In this document: piece after piece, positions 1 through 64,000 of the stretch
Layout: each line of letters starts with the position of its first letter
How positions within the stretch are numbered: the first letter of the stretch is position 1
DNA from: Deltaproteobacteria bacterium
Lineage (GTDB): Bacteria > Myxococcota_A > UBA9042 > DTJE01
Assembly: GCA_029547805.1 (NCBI GenBank)
Contig: JAKPOP010000015.1
Span: forward strand, 21,556-85,555
DNA: 64,000 nt
Direction of reading: 5' to 3'
Notes under the pieces: model-generated
Databases searched by the model: none
The model's input: the letters and a program-made list of their open reading frames with translations, nothing else
What the model was told of the DNA's origin: nothing
Program-made: the position numbers and the translations under genes

Positions 1-336
1 CCCCAGGAGCACCGGGTCCTCCGGCGTCGGGACCTCCTGCCCTCGATCCAGGGCCTCCAGGGCGGCCTGGAACCAGCGCCGGGCCTGCCGACATCGGTTT
101 CGAATGCCGCTGCGCATCTCGGCGGTCGCAGCCCGGGTGAAGGTCACCAGCAGGATCTCCCACGGCTGGACCCCCTCCGGTCGGTCGGGCCCCCGAGTCT
201 GGCCCGGGTCGATGACCATCCGGAGGAAGATCGAGGCGATGCTGTAGGTCTTCCCCGTCCCGGCGCTGGCCGCCAGGAGGGCATGGGACTGGTGAACGGG
301 CCCAGAGACGTCAAACGACGTGCGTCGTGCATTCAT
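1..336 (-). CDS. recB: RecB (exodeoxyribonuclease V beta subunit, UvrD-type helicase-nuclease), N-terminal fragment; the gene continues beyond the window start
   Basis: Hand translation of the minus strand from ATG 336..334 gives MNARRTSFDVSGPVHQSHALLAASAGTGKTYSIASIFLRMVIDPGQ... The Walker A motif AGTGKT sits at the position typical of RecB/AddA. There is an ATGA overlap with the recC stop. It is absent from the ORF track because it runs off the edge. Confidence 0.85.
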   Translation of the reverse strand, partial: MNARRTSFDVSGPVHQSHALLAASAGTGKTYSIASIFLRMVIDPGQTRGPDRPEGVQPWEILLVTFTRAATAEMRSGIRNRCRQARRWFQAALEALDRGQEVPTPEDPVLLG

Positions 337-3300
337 CGCGTCTTCCCCTCCGGATCGTCCTCGGTCTCCGATTCCTCCGTCAGAGGTTTCCGGGCGCGGA
401 GGATGGGCCCATAGACCTGGTGGGCGAGCCAGTCGGGGGCCCAGTCGTCGCGCATCCACTCGGGACGCTCGGGGCCCCAGGGATCGACCTCGCCGAAGAC
501 CCGTGCCACGTAGGGGTCCTCCAGGTCCCCCCTGGCCCCGTCACGGGCCGAATCGTGGTCCTGCGGAGCCCACTTCTTCGCGGCCTCCGTTCTGCCCTTC
601 GCATCGTCTCCGCCTGCGGATTGACGGGCATACTCGTAGGACGAGCGAGGAAACAGCGGCAGCGGCCCCATGGAGGCCTTCCGCCAGAGCACCAGGAGGG
701 ACCCGAGGGTGGCTCTCGCCTCTTCACAGGGCCGACCGTCGAAGCGGTAGCCTGCGACCGACTCCTGCGTCTCCGCGTCCTTCCACTTCATGGACTCCAG
801 TTGGAACAACCACGTCGGAGGCCCCTTGGGACGGCCCTCCATCGCCGAAACCGCCAGGTGCTGCAACCACAGCCGCAGCAGGATCCCGCCCCCCGCCTCC
901 CTGGGAGAGAGCACCAGGAGGCCCCGGTCGTGGAGTCCGGGAATCGCCCCGATGAGGCGGCACCGGGGCTGCTCGAAGACCAGGTCCACCTGGCAGCGCC
1001 TGGGCCGGGTCCTGCGGACCTCCCGCGCGGCCTCGTGGAGCAGCATCGCCCTGCGCCAGATCGCCGATGCGACCCGTCGCCCCGTGGTCCCCGAAGGAAT
1101 GTCCGCCTCGGCCTGCATTCGGGACAGGGCCCGTTCGAAATCGATCTCCTCGTCCTGAATCCAGCGAAGCAAACGCTCCAGCAGGTTCCAGTCGTCCACA
1201 TCCCCTTCGTCGATGGGGTCCATCTCGTCCCGGACCACCGAATCCAGGCTCAGTCCCGCCCGCAATCGGCGCTCCAGCAGATGGCGCGCCGGGTTGCGCA
1301 AGGCGATTTCAAGGTCCTTGATCGAGATCACCGGGATGTCCCCCGAAGCAGGTTCGCCCAGGGGTTCCGCGATGGAGGCGAAGGGCCTGGGGTCGCTCCG
1401 GGGGCCGACCAGGGCCCTGGCACCGGGAAGCATGCGTTGATCGAAGGATCGCCGGGAAGCATGCTCCAGCGCGGGGGAGAACTGATCAGGATGGAAGGGC
1501 TGCATCCGGTGATCGACGATCCATCGTCGTCGCTCCTCGTCCTGGTTTCCGTGAAACGTCTGGACCACCACGTCCAGCATCTCCTCGAGAGGCACGGGCA
1601 GCGGGCGAGGCTGGTTGTCCCGGACTCCCCGTCCGTTCCAGAAGACCCAGAATCGGTCCCGAGCGGACAGCAATGCCTCCAGCAGCAGGTGGCGGTCCTC
1701 GTCCCGAGGATTCCGGTCCCCGGGGGCCGGATGGCGCCCCAGGAGGTCGAAGGACGATCGATGGCCCTTTCGGGGGAAGGTCTCCTCGTCGAGCCCCAGC
1801 AGGGCCACCACCCGGAAGGGAATGGCCCGCATCGGGACCAGTCCCGAGAAGTTGATCCCCCCCTGGAGCAGTCCCTGGATCTGGACCCCTGATTCCAGCG
1901 AGGCCTCCAGGGCCGTCTGAAGGGCCCAGAGGTCGATGGGTCGGGCCGCCGCGGCGTTCGCCGTGCTGCCGGGCCCGAGTCCCGCCAGGGCCTCGAGCAC
2001 CCGATGCCACAGGAAGGCCCGGGTCTCGGAGATCCGGACCACCCGGGGCACCTCTCGGGACAGGTCCTCAAACCACCGGTCAGGGGAACGGGCGGTCCGT
2101 TCCGGGGTACAGGAGAGGTGGAACGGCGCCCCCCGGATCACCGCACAGACCTCCCGCAGGGTCCCGAAGAACCGGGCGAACCGCCCCACGCGTCGGAGGT
2201 CCTCGGGGTCTTCCAGCAGGTGAGGCGCCACGCCATGCATCGGGTCGGGAGCCGCGAAGGGCGATGCCGCGGCCCCGAACACCAGGCGATCGATCCCGAA
2301 CTCCCAGGTATGGCGCCGGCTCGCCGGGAGGTCCTCGGCGGCCCGGTGGCCCTCGTCCACCCCATGCCGGACCCCGGCCTCTTCCAGCAGCGCCGCCAGT
2401 CGATCGATGTCTTCCTGGCTCAAGTCGGCCTGCTCCCGGACCGGGTCCAGCGCCAGGAAGTCCAGCACCTCGCCCGCCCGGAAGCGTCCTCGGGCCAGTT
2501 CCAGCAACCGCATCAACGCATGGGCCACCGGGTTGGCGTCCCGAGGCCGACGGTCGGCGATCCCGACCGGGAGGGCCGGCAGCCCGGGCCCCGGGTTCCG
2601 GGCCCGGAGGCGTCCCCGGTCGTCCCGCACCAGACCGAAGACCGCCTGGATCAGCGGCGCCGTGGCCTCCACGTCGGCGCACATCACCAGGAAGTCCCGA
2701 GGTTGCAGCGTCGGGTCTTCCTCGAGGGCCGCCAGGACCTGATCCCTCAGGGCCTGGACCTGGCGGGCCAGGGTGTGGGTCGAGTGGAAGACGATGGATC
2801 CGTCGGGCTCCACCGGGGCATCGGGAGGCGACTCCAGGACCCCGTTCAGCATCTGTTGCTGGAGGATCCGCAACTGGGAGGTCTTGCCGTCCGGGGACGG
2901 GACCGGGTCCTCGCAGAGGTCCTCCGGGACGTCGCCCAGACGCTCCGCCAGCAACCGATTGAAGTCGATCCACATCCCGCCGAAGGACTGGACCAGGGGA
3001 TGGCCCGCATGGAGGTCCTCGTCCGACGCCGAGGGGTCCTCCCGGCGCAGGCGATGAACCTGGCGGGCCTTCGGGATGTCCCCCAGAAAGCCCCGGGTGC
3101 AGGTCAGAAGGTCCAGGCGCACCGTGATGTCGTCACGGCATCCCAGGGCAAAGAAGACGTCCAGGAAGGCCGGCGGCAAGGCCGAGATCCCGAACAGGGA
3201 CAGGCGGTTCGGCAGGCCGACGATGGGTCGCGGGTCTTCGAGGCGCCGGCACCCCTCCGGCAGCCTGGCCAGCGGATGGGGGCCCAGGCGCCTCTCCATC

Positions 3301-3872
3301 GCCTGCCAGAGGACCCGTTGCCACCGGGCACGGGCCCCCGCCTCGTCCACGGGATCCGGGCTTCCGGGCACCCGGAGCGGCTCGTCCCGGGACCAGGATC
3401 GCGCCCACTGGGGACGATAGGCCGCCACCTCGTCCAGCAGATTGGCCGCCATCCGGGCCAGGCGGTATTCCTCCCGCCGGACCTCGGTCCCCAGGGCCTC
3501 CATGCCCTCGAGGTACCGGGCCAGGTCCTGGAACTCGGGCACGCGGCGCAGGGCGGGGAACTCCTCCAGGATGGTCCAGGTCAGGGAGTCCGGGTCCCAG
3601 GGGTCGGCCACGTCCAGGTCGGGGTCGAAGGCCGAGTCCTCCAGGGCGCTTCGAAGCAGGGCCCGGACGATGCGCGCCGGAAAGGCATGGCGCACCTGGG
3701 CCGAGATGCCCGCGACCATCGCCAGATGATCCGCCAGGAACCGCTCCATGCCGCGGCTGGGGACCACGACCCACAGAGGCGCCATGGGGTCCTTCGGGGG
3801 ATCCCGGGCCAGGGTCCGGGCCAGATCCTCCGCCAGCCGCTCCATCCGGTTGCTCGAATGCACCTCGATCAT
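333..3872 (-). CDS. recC: RecC (exodeoxyribonuclease V gamma subunit)
   Basis: The 1199-aa ORF is 333..3932. The N-terminus from the internal Met (3872) reads MIEVHSSNRMERLAEDLARTL...PLWVVVPSRGMERFLADHLA, matching the conserved RecC N-terminus (SNRLE...vvV.s.gm..WL). The size (~1180 aa) and the position directly upstream of recB also fit. The start could instead be 3932. Confidence 0.88.
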   Translation of the reverse strand: MIEVHSSNRMERLAEDLARTLARDPPKDPMAPLWVVVPSRGMERFLADHLAMVAGISAQVRHAFPARIVRALLRSALEDSAFDPDLDVADPWDPDSLTWTILEEFPALRRVPEFQDLARYLEGMEALGTEVRREEYRLARMAANLLDEVAAYRPQWARSWSRDEPLRVPGSPDPVDEAGARARWQRVLWQAMERRLGPHPLARLPEGCRRLEDPRPIVGLPNRLSLFGISALPPAFLDVFFALGCRDDITVRLDLLTCTRGFLGDIPKARQVHRLRREDPSASDEDLHAGHPLVQSFGGMWIDFNRLLAERLGDVPEDLCEDPVPSPDGKTSQLRILQQQMLNGVLESPPDAPVEPDGSIVFHSTHTLARQVQALRDQVLAALEEDPTLQPRDFLVMCADVEATAPLIQAVFGLVRDDRGRLRARNPGPGLPALPVGIADRRPRDANPVAHALMRLLELARGRFRAGEVLDFLALDPVREQADLSQEDIDRLAALLEEAGVRHGVDEGHRAAEDLPASRRHTWEFGIDRLVFGAAASPFAAPDPMHGVAPHLLEDPEDLRRVGRFARFFGTLREVCAVIRGAPFHLSCTPERTARSPDRWFEDLSREVPRVVRISETRAFLWHRVLEALAGLGPGSTANAAAARPIDLWALQTALEASLESGVQIQGLLQGGINFSGLVPMRAIPFRVVALLGLDEETFPRKGHRSSFDLLGRHPAPGDRNPRDEDRHLLLEALLSARDRFWVFWNGRGVRDNQPRPLPVPLEEMLDVVVQTFHGNQDEERRRWIVDHRMQPFHPDQFSPALEHASRRSFDQRMLPGARALVGPRSDPRPFASIAEPLGEPASGDIPVISIKDLEIALRNPARHLLERRLRAGLSLDSVVRDEMDPIDEGDVDDWNLLERLLRWIQDEEIDFERALSRMQAEADIPSGTTGRRVASAIWRRAMLLHEAAREVRRTRPRRCQVDLVFEQPRCRLIGAIPGLHDRGLLVLSPREAGGGILLRLWLQHLAVSAMEGRPKGPPTWLFQLESMKWKDAETQESVAGYRFDGRPCEEARATLGSLLVLWRKASMGPLPLFPRSSYEYARQSAGGDDAKGRTEAAKKWAPQDHDSARDGARGDLEDPYVARVFGEVDPWGPERPEWMRDDWAPDWLAHQVYGPILRARKPLTEESETEDDPEGKTR

Positions 3873-4232
3873 CGTGCCCCCTCGATCCGCAGAAGCGTTG
3901 CCTCGACGTCCTTGGGAACGGCCTCCTGCCATCCGTGTGACCCGCGTGCAGGCAAGCCTACCATCCGGGTGGGACAGGGGTCATCATCGCCGACGGACCC
4001 GGATGCGCTCCCTGGTGCAGGGAGATTCCCGCCTGGACCTCGATGGAGGCATGTTCCCCGTCCAGAGCCGTCCATCGGCCTTCCCCATGGAAGGCCCGCC
4101 GGAAGGAGACCGATGGAACGGTGGTCGCGAACCGGCGTGGGATGGACAACGCCCCACGGAATCCTGCGCTAGGATCAGGTCCGGGCACGGAGGTTGCTAA
4201 TGGGCGAAGGGGCCCAGAAGGGAGAAACGGAC

Positions 4233-4901
4233 ATGGGATCGCCAGGGACATGGCCGGAGCGATTCCCGCTGCCCTGTCTCTCGGTCCGGTGGCAGGACCT
4301 GCGCAACGGCGTGCCGCCGGTTCCCTTTCCCATCCTGGTGGAGTGCCGCCTGGAGGGATTCCGTGGAAGCCCGGAGGACCTGGCGACGCTGCTGCGATCG
4401 CTGCCTCCGACCATCGCCACCTGCCACCACCCCGCCGGGGGAAAGGACCCGGCGACGCTGCTCCAGTGGGCCCTGGAGGCCGGCGCCGGGGCGGTGGACC
4501 TGGACCTCCAGGCGCCGGACGAGACGGTCCGGAAGGTCCTGCCCCTGGCCCGGGCGATCGGGGCCCGGGTGATCCGATCGGTCCATCGCTTCGAGGACAC
4601 TCCGCCCATCGAGGTGCTTCGGAGGCTCGCACGGGCATGCTTCGACGCCGGAGCGGAGATCGCCAAGGTCGTGACGATGGCCCAGAGCCCCGAAGACGGG
4701 TTGCGCATCCTGGACCTGTACCAGGACGCGCCCCGTCCCCTGGTGGCCTTCTGCATGGGCGAGGCCGGGCGGGAGAGCCGGTTCGGATCGGTGCGGCGGG
4801 GAGCCCCCTGGCTCTACTGCACGCTGCGCCCCGATGCGCCCACGGCCCCGGGGCAGCCGACCCTGGAAGAGGCGGCCCGGGCTCTGGGCATGGGGGACTA
4901 G
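4233..4901 (+). CDS. aroD: 3-dehydroquinate dehydratase, type I
   Basis: The ORF is 4194..4901. AroD-I-like features include VECRLEGF, DLDLQ, HRFEDTP, AKVVTMA and FCMGEAGRESR. It is the first gene of a shikimate operon. I chose the start at ATG 4233 (GGAG ~9 nt upstream); 4194 and 4200 are also possible. Confidence 0.82.
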   Translation: MGSPGTWPERFPLPCLSVRWQDLRNGVPPVPFPILVECRLEGFRGSPEDLATLLRSLPPTIATCHHPAGGKDPATLLQWALEAGAGAVDLDLQAPDETVRKVLPLARAIGARVIRSVHRFEDTPPIEVLRRLARACFDAGAEIAKVVTMAQSPEDGLRILDLYQDAPRPLVAFCMGEAGRESRFGSVRRGAPWLYCTLRPDAPTAPGQPTLEEAARALGMGD

Positions 4902-4902
4902 G

Positions 4903-6216
4903 ATGGGTCTTCACATCGTCGGGGTCGTTGGCAATCCCGTTGGACACAGCATCAGCCCAACCCTGCATCGCCACTGGATCCGGCTCCTGGGCCTCCCGGC
5001 GACCTACCTCGCGGTCCACGGCCGGGACCTCGCCTCCATCAGCCGCCTGTGGACCGGGGTCCCCTTCCGGGGCCTCAACGTCACGCGCCCCTTCAAGGAG
5101 GCCCTGGTTGCCCTGGCCGACGACCTGGAGCCGACGGCCCGTCGCATCGGGGCGGTGAACACCCTCTGGCGTCTGGAAGCCGGGGCCACCCATTGCATCG
5201 GGGCCAATACCGACCCGGATGGCGTCCAGGGAGCCCTTGCATCCACCGGGGTTCCCTGGGAGGGACGACCGGCCCTGGTGCTGGGCGCCGGGGGAGCCGC
5301 CCGGGGAGCCGTGGCGGCCCTGACCGATGCCCGGTGCCCGGTTCATGTGCTCAATCGCACGGTCGATCGGGCGAAGGATCTGGCCCGGGACCTCGGGGTG
5401 GGCTTCGGCCCCCTGGAGGACCTCCCCCGATGGCTTCCCCACGTGGGCGTCGTGGTATCGACGCTGCCCCGGGATGCCGTTGACGCCCTCGGAGATCCCG
5501 GTCCGATGGCCCCGGGGACGGTGGTGCTGGAGGCCGACTATGCCGGGGAAGCCCCCTCTCCCCTCGCCTCCCGGGGAGGAACGGTGATGGCCTCGCCCCG
5601 AGAGTGGCTGCTTCACCAGGGTGCCTCGGCCTTCCAGCGGTTCTTCGACCTTCCTCCGGCGCTGGAAGACGGTCGAACGGCCCTCTGGGCCGCCGCGCCG
5701 AGACCCCGACGGATCGCCCTGGTGGGGTTCATGGGTGCTGGCAAGACGACCCTGGCCCCTCAGGTCGCCCGACTCCTGGGGTGGTCCTCGGTGGACCTGG
5801 ACCAGGAGGTCGCGGACCGCCTGGGCATGTCGATCCCCGAGGTCTTGCGGCATCACGGCGAGGAGGTCTTCCGACAGGCCGAGGAGGACATGCTCCGGTC
5901 CCTGGCCCACCGGGATCGGATCGTGGTGGCCTGTGGGGGCGGTACACCGCTGCGCCCCGGTTCCCGGGCCGTCTTGAGAGGGGCCTTCTGGACGGTCTGG
6001 GTCTTCGTGACGCTGCCGGGTGCCCGGGAGCGCCTGGTCCGGGACGGCGGGGAGCGGCCCCTCTGGAAGGACGAGTCCCCGGCGGTCCAGGAGGCCCTCT
6101 GGACCGCTCGACGCGATGCCTGTGCCCAGGTGTCGGACCTGCTGGTGGACGGGGAAGGGGTGTCCCCGGAGATGCTGGCCCAGGAGATCGCCGATGAAGC
6201 GCGTGTGGCCCTCTGA
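4903..6216 (+). CDS. aroE/aroK: Bifunctional shikimate dehydrogenase (N-terminal) / shikimate kinase (C-terminal) fusion
   Basis: The N-terminus MGLHIVGVVGNPVGHSISPTLHRHW...GLNVTRPFKE...GANTDPDG...VLGAGGAARG is AroE-like. The C-terminus RRIALVGFMGAGKTTLAPQVARLLGWSSVDLDQEV...GEEVFRQAEEDML..ACGGG is AroK-like. ATG 4903 lies 1 nt after the aroD stop. Confidence 0.9.
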   Translation: MGLHIVGVVGNPVGHSISPTLHRHWIRLLGLPATYLAVHGRDLASISRLWTGVPFRGLNVTRPFKEALVALADDLEPTARRIGAVNTLWRLEAGATHCIGANTDPDGVQGALASTGVPWEGRPALVLGAGGAARGAVAALTDARCPVHVLNRTVDRAKDLARDLGVGFGPLEDLPRWLPHVGVVVSTLPRDAVDALGDPGPMAPGTVVLEADYAGEAPSPLASRGGTVMASPREWLLHQGASAFQRFFDLPPALEDGRTALWAAAPRPRRIALVGFMGAGKTTLAPQVARLLGWSSVDLDQEVADRLGMSIPEVLRHHGEEVFRQAEEDMLRSLAHRDRIVVACGGGTPLRPGSRAVLRGAFWTVWVFVTLPGARERLVRDGGERPLWKDESPAVQEALWTARRDACAQVSDLLVDGEGVSPEMLAQEIADEARVAL

Positions 6217-7450
6217 GGTCCGGGGCACGCTCCGGGCCCCGGCATCGAAGAGCATGGTGCAACGATGCATCGCCCTGGGGACCCTGTCGGAGGGGGTCAC
6301 CACGGTGGCGGGGGCGACGGAGTGCGACGACGTCCTGGCGGCCATCGCAGCCGCCCGGGGCCTCGGGGCACAGGTGTCCTGGGCCAGGGACGAGTTCCGG
6401 ATCCGGGGCCCCGAGGTCCTCCGGGCCGGGGACCTCCCGTGCGGAGAGTCGGGCCTCTGCCTGCGATCCTTCGCCCCCATCGCGGCCCTCGCCGATGGAT
6501 GGTCCACGCTTCGGGCCTCCGGGTCCCTGGCCCGCCGACCGGTGGGGATGATCGTGGAGCCTCTCGAAGCCCTCGGTGCCGCGTGCCGCACCGGCGGAGG
6601 CCTCCCGCCGGTGGAGGTTCGGGGTCCCCTGGCCGGCGGGAGGGCCGTTCTGGACGCGACCGTCACCTCCCAGGTCCTGACGGGGCTCCTGCTGGCCCTG
6701 CCCCGGGCGCCCGGGGACAGCGAGGTCGTCGTTCAGGGCCTCACGAGCCGCCCCTACGTCGAGATGACCCTGGACCTGCTCCGGCAGGCCGGGGCCCGAA
6801 TCGAGGCAGCACTGGACCGGACCTGGTTCCGCATCCCCGGCCACCAGCGACTGGTCGGCCGACATTGGACCGCCGAGGGAGATTTCAGCGGCGCCGCCTT
6901 CCTGCTGGTTGCGGGGGCCCTGGGCGGGGAGGTGACCGTGGAGGGCCTATCGGCGGCGTCCCGACAGGCGGACCGCCGGATCCTGGAGGCCCTGGAGGCA
7001 GCCGGCGCTTCCGTTGAGACGGGCCCCGACCGCGTCGTCTGCCGATCCAGGGTGCTGCATCCCTTCGAGTTCGACTGCACCGACTGCCCGGACCTGGTGC
7101 CGCCACTGGCGGCCCTGGCCGCGGCGATTCCCGGCCCAAGCCGCCTCCGGGGGTCCTTCCGGCTCCGGCACAAGGAGAGCGACCGATCCGCGACCCTCCG
7201 GGCAGCCTTCACGGCGATGGGCATCACCGCCGAGGACGACGGCGAGTCCCTCCGGGTCTTCGGCGGCCGTCCCCGGACCGGGGTCCTGGAGGCGGCCTCG
7301 GACCATCGAATCGCCATGGCTGGAGCCGTCGCGGCCCTCAGGGCCACGGGTCCCGTGACGATCCGGGGCGCCGAGTGCGTGTCGAAGTCCTATCCCGCTT
7401 TCTTCCAGGACCTCGCCCACCTGGGCGTGCGGGTCGAGGAGGCCCCATGA
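6194..7450 (+). CDS. aroA: 3-phosphoshikimate 1-carboxyvinyltransferase (EPSP synthase)
   Basis: MKRVWPSEVRGTLRAPASKSMVQRCIALG...; the motifs LARRPVGMIVEPL, RHKESDR and DHRIAMA are typical EPSPS signatures. The start at ATG 6194 overlaps the aroE/K end by 23 nt. Confidence 0.92.
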   Translation: MKRVWPSEVRGTLRAPASKSMVQRCIALGTLSEGVTTVAGATECDDVLAAIAAARGLGAQVSWARDEFRIRGPEVLRAGDLPCGESGLCLRSFAPIAALADGWSTLRASGSLARRPVGMIVEPLEALGAACRTGGGLPPVEVRGPLAGGRAVLDATVTSQVLTGLLLALPRAPGDSEVVVQGLTSRPYVEMTLDLLRQAGARIEAALDRTWFRIPGHQRLVGRHWTAEGDFSGAAFLLVAGALGGEVTVEGLSAASRQADRRILEALEAAGASVETGPDRVVCRSRVLHPFEFDCTDCPDLVPPLAALAAAIPGPSRLRGSFRLRHKESDRSATLRAAFTAMGITAEDDGESLRVFGGRPRTGVLEAASDHRIAMAGAVAALRATGPVTIRGAECVSKSYPAFFQDLAHLGVRVEEAP

Positions 7451-9732
7451 ACACCTTCGGCCGGGTCTTTCGGGTCACGATCTTCGGCGAGTCCCACGGC
7501 CCGGGCATCGGCGTCGTCGTCCAGGGATGCCCGCCAGGGATGCCCCTGTCGCCTGAGGACTTCGAGCCGGACCTGGCCCGGCGACGACCCGGCGCCCCCG
7601 GCACCACCGGGAGACGGGAACGGGACGCCGTGGACATCCTCTCGGGGGTCTTCCAGGGACGGACCACCGGGGCCCCGATCACCCTCTACGTCCCGAACCA
7701 GGACGTCCGGTCGGGCGATTATCCGCCCGATGCCCCGCCCCGTCCCGGCCATGGGGATCGGTCCCTCCAGGTGAAGTGGAGCGGTTTCCAGGACCCCCGG
7801 GGCGGGGGAACCGCCTCGGGACGCCTCACGGTGGGACTGGTCCTGGCGGGAACCCTGGCCCGGCGCCTGTTGCCTGGGGTCACCTTCGCGTCCCGGGTGA
7901 TTGAGGTGGGGGGGCGGACCGACATCGATGCAGCGGTGGCCGAGGCCCAGGCAGAAGGGGACTCGATCGGGGGCGTCGTGGAGTGCTCGGTGGCCGGTCT
8001 CCCGGCAGGACTGGGGGAGCCATGGTTCGATGCAGCGGAGTCCCTGATCGCCCACGTGGCCTTCGCGATCCCCGCCATCAAGGCCATCGAGTTCGGCAGC
8101 GGATTTCGGGCTGCGAGGATGCGGGGAAGCCAGCACAACGACCCCTTTGTGGGCCCCGACGGCCACCTGGCCACCCAACACGCCGGCGGCGTGCTCGGCG
8201 GCATCACGACCGGGGACCCGCTGACCTTCCGGGTCGCCGTGAAGCCCGCCGCCAGCATTGCGAGACCCCAGCGCACCTGGGACTTCCAGCGCGGCCAGAT
8301 GGTGACTCTGCGCATCGAGGGCCGGCATGACGCCTGCATCGCCCTGCGGGTTCCGGTGGTGCTGGAGGCTGCCGCGGCGATCGTGCTGGCGGACCTCCAG
8401 GCCATCCGCCAGACGGAAGCCCCGTTCAAGCCCGCTCGCCCGGCCGTGCGAAATGACACGCCGCCCCCGGAGGCGCCCCCGGAACCTGCGACGCCGAATC
8501 CCCCGATGGTGCCGCCTCCTCCGAGGGCCGACGACTCTGGCACGACCGTTGCTGAGATGCGTACCGGGCCCGCAGGGGAACCGCACATGACCATTCCTCG
8601 GGAGATCGACGACAACATCGAGTCCCTCCTTGGGCGCATCGACCAGGTGAACCTGCGATTGCTGGAGGACCTGTCGGAACGGGGACGCCTGGTCCAGGAG
8701 ATGCAGCGCCTGAAGGCCGCCTGGGACATCCCGATGCACAGCCCCGGTCGGGAGATGGCCATCCTGGAGGACCTGGTGGCCCAGAACCAGGGACCGTTCA
8801 GCGAAGCCACGATTCGCCACCTGTTCCGGGAGATCCTCCGGGCCTCCCTGGCCCTGATGGAGGAGCACGATCAGGACTCTCTCCGGGTCACCCGGCGCCC
8901 CGGGCAGCCCGACCGGGTGATTCCCGTCGGGTCCTGCACGATCGGCGAGGCCCCGGTCGTGATCGCCGGTCCCTGTTCGGTGGAAGGTGCAGAGCAGATG
9001 GACCTGGTGGCCTTCCACCTGAAACGCCTAGGGGTTCGATTCCTCCGGGGCGGGGCCTTCAAGCCCCGGACCTCTCCCTACGATTTCCAGGGTCTGGGCG
9101 AGGAGGGGTTGCGGCTGCTCCAGGAGGCCGGATGGCGCCACGGCCTGGCGACGGTCTCCGAGGTGGTGGACACGCGTCACGTGGAACTGGCGGCCCGATA
9201 TGTCGACGTGCTGCAGATCGGCAGCCGGAACATGTCCAACTACGAGCTGCTGAAGGTTGCGGCCGGCACCGGGCGACCCGTGCTGCTGAAACGGGGCTTT
9301 GCGGCGACCCTGGATGAATTCCTCCATGCGGCGGAGTACCTGGCCCAGGCCGGCAACCAGGACATCCTGCTCTGCGAGCGGGGAATCCGGTCCTTCGAGC
9401 GGGAGACCCGCTTCACGCTGGACATCTCGGCGGTGCCCCTGCTGCGACAGAGGACGCCGCTGCCGGTGCTGGTGGACGTGAGCCATGCCGCGGGGCGCCG
9501 GGACATCCTGATTCCGTTGGCCCGGGCGGCCCTGGCCGCCGGCGCCCAGGGCGTCATGGTCGAGGTGCACCCGGTGCCCCACCTGGCCCGGTCCGACGCC
9601 CAGCAACAACTGGATCTCCAGGAGTTCGATGCGTTCCTGAAGGCCCTGGCGGACCTCCTTCCCTCAGGGGCAACCCTGCCCGAGGTGCCTGCCAAGGACC
9701 TTCCATTGCCCGATCCCCAGGAATCGCCATGA
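7447..9732 (+). CDS. aroC: Single open frame encoding chorismate synthase, a Pro-rich linker, chorismate mutase and DAHP synthase (class I-beta, AroA(G)/KdsA-like)
   Basis: Chorismate synthase: MNTFGRVFRVTIFGESHGPGIGVVVQGCPPGM...GRHDACIALR. The linker is KPARPAVRNDTPPPEAPPEPATPNPPMVPPPPR. The CM-like helix region is IDQVNLRLLEDLSERGRLVQEMQRLK. DAHPS: VIAGPCSVEG...FLRGGAFKPRTSPYDFQGLGEEGL...LQIGSRNM...LLKRG...LCERGIR...VDVSHAAG. No in-frame stop occurs between the domains. There is an ATGA overlap with the aroA stop. Internal ATGs at 8557 and 8587 could also initiate a separate CM-DAHPS product. Confidence 0.85.
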   Translation: MNTFGRVFRVTIFGESHGPGIGVVVQGCPPGMPLSPEDFEPDLARRRPGAPGTTGRRERDAVDILSGVFQGRTTGAPITLYVPNQDVRSGDYPPDAPPRPGHGDRSLQVKWSGFQDPRGGGTASGRLTVGLVLAGTLARRLLPGVTFASRVIEVGGRTDIDAAVAEAQAEGDSIGGVVECSVAGLPAGLGEPWFDAAESLIAHVAFAIPAIKAIEFGSGFRAARMRGSQHNDPFVGPDGHLATQHAGGVLGGITTGDPLTFRVAVKPAASIARPQRTWDFQRGQMVTLRIEGRHDACIALRVPVVLEAAAAIVLADLQAIRQTEAPFKPARPAVRNDTPPPEAPPEPATPNPPMVPPPPRADDSGTTVAEMRTGPAGEPHMTIPREIDDNIESLLGRIDQVNLRLLEDLSERGRLVQEMQRLKAAWDIPMHSPGREMAILEDLVAQNQGPFSEATIRHLFREILRASLALMEEHDQDSLRVTRRPGQPDRVIPVGSCTIGEAPVVIAGPCSVEGAEQMDLVAFHLKRLGVRFLRGGAFKPRTSPYDFQGLGEEGLRLLQEAGWRHGLATVSEVVDTRHVELAARYVDVLQIGSRNMSNYELLKVAAGTGRPVLLKRGFAATLDEFLHAAEYLAQAGNQDILLCERGIRSFERETRFTLDISAVPLLRQRTPLPVLVDVSHAAGRRDILIPLARAALAAGAQGVMVEVHPVPHLARSDAQQQLDLQEFDAFLKALADLLPSGATLPEVPAKDLPLPDPQESP

Positions 9733-9943
9733 CCCGAGCGATCTCCCTGGTTCTTCTGGCCGGTCCCCGGGCCCGAGGGGACGACGGCGACCCGAACACC
9801 GACGGAACCGGGCGCTCCCTCGAAAGGTCCCCCGATGCCGGCATCGACCGTCGGGGATTGTCAACGGAGAGGTCACCGGCCATGCTTCCCGGCAGCCTGG
9901 TACGGCGGTCGCCGAGGGTGCCCGCCCCGGGGCCTGGGGGTGG

Positions 9944-10822
9944 ATGGAGGAGACCGTGGAGGCCTGCGGCAAGGCCATTCTGAACGGCGAGCATTTCGTC
10001 CTCCATGGATCGTCGGCCCTGGCGGTCCCCCTCCGGCGGGTCCGGCTCCGCCTGCGTACCGGGGGCGTCACCGGCGACCCCCGAATCGTGGCGGCCTGGT
10101 GCGCGGCCTGGGACCTCTTCGGACTCGCGGCCCACCCGTCCGGCCCGGCTCCCTTCACCATCGACAGCGACATCCCCCTCGGGGCTGGGATCGGGTCCAG
10201 CGCTGCCCTCTCGGTGGCCCTGGTCCGCTGGGCGGCGACCCAGGTCCAGCAGGCGCCCGGGCCCGCCGAGGTGGCCCGGTGGGCCCGGCTCGTCGAGGAC
10301 CTGTTCCATCGGCCGTCCAGTGGCCTGGACCCGGCGGTCGTGGCCTACGAGACCCCCCTGTACTGGCATCCCCCTGCAGCGCCGGTCGCCCTGCCCTGGC
10401 CCTTCCCGGACCTGGACGTGCTGGTGGCCATGGCCCCTGGCACCCGATCGACCGCCGAGGCCGTGGCCCGGGTGCGGGAGTTCGCCAGGACCCATCCCGA
10501 GGACTTCGATTCCTTGAAGGCCCGTTCCGAGGACCTGACCCTCCGTCTGGTCGATTCCCTGACCCGAGGCACCCCGCCCCAGAGAACCTGGCTTCGACAG
10601 GCCCACGGGATGCTCCGGGTCCTGGGTCTGTCCTCCCCGGCCATCGAGGACCTGGTTCGGGCCATGGAGTCCGCCGGGGCCCTGGGCGCGAAGATCTCCG
10701 GGGCCGGAATGGCCGGGGCCGTCCTGGCGCTGGTCCCGGTCCGGGATCGGGACCGGGTGGCTCGGGCGGCCATGTCCGCCGGGGCCCTGGCCACCTTCCC
10801 CGGAGACCTTCCGCTGCGATAG
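9944..10822 (+). CDS. mvk: Mevalonate kinase (GHMP kinase family)
   Basis: The N-terminal CGKAILNGEHFVLHG, the GHMP motif PLGAGIGSSAALSVA and the C-terminal GAKISGAGMAGAV support the call. It sits in the mevalonate gene cluster. Confidence 0.85.
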   Translation: MEETVEACGKAILNGEHFVLHGSSALAVPLRRVRLRLRTGGVTGDPRIVAAWCAAWDLFGLAAHPSGPAPFTIDSDIPLGAGIGSSAALSVALVRWAATQVQQAPGPAEVARWARLVEDLFHRPSSGLDPAVVAYETPLYWHPPAAPVALPWPFPDLDVLVAMAPGTRSTAEAVARVREFARTHPEDFDSLKARSEDLTLRLVDSLTRGTPPQRTWLRQAHGMLRVLGLSSPAIEDLVRAMESAGALGAKISGAGMAGAVLALVPVRDRDRVARAAMSAGALATFPGDLPLR

Positions 10823-10984
10823 GCGGACCCGAGCACTGGACGAGGTCTTCGACCAGGTCCCCGACGAGATCCCCGAGTCCCCATCGGCGTCTTCGATTTC
10901 ACAGCAACCTCCCGTTGATTGAGAAGACACCCCGGCCGTGCGGCGATCGCGAGAGCGGCGACAGGGCCCGAACGCCGCACGCCG

Positions 10985-11863
10985 TCAGGCGGTCCTCTCC
11001 ACGAAGAGTGCCGCGATGGCCCGCAGGGATTCCGCCTGGGGTCCGAAGGGCTGGAGGTCCGCCAGGGCATCCCGGACCAGGGCCTCGCCCAGGTGCCTCG
11101 CTCCCTCGATTCCCAGGAGGGTGACCATCGTGGTCTTGCCCTGGGCCTGGTCCTTCCCGGGGGTCTTCCCGAGGATCTCGGCGGTGGAGGTGACATCGAG
11201 GAGGTCATCCACGACCTGGAAGGCCAGTCCCAGGCGATCGGCACAGCGGGTCAGGATCGCCAGGTCGCGCGGGTCCGCACGGCCCAGCAGGGCGCCACAG
11301 CGCACGGCCGCACGGATCAGGGCCCCGGTCTTGCAGCGATGGAGGGTCTCCAGGTCGGCCCTCGAGATGGCCCGGCCCGTCGCCAGGAGGTCCAGGACCT
11401 GGCCCCCGACCATCCCGGCGGGACCGGCGGCCTCGGCGATCTCGCGCACCACCGCAATGCCCGTGGCATCGTCCGTTCCCCCGTAGGCCCGGGCCAGCAC
11501 GGCGAAGGCCTCCGTGAGCAGGGCGTCCCCCGCCAGGATGGCCATCGCCTCCCCGAAGCGTCGATGACAGGTCGGGCGGCCCCGCCGGAGGTCGTCGTCG
11601 TCCATCGCCGGCAGGTCATCGTGGATCAGCGAGTAGGTATGAATCATCTCCAGTGCGCAGGCCGCAGGCATCGGGTCCAATCCGTCCGGGAAGAGGCGTC
11701 GGGTCGCCAGGACGAGCAGGGGTCGCAGGCGCTTGCCCCCGTCCAGCAGAGACCAGGCCATCGCCTCCCGAAGGTCCGGCGGCGCGCCACTCTGGTCCAG
11801 CACCTCCCGGAGCGCCGCCTCGACCGGTTCCCGCATCGCCCGCAGGATTGCCGGCATTTCCAT
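10985..11863 (-). CDS. Polyprenyl diphosphate synthase (FPP/GGPP synthase family)
   Basis: Both Asp-rich motifs are present: LIHDDLPAMDDDDLRRGRPT and FQVVDDLLD. The start is at Met 11863 (MEMPAILRAM...), preceded by GGAGGAG. The longer ORF to 12064 is an unlikely N-terminal extension. Confidence 0.9.
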   Translation of the reverse strand: MEMPAILRAMREPVEAALREVLDQSGAPPDLREAMAWSLLDGGKRLRPLLVLATRRLFPDGLDPMPAACALEMIHTYSLIHDDLPAMDDDDLRRGRPTCHRRFGEAMAILAGDALLTEAFAVLARAYGGTDDATGIAVVREIAEAAGPAGMVGGQVLDLLATGRAISRADLETLHRCKTGALIRAAVRCGALLGRADPRDLAILTRCADRLGLAFQVVDDLLDVTSTAEILGKTPGKDQAQGKTTMVTLLGIEGARHLGEALVRDALADLQPFGPQAESLRAIAALFVERTA

Positions 11864-12035
11864 CGTCTCCTCCTGCCCCGAGGGCTCCTGTCCTCCCGAT
11901 GCCCGCCAGCAGGAACCCTGCCCCTCTCGGGGGTCTCCGGGTCCCCCATCTCCGCGCTTGCCTCCGGGCGGTTCGGTGGGATGATAGCACCCGCTGGCAT
12001 GGCTTCTGCTGGCGGTCCCGACGGAGGTCACGCCC

Positions 12036-13115
12036 ATGGACGTCCGGCCCATCGAACAACGCAAACGAGACCACCTGGAGCCGTTTCGCGGTCCTGGAGT
12101 CCCTGCCCGGGAGGCCTCGACCTGGCTCTCCTGCGTGCACCTGATCCATCAGGCCCTGCCGGAGTTGGACCTCCGGGACGTGGATCTCACGGTGGACTTC
12201 CTGGGCCATCGCCTCCGGGCCCCCCTCTGGGTGACCGGGATGACCGGGGGCACCCCCGAGGCCCGCCGGATCAACCAGGAGATCGCCCGGGTCTGCGACG
12301 ACCTGGGAATCGCCTTCGGCCTGGGAAGCCAGCGGGCGATGGTCGTGGACCCCTCGACCCAGGAGACCTATCAGGTCCGGGAGGTGGCCCCGACGGTGCT
12401 GCTGGCGGGCAACCTCGGAGGCGTCCAACTGGCCCGGATGCCCCTCGAAGCGGTGCGGCGCCTGATCGACGACGTGGGGGCCGACGCCCTCTGCGTCCAC
12501 CTGAACCCCGCCCAGGAACTGGCCCAGCCCGAGGGAGACCGGGACTTTCGGGGGATCGCCGAGGCCATCGCCCGGGCCTGTCGGGAACTGCCGGTGCCCG
12601 TGATCGTCAAGGAGGTCGGCTGCGGGATCTCCCGAGAGGCGGCCCGGCGGCTGGTCGAGGCGGGCGTCTCGGCCCTGGACGTCGCCGGGACCGGCGGGAC
12701 CTCCTGGGTGGGGCTGGAGATCGGTCGGGGTCCGGACTCCGGGGAGCCGGACCCCGAGGCCTTCTGGGACTGGGGCATCCCCACCGCCGCGGCAATCGTG
12801 GAGGCGGAGGGGATGGGAGTGCCCCTCATCGCCTCCGGCGGCATCCGGACCGCCCTGGACGCCCTGCGGGCACTGGCCCTGGGAGCCACCATGGTGGGCC
12901 TGGCGGCCCCGGTGATCCAGGCCTGGTTCCAGGGCGGTCAGGACGCCGTCCGACGGCGACTGGCGAGCCTCATCGACTGGATCGCCCGGGGAATGCTGCT
13001 CACCGGAGCCAGGAACCTGGCGGAATTGCGGAATGTTCCCCGTGTCCTGCTGCCCCCCCTGGCCGATTTCGTCCGGGAACGGCGCACCGGCCTGATCGGA
13101 GGAGAGGTCCGATGA
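12036..13115 (+). CDS. fni: Isopentenyl-diphosphate delta-isomerase, type 2 (FMN-dependent)
   Basis: MDVRPIEQRKRDHL..., WVTGMTGG, GSQRA, HLNPAQE, VIVKEVGCGIS and DVAGTGGTSW are typical IDI-2 signatures. GGAGG lies 9 nt upstream. Confidence 0.92.
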   Translation: MDVRPIEQRKRDHLEPFRGPGVPAREASTWLSCVHLIHQALPELDLRDVDLTVDFLGHRLRAPLWVTGMTGGTPEARRINQEIARVCDDLGIAFGLGSQRAMVVDPSTQETYQVREVAPTVLLAGNLGGVQLARMPLEAVRRLIDDVGADALCVHLNPAQELAQPEGDRDFRGIAEAIARACRELPVPVIVKEVGCGISREAARRLVEAGVSALDVAGTGGTSWVGLEIGRGPDSGEPDPEAFWDWGIPTAAAIVEAEGMGVPLIASGGIRTALDALRALALGATMVGLAAPVIQAWFQGGQDAVRRRLASLIDWIARGMLLTGARNLAELRNVPRVLLPPLADFVRERRTGLIGGEVR

Positions 13116-14095
13116 CCCGAAGCGCCCTGGCCGTGGCCCGGCCCAACATCGCCCTGATCAAGTACTGGGGGAAGCGAGACCGAGACCGCAACCTCCCGGC
13201 CACCGGGAGTCTCTCCCTGACCCTCTCGGGGATGTCCACCCGCACCCGGGTGACCTTCCGGGACGACCTCCCCCAGGACCACCTCGTGCTGGACGGGCAA
13301 CTGGCGTCGCCCGAGGCCCATGCGCGGGTCATCCGGGTGCTGGACCAGGTCCGGAGGCTGTCGGGAATCACAACCCCCGCCGAGGTCTTCTCGGACAACG
13401 ACTTCCCCACGGCGGCGGGCCTCGCCTCCTCGGCCTCGGGGATGGCGGCCCTGGCCGTTGCCGCCTCCCGGGCCGCAGGCCTGGACCTGGACCTGGGGAC
13501 CCTGGCGGGCCTCGCCCGGATGGGATCCGGTTCGGCGCCCCGCAGCCTCCTGGGGGGTCTCGTGTGGCTGCCCCGAGGCGAGGATCCCGAGGGCCTCGAC
13601 TGCGTGCCCCAATGCCTGCATCCCCCGGAGGAGGTCCCCTGGGGTCTGGTGATGGCCTGGACCGGCCGGGGTCCCAAGGCCGTCGGGTCCACCGACGGGA
13701 TGGAGCACACCCGCCTCTCGTCTCCCTACTACGATGCCTGGCTGGACCAGTCACGGCGGGACCTGGAACAGGCGCTGGTCCATGCGAGGGCCCTGGACCT
13801 GTCGGCCCTGGGACCCCTGGTGGAGGCCAATGCCTTTGCAATGCACGCCTGTGCCCTGGCCGCCCGCCCGCCCCTGCGCTACTGGAATGGCACGACCCTC
13901 GCGGTGATGGACCAGGTCCTCGTGCTTCGGCGGTCGGGCCTGCGAGGCTGGATGACCATCGATGCAGGACCCCACGTCAAGGTCCTGTGTCCCCGGGAGG
14001 ACGCCGAGACCTGGGCCGAGGCCCTGGCCCGGGTGCCGGGGGTCCTGGAGGTGCGCCAGGAGGTCCCGGGCCCGGGAGTGGAGGCTGCTCCATGA
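13112..14095 (+). CDS. mvaD: Diphosphomevalonate decarboxylase
   Basis: MTRSALAVARPNIALIKYWGKRD...NDFPTAAGLASSASGMAALA...MGSGSAPRS. There is an ATGA overlap with the fni stop. It occupies the C-terminal part of the artefactually long ORF 10919..14095. Confidence 0.92.
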   Translation: MTRSALAVARPNIALIKYWGKRDRDRNLPATGSLSLTLSGMSTRTRVTFRDDLPQDHLVLDGQLASPEAHARVIRVLDQVRRLSGITTPAEVFSDNDFPTAAGLASSASGMAALAVAASRAAGLDLDLGTLAGLARMGSGSAPRSLLGGLVWLPRGEDPEGLDCVPQCLHPPEEVPWGLVMAWTGRGPKAVGSTDGMEHTRLSSPYYDAWLDQSRRDLEQALVHARALDLSALGPLVEANAFAMHACALAARPPLRYWNGTTLAVMDQVLVLRRSGLRGWMTIDAGPHVKVLCPREDAETWAEALARVPGVLEVRQEVPGPGVEAAP

Positions 14096-15018
14096 CCATC
14101 CGGGTGCCCGGCAAGGCCTTCCTGTTCGGGGAATATGCGGTGCTCTTCGGGGCTCCCGCGGCGGTGATGGCCATTCGACGCCATGTTCGGGTGACCCCCG
14201 CCCCCGCCGGAACCCGGATGGCGCCACTGGTCCTGGCCGGGCGACGGCAGGCCCTGGCCTTCCTGGGGCGGTCCGAGGACCTGGCCCCCTGGGTGGCCGA
14301 TTCCTCGGGGTTCGAGGATGCCCGGGGCAAACTGGGACTGGGGAGTTCGTCGGCGGTGGCCGTGGGAGCCGTGGCCTCGGTCTTCGTGGAGGCCGGACTG
14401 GACCTCCGGGACCCGGCGATTCGACGACAGATTCGGACGCTGGCCCGGGCAGTCCATGACCGACACCAGGGGCAGCCGGGCAGCGGGGCCGACGTGTCGG
14501 CGGCCGTCCATGGAGGGCGGCTGATCCATCGTCGGGACGCTCCGGAACCCCTTCCCTGGACCCCTCCCCAGGGCCTGGAGGTTCGATTTGCCCGGTGCGA
14601 CCGCCCGGCCTCGACCGCGGACCGGATCGAGGTCCTGCACCGAGTCCGCGCCCAGGCCCCGGACCGCGTGAACGGCCCACTGGACCGAGCCCGGGACCTC
14701 GCGGAGGCCCTGGCTCGGGAGTCCCGGGACCTGGGGGCCTTTCTCCGTTCGGCGGAGGACTTCACCGGGGCCCTGATGGACCTGGGAACGGCCCTGGACC
14801 AACCCATGCTGGGATTGCCGGACGCCCGTCTCCGGGAGGCGGTTCAACGCCGCGGGGGCGTCCTGAAGCCGTCCGGGGCCGGTGGGGGGGACCTGCTGGT
14901 GGCCTTCCTCCCCGCGCCGGTGGCACCCCTGGAGTGGCGCCGTCTGGTGTGGGAATCCGGACTCCAACCCCTGGACCTGTCATTGGACGAGACGGGTGTC
15001 TTCCTGGAAGGAGCGTGA
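14092..15018 (+). CDS. Phosphomevalonate kinase (GHMP family)
   Basis: MTIRVPGKAFLFGEYAVL..., KLGLGSSSAVAVG, and KPSGAGGGD near the C-terminus. There is an ATGA overlap with the mvaD stop. Confidence 0.85.
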   Translation: MTIRVPGKAFLFGEYAVLFGAPAAVMAIRRHVRVTPAPAGTRMAPLVLAGRRQALAFLGRSEDLAPWVADSSGFEDARGKLGLGSSSAVAVGAVASVFVEAGLDLRDPAIRRQIRTLARAVHDRHQGQPGSGADVSAAVHGGRLIHRRDAPEPLPWTPPQGLEVRFARCDRPASTADRIEVLHRVRAQAPDRVNGPLDRARDLAEALARESRDLGAFLRSAEDFTGALMDLGTALDQPMLGLPDARLREAVQRRGGVLKPSGAGGGDLLVAFLPAPVAPLEWRRLVWESGLQPLDLSLDETGVFLEGA

Positions 15019-15021
15019 CCG

Positions 15022-16209
15022 ATGACGCAGCCCATCGACAGCCGCAGACCCGGCTGGCATCGTCTGTCGCCGGCCCAGCGCCGGGAGGCCCTGGCCCTGG
15101 ACCTAGACATCCCCCCGTCGGCCCTCGACGAGGCCCTGACCCACGGTGGCCTGTCCCTGGAGGCCGCCGACCGGATGGTCGAAGACGTGGTCGGGACCCT
15201 CAGCCTTCCCTTTGCCGTGGCCCCGAACTTTCGCATCGACGGGCGAGACGTCCTGGTCCCGATGGTGGTCGAGGAGGCCTCGGTCGTTGCCGCGGCGGCC
15301 CATGCGGCCCGGATGGTCCGGAAGGGCGGGGGCTTCCGGACCCTTGCCGATCCCCCCATCACCATCGGCCAGATCCAGATCTTCTGCCCGGACCCCGAGG
15401 AGGCAGCCCTCCGGGTGCTGGCCCTCCGGGAGGAGGCGCTGGACCTGGCCCGGGGTCTGGACCCGACGCTCGTGAGCCTGGGGGGAGGACCGCGGGACCT
15501 GGAGGTCCGGCCCTTCCCGGCAGCCCCCCCCGAGGAGTCCTTCCTGGTGGTGCATCTGCTGGTGGACACCCGGGACGCCATGGGGGCCAACGCCGTGAAC
15601 ACGATGAACGAGGCCCTGGCGCCTTTCCTGGCAGACCGGGTCGGCGGCCGCATCGGTCTCCGGATCCTCTCGAACCTGGCGGATCGGCGGAAGGTTCGGG
15701 TCGAGGCCCGGGTTCCCCTGGAGGCCCTGCAGGCCCCGGGATTCACCCCCGAGGAGGTCCGGGACGGCATCGTGGCGGCCTCCCGCTTTGCCGAGCGGGA
15801 CCCCTACCGGGCCGCCACGCACAACAAGGGGATCCTCAACGGCACCGACGCCGTGGTGCTGGCCACGGGCAACGACTGGCGCGCCGTCGAGGCCGGAGCC
15901 CATGCCTATGCGGCCCGAACCGGACGCTATGGCCCCCTCTGCACCTGGCATCGGGACGGGGACGACCTCCAGGGAGTCCTGGAGATGCCGGTCCAGGTGG
16001 GGCTGGTGGGGGGCGCCACCCGGGTGCATCCCGGGGCCCGCCTCGCCCTGCGGATCCTCGGCGTGACCACGGCGATGGAACTGGCGGCGGTGGCCGCTGC
16101 GACCGGGATGGCGAACAACCTCACGGCCCTCCGCGCCCTGGCCACCGAGGGCATTCAGGCGGGACACATGCGGCTGCACCGCCGAAGCCGGGACCTGGAG
16201 GTCCCATGA
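15022..16209 (+). CDS. mvaA: HMG-CoA reductase, class II (degradative/bacterial type)
   Basis: MVEDVVGTLSLPFAVAPNFRIDGRDVLVPMVVEEASVVAAAAHAA..., DAMGANAVNTM, ATHNKGILNG and VGLVGG are class-II HMGR signatures. Confidence 0.92.
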   Translation: MTQPIDSRRPGWHRLSPAQRREALALDLDIPPSALDEALTHGGLSLEAADRMVEDVVGTLSLPFAVAPNFRIDGRDVLVPMVVEEASVVAAAAHAARMVRKGGGFRTLADPPITIGQIQIFCPDPEEAALRVLALREEALDLARGLDPTLVSLGGGPRDLEVRPFPAAPPEESFLVVHLLVDTRDAMGANAVNTMNEALAPFLADRVGGRIGLRILSNLADRRKVRVEARVPLEALQAPGFTPEEVRDGIVAASRFAERDPYRAATHNKGILNGTDAVVLATGNDWRAVEAGAHAYAARTGRYGPLCTWHRDGDDLQGVLEMPVQVGLVGGATRVHPGARLALRILGVTTAMELAAVAAATGMANNLTALRALATEGIQAGHMRLHRRSRDLEVP

Positions 16210-16540
16210 CCCCCGCCGCCCCCTGGCCCTTCGATGTCCTCCCCTGGGATCTCCGGACCTTCCCCGAGGACGGATCCATCTGCCGGACTCCGATTTCCAG
16301 AACCTGAGGCTGGACCGGGGGAGGTGCTTTCGGGAACCGCCCAACGGCCGTCCTGCGCATGCGACGACCTGATGGACAAGACACCGGATCCCGATCGGGC
16401 CCGCCGGGAGATTCGGGCGCGAGATCGGGTCCACCGGCTCCCCGGCGAAACACGCCTCATCGCGGGCAATGTCCGAGGCCTCTACCACCGCCTGTCATTC
16501 CGGACTCCGGGAGACCCGGGCCGTCGTTTCACCGGGCATC

Positions 16541-17656
16541 TCATTCGCCCCGGAGGTCGGTGGAGACCTCCTGGACCTCCATCTCGATATAGGCGTAGTC
16601 CCCTGCCGGCGCGGCGTAGCGGGCCTCGCCGACGGCGGCCAGCCGGAACGGTCCCATCGTCCGGTACTCCTGGATGGGCGTGGACCAGCGCTGGGGGAGC
16701 AATGTCCTTCCGTCCTCGGCCAGGGCCGGGCGGTCGTCGGACTGAAAGTCCACCAGGGCGCCGGAGTCGTCGAAGACCAGGAGCGCCCGAACCAGATGGG
16801 GGCCCTTCTGCCAGGTGGCCTCCGCCCGGTGGTCGTCCACCGACCGCCACTGGATCGGCAGGTCCACCAGGACGCCCGGGGCGAAGAGGCAGGCGTCGTT
16901 GAGCAGGGTGACCGTCTCGCCACGGGTCATCTGGGGCCCCGACAGGGTCACCACGGGAAGCAGCGAGAGCAGGCGGATGCGCATCGAGGCGCCGTCCTCG
17001 CCGTAGGCGTGCAGCCCGCCCACGGGCAGGCCGCCCCGGGTGGCCTCGATCCAGAAATAGCGCCGGGGCGGGTCGTAGAAGTTGTATTGCTCGGCGGTGA
17101 ATGGCATCCAGGACGCCGTGGCCGCCCCCCGGATGCGGCCCGACATGCGGGCCCGAAACCCCTGGACCCTGGGTGTTCCGACGACGCCCGCAAATCGCAG
17201 GTAACGCTGGACCGGGGCCGGCAGCGGCGACAGGTCCTCGTCGGTGATGACCGGCGGTCGAGGCCGGGTGGACATCTCCTTCAGGCCGCTTTGGACCAGC
17301 CGGTCGTATTCGTCCCGGAGCCCGAAGGGACCCCAGGCGAAGGCGCCATGGATCACCGCCAGGGCCAGCACGGCGTTCGCGATCGTGCCGAAGCGGGCGT
17401 CGTTCCAGGCGGAGACGATGACGGCCTGGGAGACGATCAGCCCCGCCAGGCCCATCAGCCAGAACCAGCGGGGGGCCAGGAACATCCCGGCCACGGCCCC
17501 CAGCAGCGTCAACCCGGCGACCAGCCAGACCACCCCCATCGGCCGGCTGATGGGCATCTTCAGTTCCTCCAGGGCCGCCAGGTCGAAGGCCTTCGCGAAA
17601 CCCAGGAAGTGGATCAGGGCATGAACGGCGATCCACGCTGCGATGGCGATCCGCAT
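16541..17656 (-). CDS. Conserved membrane-anchored protein of unknown function (N-terminal ~4 TM helices plus a soluble domain; possibly DUF6544-like)
   Basis: The ORF is 16541..17692. Coding-like composition contrasts with the shadow ORFs. The hydrophobic N-terminus is MRIAIAAWIAVHALIHFLGF...GVVWLVAGLTLLGAV. I recognised no catalytic motif. The family assignment is from memory only. Confidence 0.6.
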   Translation of the reverse strand: MRIAIAAWIAVHALIHFLGFAKAFDLAALEELKMPISRPMGVVWLVAGLTLLGAVAGMFLAPRWFWLMGLAGLIVSQAVIVSAWNDARFGTIANAVLALAVIHGAFAWGPFGLRDEYDRLVQSGLKEMSTRPRPPVITDEDLSPLPAPVQRYLRFAGVVGTPRVQGFRARMSGRIRGAATASWMPFTAEQYNFYDPPRRYFWIEATRGGLPVGGLHAYGEDGASMRIRLLSLLPVVTLSGPQMTRGETVTLLNDACLFAPGVLVDLPIQWRSVDDHRAEATWQKGPHLVRALLVFDDSGALVDFQSDDRPALAEDGRTLLPQRWSTPIQEYRTMGPFRLAAVGEARYAAPAGDYAYIEMEVQEVSTDLRGE

Positions 17657-17761
17657 GGGCACCTCCGTCGGGTCTGCCGGTACCCCTGGCATCCTCCTGG
17701 AACCAAGGACCTTCTTCCATGTGGAAAGGAGGCCCCGGACGTCAGAAGTGGGGTCCTGCCC

Positions 17762-18358
17762 TCAGGGAGACCGTCGGTGGCCAATGCCTCCCCAGGATCC
17801 TCGATACCGGGACTCCAGACGTTGCAGGATCGCGACGGCCTCTTCGGCCGAGTCGAACCCGTACACGCGATCCTCCGGGATTTCCGGGTACCGGATGCGC
17901 CCATCGACCGGTCGATCGGCCAGCCGGCCGCTCCATCCGCCACCGCGCCAGGCGATGACCAGGCGCTGCATCTGCCAGGCCAGGGCCATCTCCGACAAGG
18001 TCCCTGCCCCACCCCCGATGGCGATCAGCGCGTCGGCATGGGCCACCAGGACGTTCCGGGCGATGTCGAGGCCCGTGGGCAGCGCGATGTCCACGAAGGG
18101 ATTTGCCGCGTCGGGAGCATGTCCCGGCAGAATCCCCAGGACCAGACCCTCGCGCCAGGCCGCCGAGGACCGGGCTCCCCGGCAGGCGGCCTCCATCACC
18201 CCGCCGAGCCCACCGGTGAGCAGCCGATGGCCCGCATCGACCAGTCGTCGACCGACCTCGAAGGCAAGACGGCCCTCGGGGGACTCCGGCTCCGCTCCGG
18301 CATCGCCGGCCACTGCGATCAGCCTGAGACGCGGGGGCCCCTTCGGCAACTCGTCCAT
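17762..18358 (-). CDS. LOG / TIGR00725-type Rossmann protein (lysine-decarboxylase-like nucleotide-binding family)
   Basis: LTGGLGGVMEAACRGA and IAIGGGAGTLSEMALAW (the PGGxGTxxE-like LOG signature). The start is at Met 18358 (MDELPKG), preceded by GGAGG. Confidence 0.7.
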   Translation of the reverse strand: MDELPKGPPRLRLIAVAGDAGAEPESPEGRLAFEVGRRLVDAGHRLLTGGLGGVMEAACRGARSSAAWREGLVLGILPGHAPDAANPFVDIALPTGLDIARNVLVAHADALIAIGGGAGTLSEMALAWQMQRLVIAWRGGGWSGRLADRPVDGRIRYPEIPEDRVYGFDSAEEAVAILQRLESRYRGSWGGIGHRRSP

Positions 18359-18548
18359 CGTCCCACCTCCCTGCCCCGGACCGGCGAATCCCTGAAGGCC
18401 CGGTTCTCGCGGCCGCAGTCTAGGCCGTCCCCGAGAACCGGTCGAGACCCCGAGCATCGATCGATCCCCCCGACGGGGAAGCCCCATCCCTGGGCCGGGA
18501 CGGGGCCATCCCAACCTCACGGGGGGCCCCCGACGGCCCGGCGTCGCA

Positions 18549-18577
18549 TTGACATGCGTTATGCACACTGCTACATA
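18549..18577 (+). promoter_or_regulatory. Sigma-70-like promoter (TTGACA-N17-TACATA)
   Basis: A consensus -35 TTGACA at 18549..18554, a 17-nt spacer, and TACATA at 18572..18577. It lies in a locally AT-richer patch ~35 nt upstream of the start codon at 18613. A 7-bp inverted repeat, CGTTATG (18557..18563) / CATAACG (18574..18580), overlaps it. Confidence 0.5.
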
Positions 18578-18612
18578 ACGTCCCGGTGGCCGGCGGGTGC
18601 CCTGGAGGACCG

Positions 18613-19254
18613 ATGATCGTCCATCGCAGTGAATCCCGGGGGTCCCCGGCGGCGGCCTGCGGTCCTGGATTCTGGCCCTGCGTGACGGCCTTCGGTGCCC
18701 TCTGGGGGTTGTCGGAGACGACCGTGGGCGCCTTCCTGCACGCGCTGCGCCTCCCGTTCACCGGCGTGCTGATGGCGTCCCTGGGCGCCGGGCTGCTCGT
18801 CGCCCAGCGGCAGGCCATGCCCCGCCGAGGCGCCTCCCTGGCCACCGGAGTGGTGGCGGCCATCTGCAAGTCCATGTCGCCGGGGGGGGTGATCCTGGGA
18901 CCGATGGTGGGCATCCTGGCCGAATCGGCCCTGGTGGAGGCGGCGTTGCTGCCGGCACCCCGCTGGTGGGCCACCGCGATGCTTGCTGGCATGTGGTCGG
19001 CCACCTGGGCGGCCTTCCAGAAGATCCTCACGCACTTCTTGCTCTACGGTGGGACCGTGCTGGACCTCTACCTCTCCCTGTTGCGCCAGGCGGCACGCAT
19101 GATCGGCCTCCCGGAAGGCGCCGGCTGGCCCCTGCTGGGAGGTCTGCTGCTGGTCATCGGGGCGGTGGGGGCGGCCGGGGGCCTCCTGGGCTGGCACATC
19201 GGCCGGGAGGGAATGGCCCGGATCACCACCGGAGACAGGGAGGTGGCGCCGTGA
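18613..19254 (+). CDS. Integral membrane protein, unknown function
   Basis: The ORF is 18586..19254. There are multiple hydrophobic segments (AFGALWGLSETTVGAFL, VLMASLGAGLLVA, LLGGLLLVIGAVGAAGGLLGW). I chose ATG 18613 because GGAGGA is at 18604..18609. Confidence 0.6.
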   Translation: MIVHRSESRGSPAAACGPGFWPCVTAFGALWGLSETTVGAFLHALRLPFTGVLMASLGAGLLVAQRQAMPRRGASLATGVVAAICKSMSPGGVILGPMVGILAESALVEAALLPAPRWWATAMLAGMWSATWAAFQKILTHFLLYGGTVLDLYLSLLRQAARMIGLPEGAGWPLLGGLLLVIGAVGAAGGLLGWHIGREGMARITTGDREVAP

Positions 19255-20411
19255 ACCCGGACCCCGTCGCCTCCCGCCGGAACCGGGTCCTCGCGGTGCT
19301 GGCCCTGGGCTGCATCGCGCTCCAGTTTCCGGGCCGCCTGCTGCCGTCGGCCCTGGCCCTGGCGGCCTGGCTCCTCGGACTGGCCTGGCTGGACCGGAAC
19401 GCCCTGAGCCGCATGGGCCGTCCTCGTTTCTGGGCGATCACGATCCTGCTGGCCCTGGCCACCGGCGTGGCCCTGGGGCGCAAGGACCTGGAGGTGCTGG
19501 GGGTCCCGATCTCCAGCGAGGGGCTCCTGGCCGGGGCCCTGATGGTTGTCCGGGGCGCGCTGATCTTCGGCATCGCCGCCTGGGCTGGTCCAGCCCTGGC
19601 CGGACGTCGGATGCCCCGGGGACTGGCCCGGCTGGGCCTCGCCCCCCTGGGAGGGGCGGCAACGGTGGCCCTCGGCCTCCTGCCGGCCCTGAAAGACCGG
19701 CTGGCCCTGGCCGGGGCCCCTGAGGGCGAACCGCCTCGAGGTCTTCGGGCACGGTTCGGCCGGGCCCAGGAACTGGCCGTCCAGGCCTTCTGCGAGACGG
19801 TCCGCCTGGCCCAGGAACTGGCAGAGGTCACCGGGCGTGCGCCGGGCCATCGCCTCGTCGCGGTCGTGGGGGACCCGGGCCAGGGCAAGACCTCCTGCGT
19901 CTCGGAGGTCGCCAGGAGGCTCCGGGAGGCGGGCCTGCAGGTGGGGGGCATCGTGCAACCGGCCATCGTCCAGGGGGGCCGGCGGGTCGGCTACGACCTG
20001 CAGGACCTGGCCACCGGAGAACGGCACCCCATCGCCCGGCTCCGGGAGGACGGGAGACCGGGAACCCCCCGGTTCGTCTTCGAAGAATCGGGCTGGGCCT
20101 GGGCCGCCGACCGCATCCGCCGGGCCCGGCGGGACACGGACGTGCTGGTGGTGGACGAACTGGGCCGACTGGAGGCGATCGGTGCGGGACACCTTCCGGC
20201 GATCCGGGAGGCCCTGCCGGGCGACCGGGCGCGATGGTGGGTCCTGGCCATCCGGCGGGACGCCCTGCCGGCGGTGACCCAGTGGGTGGGACGGGAATGG
20301 GACCGGGTCGACCTCTCGACCGGTCCTGGCGATCGGGACCGGGCCGTGGACCGGATCACGGACCGGATCCTGCAGGCTGAGGCTTCATCCGGACAGGAGG
20401 GTTCCCCATGA
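19251..20411 (+). CDS. Membrane-anchored P-loop NTPase (N-terminal multi-TM domain plus a C-terminal THEP1/DUF2478-like NTPase domain)
   Basis: The GTG at 19251 overlaps the upstream stop (GTGA). TM segments include VLAVLALGCIALQF, ALALAAWLLGLAWL, FWAITILLALATGVAL and ALIFGIAAWAG. The C-terminal domain has Walker A VVGDPGQGKTS and a Walker-B-like VLVVDELGRLE. Confidence 0.65.
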   Translation: MNPDPVASRRNRVLAVLALGCIALQFPGRLLPSALALAAWLLGLAWLDRNALSRMGRPRFWAITILLALATGVALGRKDLEVLGVPISSEGLLAGALMVVRGALIFGIAAWAGPALAGRRMPRGLARLGLAPLGGAATVALGLLPALKDRLALAGAPEGEPPRGLRARFGRAQELAVQAFCETVRLAQELAEVTGRAPGHRLVAVVGDPGQGKTSCVSEVARRLREAGLQVGGIVQPAIVQGGRRVGYDLQDLATGERHPIARLREDGRPGTPRFVFEESGWAWAADRIRRARRDTDVLVVDELGRLEAIGAGHLPAIREALPGDRARWWVLAIRRDALPAVTQWVGREWDRVDLSTGPGDRDRAVDRITDRILQAEASSGQEGSP

Positions 20412-20920
20412 AGACGCGACAGATGGCTCTGCGGACATGGTGTCGGGGCGTGGCGGTCATCGCGATGGCCCTGGCGTGGGCCGGATGCGAGGCGGCATCG
20501 GGCGGGACGAACGACACGACCACGGGCATCGACGCCGCCACCGACATTCCGGCAGAGGCCGCTCCTGCCGGGAAGACCGTGCGGGTGGTCCATGGCGACC
20601 AGACGAAGACGGCCGATCTGTCCCTGGAGCCCGTCGTGACCGTGAAGGACCTGCCCTTCGTGCGCCTGTCGGACGTCGTGGCCCAGGTCTTCCCGTCGCT
20701 GGACCTGTCCACCGTCACCGCCGACTTCACGGCGGGCGACGGCTTCCAGCCGGCCTCCTCCCCCAACTGCGCGACCCTGATCCCGGTGGACGGGAGTCTG
20801 CTGTCCCGGGGCTACATCAGCCCGGAGACCCGGAATCTCGCCTGGGACGACGACTTGCAGTACCCCGGGTGCATGCGGGTCCGGGACACCGCCGAGATCC
20901 GGCTGGTGGACCGCGAGTAG
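20408..20920 (+). CDS. Lipoprotein, unknown function
   Basis: A signal peptide with a lipobox (VIAMALAWAGC). There is an ATGA overlap with the upstream stop. It lies directly upstream of a TonB-dependent receptor. Confidence 0.65.
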   Translation: MKTRQMALRTWCRGVAVIAMALAWAGCEAASGGTNDTTTGIDAATDIPAEAAPAGKTVRVVHGDQTKTADLSLEPVVTVKDLPFVRLSDVVAQVFPSLDLSTVTADFTAGDGFQPASSPNCATLIPVDGSLLSRGYISPETRNLAWDDDLQYPGCMRVRDTAEIRLVDRE

Positions 20921-20938
20921 TGCCGGCAGGCGGGGATC

Positions 20939-22933
20939 ATGGGCCGTTTGGATCGACAGCCCCTGGGGTGGACCTGGGGTCTTGCGGCCGTGCTGGGCCT
21001 GGCGGCTCCGGGGCTGGCCCAGGAGTCCCCGCCGGGACCGGCACCCGAACCGGCCCATGAGACAGTGATCGTCGCGGACCCGGCGGCTCCGAGGGACCCC
21101 AACGTGACCCGGATCTCCCGGGACCGGATCGAGAACCAGGGGGCCCGGACCGCCGCCGAGGTGCTGGAGGGAGACCCGGGCATCTCGGCCACCACCGGGT
21201 CCCGGGGGGAACGGATCTTCCTGATCCGGGGCTTCGACCAGCGACAGGCCGCGGTCCTGTTGGACGGGATGCCGGCCTACATCCCCTACGACGGCCAGAT
21301 GGACCTGGGCATGGTGCCGGTGGAACTGGTGGACCACGTCACGATCGTGAAAGGCCCCGCCTCGGTGGTCTATGGCCCCAACGGCCTCGGCGGTGCCGTC
21401 AACGTGGTCACCCGCCTGCCGGGCGAGGGACCGCTGCTGGAGGTGCTGGAGGAGTTCCGGGATGCCTCGACCTATCGCCTGGCGGGCTATCACGCCCTGG
21501 GGGCGGGGCCGGTGGCATGGCAGGTCTTCGGGGGCCTGGACCAGATCGGGTCCTGGCCCCTGTCGGCGTCCTTCCGCCCCACGGCCAACCAGGGTCCCGG
21601 CAACCGCCTGTTGAGCGACTCGAGGAAAGTGCACGGCGGCGCGGGCCTCCGGGTCCGGGTCGCCCCGGGCCATGACCTCCGGCTGAGCCTGCTGGTCCTG
21701 GACGGCGAACGGGGCGTGCCTCCCTCCACCACTGAGATCCAGCCCCGCTACTGGCGCTTCACCGAGTGGCGCGCCTTCGGTGCCTCCCTGGTCCACGAGG
21801 GCGTCGCCGGTCCCCTGGGCATGGACGAGACGGCCTGGGTCCGCCTCTACGACAACCTGCTGGACGGCTATGACGATGCCACCTGCACGACCCAGGACAG
21901 CCCCCGGGCCCTGCACTCCCGGTACCGGGACCGGCAGTTCGGGGGACGGGTCCGCCTGCGATATCGGCGAGACCTGCCGAGGAACGTCTCCTGGACGTTC
22001 CGGACGTGGATCGGAGCCCAGCACGAGCAGCATGACGGCGATTCCGGCGGGTCCTCTCCGACCTGGTCCCGGACGCTGGTGACGCTGGCCCCCGAGAGCG
22101 AGTTTGGCCTGGGCCCCCGATGGGGCCTCCTGGCGGCCCTCCAGGTGGACGTCGAGGTGCCCGGGTCCCTGCCCCTCCAGGACCCCAGGACGACCGCCGG
22201 ATGGGGCCCTCTGCTCTCGGTCCGCTGGTCCCCCATCGAGATGGTCCGGGTGCAGGTCACCGGGGCCCGGCGGACCCGCTTCCCGTCCCTGAAGGAGCGC
22301 TTCTCGGACGCCCGGGGATACCGGCTCCCCAACCCCACCCTGGGCCCCGAGTCGGCCTGGCACGTCGGCCTGGACGTGTCCGCCCGCCCGGCCCGCTGGG
22401 TGAACGTCTCCGTCGCGGCCTGGGATGCCGAGGTGGACGACCTCATTGACCGGGTGGCCCTGGGAGGAGGCATCGACCAGTTGCAGAACCTGGGACGAGG
22501 ACGTCTGCTGGGGGTCGAGGCAGCGGTGGAACTGCACCCCTGGCGCTACCTGGACGCCCGACTGGGCTACGCCTTCCTGGACGCCCGGCGGCTGGACGCC
22601 AGCGCCACCCATGCCACCCTGCCCTACCGGCCCGCCCATCAGGCCGTCATGGCCATCGCCTCGGCTCCTCTGTCATGGCTGGAGGTCTCGACCCAGGTTC
22701 GGGTGGTGGGTCCCCGGGACTACCAGGACCCCGAGACCCGCCAGTGGGACCGCCTGCCGACCTCGGTGACCTGGGATGCCCGCCTGGAGGTTCGCCCCGC
22801 CCGGTGGCTGGACCTCTGGGTCCAGGCCCGGAACCTGCTCGACGCCGACATCCAGTCGGAATACGGCTTCCCGGAGCCGGGACGGCAGGTCTTCCTGGGG
22901 GCGCGCTTCCGGTCCTCCATCGATCGCCACTGA
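20939..22933 (+). CDS. TonB-dependent outer-membrane receptor
   Basis: A signal peptide (AAVLGLAAPGLAQE). Plug-domain motifs: TAAEVLEGDPGISA..., ERIFLIRGFDQRQAAVLLDGMP, and VDHVTIVKGPASVVYGPNGLGGAVNVVTR. It has a long beta-barrel-type C-terminus. Confidence 0.88.
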   Translation: MGRLDRQPLGWTWGLAAVLGLAAPGLAQESPPGPAPEPAHETVIVADPAAPRDPNVTRISRDRIENQGARTAAEVLEGDPGISATTGSRGERIFLIRGFDQRQAAVLLDGMPAYIPYDGQMDLGMVPVELVDHVTIVKGPASVVYGPNGLGGAVNVVTRLPGEGPLLEVLEEFRDASTYRLAGYHALGAGPVAWQVFGGLDQIGSWPLSASFRPTANQGPGNRLLSDSRKVHGGAGLRVRVAPGHDLRLSLLVLDGERGVPPSTTEIQPRYWRFTEWRAFGASLVHEGVAGPLGMDETAWVRLYDNLLDGYDDATCTTQDSPRALHSRYRDRQFGGRVRLRYRRDLPRNVSWTFRTWIGAQHEQHDGDSGGSSPTWSRTLVTLAPESEFGLGPRWGLLAALQVDVEVPGSLPLQDPRTTAGWGPLLSVRWSPIEMVRVQVTGARRTRFPSLKERFSDARGYRLPNPTLGPESAWHVGLDVSARPARWVNVSVAAWDAEVDDLIDRVALGGGIDQLQNLGRGRLLGVEAAVELHPWRYLDARLGYAFLDARRLDASATHATLPYRPAHQAVMAIASAPLSWLEVSTQVRVVGPRDYQDPETRQWDRLPTSVTWDARLEVRPARWLDLWVQARNLLDADIQSEYGFPEPGRQVFLGARFRSSIDRH

Positions 22934-23075
22934 TCCACCGGATTCCCCGAACAAGGCACACCGCTCCGCCCTCCCCCAGGCGCCGCGCACCGTCGTGATC
23001 CATCGGGCCGCCACGTCCCCGCGGCCCGCATGTCCGCGCAAGCGACGACGTTGCCTTGGCATCCCATCCTCCCCC

Positions 23076-23104
23076 TTGACGTCCCGGAGGCCCGGTAATA
23101 TATT
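23076..23104 (+). promoter_or_regulatory. Sigma-70-like promoter (TTGACG-N17-TATATT) of the thiol-redox operon
   Basis: TTGACG at 23076..23081, a 17-nt spacer, and TATATT at 23099..23104. It lies ~45 nt upstream of the ArsR-family gene. It is followed by the direct repeat ATATTCC...ATATTTCC, a possible operator. Confidence 0.5.
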
Positions 23105-23149
23105 CCTTTCCGTTCATATTTCCGGTTCGGCAACCGGGGAGGACGGAGC

Positions 23150-23491
23150 ATGGGAGATCAGGCACGAACGGCCCAGGTGACCGCGATGGCCGCGCTGCTG
23201 TCGGCACCGATCCGATGCGCCATCCTGCAGGCCCTCCGGTCGGGCCCCCGGATCGTGGGAGACCTGGTCGAGGCCCTGGGGGAAAGTCAGGCCACGGTCT
23301 CGAAGCAGATCGCCATCCTCCGGGAGGCCGGCGTGCTGGTGTGCCGTCCCGACGGCCGCTGCCGGGAGTACTCCCTGGTGGACCCGGACCTGGTGGGGGC
23401 GATCCTGGACGGACTGGAGGCCCTGGGGGAATCGGCCGCACGACAGGCTGCGGAATGCCGGGCGCGTCGGGCGTCCCGGATCGGCATGTGA
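23150..23491 (+). CDS. ArsR/SmtB-family winged-helix transcriptional regulator
   Basis: LLSAPIRCAILQALRSGPRIVGDLVEALGESQATVSKQIAILREAGVLV is a typical ArsR HTH. Confidence 0.85.
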   Translation: MGDQARTAQVTAMAALLSAPIRCAILQALRSGPRIVGDLVEALGESQATVSKQIAILREAGVLVCRPDGRCREYSLVDPDLVGAILDGLEALGESAARQAAECRARRASRIGM

Positions 23492-23530
23492 AGAACCGGG
23501 CGGCCTGGAGGCTGCCCCAAGGAGAAGACG

Positions 23531-23947
23531 ATGAAGAAGGACCGACCGGCGTACCTGGCGAACCGACCGACGAGCAACCAGCCGAAGAGCCTGGTCCGGA
23601 CCGTGACCGACGCCTCCTTCGAGCGGGAGGTCGTGCAGTCGGAGATCCCGGTCTTCGTGGACTTCTGGGCCCCCTGGTGCGGCCCGTGCCGGATGGTCGC
23701 CCCCATCGTGGAGGCCCTGGCCCAGGAATACCAGGGCCGGATCAAGTTCGTGAAACTGGACACCGAGGCCAACCCGGGCGTCCCCGGCCAGATGGGCATC
23801 CGGTCGATCCCGACCTTGCTGGTCTTCCGGGGCCGGGACGTGGTCGCGTCCCGGATCGGCGCCGGGTCCGCCGACGACCTGCGGCGGATGCTGGACGAGG
23901 TGCTCGGGGTCAAGAAGCCGGGCCTGCTGTCGAAACTGTTCGGTTGA
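23531..23947 (+). CDS. trxA: Thioredoxin
   Basis: VFVDFWAPWCGPCRMVAP...GIRSIPTLLVF carries the canonical WCGPC active site. Confidence 0.92.
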   Translation: MKKDRPAYLANRPTSNQPKSLVRTVTDASFEREVVQSEIPVFVDFWAPWCGPCRMVAPIVEALAQEYQGRIKFVKLDTEANPGVPGQMGIRSIPTLLVFRGRDVVASRIGAGSADDLRRMLDEVLGVKKPGLLSKLFG

Positions 23948-23958
23948 GGGAGGCATCG

Positions 23959-24576
23959 ATGATGCGCACCGTGGCGAACTACGAGGAACTGGCCGGGGCC
24001 ATCTCCGGCCGGAAGGGCCCGGTCATCGTCGGGTTTTTCGGGGACTTCTCGGACAAGTCTCGGGCGGCCTGGCCGAACTTCCAGGCCTTCTGCGAACGGC
24101 ACCCGGACCTGCCGGTGTTCGTGGTGGACGTGGGGCGGGTCAAGGACATCCACCGGCGCCTGGGCGTGACGCTGGTTCCCACCGTGGTGACCCTGCAGGG
24201 CGATGCGGTGATCCAGCAGGTCGTCGGGGTTCGATCCGTGGCGGAGTACGAGGCGACCCTGCTGGGACAGGCTCGGACGGCCTCGAACGCCAGCGGGGGA
24301 TCCCGCCCCTCCCATCGGGTCGTGGTGTACACCGGGGCCCACTGCCCGTGGTGCACGCGGGTCAAGGCCTACCTGCGCCAGCGCAACGTCCCCTTCACCG
24401 AGATCGACGTCTCCCGGGACCCGGCGGCGGCACAGGCCCTGGTCCGCAAGACCGGACAGACCGGCGTGCCCCAACTGGATATCGACGGCCGATACGTGAT
24501 CGGCTTCGACAAGGCGCGGATCGACGCCCTGCTGGGACTGGCCCCGCAGGCCGGCGGTCCGGAACTCTATCGATAG
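23959..24576 (+). CDS. Fusion of a thioredoxin-fold domain (no CxxC) and a glutaredoxin/NrdH-like domain (CPWC)
   Basis: The N-terminal VIVGFFGDFSDKSRAAWPNF...LVPTVVTL is Trx-like with the active-site Cys residues absent. The C-terminal VVVYTGAHCPWCTRVKAYLRQRNVPFTEIDV...GVPQLDIDGRYVIGFD is glutaredoxin-like. It occupies the C-terminal part of ORF 23215..24576. Confidence 0.8.
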   Translation: MMRTVANYEELAGAISGRKGPVIVGFFGDFSDKSRAAWPNFQAFCERHPDLPVFVVDVGRVKDIHRRLGVTLVPTVVTLQGDAVIQQVVGVRSVAEYEATLLGQARTASNASGGSRPSHRVVVYTGAHCPWCTRVKAYLRQRNVPFTEIDVSRDPAAAQALVRKTGQTGVPQLDIDGRYVIGFDKARIDALLGLAPQAGGPELYR

Positions 24577-24593
24577 GAAGGAGGACCTCCACC

Positions 24594-24878
24594 ATGACGA
24601 TCCAGCCCCTCAACGACCATGTCCTGCTGCGACCTGTGGACCCGGAGGAGAAGACCGCCGGGGGGCTCTACCTGCCGGACACGGCCAGGGAGAAGCCCAG
24701 CGAGGGCATCGTGCTGGCCGTGCCCGCCGGCGGAGCCGAGGGCATCGCCATCGGGGACCGGGTGATCTACAAGGCCCACGCCGGGGAGGAGATCCGGACC
24801 GACCGGGAGACCCTGCGGCTGGTCCCGATGGGCGACCTGCTGGCCAAGTACGTCGAGGCCGACGAGATCGCGGCCTGA
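24594..24878 (+). CDS. groES: Co-chaperonin GroES (Cpn10)
   Basis: MTIQPLNDHVLLRPVDPEEKTAGGLYLPDTAREKPSEGIVLAV...GDRVIYKAHAGEEI matches the GroES consensus. GGAGGA is upstream. No groEL follows. Confidence 0.88.
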   Translation: MTIQPLNDHVLLRPVDPEEKTAGGLYLPDTAREKPSEGIVLAVPAGGAEGIAIGDRVIYKAHAGEEIRTDRETLRLVPMGDLLAKYVEADEIAA

Positions 24879-24931
24879 TTCCCCACAAGGATGACACCGG
24901 GTCCCCAAGAGACCCGAGAAAGGAGCGCCCC

Positions 24932-25297
24932 ATGTTGCAGACCAACCTGAAGCACGTCGAGACCGTCCAGGACTACCGGGACCTGACCCAGCAGGGAAAG
25001 ACCGTGATCGTCTGCGGGCGGATGGGCCCCATGTGCATCCCGGTGTACGGGGTGATGGAGTCGCTGGAATCGAAGTACCCGGACATCCGCTTCCGGGACA
25101 TGGAGTTCGACAGCCCGGTGGCGATGCAGACGATCCGGGCCCTGCCGGAGGTGCGGAACTTCCACGGCCTGCCCTTCACGGTCTATTTCCGGGACGGCAA
25201 GGTGGTGGCCGCCACCAGCAGCATCCAGACGAAAGCGCAGGTCAAGGAGATCCTGGACTCCCGGATGGCCGACGGAACCGAGGCCCAGGCAGGATGA
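24932..25297 (+). CDS. Thioredoxin-fold protein with an atypical active-site region
   Basis: A Trx-like length and pattern (VIVCGRMGPMCIPVYG...GLPFTVYFRDGKVV). The canonical WCGPC is not present. Confidence 0.65.
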   Translation: MLQTNLKHVETVQDYRDLTQQGKTVIVCGRMGPMCIPVYGVMESLESKYPDIRFRDMEFDSPVAMQTIRALPEVRNFHGLPFTVYFRDGKVVAATSSIQTKAQVKEILDSRMADGTEAQAG

Positions 25298-25359
25298 CCC
25301 GGCCCGGTGCCCCTGGGGCTGCCTGGCATTGACCGGACTGTGGACCGGGGAGGAGTGCG

Positions 25360-26313
25360 ATGGAGGATTCCCGGTACGACGTGATCGTGATCGGGGCAGG
25401 TGCCGCGGGACTCACGGCGGCCATCTACCTGGCACGGGCTCGGATGAAGACCCTGGTGGTGGACCGGGGCACTCCCGGCGGCCAGATGATCCTGACCTAC
25501 GCGGTGGCCAACTACCCGGGAATCCCGGAGGCCTCCGGCGCCCAGATCGCCATGACCATGCGCCGCCAGGCCGAGGCCTTCGGGGCTCGGATCCTCGGCC
25601 AGGCCGAGGTGACGCGGATGGACCTCGGGGGTCCCTGGAAGACCATCGAGGTGGAGGATGAGGGGACCTTCACCGCTCGTTCGGTGATCCTGGCCACCGG
25701 GGGCGTGCCCCGGTCCCTGGGCCTGCCCTCGGAGGCGGTCTTCCGGGGACGGGGGATCTCGTACTGCGCGACCTGCGACGGGGATTTCTTCGCCGGACAG
25801 GACATCGCCGTGATCGGCGGCGGCAACTCGGCCCTGGAGGAGTCCGTGAGCCTGGCCAGGCAGGTCCGCTCCGTGACCATCATCCACGAGTTCGACCACT
25901 TCCAGGCCCAGGCCTGGGTGGTGGACCAGGCCCGCAGGGAGCCGAGGATCCGATTCCTGATGGAACAGGACGTGCGGGAGTTCGTCGGCGATGAGTCGCT
26001 CCGGGAGGTCGTCACGGTCCACAAGCGGACCGGCGAGGTGACCCGGGTCCCGGCGACCGGCGCCTTCATCTTCATCGGCTACGTCCCCGACACGGCCCGG
26101 TTCAAGGGCATCGTGGACCTGGACGAACGGGGCCAGATCGTGACCGACGACCTGCTCCGGACCAGCGTCCCGGGGGTCTTCGCGGCGGGGGATGCCCGGC
26201 AGAAGCGTTACCGCCAGATCACCACCGCCGTGGCCGACGGGACCATCGCGGCCCTGTCGGCCATCGAGTACCTGGGCACCTCCGGGGTCACCCTTCCTCC
26301 GCCTCCACCGTGA
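25360..26313 (+). CDS. trxB: Thioredoxin-disulfide reductase
   Basis: YDVIVIGAGAAGLTAAIY (FAD), the redox-active CATCDG, IAVIGGGNSALEE (NADPH) and GVFAAGD. Confidence 0.93.
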   Translation: MEDSRYDVIVIGAGAAGLTAAIYLARARMKTLVVDRGTPGGQMILTYAVANYPGIPEASGAQIAMTMRRQAEAFGARILGQAEVTRMDLGGPWKTIEVEDEGTFTARSVILATGGVPRSLGLPSEAVFRGRGISYCATCDGDFFAGQDIAVIGGGNSALEESVSLARQVRSVTIIHEFDHFQAQAWVVDQARREPRIRFLMEQDVREFVGDESLREVVTVHKRTGEVTRVPATGAFIFIGYVPDTARFKGIVDLDERGQIVTDDLLRTSVPGVFAAGDARQKRYRQITTAVADGTIAALSAIEYLGTSGVTLPPPPP

Positions 26314-26683
26314 ACTCCGGCGGGTTGGCAAGGGCCCGCTTCACCGCACAGAGTTCCGCCGACCGCACCAGGGCCTTGCGGTGCTTCTCGGGAAAACCGG
26401 ACGGGACGATGATCCGCAGGTCGATGCGGGCCATGCGGTGGTTCGCCGGGTCGTAGGTCATGCGCTGGACCAGCCGCACCCCCTCGGTCGGCAGTCCATG
26501 ATTCCGCAGGAACGACAGGACATAGACCCCCGCACAGGTCCCGATGGACGCCAGGAACAGGGTGTAGGGTTCCGGGGCGGTCCCCAGGCCGCCGGCGTGG
26601 ACCGGCTGGTCCGTGGCAATCACCCGCCCCTGGTACTCGGCATTCACCTGCAGGCCCTCTCCGAACGTGATCGTCATCTCCAT
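26288..26683 (-). CDS. OsmC/Ohr-family peroxiredoxin-like protein
   Basis: GLGTAPEPYTLFLASIGTCAGV...SAELCAVKRAL has the two conserved OsmC cysteines. The start is at Met 26683 (MEMTITF). The 3' end overlaps the trxB end convergently. Confidence 0.8.
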   Translation of the reverse strand: MEMTITFGEGLQVNAEYQGRVIATDQPVHAGGLGTAPEPYTLFLASIGTCAGVYVLSFLRNHGLPTEGVRLVQRMTYDPANHRMARIDLRIIVPSGFPEKHRKALVRSAELCAVKRALANPPEFTVEAEEG

Positions 26684-26904
26684 CGCCGTCTCCTTGTCCA
26701 GACATCCCGCACCCATCGCCGGACCAACGCCCGGTCGTGCTGCCGACAGCATGGATCATTCCCACTGACCCGCCAAGCCATCGCCCCGAAGAGTCACAAG
26801 GACGGCCGAGAAGCCCGGTTGTGGAGGCGTTGGTCTGACTCGCCGGCTTGGCACTCGCCGGGAGATGGTCACACAATGGGCCTGACGTCTTCCAGGAACT
26901 CCCG

Positions 26905-27798
26905 ATGGCATCGCTCCGGTGGCTCGCGGTTGCGGCGCTGATCCTGCTGCTCCCGGTCCTGGCCTGCCGCCGGCAGGAGAAGGACGAACCTGCCCCGCTG
27001 CGGGGACAGACGTGCACGGTGGATGCACCGGACCAGGGGTCGTCGGCCTCCCTGGCCCCCCAGCCGACGTCCCCCGGCGAGGGCTCGGCCCCTCCGGGCC
27101 TGCAGGACGAACCCGCCGCCGCCTCGGCACCCGAAGCCCCCCCTCCTGCGAGTCCGGACCCCTGTGCCAGGCCACGCCAGGCCCTTGGCACAGGCACGAC
27201 GGCGGAACCGAAGGCCCCCCTGGATTTCTGCAACGGCCCCATCCCGTTTCCGTCCACCATCGGCCTCCCGCTCGACGGCCCCGAGGAAGGGATTCGTATG
27301 CTGAACCTGAAAGACGGCATTTGGGAGTGCGAGGATCAGGACGAGGACGGCAGATACTCCTGCGGCCGCGTCGATCTGGACCACCTGCTGTCTTTGGACC
27401 TCGATCGGGACGGTCGGCCCGAGTGGGTGGCGACCTTCTTCGTCCACTGGGGAGGCAACACCGGCGACTGGATGACGTTCGTCTATGACGAACGACGAGG
27501 CCGCCCGCGGTTCAGGACCACGCTGGAGGCCATCGGCGAGTTCAGGGACGACGTCGTCCGGCTGGAGCCCTACGGCCAGCACTGCGTCCAGATCGTCGGA
27601 GAGTGCGACAAGCCATGCCACGCCTGTGAGGGCCAGAAGTGCCACCGCATCTACGCCTGGAACGGCCGCCGGTTTGAGATTGCGGAGACCTCCGTGAACC
27701 TCGAGACGGAACCGGGGGAGCCGCCCGAGGCCGAAATCCATCGCGACGAGCGCCTGCTGGCGCGGTGCCAGGCCCGTTCCTCCAGGCCTCGGAAATGA
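26905..27798 (+). CDS. Cys-rich lipoprotein, unknown function
   Basis: The signal peptide and lipobox are MASLRWLAVAALILLLPVLAC. A Pro/Ala-rich linker precedes a Cys-containing globular domain. No family was recognised. Confidence 0.55.
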   Translation: MASLRWLAVAALILLLPVLACRRQEKDEPAPLRGQTCTVDAPDQGSSASLAPQPTSPGEGSAPPGLQDEPAAASAPEAPPPASPDPCARPRQALGTGTTAEPKAPLDFCNGPIPFPSTIGLPLDGPEEGIRMLNLKDGIWECEDQDEDGRYSCGRVDLDHLLSLDLDRDGRPEWVATFFVHWGGNTGDWMTFVYDERRGRPRFRTTLEAIGEFRDDVVRLEPYGQHCVQIVGECDKPCHACEGQKCHRIYAWNGRRFEIAETSVNLETEPGEPPEAEIHRDERLLARCQARSSRPRK

Positions 27799-27816
27799 CG
27801 GCTCCCCGCCTCCGTC

Positions 27817-28533
27817 TCAGGCCTCTGGAACACCGCCGAAGACGCGCTTCAGTCGCTGCAGCAACTCGTCCCGGACCTCCCGGAAGGCCTGCAGGCGTGC
27901 CTCACTGTCCCCCGGGACCGCCGCCGGATCCGGCAGGCCCCAGTGAGCCCGGTGGGCCCTCCCGAGCCAGGCCGGGCAGACCTCCTCGGCGCAGAGCGTG
28001 ATCACCGCCTCGACGCGGTCTGCCGGGATATCCCCGATCCCCTTGCTCCAGTGATGGGCGATGTCGATGCCGATCTCGGCCAGGGCCTGGACCGCCAGCG
28101 GGTTCAGTCGCCCCGGGTTGGACCCTGCCGAGAAGACCTCGACGCCCGCCGGCGCCAGGGAACGGGCAATGCCCTCGGCCATCTGACTCCGGGCGGAGTT
28201 CGCCACGCACAGGAAGAGGATGCCCCGGGGCCCGATGGCCCGCAGAAGGGCGGCCTCGACCATCCAGCGGGGCGGCACCCCGGCCCCGCCAGGATAGACC
28301 CGACAGGACAGGCCCTTGACCGGCCCGGCCCGGCCCTCCACGTCCTGGCCGTTGACCCGGATCGACGGGGACCCCAGGAATCCGGCGGCCCGGGCCTCCT
28401 GGTCATCGGCCAGCAGGGTCGTCCGGACATCCGCCGTCACCCCCAGGCCCGCCACCGCTTCCCGGACCAGCGCCTCCGCCTCCGGCAGGTGCGGGCATCC
28501 CTCGAACCCGAGGACCTCGACCGCGATGCTCAT
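27817..28533 (-). CDS. arsC: Arsenate reductase (LMW-PTP type) fused to an N-terminal thioredoxin-fold domain
   Basis: The C-terminal ILFLCVANSARSQMAEG...ITLCAEE is the LMW-PTP ArsC CX5R P-loop. The N-terminal ~100 aa reads MSIAVEVLGFEGCPHLPEA...FLGSPSIRVNG (Trx-fold-like). It is the last gene of the ars operon. Confidence 0.82.
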   Translation of the reverse strand: MSIAVEVLGFEGCPHLPEAEALVREAVAGLGVTADVRTTLLADDQEARAAGFLGSPSIRVNGQDVEGRAGPVKGLSCRVYPGGAGVPPRWMVEAALLRAIGPRGILFLCVANSARSQMAEGIARSLAPAGVEVFSAGSNPGRLNPLAVQALAEIGIDIAHHWSKGIGDIPADRVEAVITLCAEEVCPAWLGRAHRAHWGLPDPAAVPGDSEARLQAFREVRDELLQRLKRVFGGVPEA

Positions 28534-28573
28534 GGTGTGTCTCCGATGGCGACCCCATCCGCCCTTCGGGCCG

Positions 28574-29671
28574 TCATCCCCCGGTTCTGCCAAGGCCAGG
28601 GGCATCGGCCGCCTCTTCCCCGAACCACCGTCCCCGGATCCACAGCGCCACGTGGACCAGCCCGATCAGCACGGGCACCTCGACGAGGGGCCCGATCACG
28701 GCCGCCAGGGCCGCCCCGTGGTGGATGCCGAACGTCGCCACCGCGACGGCGATCGCCAGTTCGAAGTTGTTGGACGCGGCGGTGAAGGACAGCGTGGCCG
28801 CCTGCCCGTAGTTGGCCCCGACCTTCTTCGAGACCCAGAACGACACCAGGAACATCAGCACAAAATAGACCAGCAGCGGGATCGCGATGCGCACCACGTC
28901 CAGAGGCAGTTCGATGATCTTCTCGCCCTTCAGGCTGAACATCACGACGATCGTGAACAGCAGTGCAACGAGCGTGATCGGGCTGATCTTCGGGATGAAC
29001 TTCTCCTGGTACCACGCCTTGCCCTTCAAGGCGATCAGGCTGAAGCGCGTCACGACCCCCGCAATGAAGGGGACCCCCAGGTAGATGAACACGCTCCGGG
29101 CAATCTCCCCGATCGTGATGTGGACCTCCATGCCCGGGAGCCCCAGCCAGGTGGGAACGACCGTGATGAAGATCCAGGCGTAGGCCGAGTAGAACAGCAC
29201 CTGGAACAGGGAGTTGAGGGCCACCAGGCCGGCACAGTACTCGGTGTCCCCCTTGGCCAGGTCGTTCCAGACGATGACCATCGCGATGCATCGGGCCAGA
29301 CCGATCAGGATCAGGCCGACCATGTAGTCCGGCTGGTCCCGGAGGAAGATCACCGCCAGGGCGAACATCAGCACCGGCCCGATGACCCAGTTCTGGAAGA
29401 GCGAGAGCAGCAGCACCCGCCAGTTGCGGAAGACGGGTCCCATCTCCTCGTAGCGGACCTTGGCCAGGGGCGGGTACATCATCAGGATCAGGCCGATGGC
29501 GATGGGAATGGAGGTGGTGCCGACGCTGAATCGATTCAGGAACGGCACGATGTCCGGAAACACGTAGAAGGACCCGATCCCGGCCGCCATGGCCAGGAAG
29601 ATCCACAGGGTCAGATACCGATCCAGGAACGAGAGTTGTCCGGCCACGCCGCGGGGCGTCTTGCCATTCAT
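28574..29671 (-). CDS. acr3: Arsenite efflux permease, ACR3 family
   Basis: [20 protein letters not shown]..., [24 protein letters not shown] and [14 protein letters not shown] are classic ACR3 motifs. The start at Met 29671 has an upstream GGAGGA. Confidence 0.92.
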
Positions 29672-29672
29672 G

Positions 29673-30056
29673 TCATCCTCCTCTTCCTGACATGCCGGTA
29701 GCCTGTCCCTGGCAGGTCCGATGGGGCAGGTGCCCCTCCCTCCAGGTGTCCAGACGGCGCTCCTCCTCCGACAGGTCCCGGGTCTCCAGCAACACCTGGA
29801 GAAACTGCAGCACGGCGGTGACGTCTGGAGACAGGCGATCGGGAAGGCGGTAGAAGACCCACACGGCGTCCCGGCGATCGGCCACCAGCCCCGCATGGGC
29901 CAGGTATCTCAGGTGCCTCGAGGCCTTCGACTGGGAGATGCCCAGGGCCTCGACGAAGTCGCAGACGCAGAGTTCGCCCCGCCGGAACAGCAACCCCATC
30001 ATCCGAAGCCGCGTCTCGTCCGAGAGGGCCTTGAAGATGCTGGCCAGGTCTCTCAT
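29673..30056 (-). CDS. arsR: Arsenic-responsive repressor ArsR
   Basis: [45 protein letters not shown] contains the As(III)-binding ELCVCD motif and the HTH. It is the first gene of the arsR-acr3-arsC operon. Confidence 0.9.
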
Positions 30057-30373
30057 GGGGACCTCTCCTCCACCGTCCTGTTCCGGTCCCCGAAGGTCCC
30101 GGTCGCCCCCGTTCACCGGGATTCTTTATAACCGCTTACTCGGAAGTCCACAACAGCTGGGGGATAAGCTGCAGCCCGCGGTGACCGCCCCGGCGCGATG
30201 AAGGCGCAAGTCGGGGCGGACATCCGGCGCGACGGCTGTCGACGCCGTCACGATACGCATTCAACTACCCTGCACAGACCGCGCCTGGGCGGCGAAGCCG
30301 CCTGCCAGCCGGCGTAACGGAAGCGGGCTGTCACCTGCATCCCCGAGTTCGCCCCCCTTCCTCCTGGGGCTGC

Positions 30374-31432
30374 TCACTTGGCCTGGACGAACTCGCGCAG
30401 GCGGGTGTGCTGAAGGAGCGACGGCAGGGTGGCGAGGGTGAAGACCTTTCCTTGCGTGGCGAGAAGCATGCTTCGCATGTCCTCTGCGCGGACGCCGAAG
30501 CCGCGCCCGTCGATGCAGGCGACGACCTCAAATGCGGGGCGGTTGGCCCTGATGCGCTCGTCTCGCATCCCTGCGAGAACCTTGAGGCGTGCGACCTTGT
30601 CTCTGGCGGTGCCATCGTCGTTGGTGATCTTGGCCTCGATGATGACCGCCGGGGCGAATTCAGTCGGCACGAAGAAGTCGGGAGCCTGCTCGAAGCCGGG
30701 AACGCGTTCGGCCCGGCGCGTTCGACGGAAGGTAATGCCATGGCCGATGAGAAGGTCGTCAATCGCTGACTCCATCACGTCCCCCACGAGTTCGGACACG
30801 GAGTCGCGGTGACTCGCGAAAGGGCGACCGAGGTAGCGCTCGTAGAGGAGGACCGCGTACGGAACGTGCTGGCTCGCAACATGGCGGAGGGATACCAGAC
30901 CTTCGTCCGTGTCGGCCTTCTTCAGGCGATGCACCGTGTTTTCGGCCCCGGCCGGCGCGCCCCGCGCAACGCATTGCGCAGCAATGGAGAGGAGGGCGCG
31001 GACACGAACGGCAGTCTTGCCTTGAGGGGTCTCTCGGAGGAGGTTCGCGAATAGGTCACGCTGATGACGGGCCTTGACGTCGAGCGACCTGGCGACGCCT
31101 TGCGCGACGTCGCTTCCCAGCTCGGAGCGGGCGAGTTCCGCCCACTCGGGCGGAGAGAAGCCGAGGATCGTGCGGAGCACGACGAAGCAAAGCGCGTCTG
31201 CCCTGACCGCTTCAGCCAGCGTAGCCTCGGTCACGTCGCCAAAACCTGACGTCACGCGCTTGAGCGTTTCGTAGGCATTCTGGAAGTCGTGGAACTCAAT
31301 GAAGTGCCTACCTTTCGGCAACACCAAAAACTGCGACTGCAAGTCTGCGAAGGTCGCACGGACCATTTCGTCCAGCCGCGTCTTCAACTGGTCGAGTGAC
31401 AGATGAAAGGGGCGGTCAGAAGTCGACGGCAT
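30374..31432 (-). CDS. Putative type II restriction endonuclease (PD-(D/E)xK fold)
   Basis: A candidate catalytic motif is PDFFVPTEFAPAVIIEAKITNDDGTARDK (D...E-x-K). The start at ATG 31432 overlaps the last codons of the upstream methylase gene. G+C is lower than in the flanks. No specific REase family was recognised. Confidence 0.6.
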   Translation of the reverse strand: MPSTSDRPFHLSLDQLKTRLDEMVRATFADLQSQFLVLPKGRHFIEFHDFQNAYETLKRVTSGFGDVTEATLAEAVRADALCFVVLRTILGFSPPEWAELARSELGSDVAQGVARSLDVKARHQRDLFANLLRETPQGKTAVRVRALLSIAAQCVARGAPAGAENTVHRLKKADTDEGLVSLRHVASQHVPYAVLLYERYLGRPFASHRDSVSELVGDVMESAIDDLLIGHGITFRRTRRAERVPGFEQAPDFFVPTEFAPAVIIEAKITNDDGTARDKVARLKVLAGMRDERIRANRPAFEVVACIDGRGFGVRAEDMRSMLLATQGKVFTLATLPSLLQHTRLREFVQAK

Positions 31433-33713
31433 CCACGTCCTCCGGTTCCCCATAGGCGGTCGAGTCTTCCCGCAGACCAGTCGCGTCGCAGCGGTGCGTG
31501 AGAACGTCGGGTGGAAGAAGCTTCTCGATCTCAGGCCAGCCCCCTCCGATGCAAACGGCTTCTTGAACCCGTTCGAGCTTCTGTTCCCACGGAGCCGTCT
31601 TGTCCCATGTTGTCCGCATGCGCCAAATTGCCAAGCGGACCAAGTGTCCATACGCAACGCAGCGCGCGTCACCACGCGTGACGCTCACACCACCCCGAGC
31701 AAGGCGAGCAAGATCGGCCAGGACCAACGTAGCTACGCCCGCAGGCGTTTCCACCAGAGTCGCGCGGGGCACCCGGCCGGTCGTCCGGCAAACGAACACG
31801 GTATCGATGATGGACGACTCGGTCCCGTGGATATGGATGGAGCCCCCCATCTCGCCCGGAGCTGGAAGCGAGGCGGTACAGGTCAAGCCCGCGTCAAGCA
31901 GACCCACGGCAATCGGGGCGTACGCATCGATGCTGTTGTGGTGGTAAGTAAAGGCGAGTGGAGCCCCTTCCTTCAGGGCTTGCGCCATGCGACAGAAGAC
32001 ACTGGACAAACCGGCGGCGAAGTTGGCCAAGCCCCTCGATAGAGTCGCGTTGCCTGTCAACTCGCCGGCGTTTCGCGTGGAGGTCGCGCGGAACGCCGGC
32101 TCTCTGTCGCCGATGAGGCGACGCAGCCACGCGTAGCAGAAGTCCATCAGTTCCGCGTACTGGACGTTCGCGAAGTACGGGGGATCCGTGAACACGGCGT
32201 CCAGACTCGCAGGCGAGAGAGACGATTCCGCCGAACTCCCGCAGTGCAATTGAACACTGCGCTTCTGGCGGGTCCCGGGCGCAAACTCACCGATCCACTC
32301 GCCCAAGATGGGAAAAACAACCTTCCGGCCGCGCTCGATCCTAACCTCAAACGGCCGCTCGCAGTACTCCTTCGCGCGCCGGAACTTTTCAACGATGTTC
32401 GTCCATCCGCCGCTGCCGACGTTCGTTCGAGTCACCGCGTGCCGGATCCCGAGGAGGTTCGACTCGCACTGCACCAAGCCAACCGGAAAGCCATGGACGG
32501 AGAAGATGTCGAGCGACTTCAACGCCCTGGTATCGTAGCGACAGAGCATGTTCTGGTAGCGCAGCATGTCCGAGACGTTAGTCGCCAAAGCACCTCGGAC
32601 TCGATCATCTGGCACCATCGCGACCTGTCGGCAAAGCAGTTCAAGACCCAGAATCTGTCGGGCGTTGAACAGATCCCGCCACTTCCTGTATCCCCATCTG
32701 AGGAGACGATTCGTCTCGTCCCCGGGTGGGATCGGATCGTCAGGGGCAAAGCGCAGACTGAGCCCGATCGCTCGTTCCTCCGCCTCTGCGTATCGAGCCA
32801 AGTCCTCCGCGTCGGGACGCTTAAAGAACCGGCCCTTGTGCGTCCCGCGACAGTGGTCGCAGTGGTACTCGATCGCGAACATGCGGTGCCGCGGGACACC
32901 CCCCGACGTCGCAGGGACTTGGTTTACCGTGGCGCAACGTGGGCAGAGGCATTTCCCGCGCCTTGCGGTTCCCTCCAGGCAAAGGTGGGTATTGCAGTAG
33001 GGACACTCACCGAGCGCCTCCAACGAACGAGCCTCGACGAGCGCGCCGCACCGCGCGCAGCAAACAACGTTCGCCGTGTGACGCGTGTCCTCCGCGACAA
33101 GGTACCCGGGGAATGCATCGAAGTCGCTTCCGCACTCAGTGCATCTCTGGACCTTGACCCACAGGAAGTACTTGACCCTAGCATCCGGGCGACCGCAGAC
33201 TTCGCACCGTGTGCGGTAGAGTGCGCCGACCGCTGAATCGAGGGCCGTGAGCACCTGTTCCGCAGCCTCCATGTAAGCGTGGAGATCGATCGATTCGATC
33301 TCCTGGCGGACGATCCACCAGGCCATCGGATTGATATCGAAACCAACCACATCACACCCGAGGCGGTTTGCCTCGATCAGGGGCGTCCCCCCGCCCATGA
33401 ACGGATCGGCTACTCGAAGCCCGGTCAGCGAGTGCGGGCGGTAGAAGTCGTCAGTGAGTGCACCTTCCCCGAATTCGGACAGGAGCAACGCACGAAAGAG
33501 GGTTCCGGGGCGTCGTGCGAACCACTTGTGGACTGCGATCACCGGCCGGTAGTTCTGCTGGACCTGCTTCTCGCGGAGGGCCAGATCGGCCACGAAGGCG
33601 ACATCGAACCGCGACTCGATCCCGCTCATCCGCTTCACAGACGCCCCGAGACGCGGACCTTCGAACAGGTCCAACGCGGAACTGCCATTCTGCGGACCTC
33701 GTCGCGCGGTCAT
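31416..33713 (-). CDS. DNA methyltransferase with multiple zinc ribbons (likely N6-adenine or N4-cytosine; COG1743/DUF1156-like)
   Basis: A DUF1156-like N-terminus (QQNYRPVIAVHKWFARRPGTLFRALL), SAM-binding motif I DPFMGGGT, catalytic motif IV TDPPY, and six CxxC pairs between them (CEVC, CTEC, CARC, CPYC, CPRC, CDHC). Confidence 0.85.
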   Translation of the reverse strand: MTARRGPQNGSSALDLFEGPRLGASVKRMSGIESRFDVAFVADLALREKQVQQNYRPVIAVHKWFARRPGTLFRALLLSEFGEGALTDDFYRPHSLTGLRVADPFMGGGTPLIEANRLGCDVVGFDINPMAWWIVRQEIESIDLHAYMEAAEQVLTALDSAVGALYRTRCEVCGRPDARVKYFLWVKVQRCTECGSDFDAFPGYLVAEDTRHTANVVCCARCGALVEARSLEALGECPYCNTHLCLEGTARRGKCLCPRCATVNQVPATSGGVPRHRMFAIEYHCDHCRGTHKGRFFKRPDAEDLARYAEAEERAIGLSLRFAPDDPIPPGDETNRLLRWGYRKWRDLFNARQILGLELLCRQVAMVPDDRVRGALATNVSDMLRYQNMLCRYDTRALKSLDIFSVHGFPVGLVQCESNLLGIRHAVTRTNVGSGGWTNIVEKFRRAKEYCERPFEVRIERGRKVVFPILGEWIGEFAPGTRQKRSVQLHCGSSAESSLSPASLDAVFTDPPYFANVQYAELMDFCYAWLRRLIGDREPAFRATSTRNAGELTGNATLSRGLANFAAGLSSVFCRMAQALKEGAPLAFTYHHNSIDAYAPIAVGLLDAGLTCTASLPAPGEMGGSIHIHGTESSIIDTVFVCRTTGRVPRATLVETPAGVATLVLADLARLARGGVSVTRGDARCVAYGHLVRLAIWRMRTTWDKTAPWEQKLERVQEAVCIGGGWPEIEKLLPPDVLTHRCDATGLREDSTAYGEPEDVDAVDF

Positions 33714-34040
33714 CGGTCGCCTCGGTCTTTCCCGTTTCCACTATCGAGCCAAACAGCCAACCGTTCCATCCCGGCAAGGATGACTCAACCGAGGTCATGC
33801 TACAACGAAGGTTCGACATCTGTCGAGGCGTCCATTCGCGCCCGCGGACTCCAGTGTCTCGCCTCGCTGGTCGGCACGAAGCGGCGCGAAAGCAGCGCGT
33901 GGAAGCTGGTGGGGCTGGGGTGGGTCGAACCCTTCTCCGAGGGACCCCGGCCGCCATGGGCCCCTTCTCCCGCAGTCGTGCTGGTCCGGCAGGGAGGTTC
34001 GTGCTAGCGTCCCGGGCCACGACACGTTCGAGGAGGTGAC

Positions 34041-34634
34041 ATGAACCCCCTGTCCGAAGAGGCATGGAATCAGGTCCTGAAGGAGGCCCGGACCCACCGG
34101 GCCTGGCAGCCGATCCCGGTGGAGGACGCCCTGCTGCGGCGTCTCTACGAACTGGTGCGCATGGGACCTACCGCAATGAACTGCCAGCCCCTGCGACTGG
34201 TCTTTGTCCGGAGCCCCGAGGCCAAGGAGCGGCTGCGACCGGTCCTGATGCCAGGCAACGTGGAGAAGACGATGGCGGCACCGGTGACGGCGATCGTGGC
34301 CTGGGACACGGCGTTTCACGAGCGGATCGGGGACCTGAACCCCACGATGCCCCAGGCCCGACGCATGCTGGAGGAGATGGCCCCCGAGGACCGGGAACGG
34401 ATGGGGCGATTCAGCGCCACCCTGCAGGCCGGGTACCTGATTCTGGCAGCCCGGGGACTGGGCCTGGACTGCGGGCCCATGGCCGGGTTCGATGCCGAGG
34501 CGCTGGACCGGGAGTTCTTCCCTGACGGCCGATGGAAGTCCCTGCTGCTGGTGAACCTGGGCGTCGGGGACCCGTCCCGGCTGCATCCCCGGGCCCCCAG
34601 GCCCTCCTTCGAGGAGGCCTGCCTGGTCCTGTGA
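34041..34634 (+). CDS. Nitroreductase-family protein, RutE-like (putative malonic semialdehyde reductase)
   Basis: ARTHRAW...LVRMGPTAMNCQPLRLVFV...LQAGYLILAARGLGLDCGPMAGFD resembles the RutE/YdjA nitroreductase subgroup. Confidence 0.75.
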   Translation: MNPLSEEAWNQVLKEARTHRAWQPIPVEDALLRRLYELVRMGPTAMNCQPLRLVFVRSPEAKERLRPVLMPGNVEKTMAAPVTAIVAWDTAFHERIGDLNPTMPQARRMLEEMAPEDRERMGRFSATLQAGYLILAARGLGLDCGPMAGFDAEALDREFFPDGRWKSLLLVNLGVGDPSRLHPRAPRPSFEEACLVL

Positions 34635-34639
34635 AGGGG

Positions 34640-35746
34640 TCAGGGCCGCCAGGCCCGGGCAATGGCCTCCAGCAGCCGCGTGTCCGCCAGGGCATCCTGA
34701 AGGTCGGTCTCGGGCCGACGGCCCGTCCGCACGCACTCGTGGAAGTGATGCAGTTCCAGGCGGAACGCCTCGTCGAGGGAGACGATCACCTCCCGGCCCT
34801 CGAACCGTCCATCGACCATCGACTCGACCCTGACGGGGGTCGGGAAATGGCGGTAGTAGGGCGACGGGAAGGTCAGGGTCACCCGGGACTCGGGACTCGC
34901 GAAGAAGAGTTCCTCCCGGTAGTGCCTCAGTCCCGGGAGATAGACCCAGGACAGGGTCCCCCGGACGTCTCCAGGCCAGCGAAGCACGACATGCATGCCA
35001 CGCCCGCCACGCCAGAACTCGCTGAACAGGACCTCCTCCGGCTCTCCCAGGATGCCGCGCAGCGCATTCACGTCGTGGATCAGGCTGTTGAACAGCAGGA
35101 AGGTGGAGACCTTCTGGCAGGCCGGGGCCTCCGGTCCGACGATGGCCTCGACGTTCTCCCGGGCCGCCCCACGAAGCACCATGTCAGTCAGGCCATCGGT
35201 CTCCTCCCGGTCCTCCCGGGCCTTCGTGTCAGGGTCCTTCGGCGGTTCCAGGACGTAGTGGTCCCGGGCCCGGGCATCCACCGGGTGCAGTACCTCGCAG
35301 CGGACCCACCGGAGGTCCCGGAGTCGTCTCACCTCCTCCCGGGCATGCCGGTAGCCAGGGTCATAGCGCTTGTGGTAGCCGACCATCAGGACCCGGTCGG
35401 TCGCCTCCGCCACCCGGGCGATGGCCTCGACCTCCTGCAGGTTCTCCCCGAGGGGCTTCTCCGTGAAGACGTGCTTCCCGGCGGCCAGCGCATCGATGAC
35501 CGGGTCCCGGTGGGACCCCCCGCTGGCAATCAGCACCGCCTCGACCGGCTCCTCCAGCAGTCGCCGGTAGTCCCCATGGAGGCGATCGACGTGATGGCGA
35601 CGGCCCATCGCCTCCAGCACCTGGGGGTTCGTGTCGGCCAGCGCCACCACCCGGAACAGGTCCGGCCGCTCCCACAGGAACGGCAGGTGCATCATCTGCG
35701 AGATCCCGCCACACCCGATGACACCGATCGAAATGGGGTCCGACAT
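34640..35746 (-). CDS. Gfo/Idh/MocA-family NAD(P)-dependent oxidoreductase (candidate inositol/inosose dehydrogenase)
   Basis: The N-terminal Rossmann region is ISIGVIGCGGISQMMHLPFL. Also present: FTEKPL and VGYHKRYDP. It lies in an iol-type locus. The start is at Met 35746. Confidence 0.82.
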   Translation of the reverse strand: MSDPISIGVIGCGGISQMMHLPFLWERPDLFRVVALADTNPQVLEAMGRRHHVDRLHGDYRRLLEEPVEAVLIASGGSHRDPVIDALAAGKHVFTEKPLGENLQEVEAIARVAEATDRVLMVGYHKRYDPGYRHAREEVRRLRDLRWVRCEVLHPVDARARDHYVLEPPKDPDTKAREDREETDGLTDMVLRGAARENVEAIVGPEAPACQKVSTFLLFNSLIHDVNALRGILGEPEEVLFSEFWRGGRGMHVVLRWPGDVRGTLSWVYLPGLRHYREELFFASPESRVTLTFPSPYYRHFPTPVRVESMVDGRFEGREVIVSLDEAFRLELHHFHECVRTGRRPETDLQDALADTRLLEAIARAWRP

Positions 35747-35775
35747 GTCCTGTCCCTCCTCCGGGCCCGTGACCG

Positions 35776-36681
35776 TCACAGGCCCATCCACCGCAGGGCC
35801 TCCCGACTCTGGCGGGCGCACAGGAACGGGTCTGGATCGAGCCGTCCCGTGTCATCCGCGACCGTGTCCTGCTCGACGATGACCCACCCCTCGTAGCCCC
35901 GGTCCCGCAGGAGGCCCGTCAACGCGGGAAAGTCCACGCATCCCTGGCCGATGGGGACGAAGACGCCCCGCCTCCAGGCCGCCTGCATGTCGAGTCCCTC
36001 CCGGTGCACCTCCGCCAGGCGGCCGGCATCCAGGTCCTTGTAGTGGACATAGCGCACCCGGTCCCCCCGGCGACGGACCAGGTCCACCGGGTCCCCGCCG
36101 CCATAGACGTAGTGCCCCGTGTCCAGCAGCAGGTCCACCCGTCCCGGGACGGTGCGGTCCAGCAGTTGCTCCACCTCCTCCGGTGTCTCCAGGTAGGTGC
36201 CCACGTGGTGGTGGACCACGACGCGCATGCCCCATCGCTGTCGCAGCGCCTCTTCGACGGCCTCGATGGTGCCGATGGCCGACTCCCACTGCGCGTCGGT
36301 CCAGCCCTGAGGATGGCGGCCGGCCTGGGCCTTCCGGGTCGCGTCGCCGGCGTCGGCCAGGATCACCTCGGGCACCCCCATTGCGGCCAGCAGACCACCC
36401 ACCTGCAGGACCTCCGCCACCGCCGCCTCCCGGGCATCCCGGTCCCCCAGGGCCACCGGCACGAAGGAGGAGCCCAGCGCGAGCCCCCGCCGGTCCAGTT
36501 CGGCGGCCAGCACGACCGGGTCCGTGGGCAGGTAGCCGTAGGGCCCCAGTTCGGTCCCCTCGTAGCCGGCCTCGGCGATGGCGTCCAGGACCCGGGGCCA
36601 GGGCAACTGCCGGGTCTCCCCGAACCCCGGTTCGAAGATGCCGAAACTGACCGGTGCGTTGCCGACGCGAATCCGTTCCAT
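35776..36681 (-). CDS. Xylose-isomerase-like TIM-barrel protein (IolE-like inosose dehydratase candidate)
   Basis: MERIRVGNAPVSFGIFE...AGYEGTELGPYGYLP...HHHVGTYLETPEE...DTGH...VHYKD...WVIVEQD. It has an iol-locus context. The start is at Met 36681. Confidence 0.78.
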   Translation of the reverse strand: MERIRVGNAPVSFGIFEPGFGETRQLPWPRVLDAIAEAGYEGTELGPYGYLPTDPVVLAAELDRRGLALGSSFVPVALGDRDAREAAVAEVLQVGGLLAAMGVPEVILADAGDATRKAQAGRHPQGWTDAQWESAIGTIEAVEEALRQRWGMRVVVHHHVGTYLETPEEVEQLLDRTVPGRVDLLLDTGHYVYGGGDPVDLVRRRGDRVRYVHYKDLDAGRLAEVHREGLDMQAAWRRGVFVPIGQGCVDFPALTGLLRDRGYEGWVIVEQDTVADDTGRLDPDPFLCARQSREALRWMGL

Positions 36682-36755
36682 GCCCTCCTCCTGTAGGTCC
36701 GCCTGTCCTCGCCGCCCGGAGCCGCCCTGCGTCGGGCCCTCGCGGACCCGGTGGA

Positions 36756-36769
36756 CGCAAACGTTTGCG
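36756..36769. promoter_or_regulatory. Perfect 14-bp LacI/GalR-type palindrome CGCAAACGTTTGCG
   Basis: It lies in the divergent intergenic region between the iolE-like gene and the MFS transporter gene. It matches the central AAACGTTT core typical of LacI-family operators. Confidence 0.6.
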
Positions 36770-36978
36770 GTCCGGTCCGGCTGGATACTTCCTTTGCCAG
36801 GGGTTGTCAATGGCATCGCTGGTCCGCCCTGCGGTTCCCCTCCGCCCGAGGGACTCCTGTTTCACGAGAGGGAGTGACGGTTCCATCGCGGAACCCGCCC
36901 CGTGCAATTTCCATTGGAGGGCCTCGCGGGGAGTGGTAGGGTTTCCCGTCGGGCATCTCGGCGCCGGAGGACCCTGAC

Positions 36979-38355
36979 ATGCCGAACCCCCTGGTGGCCT
37001 TCTTCCGGACCGGACCGGATCGAGTGCCCCCGATCGCCGATCGGGCCGTCGTGGACCAGACCTTCCGGCGGTACCGGACCCGAGTCTTCTGGGCGGTGAC
37101 GCTGGGCTACGCCTGGTTCTACGTGGCCCGGGTGAACTTCTCGGTCGTGAAGAAGCCCCTGTTGGACGAGGGCATCCTGACCGGCACCGAGATGGGCCTG
37201 ATCGGGTCGGCCATGCTGGGCGTCTATGCCTTCGGCAAGCTTTTCAACGGCTTTCTGGCAGACCACGCGAACATCCGTCGCTTCATGTCGGCCGCCCTGG
37301 CCGCCTCGGCGATCATCAACCTGGTCCTGGGCTTCACGACCTGGTTCTGGGCCTTCCTCGTCCTCTGGGCCCTGAACGGGTGGTTCCAGTCGGTGGGGTC
37401 GGCCCCCAGCGTCGTCTCCCTCTCCCAGTGGTTCTCCCCGGGGGAACTGGGGACCCGCTACGGCCTCTGGTCCGTGAGCCACAGCCTCGGGGAGGGCCTG
37501 TCGTTCCTGCTCACGGCGGCCCTGGTCTCGGCGCTGGGCTGGCGGTGGGGATTCTGGTGGCCCGGCCTGGCCTGCCTGGCCGTGGCCTGGGTGCTGTCCC
37601 GCACGCTCGCGGACCGTCCCGGGACCCTGGGCCTGCCGCCGGTGGCCGAGTGGCGCAACGACCATCCGTCCCCCAGGCCCGATCCCGGTCCCGAAGACCC
37701 GGGGCACCGTTCCGCCCAGTCCATCTGGGCCTCCCAGCGGGAGGTTCTGGGACACCCGGCCATCTGGGTGCTGGGCCTGGCGGGGGCCACCATGTCGGCC
37801 ACCCGGTACGGGGTGATGAACTGGGGCATGCTCTTCCTGCAGGAGTCCAGGGGCTACTCGATGAACGAGGCCGGTTCCATCCTGTCGGTCTATCCCGTCG
37901 CCGCCCTGGCCGGCGCCGGCCTGTCGGGGGTCCTCTCGGACCGCCTGTTCCACTCCCGGCGCAACGTGCCCGCATTGCTGATGGGCCTCGTCGTCACGGC
38001 CTCCCTGGTCGCCCTGGCGGTCCTTCCGGCCCGCAATCCCTGGCTGGACTCGGCCATCATGGTCTGCTTCGGGTTCCACATGGGGGGACTGCTGACCTAC
38101 CTCGGGGGCCTGATGGCCGTGGACCTGTCCCCGAAGCGGGCCGCCGGCGCGGCCATGGGGGTGATCGGGATCTTCTGCTACCTCGGCGCGGCGGTGCAGG
38201 ACACCGTCTCGGGCTGGCTGGTGGACCGGGGACGGACGGTGGTCGACGACGTGCCTGTTTACGACTTCGGGCCGCTGCTGGCCTTCTGGATTGGTTGCTC
38301 GGTGGTCTCCATCCTGATGACCCTGCTGGTCTGGAACGCCCGGCCCCGGGAGTGA
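36979..38355 (+). CDS. MFS transporter, organophosphate:Pi antiporter (GlpT/UhpC-like) family
   Basis: TRVFWAVTLGYAWFYVARVNFSVVKKPL...GSAMLGVYAFGKLFNGFLADH. It has 12-TM-like hydropathy and resembles the GlpT/UhpC N-terminal signatures. Confidence 0.8.
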   Translation: MPNPLVAFFRTGPDRVPPIADRAVVDQTFRRYRTRVFWAVTLGYAWFYVARVNFSVVKKPLLDEGILTGTEMGLIGSAMLGVYAFGKLFNGFLADHANIRRFMSAALAASAIINLVLGFTTWFWAFLVLWALNGWFQSVGSAPSVVSLSQWFSPGELGTRYGLWSVSHSLGEGLSFLLTAALVSALGWRWGFWWPGLACLAVAWVLSRTLADRPGTLGLPPVAEWRNDHPSPRPDPGPEDPGHRSAQSIWASQREVLGHPAIWVLGLAGATMSATRYGVMNWGMLFLQESRGYSMNEAGSILSVYPVAALAGAGLSGVLSDRLFHSRRNVPALLMGLVVTASLVALAVLPARNPWLDSAIMVCFGFHMGGLLTYLGGLMAVDLSPKRAAGAAMGVIGIFCYLGAAVQDTVSGWLVDRGRTVVDDVPVYDFGPLLAFWIGCSVVSILMTLLVWNARPRE

Positions 38356-38539
38356 CCCCGCCAGATCAGACGGCCCCAATGAGGCCGCCGGGTCCCCGCA
38401 ACCGTCCCGTTGGCCCTGCGACAGGCCCGCACGGCTCCCAGGGTCCCGCCAGCCACTCCCGGATGTCTTCCACCCAGCGCCATCGAGGGACCGCGACCCG
38501 AGGTCGGCAGCCTCCTTGACAGGACCGCGGACCCGGGGT

Positions 38540-38555
38540 ACGTAATCGTTTGCGT
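38540..38555. promoter_or_regulatory. Imperfect LacI-type palindrome ACGTAATCGTTTGCGT
   Basis: 12 of 16 positions are self-complementary, and the GTTTGCG half matches the 36756 site. It lies ~50 nt upstream of the LacI-family gene start. Confidence 0.4.
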
Positions 38556-38607
38556 GGACGTCGCCTCCTGCGGCCCGTCCCGCCCCCGGTCCTCCGAGGA
38601 CGTTGCG

Positions 38608-39645
38608 ATGACCGCGCGCCTGATCGAGATCGCCCGGATCGCCAGGGTGTCCGTCGCCACGGTCTCCCGGGCCCTCAACGGCCGCCCCGGCGTCGGTGAG
38701 CACACCCGGCGTCGCATCCAGGCCCTGGCGACCCAGATGAGATACCACCCCCACGCGAATGCCCGGGCGCTGGTGACCGGCCAGATCCCCTTCCTGGGCC
38801 TCGTCGTGCCCGACATCACGAACCCCTTCTTCCCCTCCCTGGCCCGGGGGGCCGAGGAGGAGGCCTTTCGCCGGGGCTACAGCCTGCTGCTGCTGAACAC
38901 GAACTGGGCCCCGGAGCGGCTGCGGCAGGCCTTCGACCTCCTGACCTCCCGGCGTGTCGGCGGCCTGCTGCTGGCCCATTCCATCCGCCTGTCGGACCTC
39001 CCTGGCCAGGACCCGGAGGTCCTGCGCCAGACGATGGTGATGGCCGGGGTCGAGGCCCCGTCGGGAACGGGAATCCGGGCCGTGACGGTGGACGACCGGG
39101 CGGGCGGCGCGATGGTGGCCCGCCACCTGCTGGAACAGGGCTACCGGCGCCTGGGGTTCATCGGCGGTCCGCGACAGGACCCCTCGTGCCGACTGCGCCA
39201 CGAGGGATTCCGGGAGGTCCTTTCCAGGGCGGGTCGGTCCCGGATGGGCCAGGTCTCCTTCGGAGAGTGGTCGGTCGAGAGCGGCTACCGCCAGGTGAAG
39301 GCCCTCCTGGCTCGTCGGGAGTGGCCCGATGCCCTCTTCGCCGCCAACGACCTGCTGGCCCTCGGCGCCGCCGAGGCGATGCGGGAGATGGGTCTCTCCC
39401 CAGGTCCGGCCATGGGACTGGTGGGGTACGACGACATCGAGAGCGTCCGGTGGACCGCAGTGCCCATCTCCTCGGTGGCCCAGCCGGAGTCGGACGTGGG
39501 CCGGGAAGCGGTCCGACGGCTGATCGCGATGATCGCCGGGGAGACGCCGGAACCGGACGTCCGCCTGTTGCCGCGCCTCTCGGTGCGGGCCAGCAGTCGC
39601 CGGTTTCCCGACCCCTGCCCTGCCCCACAGGAGGATCCGCAATGA
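38608..39645 (+). CDS. LacI-family transcriptional regulator
   Basis: MTARLIEIARIARVSVATVSRALNGRPGVGEHTRRRIQALATQMRYHPHANARAL is a LacI HTH. A periplasmic-binding-fold body follows. Confidence 0.9.
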   Translation: MTARLIEIARIARVSVATVSRALNGRPGVGEHTRRRIQALATQMRYHPHANARALVTGQIPFLGLVVPDITNPFFPSLARGAEEEAFRRGYSLLLLNTNWAPERLRQAFDLLTSRRVGGLLLAHSIRLSDLPGQDPEVLRQTMVMAGVEAPSGTGIRAVTVDDRAGGAMVARHLLEQGYRRLGFIGGPRQDPSCRLRHEGFREVLSRAGRSRMGQVSFGEWSVESGYRQVKALLARREWPDALFAANDLLALGAAEAMREMGLSPGPAMGLVGYDDIESVRWTAVPISSVAQPESDVGREAVRRLIAMIAGETPEPDVRLLPRLSVRASSRRFPDPCPAPQEDPQ

Positions 39646-41123
39646 CCCCCACCGTGCTGTCGAACTACTGGAATGGCGCCTTCACCCCGTCGGCGGCCGA
39701 CCGGACCCTGGACGTCGAGAACCCCTCCACCGGGGAGGTCATCAGCCGGGTCCCCCTGTCGCCTCCCGAAGAGGTGGACCGGGCCGTGAGGGCCGCCGCG
39801 GCCGCCTTCCCGGCATGGCGGGCCACCCCGGTCGCCCGACGCGTGCAGCCGCTCTTCCGGCTGGCGGAACGCCTCCGGCAGGAGGAAGAGGCCCTCTGCC
39901 GCATCCTGGTGGCCGAGATGGGCAAGTCGCTGCCCGACGCCCGGGCCGAGATGAAGCGGGCCATTGAGAACGTCGAGGCGGCGACCGCGATGCCCCTGAT
40001 CCAGGTCGGGGAGGTGCTGACCGGAGCCTCCTTCGAGATGGATGGCGAGGTGCTGCCGATGCCCCTGGGGGTCTTCGGCATGATCGCCCCGTACAACTTC
40101 CCCGCGATGGTGCCGTTCTGGTTCCTGCCCTACGCCGTCGCCACCGGGAACACCTTCGTGTTGAAGCCCAGCGAGCGGGTCCCCAACACGATGCAGCGCA
40201 TCTTCGAGATTCTCGACGAGGTGGGACTGCCGCCGGGGGTCGTCTCGATGGTCCATGGGGACCGGACCACCGCCGAGGCCCTGATCGACCACCCGGACGT
40301 CCGGGGGATCTCCTTCGTGGGGTCCACCGCGGTCGCCCGGCAGGTGGCGATTCGCTGCGCCACGCTGGGCAAGCGATGCCAGGCCTTCGGGTCGGCCAAG
40401 AACCACCTGGTCGTGATGCCCGACGCGCCGATGGACGAGGCGATTCGCAACATGGTCACCTCCTGCTATGGCTGCGCCGGGCAGCGGTGCATGGCGGCCT
40501 CGGTGATCGTGGCGGTGGGCTCCCGGACCTGCCGGGAGGTGCTGGACCGCTTCCTGGACGCCTCCCGGAAGGTCTCTGTGGGCAACCCCCTCGACCCCCG
40601 GTTCGCCGACGAGGCCATGCTGATGGGACCGGTCATCTCGGCCCGACACCGGCAGTCGATCCTGGACCGGATCGCCGAGGGAGTCCGGGAGGGAGCCACG
40701 CTGGCCCTGGACGGTCGGGGGCTGGTGGTCCCGGACTGCCCCGGCGGTCACTTCCTGGGCCCCACGGTGCTGGCCGACGTGCGGCCTGGAATGGCCTGCC
40801 ACCGGCAGGAGATCTTCGGCCCGGTCGTGGCGGTCATGGAGGTGGCATCGTTTGACGAGGCCATCCGGGTCATCAACGACCACCCCTACGGGAACGGGGC
40901 GTCCCTCTATACCCGGAGCGGCTACTGGGAACGGCGCTTCAAGATGGAGGCCCAGGCCGGGATGCTGGGGATCAACGTCGGGATCCCGGCCCCGGTGGCC
41001 TTCCTGCCCTTTGGCGGCACCCGGGCGTCGATGCTCTCGGACATCAAGGCCCAGGGCCGGGAGGTGGTGCGCTTCTTCACCGAGTCGCGGATCGTGACCA
41101 GGCGCTTCTGGCCGGAGGACTGA
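39642..41123 (+). CDS. iolA: CoA-acylating methylmalonate/malonate-semialdehyde dehydrogenase
   Basis: FVLKPSERVP, FVGSTAVAR, and the catalytic GQRCMA with the preceding KNH are typical of MmsA/IolA. There is an ATGA overlap with the LacI stop. Confidence 0.88.
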   Translation: MTPTVLSNYWNGAFTPSAADRTLDVENPSTGEVISRVPLSPPEEVDRAVRAAAAAFPAWRATPVARRVQPLFRLAERLRQEEEALCRILVAEMGKSLPDARAEMKRAIENVEAATAMPLIQVGEVLTGASFEMDGEVLPMPLGVFGMIAPYNFPAMVPFWFLPYAVATGNTFVLKPSERVPNTMQRIFEILDEVGLPPGVVSMVHGDRTTAEALIDHPDVRGISFVGSTAVARQVAIRCATLGKRCQAFGSAKNHLVVMPDAPMDEAIRNMVTSCYGCAGQRCMAASVIVAVGSRTCREVLDRFLDASRKVSVGNPLDPRFADEAMLMGPVISARHRQSILDRIAEGVREGATLALDGRGLVVPDCPGGHFLGPTVLADVRPGMACHRQEIFGPVVAVMEVASFDEAIRVINDHPYGNGASLYTRSGYWERRFKMEAQAGMLGINVGIPAPVAFLPFGGTRASMLSDIKAQGREVVRFFTESRIVTRRFWPED

Positions 41124-41125
41124 CC

Positions 41126-42235
41126 ATGCCCCGAGGACCCGAGGACAGCCCCCTGTCGCGGTCGGTCCGGCAGACCCCGACCGTCTTCTGGAACGACTCC
41201 TGTGCCGAGGACGAACTGCGGGATGCCATCGCCCACGGCGCCGTCGGCGGCACGACGAACCCGACCATCGTGCTGGAGGTGCTCCGGAAGGAGTACCGGA
41301 AGTGGCAGCCCCGCATCCTGGCCCTGGCGAAGGAGATGCCCACGGCGTCGGAGGTGGAGATCACCTGGCGCCTGGTGGAGGAGATGGCCCTGGCAGGGGC
41401 GGCGCTGCTGCGGCCGGTCTTCGATGACCTCGGAGGACGCGGAGGACGGATCTCGATCCAGACCAACCCCCAGTTCTACCGGGACGCCCGGGCCCTGGTG
41501 GACCAGGCGGTGCACTTCGCGGGGCTGGCCCCGAACCTCCAGGTGAAGATCCCCGCCACCCGGGCCGGCATCATGGCGATCGAGGAGGCCACCTTCCGGG
41601 GCGTGAACATCAATGCCACGGTCAGTTTCACGGTCCCCCAGGCCCTGGCGGTGGCCGAGGCCGTGGAGCGGGGGCTGGATCGGCGACGGGCGGCAGGTCT
41701 GGACACCGAGTCGATGACCCCGGTCTGCACGATCATGGTGGGACGCCTGGACGACTGGCTGAAGGTCGTCGCGAAACGGGACGGCATCGTCTGCACCCCC
41801 GGGGACCTGGACTGGGCCGGCATCGCCGTGATCAAGAGGGCGTACGGGATCTACCGGGAACGGGGCTACCGGACGCGGCTCCTGGCGGCGGCCTACCGCC
41901 ATCACCTCCACTGGTCCGAGCTGATCGGCGGCGACCTGATCCTGACGATCCCCCATGCGTGGCAGCGACTGTTCCACGACTCGGACATCGAGGTGCGGCC
42001 CCGGTTCGACGACCCGGTGGACCCGGGGATCCTGCAGGGACTGCTGCGGCGATTCCCGGACTTCCGGATGGCCTGTGAACCGGATGGCCTGTCGGTGGAA
42101 CAGTTCGACCGTTACGGGGCCACGGTGCGAACGCTGCGGACCTTCCTGGGGTCCTACGGGGACCTGCTGGCCACGGTGCGGGACGTGCTGCTGCCCGATC
42201 CCGACGTCCGACAGGCCGACGGAGTCGCGCGATGA
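41126..42235 (+). CDS. Transaldolase-family protein (class I aldolase fold)
   Basis: VFWNDSC...GAVGGTTNPTIV...ISIQTNP...NLQVKIPATRAGI...NINATVSFT includes the Schiff-base Lys context of transaldolases. Confidence 0.82.
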   Translation: MPRGPEDSPLSRSVRQTPTVFWNDSCAEDELRDAIAHGAVGGTTNPTIVLEVLRKEYRKWQPRILALAKEMPTASEVEITWRLVEEMALAGAALLRPVFDDLGGRGGRISIQTNPQFYRDARALVDQAVHFAGLAPNLQVKIPATRAGIMAIEEATFRGVNINATVSFTVPQALAVAEAVERGLDRRRAAGLDTESMTPVCTIMVGRLDDWLKVVAKRDGIVCTPGDLDWAGIAVIKRAYGIYRERGYRTRLLAAAYRHHLHWSELIGGDLILTIPHAWQRLFHDSDIEVRPRFDDPVDPGILQGLLRRFPDFRMACEPDGLSVEQFDRYGATVRTLRTFLGSYGDLLATVRDVLLPDPDVRQADGVAR

Positions 42236-43050
42236 CGGACCACCCCTGGCACCTGCGGCATCCCGCTCCATTTTCCCAGGGCACGACGGCCATCACCGGG
42301 ATCGAAAGCGCACCGGGCACGGGCATGGCCTTCGAGGTCGTCGCACTGGCCCCGGGGGAGGTCCGGCAGGAGGTCTTCCAGGAGGAGTCGGCCTGGCTGC
42401 TCATGGAGGGACACGCCGGGCTGACCTGGCCCGGGGGATCGGCCGAGGTCTCGCGCGACTCCCTCTTCGAGGAACTGCCCACGGTGCTGCACCTGCCTCC
42501 GGAGGCCCCCCTGCGCATCGAGGCCCGGTCCCCCGTGGAGTTCGCCCGCATTCGCGTCCCCAATGAACGGACCTTTGATCCGCGGCTGTTCGATCCCGCC
42601 TCGGCGCCGCCGGAGGAGCACCGAGACCTGGGCCGCTGGGACGACATGGCCCACCGCATCGTCCGGACGGTCATCGACCTCGCCAGTCGGCCGGAATCCA
42701 ATCTGGTGCTGGGGGAGGTCATCACGCTGCCGGGACGCTGGTCCAGTTATCCGCCCCACCACCATCCCCATCCCGAGATCTACCACTACCGCTTCACCCG
42801 TCCCCAGGGATACGGCCACGGGGAACTGGGCGACGAGGTCCGGAAGGTCCGCCATCGGGACACGCTGCTGATCCTGGACGGGGTGGACCATGGCCAGGTC
42901 GCCGCCCCGGGATACGGCATGTACTACCTCTGGGTCATCCGGCACCTGCCGGGCCATCCCTACCGGGCGCCGGAGTTCACGAAGGACCACCAGTGGCTGC
43001 AACAGCCGGGGGTCGAGATGCCCCGTTGCGGCAGCAGGAGGAATCCATGA
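42232..43050 (+). CDS. iolB: 5-deoxy-glucuronate isomerase
   Basis: GRWSSYPPHHHPHPEIYHYRF...YGMYYLWVI is an IolB cupin signature. There is an ATGA overlap with the upstream stop. Confidence 0.88.
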   Translation: MTDHPWHLRHPAPFSQGTTAITGIESAPGTGMAFEVVALAPGEVRQEVFQEESAWLLMEGHAGLTWPGGSAEVSRDSLFEELPTVLHLPPEAPLRIEARSPVEFARIRVPNERTFDPRLFDPASAPPEEHRDLGRWDDMAHRIVRTVIDLASRPESNLVLGEVITLPGRWSSYPPHHHPHPEIYHYRFTRPQGYGHGELGDEVRKVRHRDTLLILDGVDHGQVAAPGYGMYYLWVIRHLPGHPYRAPEFTKDHQWLQQPGVEMPRCGSRRNP

Positions 43051-44924
43051 CGGTGCGCCTGACGGTCGCCCAGGCCCTGATCCGCTATCTGTGGAACCAG
43101 CACGTCCGCCGGGACGGCTCGGAGCGACGGTTCTTCGGCGGGGTCTTCGGCATCTTCGGTCATGGCAACGTCGCCGGCATCGGCCAGGCCCTCCAGGAGC
43201 ACCCGGAGGTGCCCTTCGTGCCGTTCCGCAACGAGCAGGCCCAGGTCCACGCCGCCGTGGCCTATGCCCGGACCTGCCGCCGAATGGGGGCGATGGCCTG
43301 CACCTCGTCCATCGGCCCGGGGGCCACCAACATGGTCACCGGCGCGGCGATGGCGACGGTCAACCGGCTGCCGGTGCTGCTGCTCCCCGGGGACCTCTTC
43401 GCCCGGCGCAACGTGGCCCCGGTGCTGCAACAACTGGAGTCGGAGGCGACCCAGGACGTGTCGGTGAACGACTGCTTCCGGCCGGTCTCTCGGTACTTCG
43501 ACCGGATCCAGCGCCCGGAGCAGTTGATCACGTCGCTGCCCGAGGCGATGCGGGTGCTGACGTCCCCGGCCCAGACCGGGGCCGTGACGCTGGCCCTCCC
43601 CCAGGACGTCCAGGCCGAGGCCTTCGACTGGCCCGAGGAGATGTTCCGACGGCGGGTCTGGGTCGTGCCCCGCACGCCGCCGGACCCGGCCCTGCTGGAC
43701 CTGGCGGCGGCGTGGGTCCGGACCTCCCGGCGGCCCCTGGTCGTGGCCGGGGGCGGCGTCCACCACAGCGAGGCCCACGAGGCCCTGGCGCAGTTCTGCG
43801 AGGCCACCGGGATCCCCGTCGGGGAGACCCAGGCCGGCAAGGGAGCCCTGCCCTGGGACCACCCCTGCGCGCTGGGCGGCATCGGGGTCACTGGGGGCCT
43901 GGCGGCGAATCGACTGGCCCGGGAGGCCGACCTGGTGATCGGCATCGGGACCCGCTACTCGGACTTCACCACGGCGTCGAAGACCCTCTTCCAGCACCCC
44001 TCGGTGCGGTTCGTGAACCTGAACGTCGCGGAGTTCGACGCCTTCAAGCACGCGGCCCTGCCGGTCGTCGGGGATGCCCGGACGGCCCTTCAGGGACTGA
44101 CGGCACGCCTTCCGGACTGGCAGGTGGACCCGGCCTTCCGGCAGGAGGTCGAGTCCCTGAAGCGCCAATGGGAGGCCGAGGTCGAACGCCTGCAGGCGCC
44201 CTCCGGTCGGCGCCCCATGACCCAGGCGGAGGTCATCGGCATCCTGAACCGGACGATCCGCCCCGACGGCGTGGTGATCAACGCCGCCGGCAGCGCTCCC
44301 GGAGACCTGCACAAGATCTGGCGCGCCTCCCATCCGGGCCAGTATCACGTCGAGTACGGCTACTCGACGATGGGCTACGAGATCCCGGCAGGTCTCGGGG
44401 TCCGGATGGCGGCGCCGGACCGGGAGGTCATCGTGCTGGTGGGCGACGGCACCTTCCTGATGATGCCCACCGAACTGGTCACGGCGGTCCAGGAGGGGAT
44501 CCGGATGACGGTGGTGCTGGTGGACAACCACGGTTTCGCCAGCATCGGCGGCCTGTCGGAGTCCCTGGGGAGCGGGGGCTTCGGGACCGAGTTCCGCCGC
44601 CGTGCCCCGAACGGGACCCTGTCGGGGGACCGGTTGCCCATCGACTACGTGGCCATTGCCCGGGGACTGGGCGTCCACGGGGTCCGGGCCGAGGATGGAG
44701 AGGCCCTGGCCCGGGAGATCGAGGCGGCCCGGGAACGGCCGGGCACCACGGTGATCGTGGTCGAATGCGACCGGGAGGCCCGCGTCCCAGGATACGAGGC
44801 CTGGTGGGACGTCCAGGTCGCCGAGGTCTCGACGATGGAACCGGTCGTCCAGGCAAGAAGGACGTGGGTCGAGAACGCCCGCCAGGAACGGCACTTCCAC
44901 GGCCCCGAGGGGGAGTCGGCATGA
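43047..44924 (+). CDS. iolD: 3D-(3,5/4)-trihydroxycyclohexane-1,2-dione acylhydrolase (ThDP-dependent)
   Basis: MTVRLTVAQALIRYLWNQ...GIFGHGNVAGIGQAL...NEQAQVHAAVAYAR... and the ThDP motif GDGTFLMMPTELVTAV...N. There is an ATGA overlap with the iolB stop. Confidence 0.9.
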   Translation: MTVRLTVAQALIRYLWNQHVRRDGSERRFFGGVFGIFGHGNVAGIGQALQEHPEVPFVPFRNEQAQVHAAVAYARTCRRMGAMACTSSIGPGATNMVTGAAMATVNRLPVLLLPGDLFARRNVAPVLQQLESEATQDVSVNDCFRPVSRYFDRIQRPEQLITSLPEAMRVLTSPAQTGAVTLALPQDVQAEAFDWPEEMFRRRVWVVPRTPPDPALLDLAAAWVRTSRRPLVVAGGGVHHSEAHEALAQFCEATGIPVGETQAGKGALPWDHPCALGGIGVTGGLAANRLAREADLVIGIGTRYSDFTTASKTLFQHPSVRFVNLNVAEFDAFKHAALPVVGDARTALQGLTARLPDWQVDPAFRQEVESLKRQWEAEVERLQAPSGRRPMTQAEVIGILNRTIRPDGVVINAAGSAPGDLHKIWRASHPGQYHVEYGYSTMGYEIPAGLGVRMAAPDREVIVLVGDGTFLMMPTELVTAVQEGIRMTVVLVDNHGFASIGGLSESLGSGGFGTEFRRRAPNGTLSGDRLPIDYVAIARGLGVHGVRAEDGEALAREIEAARERPGTTVIVVECDREARVPGYEAWWDVQVAEVSTMEPVVQARRTWVENARQERHFHGPEGESA

Positions 44925-45802
44925 CGATCACTTTCCTGGGAGACCTCTGCCGGGATGTCAACATCATCCACGGGGAGGCCCACGCGATGATCGGCGGCGG
45001 GGTCCTGCACAACGGGATGACCGCCCGGGGCATCGGTGCCCACGCGGTGGTGGTCACCCGGTGTTCCCCGGAGGACGAACCGGAGATGACCCGCATGCTG
45101 CGGGAGGCCGGGGTGGAGGTGCATGCCGGAAACGGCCCCACGACCTCCATCGAGAACCTCTACCCCGATCACCACCCGGACCACCGGGTCTCCCGGTTGC
45201 TGTCCCGGTGCGCCCCCTTCACCGAGTCCGACCTCGCCCACGTCCGGGGGGAGGTGGCCCATGTCAATCCCCTCTGGGCCGGGGCCTTCCCGGAGGCGCT
45301 GCTCCCGGTCCTGCGGGCCAGGGTCCGGGTGCTGGGGGCCGATGCCCAGGGGTTCCTGCGACAGGCCGACGAGTCGGGCCGACTGGTCCTGCGGCCATGG
45401 GCCGGCCAGGAGCGCTGGCTCCCGCTGTTCGACGTCTTCAAGGCCGACCTCACCGAGGCGGCGGTGATGACCGGGACCGAGGACCCCCGGGAGGCGGCCC
45501 GGTCCCTGACGGCGATGGGGGTCCGGGAGGTCCTGCTGACCCACCGGGATGGGGTCTGCGTTTCCGACGGCCAGTCCTTCCACGAGGCGGCCTTCGGGCC
45601 CTACCCCCTCTCGGGGCGCACCGGCCGCGGCGACACGTGTTCCGCGGCCTACCTGGTCGCCCGCCAGCGCCTGGCCCCCGGCCCTGCCACCCACTACGCG
45701 GCCCGGGTCACCGCCCTGAAACTCCAGCACCCCGGCCCCTTCGGGGGACAGGGAGCGCCCTACCCATCCCAACTCGCGGAGATCCTGAACGTTTCGCAAT
45801 AG
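44921..45802 (+). CDS. iolC: PfkB-family carbohydrate kinase (candidate 5-dehydro-2-deoxygluconokinase)
   Basis: The PfkB C-terminal signature is GRTGRGDTCSAAYL. There is an ATGA overlap with the iolD stop. It is the last gene of the iol operon. It is shorter and more divergent than a classical IolC. Confidence 0.72.
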   Translation: MTITFLGDLCRDVNIIHGEAHAMIGGGVLHNGMTARGIGAHAVVVTRCSPEDEPEMTRMLREAGVEVHAGNGPTTSIENLYPDHHPDHRVSRLLSRCAPFTESDLAHVRGEVAHVNPLWAGAFPEALLPVLRARVRVLGADAQGFLRQADESGRLVLRPWAGQERWLPLFDVFKADLTEAAVMTGTEDPREAARSLTAMGVREVLLTHRDGVCVSDGQSFHEAAFGPYPLSGRTGRGDTCSAAYLVARQRLAPGPATHYAARVTALKLQHPGPFGGQGAPYPSQLAEILNVSQ

Positions 45803-45872
45803 GTCCCGGAACAAGGTCCCTCGCCGCCTGCTTCCGCGATAGGATCGGACGGATTCCTTCGAGGAAAGACCG

Positions 45873-46289
45873 ATGGGTGCGGTGGTTCGCTTCAGTGCGT
45901 CGATCGAGGAGGACCTGTTCCGGCAGTTCGAGGAGGCAACCCGCCGCCGGGGCTATTCCAATCGATCCGAGGCCCTGCGGGACCTGATCCGGGACTCCCT
46001 GGTCCGGGAGGAGTGGGAAGGCGACCAGGAGATCGTCGGGACGGTCACGCTGGTCTATGACCACCACATCCGGGAACTCTCGGACCGCCTCACGGCCCTG
46101 CAGCACGACCATCACCGCGTGATCCTGTCGGCCATGCACGTCCACCTGGACCATGACAACTGCCTGGAGGTCATCGCGGTGAAGGGCCGGGCCTCGAAGG
46201 TCCAGAAGATCGCCGACGCCCTGATCGGTACCCGGGGAGTCAAGCACGGCCGCCTGACGGCCACCACCACCGGCAAGCGCCTCAGATAG
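45873..46289 (+). CDS. nikR: Nickel-responsive regulator NikR (ribbon-helix-helix plus ACT-like metal-binding domain)
   Basis: RFSASIEEDLFRQFEEATRRRGYSNRSEALRDLIR is the RHH domain. HHIRELSDRLTALQHDHHRVILSAMHVHLDHDNCLEV carries the His/Cys Ni-site residues. Confidence 0.9.
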   Translation: MGAVVRFSASIEEDLFRQFEEATRRRGYSNRSEALRDLIRDSLVREEWEGDQEIVGTVTLVYDHHIRELSDRLTALQHDHHRVILSAMHVHLDHDNCLEVIAVKGRASKVQKIADALIGTRGVKHGRLTATTTGKRLR

Positions 46290-47004
46290 GCCCCCGGTGA
46301 TCGGCAGGCATGCGTTCGGCCCACCACCGGGCCACCCGTCCAGGGTCCTCCGTGTCCAGGCAGACCCGGCCCCCATCGAGGACCAGGAAGCGGGAGCAGA
46401 CCGTCCTGGCGAACTCCAGGTCATGGGTGGCCAGGAGGATCGCGGTGTCCAGCCGGCCCAGGAGCAGGGCCAGGCTCCGGCGTCCCACGGGGTCCAGGGA
46501 GGCCGAGGGCTCGTCCAGCAGCAAGAGTTCGGGCCCCGTGACCAGGACCCCGGCCAGGGCCACCCGTTGCTTCTCGCCGTGGGAGAGGTGGTGAACCGGG
46601 GCCTCGGCCAGGGACGCGACGCCAAGGTCCGCCAGGACCTCCCGGGCCCGGATCAGGGCCTCGGAGGCCGGCATCCCCCTCCGCAACAGACTGAAGGCGA
46701 CGTCCTCCTCCACGGTCGGGAACAGCAACTGGTCCTCGGGAACGTTGAACAGGAACCCGACCTGCCGACGAATCTCCCCCAGCGAGTGCCGGTCGAGCCG
46801 CCGGCCGCCAACGTGGATCAGGCCCCGGTGCGGAACCAGACCCACCGCGGCCTTCAACAGCGTCGTCTTGCCACTCCCGTTCCGTCCCACCAGGGCGACC
46901 CGCTCTCGGTGCCCCACCACCAGGGAGACCCCCTCGAGGACCCCGGGCCCTGGGGACTCGTAACAGACCGCGACGTCCTCGAATGCGATGGCCGGGGGAG
47001 TCAT
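46282..47004 (-). CDS. cbiO: ECF/ABC transporter ATPase (CbiO/EcfA-like)
   Basis: Walker A GRNGSGKTT, signature LSHGEKQRVA and Walker B LLLLDEP. The start at ATG 47004 overlaps the cbiQ stop (ATGA). Confidence 0.9.
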   Translation of the reverse strand: MTPPAIAFEDVAVCYESPGPGVLEGVSLVVGHRERVALVGRNGSGKTTLLKAAVGLVPHRGLIHVGGRRLDRHSLGEIRRQVGFLFNVPEDQLLFPTVEEDVAFSLLRRGMPASEALIRAREVLADLGVASLAEAPVHHLSHGEKQRVALAGVLVTGPELLLLDEPSASLDPVGRRSLALLLGRLDTAILLATHDLEFARTVCSRFLVLDGGRVCLDTEDPGRVARWWAERMPADHRGPI

Positions 47005-47747
47005 CGCGCCCCCCAGATCCACAGGGAGACGACCAGAGACAGGACCGCCAGTCCCAGGGCCACCCGGTCCCGTCCCCCGGGACGACAGGATCGAAGAGGC
47101 GCCGGGTCCGCCTCGGCATATCCCCGGATGGCCATCGCCTCCCCCACCCGCTCGGCCCGGGAGGCCACCCGGGGAAGCCAGACCCGAGGCAGCGCCCGGG
47201 CCAGTGCCACCGCCCCCCTGCCCCGCCCGGTCGCGCCCCGAAGGTTCCAGGCCGCGGCGACGGCCCCGGTCTCCGACGCCAATGTCGCGGTCTGGTGGAC
47301 AATCTGCAACAGGATGGCAGTGACGATGGCCGGAATCGGCAGCCTGACCAGGGCCTCCCGGAGGTCGCTCGCCGTCAGGGACGCAAGGGTCGCTCCGCAG
47401 ATCAGGATCCCGCCGATGCCTCGAATGATCACGGCGGCAGGAACGGCCAGGGCCTCCCGGACCCCTCCCCCCTCGGGGACCGAGACCCATGGAACCAGCA
47501 GGAAGTACGGCAGGAACAGGGCCAGGCCCAGCAGGAGGCCGGCACCGACCAGTCGGAGCGGGGGACGGATCGCCACCACCCAGGCCCCCAGAACCACCAG
47601 GGCCCAGAGGGTCCCAGGGACCGACGGGACCGGCGACGACAGGTACGCCGCCAGCACCAGCAGACCGGCCCCCAGGCGGGTTGGGGGACACAGGGACCGC
47701 ACCGGACCGGTCGCCGATCCCCACAGCCGGTGCCAGGAGGTCCGCAT
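47001..47747 (-). CDS. cbiQ: ECF transporter transmembrane (T) component, CbiQ-like
   Basis: A multi-TM protein with the ARG-type coupling region (AAWNLRGATGRGRG...AMAIRGY). It is positioned between the S-like component and the ATPase. Confidence 0.8.
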   Translation of the reverse strand: MRTSWHRLWGSATGPVRSLCPPTRLGAGLLVLAAYLSSPVPSVPGTLWALVVLGAWVVAIRPPLRLVGAGLLLGLALFLPYFLLVPWVSVPEGGGVREALAVPAAVIIRGIGGILICGATLASLTASDLREALVRLPIPAIVTAILLQIVHQTATLASETGAVAAAWNLRGATGRGRGAVALARALPRVWLPRVASRAERVGEAMAIRGYAEADPAPLRSCRPGGRDRVALGLAVLSLVVSLWIWGAR

Positions 47748-47752
47748 CCCGC

Positions 47753-48364
47753 CTACTCCCGTGGCTTCTCCCCGGTCACCAGGTAGCGCCGTTCCGTGTC
47801 TTCCATCGTCCGGACCTGGAACCCGACGGTCTCCAGCAGCGCCGCGGTCTGGTCCCCTGGCGCCAGCAGGTCCGATCCCACGGGGCCTCCCTTGCCCTGG
47901 TGGATCTCATTGACCCGCTGCCGGGAGATCAGGTGCCAGACGTGCAACAGGCCGCCGGGCCGGAGCACCCGGAAGACCTCCCTGGCCACCCCGTCCGGAT
48001 CTCGGAAGTGGGGCCATACGCCGAGGCAAAAGACCCGGTCGCACCGGCCATCCCCGATGGGCAGCCGGCAGGCGTCGGCGACATTCCAGGACACGCGCCC
48101 ATCGTGGATCTTCTCCCGAGCGACGGCGATCATCGCCGGGGAAAAGTCCACCGCCACCACCCGGCCCTCCGGCGAGAGGCAGTCCAGGATCGCCCGGGTC
48201 AGGTTGCCGGTGCCGCACCCGATATCCACCACCGTCTCCCGAGGCCCCACGCCGAGTTCCGACAGGCCCTCCTGGAGCAGCAGGCGCAACCGATCCAGGT
48301 CCTCCCATCCGTCCCAGTCCCGGGCGATGGCATCGAAGAAGGCCACTCTGGGGTCATCAGGCAT
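47753..48364 (-). CDS. Class I SAM-dependent methyltransferase
   Basis: Motif I is VVDIGCGTGNLT. Also present: VVAVDFSPAMI and LRPGGLL. It is embedded inside the ECF transporter operon and overlaps the upstream gene by 8 nt. Confidence 0.85.
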   Translation of the reverse strand: MPDDPRVAFFDAIARDWDGWEDLDRLRLLLQEGLSELGVGPRETVVDIGCGTGNLTRAILDCLSPEGRVVAVDFSPAMIAVAREKIHDGRVSWNVADACRLPIGDGRCDRVFCLGVWPHFRDPDGVAREVFRVLRPGGLLHVWHLISRQRVNEIHQGKGGPVGSDLLAPGDQTAALLETVGFQVRTMEDTERRYLVTGEKPRE

Positions 48365-48908
48365 CGGTTTCCTCCAGGGAATGGGGCTCGCCGGTCCGCC
48401 CCAGGGATCGCCGGGACGCCCGAACCACCGGCGGAATCACCGCCATCATGAGCAGGATCCCAGGCCACCCGCTCAGGAAGGAGACCCCGGCCAGGAAGGA
48501 CGCTGGCAGGTCGATCCACCACGAGAAGGCATAGACCAGGCCCACCTGCAGCAGGCGCCCTCCCGCGAGCACCGGGGCCAGCACGAGCCACTCCGGGACC
48601 CGGGGCCACCGGTGGGACACCACCGAGATCACCAGCGCCATGGCCCCCAGTTCCAGGGCCATGAAGACCGCCACCGGAGGATAGAACGGCGGCATCCCGG
48701 TGGCCGCCCCGGACAGCAGGGGCGTCACCAGGGCCGTGACCGCCGCAGCCGCAGGCCCCACGAAGAACGGCAGCGTGCACAGGGGCAGGTACATGGGCAT
48801 GAAGACGGACCCGAGGTGCAGCAGGTGGAACAGCACCGGCAGCAGCAACGCCGCAGCCCCGAAAAGGCCGCACCAGGCCAGTTCCCGGGGCGTCAACCGA
48901 CCGCTCAT
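48357..48908 (-). CDS. Small polytopic membrane protein, putative ECF substrate-capture (S) component (family unassigned)
   Basis: It has ~6 hydrophobic segments (GLFGAAALLLPVLFHLL, PLCTLPFFVGPAAAAV, PVAVFMALELGAMALVI...). The start at ATG 48908 overlaps the TonB-receptor stop (ATGA). It is not a canonical CbiM (no MHI..G N-terminus). Confidence 0.55.
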   Translation of the reverse strand: MSGRLTPRELAWCGLFGAAALLLPVLFHLLHLGSVFMPMYLPLCTLPFFVGPAAAAVTALVTPLLSGAATGMPPFYPPVAVFMALELGAMALVISVVSHRWPRVPEWLVLAPVLAGGRLLQVGLVYAFSWWIDLPASFLAGVSFLSGWPGILLMMAVIPPVVRASRRSLGRTGEPHSLEETDA

Positions 48909-50818
48909 CCGCCCAACCCCACCTTCAGGCCCGCCAGGACGTGGAACCCGGGCATCTCGTAGCCCCGGATGTATTCGTACTTCCGATTCATCAGGTTGCG
49001 AAGGACCAGCCAGGGCTCCAGGGTCCAGTCCTTGCCAGGGGGCTCCAGGCGGTAACGCACCGCCAGGTCCAGGAAGAAGGGGTCCGGGATCGGTTCCCGG
49101 CGGTAGTTGGCCATGTAGAGGCCATGCACCCACTCGCCGCTGACCTCCCCTTCCAGGCGATGGGAACCCCACCGGTGTCCCAGCGTAGCGGCGAAGTCCA
49201 GCATCGCCTCGGGATTCTGGCGGGTGTAGCGGCCGACCCGCTGCCAGGACCCGGCCACCGTCGCCCCGAAGGGTCCCAGGTCCCGGACTCGGACCCGCCC
49301 CTCGAGGCCCCAGACCGTGTAGGCATCGATGTTGACCACCTCAGCGGCCGGCCAGGACCCGAAGTACCGGATCAGGTTCCGGGCCTGCGATCGATAGGCG
49401 GTCAGGGAGACCTCCAGGTGCCGGAAGTCCTCGTAGCCCAGCGTGGCGTCCCAGTTCAGGGAGGTCTCGGGCCGCAGGTCCGGGTTCGCGACGGGATAGG
49501 GCAGATAGAGTTCCCGGATCGTCGGCTGGCGGTAGTTCCGGGTGACCCGGGTGCGCACGGACCATCCCCGCCAGAAGTTCCAGCGGACCCCGGCCTTCCC
49601 GAGCCAGAGGAACCCCCATCTCAGGCTGTAGAGTTCCCGGGACCCGACCACCAGGGACAGCCCCTGGACGGGCCGCCAGAGGACCTGTTGCCAGGCCGCC
49701 AGGTCCACCATCGCCCGGACATCCGTCGCGGTCCCCTGGATGCGGTTGCGGACCTCCCCGTCCATGTCCTGGGCCTCAACCCCCCCCAGGACCTCCCAGT
49801 TCCGATGTGGCCGCCAGCAGACCTCGCCCCGGCCACCCAGGGTCCAGTCCAACGACTGGAATCCATCATGGAGCCGGTGGCGACCCAGGGTCGCGTAGGG
49901 CAGCAGGGTCACCCGGAGCCCCGGGCGCTGGTACTCGAGGGCCCCCGAGAGGTTGTCCCTCCAGACATCGAAGGTGTGGTCCGTGAAGGGATGCTGGACC
50001 GTGCCGGGGTCACCGCCGGTGACGTGGACCGCCTTGTTGCGCAGCACCAGGGACCACCCCGGGGCGAGCCGAAGGCGCCCGGCGCTCTGGATCACCAGCA
50101 CGCTGCCGCCGGCCCCGTCCCGGTGGCCATCGGTTCGCATCCCATGGAGGGCGAAGGCCCCCTCCCATCCATCCTTCCGTCCCAGGGCCGTCACGGTGCC
50201 CTGGAGGGTCGCAAAACTGCCGTAGGCGGCGTCCGAGCGTACCTCCCATCCATCCTCGGGCAACCAGCGGCTCCGGAGCACGATGGCGGCCCCCATCGCG
50301 TTGCTGCCGTAGAGCACCGAGTCGCCGCCCTCCACCACGACGGCCTGGTCGATCAGGTCCGGGACATAGGCATCCGGAAGGGGATGTCCGAAGATGCCCT
50401 GGACGTCGGGCACGCCGTCCTCGACCACCAGGACCTGGGTGTTGGGGCTTCCTCCGAGCCCCCGGACCGTCAGGCCCCCGGCGGCGCCGCTGGCAACCCC
50501 CGCGGGCCCGACACCGCGCCGAGTGACGTGGATGGACGCCGATTCCTGGGCCAGGGCCTCGAGCAGGGTCGGTCTGGGGCTCTCCCGCAACCGCTCGCCG
50601 GGAACGGCCACCTGGTCCTGGGTCTGGTCCGGCGACACGGGCCGCGAAGCCTGGATCACGGTCTGGTGGTCCGGCGCCGCACCGGGCGTCGGCACGGCAG
50701 CATCCCCCGGCTCCTCCCCCTCCTCGGGCGGCGGGGACGGGGCCTCCTCGGGGGATCCGGCCCTGGCCGGCGGACCCAGCACCAGCAACAGGAACACCAG
50801 CCACGGAGCGCCGCGCAT
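48905..50818 (-). CDS. TonB-dependent outer-membrane receptor
   Basis: The signal peptide is MRGAPWLVFLLLVLGPPARAG. Plug motifs include LLEALAQESASIHV, GLTVRGLGGSPNTQVLVVEDGVP and VVVEGGDSVLYGSNAMGAAIVLRSR. The start is at Met 50818. Confidence 0.88.
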   Translation of the reverse strand: MRGAPWLVFLLLVLGPPARAGSPEEAPSPPPEEGEEPGDAAVPTPGAAPDHQTVIQASRPVSPDQTQDQVAVPGERLRESPRPTLLEALAQESASIHVTRRGVGPAGVASGAAGGLTVRGLGGSPNTQVLVVEDGVPDVQGIFGHPLPDAYVPDLIDQAVVVEGGDSVLYGSNAMGAAIVLRSRWLPEDGWEVRSDAAYGSFATLQGTVTALGRKDGWEGAFALHGMRTDGHRDGAGGSVLVIQSAGRLRLAPGWSLVLRNKAVHVTGGDPGTVQHPFTDHTFDVWRDNLSGALEYQRPGLRVTLLPYATLGRHRLHDGFQSLDWTLGGRGEVCWRPHRNWEVLGGVEAQDMDGEVRNRIQGTATDVRAMVDLAAWQQVLWRPVQGLSLVVGSRELYSLRWGFLWLGKAGVRWNFWRGWSVRTRVTRNYRQPTIRELYLPYPVANPDLRPETSLNWDATLGYEDFRHLEVSLTAYRSQARNLIRYFGSWPAAEVVNIDAYTVWGLEGRVRVRDLGPFGATVAGSWQRVGRYTRQNPEAMLDFAATLGHRWGSHRLEGEVSGEWVHGLYMANYRREPIPDPFFLDLAVRYRLEPPGKDWTLEPWLVLRNLMNRKYEYIRGYEMPGFHVLAGLKVGLGG

Positions 50819-50828
50819 CCGGGCCTCC

Positions 50829-51248
50829 TCAGTGCCCGTAAGGGCCCGGAATGGAAAAATCCTGCTCCAGCGCGTCGCCCCCCTGGACCTCGATGACCCG
50901 GAAGTCCCCGGCGTCGACGGTCCACTGGGCCACGGTCTGGTAGTTGAACCACAGGGGCCCGGTGGTTGCCTCCTCGGGGTCCATCCGTTGCTCCGCGAAC
51001 TGGTCCAGGTCCAGTTTCTGGAAGTGCACCTGGTCCCGACCCGGAAGGCAACGCCTGGGGACCGTCGCATCCCCGTAGTTGAGGGTCGCCTCCCAGCGGC
51101 ACCCGTTGAAGGAGGGATTGCGGATCACCACCGCGGTGTCGATGCGGTTCACGACGACGACCTCCGGGTAGCGGAGGTCGCAGCCCAACAGGCCCCCGAT
51201 GGCCAGCAGCCAGAGGCGAGACCGGGGAACCTGGCGGCGGCGTTTCAC
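50829..51248 (-). CDS. Small lipoprotein, unknown function
   Basis: The GTG start at 51248 gives VKRRRQVPRSRLWLLAIGGLLGC (a lipobox). It is a ~139-aa Cys-containing protein directly upstream of the TonB receptor. Confidence 0.5.
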   Translation of the reverse strand: MKRRRQVPRSRLWLLAIGGLLGCDLRYPEVVVVNRIDTAVVIRNPSFNGCRWEATLNYGDATVPRRCLPGRDQVHFQKLDLDQFAEQRMDPEEATTGPLWFNYQTVAQWTVDAGDFRVIEVQGGDALEQDFSIPGPYGH

Positions 51249-51258
51249 CCGCGCCTCG

Positions 51259-51756
51259 CTACTCTGGCAGGCACTGGGTGTTCTCCGTGCGCTGGGCATA
51301 GGGCTTGAATCCGTACTCGGGGTACAGTTCCAGGATGCGGTTATAGACCGTCTCCGGAATGGGCGGAACCCCCTCCGGCGGGCAGGGGCCCTGGTGGCTG
51401 GGCTTCCCGATGGCAATCGTCCGGGTCTGGCCGTCCACCACCTCCTCCTCATTTTTCGATGCGATGGGCAGGCAGTTCTCCGGGTGGCACTCCGGGTCGT
51501 CCCAGGCGGCGACCATGAGCACGTAGTCCAGCCCCGGCTCGACCTTCTGGGGCGCCGAGGTCTCTCCGATGCCGATCCGGCCGAACTCCACCCCCAGGTA
51601 GGTGGCCCGGCAGATCGTCCACGGGGGCTTGAACCCCTCCACTGCAGGGTTGTTGAAGTCATTCTGGATCTGCACCGTCGCCGACTCGGTACCCGTCTCG
51701 CACCCTGCGACGGCCACGGTCCACAGCCCCAACGCCACGAGCATCCGCCTGTCCAT
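51259..51756 (-). CDS. Small lipoprotein, unknown function
   Basis: MDRRMLVALGLWTVAVAGC (a lipobox). It is 165 aa with several Cys residues and is the first gene of the lipoprotein / TonB receptor / ECF operon. Confidence 0.6.
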   Translation of the reverse strand: MDRRMLVALGLWTVAVAGCETGTESATVQIQNDFNNPAVEGFKPPWTICRATYLGVEFGRIGIGETSAPQKVEPGLDYVLMVAAWDDPECHPENCLPIASKNEEEVVDGQTRTIAIGKPSHQGPCPPEGVPPIPETVYNRILELYPEYGFKPYAQRTENTQCLPE

Positions 51757-51782
51757 GCCTCCTCCGGTTCCGGGTTCCCCCG

Positions 51783-51811
51783 GATATTACGACTGTCCCG
51801 GAAGTAATATC
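51783..51811. promoter_or_regulatory. Perfect dyad GATATTAC-N13-GTAATATC (candidate NikR operator)
   Basis: A perfect 8-bp inverted repeat separated by 13 nt, 27-55 nt upstream of the first gene (start 51756) of the putative Ni/Co uptake operon. The two half-sites separated by more than one helical turn match the architecture of known NikR operators. Confidence 0.5.
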
Positions 51812-52013
51812 ACCGGCACTGCGGCCTTGCAATCCGGAGGGACAGTCACCGGCTGACCCACTTCAACCTACCGTATCCACTGCTGTTTCCAAGAACCTCG
51901 CGACCCACGGGGTCGAGTCCGACGCCGAGTGGGGCAGGACCCGCTCCCGGACGCCTCGACCATCCGGTCGGCCGTGGAAGCACCGATGGGCCTCAGGAAG
52001 GCGGGATCGCCGG

Positions 52014-54179
52014 TCAACGTCCCGGCGGGCGGAACGACGGGGATCGCGTGAGGCCGTCCCACCGGTGATCCAGCAGGGCCAGCAACAGCCCCAGCAGACG
52101 ACGGTCCCCGGGTTCGCCGGCGGGAGTCTCCCGGAGCAGGCACAGGCGAAAATGTCGGGACGCCAGGAAGGCCTCGGTCCGACTCTCGCCCCCGAACAGG
52201 TCCCCCTGCAAGACCCGATCCCCCACCCGGATCCCCAGGCGCAGGGCCCCCTCCTCCGATCCCTCCACCGGGCGCAGAGAGGCGATGCGGAGACTGCCGA
52301 GGTCCCCGGGAAGCCCCCGGGCCAGCACCCGAGCCACGTCCCGGACCACCCGGGCCTCCCGTGGCAGGGTCTCCTCGCCCACCAGGGGGTCGAGCCAGTC
52401 GGCCACCGGGGTCGCCCCCCTTTCCTGGGAGGCCCTCAGCACCACCCTGGGGTCCTCCCGGAGCCGCCGATGCCGGGGCCGGGGGTCCTCGTCCAGGGGG
52501 CATCGCCGGGCCGCCTCGGCCAGAGCACCGGACAGCAGCGCCCGGGGGTCCTGCTCCACGCCGTCCCGTTCCACCCGGTCCAGCAGCACCAGTCCCAGGT
52601 CCAGCGGCAGGAACCGGGCCCCCTGGACCAGATCCCGGATCCACGGGAAGTCCGGGTCGTCGCGGAAGTACCAGCACTCCGCTCCGTCGTTCCAGGCCGC
52701 GAAGGCCCGGACGAACCATCGGAAGAAGCAGGCAGTGCGCGGGTCCAGGAAGTGCCAGGGAAGGGCCCCGTGGATGTCCTCGAACAGGGTCACCGGCACA
52801 TAGAGGATTCCCCGGTCCTCGTAGTGGTCCCGGAGGATGCCTCCCTGGGCCCGTGCCAGGGCGGTGATGGGCGTCGTGCGGACCAGGAGCAGGGTCGACA
52901 CCATCCAGAAGCCCGTCGGGTCCAGGCCCAGCCGCCGCCCCTCCTCCAGGTTGATCCGGATGTCCTCCGGGAGGGTCCAGGGGGTGAAGAAAATGAAGGA
53001 CCAGGCCGATCGTCCGCCGTCGCCGTGGAAGAACTCGAACCCCTCGGGGAAGCGCTGCTGCCACTCCTGCTGCAACGCGATGACCCCCTCGATGTGGTCC
53101 ATGGTCAGGCGCTTGTTGAACCGGGCCATCTCCGCCGGAGAGAAGGTCTCGATGCCCATGATCAGGGTCTTCAGCACGTGCCCCGCGGCCAGCATCCCGG
53201 GAATCGCCGCCTCGATGGCCTCCCGCTCGCGCAGCACATCATCCAGCCGAGGAGCGAAATAGAACGTCGAGGGGGGCATCTCCAGGTCCAGCACCATCCG
53301 ACAGAAGCGCTGCACCTCCGAGAGCATGTCGTAGTCAAAGACCATGTAGGCATTCTTGTTCCGCAGCGACCGTCCCGGCGGCGCGGCCAGGATGCGCCGC
53401 AACTGGCTCTCGATCAGGGCCAGGCGATCGACGCGGGGCGAGTGCAGGGGCGGTGTCGGGGAGCCGCCGCAATAGGAGCAGCCCGTGATGACTCGACACT
53501 CCTTGAGGTCCACCCCGTCGAAGATCGGGTTGTCGGCCACCGACGGCTTGCCCCCGCAGGAGACCCCGCTGACCAGCACCAGGTTGCTCCCGGCGGCGGC
53601 ACTCTCCTGGTCCAGGGGCTCCGCGTCGTAGTGCGGCGTCACGTGTTCCACCAGGTACCGGGTCGCCTCCTCGGGGGCCTCGATGCCCAGGAATCGCAGG
53701 AACCAGTAGGGACGGGCGTAGTACCAGGGATTGTCCCGCGGATGAAGGGTCCGGGCCACCTGGGCCAGCACCGGGTCCGGACCCTGGAGATACTCCTCGC
53801 GACGGAAGTGGAATTCCTTGCCGGCGGGCATCGACAGGATGACCAGCCCCGGCGGGGTTGCGCCCCGGATGGCCTCCTCGGTCTCCCGGGAGAGGTCCTC
53901 CGTGACCACCAGATGGGTCGGGGCGAAGTCCCGAAGACGGCGGGCCAGCGTCTCCAACTGTCCCGGTTCCAGGTCGGCGTGGAGCAGCCGCCCCTCCTGC
54001 CGATCCTCATGGCGACGGATCCGGGAGAGGGCGAACCACCACTGGGCCTCCACCCCGTGCTCTCGGGCCGTCCCCAGCAGGAACGGGAAGAACATGCTCC
54101 GCTCGTTGACCCGGTCGTACTGGACCAGGAATTCCAGCAGGACCAGCCTCGGGGGCGCTCCCGCCTCGGGTCGTTCCAT
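52014..54179 (-). CDS. Large radical-SAM-like protein (N-terminal Rossmann/B12-binding-like region, CX5CX2C motif, long unique C-terminal region)
   Basis: The 721-aa ORF has coding-like composition. The Cys cluster is KECRVITGCSYCGG (53469..53498). A radical-SAM-core-like stretch is TLIMGIETFSPAEMARFNKRLTMDHIEG. It is the last gene of the minus-strand nitrogenase-like operon. The family assignment is tentative. Confidence 0.55.
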   Translation of the reverse strand: MERPEAGAPPRLVLLEFLVQYDRVNERSMFFPFLLGTAREHGVEAQWWFALSRIRRHEDRQEGRLLHADLEPGQLETLARRLRDFAPTHLVVTEDLSRETEEAIRGATPPGLVILSMPAGKEFHFRREEYLQGPDPVLAQVARTLHPRDNPWYYARPYWFLRFLGIEAPEEATRYLVEHVTPHYDAEPLDQESAAAGSNLVLVSGVSCGGKPSVADNPIFDGVDLKECRVITGCSYCGGSPTPPLHSPRVDRLALIESQLRRILAAPPGRSLRNKNAYMVFDYDMLSEVQRFCRMVLDLEMPPSTFYFAPRLDDVLREREAIEAAIPGMLAAGHVLKTLIMGIETFSPAEMARFNKRLTMDHIEGVIALQQEWQQRFPEGFEFFHGDGGRSAWSFIFFTPWTLPEDIRINLEEGRRLGLDPTGFWMVSTLLLVRTTPITALARAQGGILRDHYEDRGILYVPVTLFEDIHGALPWHFLDPRTACFFRWFVRAFAAWNDGAECWYFRDDPDFPWIRDLVQGARFLPLDLGLVLLDRVERDGVEQDPRALLSGALAEAARRCPLDEDPRPRHRRLREDPRVVLRASQERGATPVADWLDPLVGEETLPREARVVRDVARVLARGLPGDLGSLRIASLRPVEGSEEGALRLGIRVGDRVLQGDLFGGESRTEAFLASRHFRLCLLRETPAGEPGDRRLLGLLLALLDHRWDGLTRSPSFRPPGR

Positions 54180-54238
54180 CTTCCCCTCGCAGTTCTCTCG
54201 GATGCCAGGCCGGGAGTCCCGGGGCCTGCTTGTGCCCC

Positions 54239-55060
54239 TCAGACGTCCAGGTCCCGCAACAAGCCCATCAGTTCCCGCCGCTCCAGGGGGACCGGCAGCG
54301 GCAGGTCCGGGGGCAGCGGGGCCCGGACTGCCTCGGCCAGGGCACGGAACCGCTCCGCCGCCTCGCTGGTCGGGGCATCGTCAATCACGGTCCGGTTGCG
54401 CCGCTCTGCCTCCCGGACCTCGCGACTCCAGGGAATGAAGCCGAGCACCCGGGCCTTCAGGCGCCCGGCAAAACCCCTCAAGGCCTCCTCGATGGCCGGG
54501 TCCAGGGCCTTCACGTTGAAGACGATCCCTGCGAGTTGCACCCCGTCGTCCACATGGTTCAGCAGGGCCTTGCAGACGTTGTTCGCGGCGTAGAGGGCCA
54601 TCGGTTCCGCCGAGGCCACGATCACGACCCGGTTGCCCAGGCCGTAGCGCAGGGGAGCCACGAAGCCTCCACAGACCAGGTCCCCCAGGACGTCGAACAA
54701 CGCCACGTCGTACGGCCACGAGAGGAGATCCCGGGCCTCCAGCCAGTCGAAGAGGTTCGCGACGCCGCGACCCGCGCACCCGACCCCCGGGTCCGGGCCC
54801 CCGATCTCGATGGTGTCCACCCCCGTGGGCCCGGGCACGATCACCTCGTCGGGACGGCGCCTGTTCAGGGACCGGTCCGCGATGAAATCCAGCACTGCCG
54901 GGCCCTCCCGGTCCCCCCGCAGACGAAGGGACGAGTCCATCTTGGGGTCGCACCCCACGTGGAGCACCCGGAGCCCGGCCTCGCGCCACGCGGCGCTCAG
55001 GTGCACCGCCACCGTGGACTTGCCGATTCCCCCCTTGCCGTAGAGCACCACCCGCAACAT
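54239..55060 (-). CDS. NifH/BchL-family ATPase (nitrogenase-like reductase component 2), copy 1
   Basis: MLRVVLYGKGGIGKST (P-loop), GCDPKMDS (switch I), GGPDPGVGCAGRGV and FDVLGDLVCGGF (the two [4Fe-4S] Cys ligands), and YAANNV. The start is at Met 55060. Confidence 0.9.
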   Translation of the reverse strand: MLRVVLYGKGGIGKSTVAVHLSAAWREAGLRVLHVGCDPKMDSSLRLRGDREGPAVLDFIADRSLNRRRPDEVIVPGPTGVDTIEIGGPDPGVGCAGRGVANLFDWLEARDLLSWPYDVALFDVLGDLVCGGFVAPLRYGLGNRVVIVASAEPMALYAANNVCKALLNHVDDGVQLAGIVFNVKALDPAIEEALRGFAGRLKARVLGFIPWSREVREAERRNRTVIDDAPTSEAAERFRALAEAVRAPLPPDLPLPVPLERRELMGLLRDLDV

Positions 55061-55079
55061 CCGCCCGTCCCTCCCGGTC

Positions 55080-56375
55080 TCAGAGCGGGGTTCGAAACCC
55101 GCGCACCAGGGCCGCATCCCTCCACTGGGACGCCTCGACCAGCCGATCCGTGAGCCACAGCGCCCCCTCGAATCCCAGCCAGGGCTCCGGCCGCGTGGGA
55201 TGGCGCAGGAAGTTCGGGTACCCCAGGGGAAGCAGCCCCGGAACCGGCAGCGGATCCGGGAAGGCCGTCGATGCGATGCGCAGGTCGGCCTCCGGCTCCG
55301 GAACCTCGTCATGCGGCGCCTCGAAGACCCAGGAGCCGTCCACCACCGGGTCCCCGTCCAGGTGCTCCCGTCTCCCCAGGACGTCCACGAGCACCGTCTC
55401 CACCCCCAGGTCATCCAGGAAGTCCCGAAGTCCCCGGACCAGGAAGGGGTCCCCCTGGATCACCGCCTGCCGCCCGTGCAGGAATCGAAAGGCCCGGTCC
55501 CGGACCAGTGGCACGACCCGGGTCAGTTCGCGGTCCAGGAAGGTCTCGCCCGTCTCCCGCAGCCCCAGGGCCTCGGCGACGGCCCGGACAAAGGCGCCGG
55601 TCCCCCGCAATCCCACCGGGAGCGGGGCCTGCACGCAGGGAACTCCCAGGCGTCCCGCGAGGATCCGCCCCGCCGCCCGCCCGTATGGAAGGGTCACCAC
55701 CGCCGAGGCCCGCCCCGCCCGGGCCAGATCGGTGACCAGGCGGCCGTCGAGCCACAGAGAGGCGATGTCCGCCCCGACACCACGAACGAGCCGGTAAATC
55801 TCGTCGACGTTGCCCAGGCAGTCCCCCTCCCGCCGATCCATCAGGTGCCCCACCACGGCCACCTGCCCCGGCAGCGGTCCCCCAGGGTCCAGGTCCAGGT
55901 CCGCCGCCAGCCGCTCCAGCACCCGGGAGTGACCGTCGATCCAGTCCGCCTCGAGGGACTCGGAAGGGACCCGGACCACCCGGGCATGCCCCTTCGCCTG
56001 GGCCCGCCGGCGATGCTGCTCCAGCGGCTCGTTGAGCAGGTGGTTGAAGTCCATGCTGGACACGACGACCAGACGAAAGCGGGGGTCCTGGGCAGCGCCC
56101 TCCAGCACCTCGCCGATGTCGCGGCTGCGGTTCAAGGCCATGCTGGGAACGACGCTGGTGTTGAACCGGATGTCGGTGTGGAGCAGGCGACCGGGCCCGT
56201 CGGCCCGCACCAGGTCCGAGGCGGGGTCGTGGGCCATGTGCAACTCGGCCTTCTGGACCAGACAGTAGGGACCGTCGACCACGAGGGCCGCGTCCCGGAT
56301 GGCGCTGACGGCGAGGTAGAGTCCATTCAGAAACGGGAGGTTGTGGGGGATCGGGGGCCGGGAGGCGCGAGTCAC
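55080..56375 (-). CDS. Nitrogenase component-1-like subunit, small (431 aa), copy 1
   Basis: It is a paralogue of 61663..62967 and has an Oxidored_nitro-like architecture (VVDGPYC..., VAVVGHLMDRREGD..., LPYGRAAGRILAGRLGVP...LPVGLRGT). The GTG at 56375 overlaps the upstream stop (GTGA). Confidence 0.75.
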   Translation of the reverse strand: MTRASRPPIPHNLPFLNGLYLAVSAIRDAALVVDGPYCLVQKAELHMAHDPASDLVRADGPGRLLHTDIRFNTSVVPSMALNRSRDIGEVLEGAAQDPRFRLVVVSSMDFNHLLNEPLEQHRRRAQAKGHARVVRVPSESLEADWIDGHSRVLERLAADLDLDPGGPLPGQVAVVGHLMDRREGDCLGNVDEIYRLVRGVGADIASLWLDGRLVTDLARAGRASAVVTLPYGRAAGRILAGRLGVPCVQAPLPVGLRGTGAFVRAVAEALGLRETGETFLDRELTRVVPLVRDRAFRFLHGRQAVIQGDPFLVRGLRDFLDDLGVETVLVDVLGRREHLDGDPVVDGSWVFEAPHDEVPEPEADLRIASTAFPDPLPVPGLLPLGYPNFLRHPTRPEPWLGFEGALWLTDRLVEASQWRDAALVRGFRTPL

Positions 56376-58498
56376 CGGGCACCTCCGGCCAGGTAGGTCG
56401 CAAAGGCCCGCAGAGGCAGGTGTTCCGCTGCCCGAAGCCACCGTTCCAGGGACCTCCGGGCCCCCTGGAGGCCCATCTCCAGGTCGTGTTCCGAAAAGAC
56501 CCCCTTGCCGGCCCGGGTGACCCGGGGGTCGGCGGTGAAGTGGGAATAGACCAGGGAGACATCCTGCGCGGCCATCTTGCGAGTCAGGTCGTCGGGGTCT
56601 TCGAAGAACTGCATCGACAGGCGTCGGGCCAGGGGGTGACGTGCCAGTCGCTCCTGCAGGAAGGCCGGGTCATTGCCCTCGGGCCAGACCAGGAAGCGAA
56701 CCAGGAAGCCCATCTCCAACAGCACGTCCAGCATCGAGAAGGCATTCACCGGGGTGGTGTCCAGCAGGAGGTCCAGTTCCTCCAGGTCCGTCACGAAGGC
56801 CAGCACATGGCCCGAGGCCCGTCCTCGCAGGGTCTCCCAGGCATCGCGGCTTCGCTGATCCAGGGTGTCCACTGCCTGGAGCGCGGCCTCCGGATCCGGG
56901 AGATGACGAGCGACCTCCCTCAGCCAGGCCAGCGTTCCCTCCCGTCCGAACGGGGCCCGGGGGCGCACGAGCCGCACCGGAAGCCCGTCGAAGGCCAGTT
57001 CGGAGATGTCCGACAGGGCCGTCTGGCGGGCCCAGACCAGCACCGAGGCCTCGGCGATTCGTTGAAACTCCTCCCGGCCCACCCGGGGGAGCACGACCCC
57101 CAGGGGTCTGGCACCGATGGTTCCTGTGAGTTCCAACAGTTCCCTGTCCTCTTCTGAAGAACCACCGCCCAGCACCGCGACTCCCCGGGGGTCCCGCGGG
57201 GCCTGGGCGGGAGCCGCGGCCTCCAGGCGATCCCGGAGGAGGCGAGAGGTGTAGCCCCCGAAGTCGTTGGCCGCCCCCAACCAGTAGAACCGGGCCCGCG
57301 TCCTGGCTGCGGCCTTCCGGAACAGTGGCACAGGATTGTCCCCGATGACGTCCGGCAGGCACCCCGTCATCAGCACCACGGCGTCGCGGTCCGGATCCGC
57401 AACGGCTCCCTCGATGGCCTGCTCCAGTCGCCGCATCGTGTGGCCAGCCAGCACCACGGGTCCATGGAGGTCCGTCATGCGGACGTCGCACTCCCGGTGC
57501 CAGCCGCCGACCTGGACGTCCCGGCCATAGCGGAAGAAGGTCCCGTCCGGAGGAACCCAGGGGGACTCTGAGAAGACGCACTCCCGGGACTCGTGGATCA
57601 CCAGCGAGTCCTTGGGCCCCGGCTGGAACAGGTTCACGATGCAGCGGCTCAAGGGATAGTGGAAGCGCCGCCAGCGATCCGTGGCGTCCCAGCGCCGGAT
57701 GAACGCCTCGTGGCGAACCCGCGGGTAGAAGCGCTGGAGGTAGGAGTCCGGGGCCAGCGGAGGCGCGGCGGAATCCTGCACCGGCGGGTCCTCGACGCCC
57801 CCCGGGGGCACCCGGAGGCGGGCTCCCCGGACCAGCAGGCGGGCGACGGCGAAGCCGGCCAGGCGCTCCGGCTGTTCCGCGAGGCGGCCCCGTTCGCCTG
57901 GAGGCCGAGGATCCTGGACCACGCGAAACGACAGTTCCCGGAGGCCGCAGAGGCGAACTCCCGGCGGGTCCCCGGGAACCCGGATCGGCGCCAGGCGGAA
58001 GACCAGGGGAGGTTGGTCCGGCTGCTGGAACCGGAACTCCAACCCGTCCGGCACCGGACGAAAGAGGTCCACCAGCCGGTAGGTCCCCCAGGTGGTCACG
58101 CCGGGGATCAACCACGGGGACAGGACCGCGGCCCATGTCTGCTCCGTGAACGGCAGAACGGCCTCCTCCCCAGGGCCCCATCCCAGGAGGGGCTCCGTGG
58201 AGGCCAGTGCCGCCAGGCGGTCCGGGAAGTCCCCCAGGTCCTCGGGGGCGAGGTCATGGAGCCAGAGGAGGCCCGGCAGTCCCGGATGGGACAGCGACGG
58301 GTCCACCGGAACTCCAGGGGGAACCCATCGCACCGCGGCCCGTCGCCCGGCTCCCAGGAACCGGAAGGTCACGGAACCGTCCCGCTCCAGCAGGACCTGG
58401 CGACAGGCCATGCCCGGAAGCCCCAGGCGATCCGCCCAGAGGGGCAGGCAGTCCCAGAGTCCCGGCGTCCCTTCCGTTCCGCGAGGCGGTTCCTGCAT
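56372..58498 (-). CDS. Nitrogenase component-1-like subunit, large (708 aa, with a ~297-aa N-terminal extension), copy 1
   Basis: The C-terminal ~410 aa has NifD/E/BchN-like motifs: VIHESREC, RECDVRMTDLHGPVVLAG and VLMTGCLPDVIGDN. I chose the start at Met 58498 (MQEPPRG); the ORF extends to 58687. Confidence 0.75.
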   Translation of the reverse strand: MQEPPRGTEGTPGLWDCLPLWADRLGLPGMACRQVLLERDGSVTFRFLGAGRRAAVRWVPPGVPVDPSLSHPGLPGLLWLHDLAPEDLGDFPDRLAALASTEPLLGWGPGEEAVLPFTEQTWAAVLSPWLIPGVTTWGTYRLVDLFRPVPDGLEFRFQQPDQPPLVFRLAPIRVPGDPPGVRLCGLRELSFRVVQDPRPPGERGRLAEQPERLAGFAVARLLVRGARLRVPPGGVEDPPVQDSAAPPLAPDSYLQRFYPRVRHEAFIRRWDATDRWRRFHYPLSRCIVNLFQPGPKDSLVIHESRECVFSESPWVPPDGTFFRYGRDVQVGGWHRECDVRMTDLHGPVVLAGHTMRRLEQAIEGAVADPDRDAVVLMTGCLPDVIGDNPVPLFRKAAARTRARFYWLGAANDFGGYTSRLLRDRLEAAAPAQAPRDPRGVAVLGGGSSEEDRELLELTGTIGARPLGVVLPRVGREEFQRIAEASVLVWARQTALSDISELAFDGLPVRLVRPRAPFGREGTLAWLREVARHLPDPEAALQAVDTLDQRSRDAWETLRGRASGHVLAFVTDLEELDLLLDTTPVNAFSMLDVLLEMGFLVRFLVWPEGNDPAFLQERLARHPLARRLSMQFFEDPDDLTRKMAAQDVSLVYSHFTADPRVTRAGKGVFSEHDLEMGLQGARRSLERWLRAAEHLPLRAFATYLAGGAR

Positions 58499-58755
58499 TG
58501 TGCTGCACCCCGAGCCCGAAGGCAGTCTATGCCCAGGGCCCGCGCCTATCAAGGCGACCCCGCGATGTCGGGCCCCGGACCGACGCGCGACAGGAACCTC
58601 CGGGTGTTGGAGGAGAATCCCATCCACGACACCGCCATCGTTCGAGGCGGCGGGTCCCCCTCGCGGTTCGATGGCCCCCAGGGCCACGGCCGAGGATTCC
58701 GGGTCTCGTTTCGCCGCGTCCGCGAGTAGAATCCTTCCGCACCGGGGAGGCTCCG

Positions 58756-59586
58756 ATGCGAGAGATCGTGATCGCCGGCAAGGGGGGCATCGGCAAGTCC
58801 ACGCTGGTGACCAACCTGGCCGTGCTGGCGGCCCGGCGGGGCCTCAAGGTCCTCCAGGTGGGCTGCGACCCGAAGCACGACTCCTGCACCCGGCACTTCG
58901 ACCGACGGTTGCCCACGGTGATGGACCTCTTCAAGGAGAAGGGCCGGGTGGACCGGCAGGACATCGAGGGCATCCTGGCCCAGGGCCGCACCGGGGTCTT
59001 CGGGGTCGAGGCGGGGGGACCCTCCCCCGGGGAGGGCTGCGCCGGGAGGGCCATCTCCCTGCTGCTGGAGTTCATGCGCAGCGCAGGGGACCTCTTCGAC
59101 CGCTTCGACCTGGTCCTTTACGACCTCCTGGGGGACGTGGTCTGCGGGGGCTTTGCCGCCCCGATCCGCCGAGGCCCCGACACCGCCATCTATCTGGTCA
59201 CGTCGGGAGAGATCCTGCCCACCTACGCCGCGAACAACATCGCCCAGGGCATCCGGAACCTGTCCCGGCGCGGGGGCGGACGCCTGGGGGGCATCCTGGC
59301 CAATCTCCGGGGGACTCCCGGCGAGCGGCAGATCCTGGAACGCTTCGCCGCGGGTCTTGGCACCCAGGTGACGGGCTGGATCCCCCGGGATCCGGCGGTC
59401 TTCGCCGCCGAGCAGGCCCGGCGCACGCTGATGGAACACGCCCCGGACTCCCCGGCCGCCCGGGCCATCGAGGCCCTGGCCCGGAGGATCCTCGACGAGC
59501 CGCCGGACCTGGTCGTGCCGACCCCCCTGGAGGAGGAGGCCTTCGAGGCCCTGTTCTCGCCCTGGCGGGAAGGGGAGGTTCGATGA
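58756..59586 (+). CDS. NifH/BchL-family ATPase (nitrogenase-like reductase component 2), copy 2
   Basis: MREIVIAGKGGIGKST, VLQVGCDPKHDS, GGPSPGEGCAGRA, YDLLGDVVCGGFAAPIR, SGEILPTYAANNI and RLGGILAN. GGGGAGG is upstream of ATG 58756. Confidence 0.9.
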   Translation: MREIVIAGKGGIGKSTLVTNLAVLAARRGLKVLQVGCDPKHDSCTRHFDRRLPTVMDLFKEKGRVDRQDIEGILAQGRTGVFGVEAGGPSPGEGCAGRAISLLLEFMRSAGDLFDRFDLVLYDLLGDVVCGGFAAPIRRGPDTAIYLVTSGEILPTYAANNIAQGIRNLSRRGGGRLGGILANLRGTPGERQILERFAAGLGTQVTGWIPRDPAVFAAEQARRTLMEHAPDSPAARAIEALARRILDEPPDLVVPTPLEEEAFEALFSPWREGEVR

Positions 59587-61655
59587 TGCCCCTGGACCAG
59601 GTCCTCCGACGGCTCGTGCAGGCCCTCCGGGATCAGGGGATCCCGGCGACCTGGGCCGCGCCGACACTGGCCGGACATCTGGTGGTGGCCATCGAGGCCC
59701 CCGGGGGGGGCTGGAGGGCCGTGGTGTCCATCCGCCCGCCCCGACCCTCGGAGGGCGTGGTGGCCCGGGTCGGGGATCTGTTCCTCCGGGGCATCGGACC
59801 CAAGGAAGGCCCGTCGCCGGCCGACTTCCAGGGCTTCGTGGCCGCCTGGCGCCGGGTTGTCGCGGGGGACCTGGCCCCCTTCCTGGACCTCCACAACCGG
59901 GAGGTCCGGGAGGTGGAGGCGACCCCTGCAGGACTGTCGCGGCTGCTGGCCTGGATGGTCCACCCGGGTGCCCCGTTGCTGACGGGCTGGGTCCTGCGGG
60001 AGGTCCGGCGGGCCCCGGGACCTCGACCGCGCCTGCTGCTGGAGATGGCCCGGGAGGGGCAGGAGACCCCGGAGGTCCTCCTGGCCCTGGACCCCGAGGG
60101 GCCCGAGGGACCGGAGGAGGAGGTCCTGGCGACACTGCCCCTCGGGCTGCTGGTCCGCCGGGTCGCGGGGGCGACCGCCGCTGCAGACCGGGATCGGGTC
60201 CTGGCCGAGTCGGCCCTGGTCCTTGTCCTGAGGATGTCGATGCCCGCGTCCCTGCGATGGGGTCCCTGGCCCGCCCCGGAGAACCCGGCCCCCCGTCCGC
60301 CCGCAAGGCGCCAGGACGACACGCTGATCGTCCACAGCTACCGCACCGACCACGAGTGGCACGTCCCCCGGAGTCGCTTTTTCGGCACCTGGGGCGACAA
60401 GGACTGGTTCATCCTGCTGGCACTGCTCGACCGCCCGACCATGAACGTCTTCCACGGAAACCGGGAGTGCCAGCAGGTCCGGCAGCCCCTCAGCGACCGC
60501 TTCGCCCACGGTGCCAACCCCTTCCACCCCTCCCGTCGCCACTGGGCCTGGATGGTGACCCACACCCGATTCACCGACACCGACGACCGGGCGGCGATCT
60601 TCGGCGGCGAGGACCGGCTCCAGGGCCTGCTGGACCGGATCGAGTCCGAGGGCCCCGGCCAGGAGGTCCGGGTGCTGGTGGGCTGCGATGCCGAGGTGGT
60701 CGGGGACGACGTTCCCGGGGTCTGCCGGATGGTCCGATCCGAGGGACGCAACGTCGCCTGCTTCAACCCTCCCCTGCCCCGCTTCACCGATGCCTCCGAC
60801 CGGAACTGGTGGCTGCAGTTCCTGCAGGACCGGGACCGGGGCGTGGCGCCGGAGCCAGGAACCGTGAATCTGGGGGGATTCCAGTGGCCTGATCACCCGG
60901 CCATGGCAGAAACGGAGGCCCTCCTGGCCCGGGTTGGAGTGCGGGTCGCCTGCCGGATGCTCCCGGGCCACTCGCCCGACCTGCGGACCGCCGTGGGCGC
61001 CGGCCAGGTGACCGTGCTGTCGCCGTGGTTCCCGGTCCAGGAGGTGCTGGGGTCCGCCCTGGCCCAGGAGGGACTGCCGTTTCAGACGCTGCCGCTGCCC
61101 TACGGGGAAGGGCCGACCCGGGCCTGGCTGGCGGCGACGGCCCGGGCGGCGGGACGGGATCCCCCGACAGAGGCCTCCTGGGAGGACATGACGCGCCCCT
61201 GGCGGTCGGCCCTCGACGAGATGCGGATCCGGGCTGGGAAGGTCCGGGTCGCCCTGGTGGCCGACTGGGGCACCGCGACGGAGATGTGCGACCCGGCCTT
61301 CTTCTTCGGGCTGGACCCGCTGGCGTTGCTGCAGGACCTGGGCTTCCCGGTGGTCGTGTTGGGCCGGGAGGCCCACGACGTCGTGGAGCGGACCCGAAGA
61401 CAATGGCCGGAGGCGCGCCTGGAAGCGGTGGAGATGGACCCGGTCCACGGGGATGTCGTCGCCCGGGTCCGGGAGGTCCGGCCGGACCTGGTCTATTGCG
61501 ACCGGGAGGATGCCACCGCCGTGAAGGCCGTGGGCGCGGTGCCCTTCGGCATCGGGGACCTGGAGCCGGGGCTGGCCGGGGCGACCCGGACCCTGCGTCG
61601 GCTCCTGGCGAGGTCGGGGCTCCAGATCTACCGGCGCTACCCGGTCTGGAAGTGA
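59583..61655 (+). CDS. Nitrogenase component-1-like subunit, large (690 aa, with a ~286-aa N-terminal extension), copy 2
   Basis: VFHGNREC, FTDTDDRAAIFGGEDRL (compare the NifD TTD..E.DIVFGG motif) and VLVGCDAEVVGDDV. There is an ATGA overlap with the NifH-like stop. It is a paralogue of 56372..58498. Confidence 0.75.
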   Translation: MMPLDQVLRRLVQALRDQGIPATWAAPTLAGHLVVAIEAPGGGWRAVVSIRPPRPSEGVVARVGDLFLRGIGPKEGPSPADFQGFVAAWRRVVAGDLAPFLDLHNREVREVEATPAGLSRLLAWMVHPGAPLLTGWVLREVRRAPGPRPRLLLEMAREGQETPEVLLALDPEGPEGPEEEVLATLPLGLLVRRVAGATAAADRDRVLAESALVLVLRMSMPASLRWGPWPAPENPAPRPPARRQDDTLIVHSYRTDHEWHVPRSRFFGTWGDKDWFILLALLDRPTMNVFHGNRECQQVRQPLSDRFAHGANPFHPSRRHWAWMVTHTRFTDTDDRAAIFGGEDRLQGLLDRIESEGPGQEVRVLVGCDAEVVGDDVPGVCRMVRSEGRNVACFNPPLPRFTDASDRNWWLQFLQDRDRGVAPEPGTVNLGGFQWPDHPAMAETEALLARVGVRVACRMLPGHSPDLRTAVGAGQVTVLSPWFPVQEVLGSALAQEGLPFQTLPLPYGEGPTRAWLAATARAAGRDPPTEASWEDMTRPWRSALDEMRIRAGKVRVALVADWGTATEMCDPAFFFGLDPLALLQDLGFPVVVLGREAHDVVERTRRQWPEARLEAVEMDPVHGDVVARVREVRPDLVYCDREDATAVKAVGAVPFGIGDLEPGLAGATRTLRRLLARSGLQIYRRYPVWK

Positions 61656-61662
61656 GGTACCG

Positions 61663-62967
61663 ATGCCGCCGCCCTTCGATGCGACCCTGAGGCTCTCCCC
61701 GACCTTCATGGACGGGGTCTTCCTGTCGGTGGCGGCCATCCCGGACGCGGCGCTCCTCTATGTCGGATCCACCTGCATCAACGAGCACTTCCGCCACAGT
61801 CTGCAACTGGCCGACTGGGGCCAGGACCTCCTGCGGGATGGCCAGCAGAGCCGACTGCTGCTGACCTTCAGCGACAAGACCGTGGCCCCGATGGGCGTGG
61901 GTCACCAGGTCGATCTGGTGGTCCGGCGGATGTTGCCGACGATGCGCCCCGCATTGCTGGTCCTGGCCGAACTCACCCGCGTGACGCTGGCCGGCGAGGA
62001 CCTGGAGACGCTGGCGGAGTCGGTCACGGGGGAGACGGGGCTCCCGACGATCGCTGCGACGAGCCGACTCCTGGTCCGGGACTGGCAGACGGCCTTCCGG
62101 CGCATCCTGGTCGGGCTCGCGGAGGGGATCCCAGATGCGGCCTTCGAGGGAGGCCCGGTTCCGGGAACCGTGGCGGTGATCGGCCACCTCTTCCAACGAA
62201 ACGAGGCGGATCAGCACGCCGATGTCCGGGAGTGGAAAACCCTCCTGCGCATGGCCGGGCTGGAGCCCCTGTCCATCTGGCTGTCCCGGGAGACGGTCCC
62301 CGAGCTGCACCGTGCGGCCCGGGCCTCGTGGCTGGTGGCATTGCCCCAGGGGCGGGAGGCGGCGCGTCGCATCGCCCGGCGGTCCGGAGCGCAGGTGATT
62401 GACCTGGACCTGCCGATCGGGCTCCAGGGCACCGAGGAGGTCGTATTGCGGCTGGCCGATGCCAGTGGGAATGAGGGCCCGGCCCGGACCCGCCTGGACG
62501 AGGCATTGCGCGCGGTGCTGCCCCTGGTGGATCAGGCTGCGGGTCACCGGCTGGCGGGACGGAGGGTGGCCCTGGCGGCACTGCCGGACTGGTCGGATGG
62601 CACTGCGCGGATGTTCCGGGAGGACTTCGGGCTCGACGTCGCCGCGACGACGCGACGTTGTCGGCTGATCACCCCCGAAGAGGAGGCGGCGGGGGTCTCC
62701 CAGGACCTCCTCCGGGACCACGACCCCAGCGTGGCGTCCTGGAATGAGGTCCTGCGACGGGCGATGGACGAGGGTCCCCTGGACCTGATCGTGGGCAGTT
62801 CCTGGGAGCGAAACGCCCTTCAGGGTCTCGTGACGAAGGTTCCCTTCGTGGAGTTCGGGTATCCCTGTCTATCCTGGCACGACCTGGTGGGCCTCCCGGG
62901 AATGGGACTGGGGGGCGTGGTGGCCTGGGCCCATCGCCTGTGCGCCGCACTGGAGGACCGTTTCTGA
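61663..62967 (+). CDS. Nitrogenase component-1-like subunit, small (434 aa), copy 2
   Basis: YVGSTCINEHF (compare the BchN/ChlN VGSRTC motif), VAVIGHLFQRNEAD and LPQGREAARRIARRSGAQ...LPIGLQGT. It is a paralogue of 55080..56375. Confidence 0.75.
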   Translation: MPPPFDATLRLSPTFMDGVFLSVAAIPDAALLYVGSTCINEHFRHSLQLADWGQDLLRDGQQSRLLLTFSDKTVAPMGVGHQVDLVVRRMLPTMRPALLVLAELTRVTLAGEDLETLAESVTGETGLPTIAATSRLLVRDWQTAFRRILVGLAEGIPDAAFEGGPVPGTVAVIGHLFQRNEADQHADVREWKTLLRMAGLEPLSIWLSRETVPELHRAARASWLVALPQGREAARRIARRSGAQVIDLDLPIGLQGTEEVVLRLADASGNEGPARTRLDEALRAVLPLVDQAAGHRLAGRRVALAALPDWSDGTARMFREDFGLDVAATTRRCRLITPEEEAAGVSQDLLRDHDPSVASWNEVLRRAMDEGPLDLIVGSSWERNALQGLVTKVPFVEFGYPCLSWHDLVGLPGMGLGGVVAWAHRLCAALEDRF

Positions 62968-63054
62968 CCGGTCTTCGCCGCTGAGAGGACCCTTGCGCCC
63001 GGTGCCGCTTTGGGACACCATGACCGGGAACGTCTTTCTTGAGGAGGTTCGACC

Positions 63055-64000
63055 ATGCGACATGGCGGTTGGCTGGTGTTGGCCTTGCTGTGGGCCGCCT
63101 GCGGGTCCAGTTCGGGCGGAGACGACCTCGGTGCGCGGGATGTCCCTTCCGACACGGAGGTGCCCAGCCTCACCGATCTGCCCGCCGGGGCCGAGGAATC
63201 GATGGACGCCCAGGACCTGGGCGAGGCACCGGACCATCAGGAGATCGGCCCCGATTTCACCGTGGTGACCTACAACACGGGCCTGGCGGTGGGCTACGTG
63301 GACTGGGCCCCCCAGCGCGTGCCCTTCATCGGAGAGGCGATCCGGTCCCTGGAGGCCGACGTGGTCTGCCTGCAAGAGGTCTGGGCCGATATGGACGGGG
63401 ACGCCATCATCCAGGCGACCTCCACGGTCTTCCCCCACTCCTTCCGCATGCTGACCTCCGACGAAAGTGGCGGAGAAGCGGCCGCCTGCACGTCCCAGGA
63501 ACTGGATCCCCTGGCGGCCTGCACCCGAGACCACTGCAGCGACGTCCCGCCCGAGAACCTGGCGAACTGCGTGCTCGGGAACTGCGGCGACCAGTTCAAC
63601 GCCATCAGCAGCACCTGCCAGACCTGCCTTGTGAGCCAGTTGGGCAACACCCTGGACGACATGGTTGCTGCGTGCAGCGGGGGGGCCGGGGGACAGTATG
63701 CCTACGGTGGGCGCAACGGCCTCCTGCTGCTCTCGCGACACCCACTGACGAACCAGGAGACGCTGGTCTTCGAGTCCTACCTGAACCGCCGGGTGGCGCT
63801 GCATGTCGTGGTGCAGGACCCCAGCCTGGGGGCCGTGGACGTCTACTGCACCCACCTCACGGCGGACCTCTCGGACGTCCCCTACGGCGGCACGAAGGGG
63901 TCCTGGGGCGCGGAGCAGGGCCTCCAGGTCGATGCGTTGACCCAATGGGTGGAACAGACCCGCTCCGCGGTGGTCGTGGTGGTGGCCGGGGACATGAACT
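63055..64000 (+). CDS. Endonuclease/exonuclease/phosphatase (EEP)-family lipoprotein, 5' part; continues past the window end
   Basis: Hand translation from ATG 63055 (GAGGAGG upstream) reads MRHGGWLVLALLWAACGSSSGG... (a lipobox). Further on: FTVVTYNTGLAVG..., VVCLQEVW, LLLSRHPL and VVVVVAGDMN, which are EEP-like catalytic strand motifs. No stop occurs before position 64000. Confidence 0.7.
   Translation, partial: MRHGGWLVLALLWAACGSSSGGDDLGARDVPSDTEVPSLTDLPAGAEESMDAQDLGEAPDHQEIGPDFTVVTYNTGLAVGYVDWAPQRVPFIGEAIRSLEADVVCLQEVWADMDGDAIIQATSTVFPHSFRMLTSDESGGEAAACTSQELDPLAACTRDHCSDVPPENLANCVLGNCGDQFNAISSTCQTCLVSQLGNTLDDMVAACSGGAGGQYAYGGRNGLLLLSRHPLTNQETLVFESYLNRRVALHVVVQDPSLGAVDVYCTHLTADLSDVPYGGTKGSWGAEQGLQVDALTQWVEQTRSAVVVVVAGDMN

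Follow-up and report, generated by a model that had tools for sequence, protein, structure and literature searches.

The window analysed here, a 64,000-nucleotide stretch of DNA from a Deltaproteobacteria bacterium, contains two nitrogenase-like gene sets, and the large subunits of both carry a long extension at the N-terminus. This raises the question of what the extension is and what it could do. The plus-strand set comprises H1, a NifH/CfbC-like ATPase (58756..59586; E 3.8e-80 to nifH and 3e-77 to CfbC in NCBIfam, each scoring below the curated cut-off), the large subunit D1 (59583-61655; a 690-aa ORF with its ATG at 59583), and K1, a second component-1-like subunit of 434 aa that lacks the extension (61663..62967; PF00148 E 1.3e-28). 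The minus-strand set comprises the large subunit D2 (58498-56372; a 708-aa ORF with its ATG at 58498), the second component-1-like subunit K2 (55080..56375; PF00148 E 1.3e-31), which likely starts at a GTG overlapping the D2 stop codon (GTGA), and H2, a NifH/CfbC-like ATPase of 273 aa (54239..55060; nifH E 2.8e-64, below the cut-off). The CfbC scores of H1 and H2 are 259 and 213 bits against an NCBIfam cut-off of 402. D1 and D2 are both homologues of nitrogenase component 1. The HDK sets are accompanied by X721 (52014..54179, minus strand), which has 721 aa and belongs to an unannotated family; searches of Pfam, NCBIfam and PDB returned no match for it, and its relatives adjoin HDK sets in the related loci L002, L004, L009, L019, L022 and L027. 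The X721 family has three invariant cysteines. The window has a GC content of about 70%, and spurious long ORFs are frequent in all frames.

The original prediction took the extensions as real but allowed that the true start codons might lie downstream, so that the extensions would be untranslated. The results showed that the extension is translated, conserved and folded on both D1 and D2. In the D1 frame, GC3 is 0.86-0.94 from 59583 on, and 5′ of this position the GC-rich codon position is that of the frame of the NifH-like gene. The H1 stop codon overlaps the D1 start in an ATGA, and a GGGGAGG ribosome-binding site lies a few bases 5′ of the D1 ATG. Nine further D1-family proteins (39-79% identity) and 11 D2-family relatives (38-78% identity), all of 683-730 aa, aligned from residue 1, and the extension was kept in all aligned orthologues down to 39% identity. 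Furthermore, Met287 (MNVFHG), the candidate alternative start of D1, is replaced by Leu or Pro in the orthologues. Between the window and a Myxococcota contig, which is 78-79% identical to it with no indels, dN/dS is 0.45 (D1) and 0.39 (D2) for the extensions versus 0.22 and 0.21 for the cores. The opposite reading, an annotation artefact in which the extension is a pseudo-extension of a long high-GC ORF or lies upstream of the true start, could draw on the base composition of the window with its many spurious ORFs and on a weaker GC3 signal over the first 110 bases of D2; it is, for practical purposes, refuted by the onset of frame-specific GC3 precisely at 59583, the translational coupling of D1 to H1, conservation to 38-39% identity at equal protein lengths, dN/dS below 0.5, confident AF2 folds, 144 related proteins and the unconserved Met287. 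For annotation, these proteins of about 700 aa are full-length genes whose starts were not mis-called.

The extension was then divided into parts. In D1 (plus strand), the extra domain, hereafter N-dom, covers residues 1-225 (59583..60257) as delimited by AF2, GC3, 10 family members and the N-dom HMM (E 1.5e-31). It is followed by a Pro-rich linker at residues 226-245 (WGPWPAPENPAPRPPARRQD; 60258..60317), marked by a fall in pLDDT and of variable length among orthologues (P0009 has a 26-residue insertion), by a conserved segment at residues 246-286 (DTLIVHSYRTDHEWHVPRSRFFGTWGDKDWF...; 60318..60440), which the original prediction had included in the extension, and by the component-1-like core, residues 287-690 plus stop (60441..61655; PF00148 E 1.8e-20). 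In D2 (minus strand), N-dom covers residues 1-232 (57803..58498; AF2, N-dom HMM E 3.4e-52, and hhalign against D1), the Pro-rich linker (233-249) and a pre-core segment (250-300, containing Cys286) lie at 57599..57802 according to alignments and the linker sequence, and the core, residues 301-708 plus stop, lies at 56372..57598 (PF00148 E 2.1e-13). Since the D2 model ends at residue 232, the boundary of its linker of about 17 residues was set by sequence. PF00148 (Oxidored_nitro) spans residues 287-638 of D1 and 340-689 of D2, with no Pfam match upstream. Nine residues of the D1 segment 246-286 are invariant in the family (W259, S264, F266, F267, T269, W270, G271, D274 and F276), and the segment aligns with D2 250-300; with these segments the nitrogenase-like core probably begins. 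Because this segment already aligns between the families, what is genuinely additional amounts to about 230-245 residues rather than 286-297. Thus an additional N-terminal domain is present as proposed, but its folded portion has about 225-232 residues and not about 290, and the core, placed at MNVFHGNREC where the PF00148 match of D1 indeed begins, probably starts near residue 246.

The weak similarity that had been seen by eye between the two extensions reflects homology, although it is detectable at the profile level only. BLASTP gave no significant match between the D1 and D2 extensions (best E 0.2), whereas hhalign of the N-terminal family profiles alone aligned 196 columns with 91% probability (E 1e-6) and superposed LSRLLAWMVHPGAPLLTGWVLREV and WAAVLSPWLIPGVTTWGTYRLVDL, the two strings originally offered as an example. 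On this profile evidence the extensions are homologous, and N-dom persists on the two D paralogues of a single locus despite an identity of only about 14% between the copies.

AF2 modelling of the 286-residue D1 construct gave a mean pLDDT of 82.5 and a pTM of 0.76, with means of 72-97 in 10-residue blocks up to residue 230 and of 46-58 beyond it, in the Pro-rich linker. The model of D2 residues 1-232 (pLDDT 92.1, pTM 0.88) has the same two-lobed topology. Each predicted lobe is alpha+beta, with an antiparallel sheet between two helices; in D1 the first consists of H4-17, five strands and H79-94, and the second of H115-122, six strands and H201-219. N-dom is therefore predicted by these models to be an autonomous folding unit of about 225 residues on a flexible Pro-rich linker. 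It can be expressed alone and used as bait for a ligand, peptide or partner protein.

As originally stated, no motif could be assigned to the extension: N-dom has no family match by sequence in Pfam, NCBIfam or PDB, and Foldseek found nothing at E ≤ 1e-3 for either model. The best matches, all non-significant, were the StfQ di-domain cyclase (E 0.04) and the NFACT-N domain of RqcH/NEMF (E 0.1), followed by START/AHSA1 and lipocalin/FABP folds at E of about 1-2; the top matches had TM scores of 0.06-0.25 (0.15-0.17 when normalised by the query) and rmsd values of 14-18 Å. SRPBCC/START and NFACT-N share with both models a helix-plus-antiparallel-sheet arrangement, but the low TM and high rmsd give no evidence of kinship, and membership in either, for which E ≤ 1e-3 and TM > 0.5 were required, was rejected. 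The fold searches supported no class of binding domain. The proposed absence of such a domain from canonical proteins was borne out, as solved NifD/K, NifE, BchN/B and Mar-type chains align only beyond profile position ~318, with at most ~140 residues preceding the aligned part. No description of N-dom was found in the literature.

The core itself belongs to the component-1 superfamily, with PF00148 scores of 73.6 bits (D1) and 50.4 bits (D2) against a gathering cut-off of 28.6, and it is accompanied by K1/K2, which match PF00148, and by H1/H2, which match NifH/CfbC-like models. D1 scored 15-20 bits against NCBIfam cut-offs of 486-823 for NifD, VnfD, AnfD and NifE, D2 gave no match, and no NCBIfam model of the DPOR/COR large subunits (BchN/ChlN, BchY) or of CfbD was matched by either. 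The best solved matches of the D1 core were 9d9u and 9fmg (E 1e-11), which we take to be MarDK (the database label reads only 'Nitrogenase'); since this match covers about 225 core columns and no NifB/MarB-type partner occurs in the Pfam-scanned ORFs, MarD membership was rejected as well. The D2 core matched a nitrogenase alpha chain and NifE best (E 2e-9 to 1.6e-8). Thus MarDK, NifE and BchN/BchB are the closest solved relatives of the D1/D2 cores, but they match in the core only, no NCBIfam equivalog cut-off is reached, and their chains have no comparable N-terminal domain. In Azotobacter vinelandii NifD, the P-cluster is bound by Cys62, Cys88 and Cys154, and FeMo-co by Cys275 and His442. 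Equating positions by motif context (HGxxEC, GCxxxxxGDD) rather than by structural alignment, D2 would retain three cysteines (Cys286, Cys307 and Cys380, invariant in its family) and D1 only two, which among 104 relatives are nearly invariant (Cys296) and invariant (Cys368); at the first position D1 reads TWGDxD, with Asp274 invariant. Additions to true nitrogenases are either short, as the NifK and AnfD extensions, or a small separate subunit, as G/delta, and they pack on the core. N-dom, by contrast, folds separately over 225 residues, is tethered by a disordered linker and recurs on enzymes other than nitrogenases. Both kinds are clade-specific additions to the component-1 fold, those of true nitrogenases being the N-terminal extension of NifK, the C-terminal extension of AnfD and the G/delta subunit (PMC13474568).

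An exhaustive profile search with N-dom retrieved 144 representative proteins, about 116 of which have N-dom followed by a nitrogenase-like core (PF00148 was matched in 69 of 70 sampled N-dom proteins); one protein combines NifH, N-dom and core. N-dom also precedes Radical_SAM in at least five proteins (P0044, P0053, P0093, P0070 and P0090), among which P0053 and P0093 continue with SPASM, and P0070 is HemN-like with CxxxCxxC and GGGTP motifs. In P0049 and P0092, N-dom is C-terminal and follows a DUF483-like segment, recognised by a Pfam match in P0092 and by a shared motif in P0049; in the latter this segment follows an X721-like region (E 5e-25 to X721), whereas the N-dom HMM detected no copy in the window's own X721. 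These architectures show that N-dom is fused to unrelated catalytic domains. The domain, originally suggested to have a function specific to this system, is conserved on both paralogues but not confined to these two proteins; it characterises a clade of at least 116 representative nitrogenase-like proteins, which it defines by architecture. The possibility, raised at the outset, that it would prove common in characterised nitrogenase homologues is not borne out by the solved chains, which lack it; its other occurrences are on further proteins, including radical SAM enzymes. Moreover, a D2 relative in L022 lacks N-dom, and such a loss is easier to reconcile with an accessory module than with a catalytic one. 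An N-dom profile could pick pathway enzymes from metagenomes more specifically than the Oxidored_nitro or Radical_SAM models.

The surroundings of these genes point to the Group VI nitrogenase paralogues, whose NflH/NflD/NflK are found in Elusimicrobia, Gracilibacteria and aquatic Myxococcales (Meheust et al. 2020, doi 10.1101/765248; PMC13474568), in neighbourhoods with many radical SAM genes, some of them B12-binding or HemN_C (Meheust et al. 2020, doi 10.1101/765248). No member has been characterised, and gene context has been of little help for the substrates (2026 review, PMC13474568). The relatives of D1 come from hosts of the same kind, namely Myxococcota, 'Deltaproteobacteria' MAGs and one Elusimicrobia MAG. 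Group VI and the D1/D2 system also share clustered, sometimes multi-copy H, D and K genes, sequences far from NifD/K and a set of P-cluster cysteines that appears incomplete, and the radical SAM-rich loci recur around relatives of the D1/D2 system: L011 has an rSAM-SPASM gene, L013 has three rSAM genes, of which one is HemN-like, and L027 has four, of which one is B12-binding. In L027/L028, an X721-like gene and an H-D-K set enclose the N-dom-rSAM-SPASM gene, and a B12-rSAM gene, a UbiA gene and two further rSAM genes are its neighbours. The window differs from this context in that X721 stands beside the HDK sets and Pfam scans of the cluster proteins plus ten ORFs on their flanks (34.6-64 kb) found no Radical_SAM or NifB-type match. 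Judged by hosts and gene context rather than by published Group VI sequences (no assembly of Table S2 of Meheust et al. 2020 is among the loci compared here), the D1/D2 system likely belongs to Group VI. Neither Meheust et al. 2020 nor PMC13474568 mentions the N-terminal domain of the D subunit or its occurrence on radical SAM proteins, and a domain shared by these enzymes offers a new handle on Group VI substrates.

Since radical SAM enzymes from clusters of this kind also bear N-dom, a pathway-specific adaptor is probable, and the modular distribution of the domain leads us to favour delivery or recruitment over regulation. We propose that N-dom, tethered through its flexible linker to the catalytic part of the large subunit, would bind something common to all enzymes of the pathway, be it a substrate (peptide or tetrapyrrole-like), a carrier or a scaffold protein, and would thereby keep the bound target close to the catalytic domain present in each fusion. 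That N-dom is such a modular recruitment or substrate-presenting adaptor of a Group VI-type reductase has, in our judgement, about an even chance of being correct; if it is a recognition module, the logic of leader or carrier recognition would extend to ATP-driven nitrogenase-like reductases.

The modular distribution is equally expected of a protein-protein assembly domain, by which D1, D2 and the radical SAM proteins would bind each other, or K/H, through their N-doms and build a multi-enzyme complex with no substrate bound. Two lobes on a flexible tether would suit docking, N-dom sits on both D paralogues and on several enzyme classes within the same clusters, and two HDK sets occur together in the distant genomes of the window, L004 and L002. 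However, many loci pair N-dom with a single HDK set (L001 and L005-L008 of D1 type; L019-L024 of D2 type), the D2 relative in L022 does without the domain, and copies so divergent in identity and motifs would be unusual for a homotypic module, which leaves assembly possible but rather unlikely.

A narrower form of the adaptor reading draws on the RRE (RiPP recognition element, PqqD-like), likewise a small accessory domain that several unrelated enzymes within a pathway carry as a fusion. The RRE, a winged helix-turn-helix of about 85-100 residues, typically precedes the rSAM domain in known rSAM-SPASM enzymes that modify peptides, and N-dom stands in the same place in P0093 and P0053. N-dom itself is not an RRE/PqqD domain: its ~225 residues form two helix/antiparallel-sheet/helix lobes, a different fold, and neither 70 full-length proteins nor 39 isolated domains gave a Pfam match to RRE/PqqD families at E ≤ 10. 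Since N-dom occupies the RRE place in rSAM-SPASM proteins, the pathway might act on a ribosomal peptide or on an intermediate bound to a protein; no gene for a precursor peptide was recognised. It is conceivable, though we consider it doubtful, that N-dom represents a substrate-recognition domain of a new class and that the nitrogenase-like, radical SAM (SPASM, HemN-like) and X721 enzymes act on one tethered substrate. If so, and if the substrate is peptide-linked, Group VI would contain the first nitrogenase-like reductases to act beyond free tetrapyrroles or small sulfur compounds.

The identified fusion partners, nitrogenase-like and radical SAM, are Fe-S proteins, and with the three invariant cysteines of the X721 family this would suit a chaperone built into the enzyme, which in the manner of NafY/NifY and NifX keeps the apo-protein open or supplies it with an Fe-S cluster or cofactor. 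A very weak Pfam match to Nitro_FeMo-Co (E 0.3) was non-recurrent, being seen in 1 of 70 members; the clade alignments of N-dom show no conserved Cys/His pattern pointing to a cofactor or metal, and the predicted antiparallel sheets flanked by helices differ from the NifX/NafY fold, so that such a function is very unlikely. The N-terminal placement on a flexible linker and the non-significant START/AHSA1 and lipocalin/FABP matches could instead suggest a regulatory sensor, binding a small effector and gating electron transfer or docking of the H protein. This appears quite unlikely in view of the lack of significant similarity to sensor families, the oddity of finding one sensor on enzymes as different as the nitrogenase-like, radical SAM and X721-like ones, a dN/dS above that of the core, and paralogue motifs that differ.

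Several results weigh against the adaptor reading, namely the lack of N-dom in the window's X721, the fold searches, the missing Cys/His pattern and precursor-peptide gene, the scarcity of invariant residues and the motifs conserved in the two types of copy. D1-type copies carry LDLHNRE and PLGxLxR, and D2-type copies carry DGxL, PGxTxWG and DxR; because these motifs differ, the two types may differ in ligand. The sole N-dom residue invariant across the clade is a glycine, Gly31 in D1 and Gly41 in D2.

Two divergent nitrogenase-like gene sets occupy the last 12 kb of the window, whose G+C content is about 70%. The plus-strand set comprises H1 (58756-59586), encoding a NifH/CfbC-like ATPase, D1 (59583-61655), encoding a large component-1-like subunit of 690 aa, and K1 (61663-62967), encoding a second subunit of 434 aa. 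The minus-strand set comprises the corresponding genes D2 (58498-56372; 708 aa), K2 (56375-55080) and H2 (55060-54239), and next to it on the same strand lies X721 (54179-52014), a gene for a 721-aa protein without family match. The H1 stop and the D1 start share an ATGA overlap at 59583-59586, a GTGA overlap at 56372-56375 joins the D2 stop to the likely K2 start, and translation appears to be coupled in both operons. The D1 ATG is preceded by a GGGGAGG ribosome-binding site.

The original prediction described extensions of about 290 aa, carrying no assignable motif, in front of the nitrogenase-like cores of D1 and D2. Several results showed that these front parts are coding. Third-position GC in the D1 frame is 0.86-0.94 from 59583 on, while directly upstream the GC-rich position is that of the H1 frame, and the ATGA overlap with the H1 stop lies at this same point. 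A word-indexed search of 5.8 billion proteins yielded only 10 D1-type proteins, window D1 included, and 12 D2-type proteins (a repeat with a 70-sequence alignment brought back those 10 and no others); all of them are 683-730 aa long and can be aligned from the first residues. The motifs LDLHNRE, PLGxLxR and SRFFGTWGD are invariant within the D1-family extension, as are DG, GP and QxER..GF within that of the D2 family. No indel separates the window from L004, a contig of Myxococcota that is syntenic at 78-79% identity, and the dN/dS values were 0.45 (D1) and 0.39 (D2) for the extensions and 0.22 and 0.21 for the respective cores; selection on the N-terminal domain is purifying but relaxed. We also considered a true start further downstream, which would leave the extension untranslated. 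The internal Met287 of D1, the candidate later start, is replaced by Leu or Pro in the orthologues, and together with the four lines of coding evidence this excludes such an artefact for practical purposes.

The extensions of D1 and D2 had further been thought to share a weak but visible similarity. BLASTP of one extension against the other gave no significant match, and between the full-length proteins identity was just 28%, over their last 190 residues. When the N-terminal parts alone were compared profile to profile (hhalign), in contrast, the match had a probability of 91% and an E value of 1e-6 over 196 columns, and superposed exactly the two strings quoted in the original prediction. A joint MAFFT alignment was consistent with this result, and a profile built from both families together recovered both families. 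The similarity therefore reflects real homology, although it is visible to profiles only.

To describe the anatomy of the extensions, structures were predicted with AlphaFold2 for the D1 front part (22-sequence alignment; mean pLDDT 82.5, pTM 0.76) and the D2 domain (39 sequences; pLDDT 92.1, pTM 0.88). Both models have the same topology of two lobes, each predicted to consist of a helix, five to six antiparallel strands and a second helix. In D1, the first lobe runs from helix 4-17 through five strands to helix 79-94, and the second from helix 115-122 through six strands to helix 201-219. Comparison of lobe with lobe (hhalign; 50% probability, E 1.6e-4, 54 columns) is suggestive only, and the two lobes may represent an ancient internal duplication. 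A Pro-rich stretch follows after residue 225-232, where pLDDT in D1 falls below 60 and orthologue lengths differ; the D2 model ends at residue 232, and its linker boundary was set by sequence. Behind the linker lies a conserved segment (D1 246-286, D2 250-300) that is alignable between the families and holds Cys286 of D2. We take this segment to be the start of the nitrogenase-like core, and the extra domain proper thus comprises about 225-245 residues, shorter than first proposed.

Searches for known relatives of this domain gave no family or fold, which bears out the absence of an assignable motif. Oxidored_nitro covers only residues 287-638 of D1 and 340-689 of D2, with no Pfam or NCBIfam match upstream of the core. 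No family recurred in Pfam searches of 70 full-length proteins and 39 isolated domains at E <= 10, nor for the domain in NCBIfam profile searches. Against PDB sequences the domain profile alone retrieved nothing, and full-length profiles retrieved nitrogenase-family chains only, through the core only. With Foldseek, neither model matched any of 350,542 PDB chains at E <= 1e-3, and one model searched against BFVD, a viral structure library, gave none at that threshold. The best PDB matches had TM values of 0.06-0.25 and included the di-domain SRPBCC cyclase StfQ (E 0.04) and NFACT-N of RqcH/NEMF (E 0.1). The StfQ/START, NFACT-N, RnlA and lipocalin matches all had TM <= 0.3 with no E value at or below 1e-3, and were rejected as evidence of kinship. 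As far as searched, the domain is without recognisable relatives in Pfam, NCBIfam, PDB and BFVD.

The joint N-terminal profile was run exhaustively with HMMER against 1.84 billion representatives and retrieved 144 proteins at E <= 1e-3, 95 of them at E <= 1e-10, which were classified by local HMMs and Pfam. The domain precedes a nitrogenase-like core in about 116 representatives (median 697 aa). It also precedes a Radical_SAM domain in five proteins (P0044, P0053, P0070, P0090 and P0093), with SPASM in addition on P0053 and P0093 and a HemN-like protein in P0070, and a weak Radical_SAM match in two more (P0055, P0158). In P0049 and P0092 it is C-terminal, after a DUF483-like segment. Conversely, the D2-type protein of contig L022 (9920-11449, plus strand), 44% identical in the core, starts within the linker. 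The gap to an X721-like gene, which begins on the opposite strand about 225 nt upstream, would not accommodate the domain, and this lineage has therefore either lost it or had it split off. Given these fusions and this absence, the domain is a mobile module rather than a constant component of the nitrogenase fold.

A single protein, P0088 (958 aa, JGI metagenome), joins a NifH-like ATPase, the N-terminal domain and a nitrogenase-like core in one polypeptide. This reflects either a true fusion of H and D in nature or a gene prediction spanning overlapping genes. Apparent stand-alone copies (P0033, P0105, P0126 and others) sit at contig ends. At L025 337-1080 the gene ends at TAA and in-frame linker-like sequence continues (FDDPPAEYDPPDKD), and at L026 1659-3229 a domain gene of 228 aa, placed behind a NifH-like gene, stops 60 nt short of the contig end. 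Such genes could be split genes, sequencing errors, read-through or contig fragments.

The cores of the two families differ in their cysteines. Cys286 (57635-57650), Cys307 and Cys380 are invariant in the D2 family and are embedded in motifs like those around the three cluster-ligating cysteines of NifD/BchN. The D1 family has just two of these, Cys296 and Cys368, and its first position (60390-60410, residues 270-276) is occupied by an invariant TWGDxD with Asp274. Judged from these residues, the D1 and D2 complexes probably hold different Fe-S clusters. In NCBIfam, neither subunit reached an equivalog cut-off for NifD, NifE, VnfD or AnfD, and no BchN or CfbD model was listed.

The gene layout of the window is unchanged in L004, and an X721-like gene is once more flanked by both HDK sets in L002, a metagenome contig that is distant (about 40% identity); many other contigs carry a single set. 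X721-like genes adjoin HDK sets in L002, L004, L009, L019, L022 and L027. X721 itself gave no match in Pfam, NCBIfam or PDB sequences. Five relatives have in common with it only three invariant cysteines (Cys208, Cys234 and Cys237), spaced C-x25-C-x2-C, together with GIETFSxxExxRFNK and TPWT motifs. The three cysteines and the GIETFS motif do not establish it as a radical SAM enzyme, Pfam and PDB support being absent; a radical-SAM-like enzyme of very divergent sequence is a possibility. The first 490 residues of P0049, whose gene lies complete within its contig and is present in two assemblies, are similar to X721 (E 5e-25). The idea that the last 100 residues of X721 conceal a lobe of the domain was rejected, since the hhalign match was in register but at E 0.01 and 4% probability; the domain HMM, run against every ORF in the window and in a first set of related loci, found D-type proteins and P0049 only.

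Other domain-bearing genes belong to clusters rich in radical SAM (rSAM) genes. In L013, three rSAM genes and a methyltransferase gene accompany the domain-bearing gene. One cluster (L027 1-8815, L028 1-6623) encodes, in order, two rSAM proteins, a UbiA prenyltransferase, a B12-rSAM protein, an X721-like protein and a fusion of the domain to rSAM-SPASM. A K-D-H set follows on the opposite strand, and its D protein (616 aa) has a shorter front part unrelated to the domain. The combination of UbiA, B12-rSAM and nitrogenase-like enzyme is reminiscent of bacteriochlorophyll biosynthesis. At L011 8943-10058 an rSAM-SPASM gene directly upstream of a D-K-H set overlaps its start; close upstream, on the opposite strand, is a gene for a thioredoxin/DsbD-like membrane protein.

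Genome collections contain relatives of D1 in MAGs of Myxococcota and 'Deltaproteobacteria' and in one of Elusimicrobia. These hosts and the radical-SAM-rich related loci match the description of the Group VI nitrogenase paralogues, whose reported hosts are Elusimicrobia, Gracilibacteria and fourteen aquatic Myxococcales and whose genes were in every case accompanied by numerous radical SAM genes, among them ones with B12-binding or HemN_C domains; they were predicted to act in tetrapyrrole reduction (Meheust et al., doi 10.1101/765248). The window enzymes likely belong to this group. Our loci do not overlap the assemblies listed for it. Group VI is without a characterised member (2026 Chem Rev review, PMC13474568). 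The enzyme clade is already known; neither source mentions an N-terminal domain on D, and the other literature searched, as far as it went, does not describe it.

What the domain does may be approached from its behaviour. It folds independently, is flexibly tethered, is under purifying but relaxed selection, has been reused on three unrelated catalytic scaffolds in the same kind of gene clusters and was lost at least once; its family has no conserved Cys or His, one Gly being the sole invariant residue. An accessory module for recruitment behaves in this way. We therefore lean, with about even confidence, towards an adaptor that would bind a target common to the whole pathway (a substrate, carrier or scaffold protein) and present it to whichever catalytic domain is fused to it. 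The main rival, a protein-protein assembly domain, seems to us rather unlikely. A regulatory role, for which we found little support, is improbable, and a part in cofactor insertion, with equally little in its favour, is slightly more doubtful still. Both paralogues are confirmed to carry the extension, with its boundaries corrected, and the original interpretation is partly supported and extended; the substrate delivery, scaffolding or regulation that it suggested would be candidate roles. In its proposed function the adaptor would parallel the RRE found on enzymes that modify peptides, which is positioned in front of rSAM-SPASM domains, the same place as our domain. By this analogy and the SPASM fusions, a peptide substrate is possible; a tetrapyrrole-like substrate is also possible and would fit the UbiA, B12-rSAM and HemN-like neighbours.

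Past X721, the window encodes a lipoprotein-like ORF (51259-51756, minus), a TonB-dependent receptor (48905-51070, minus), a SAM-dependent methyltransferase (47753-48436, minus) and a NikR-type nickel-responsive regulator (45843-46289, plus). Synteny with L004 extends to the receptor and the lipoprotein-like ORF, and these genes hint that the cluster is linked to the uptake of some metal or metallated compound.
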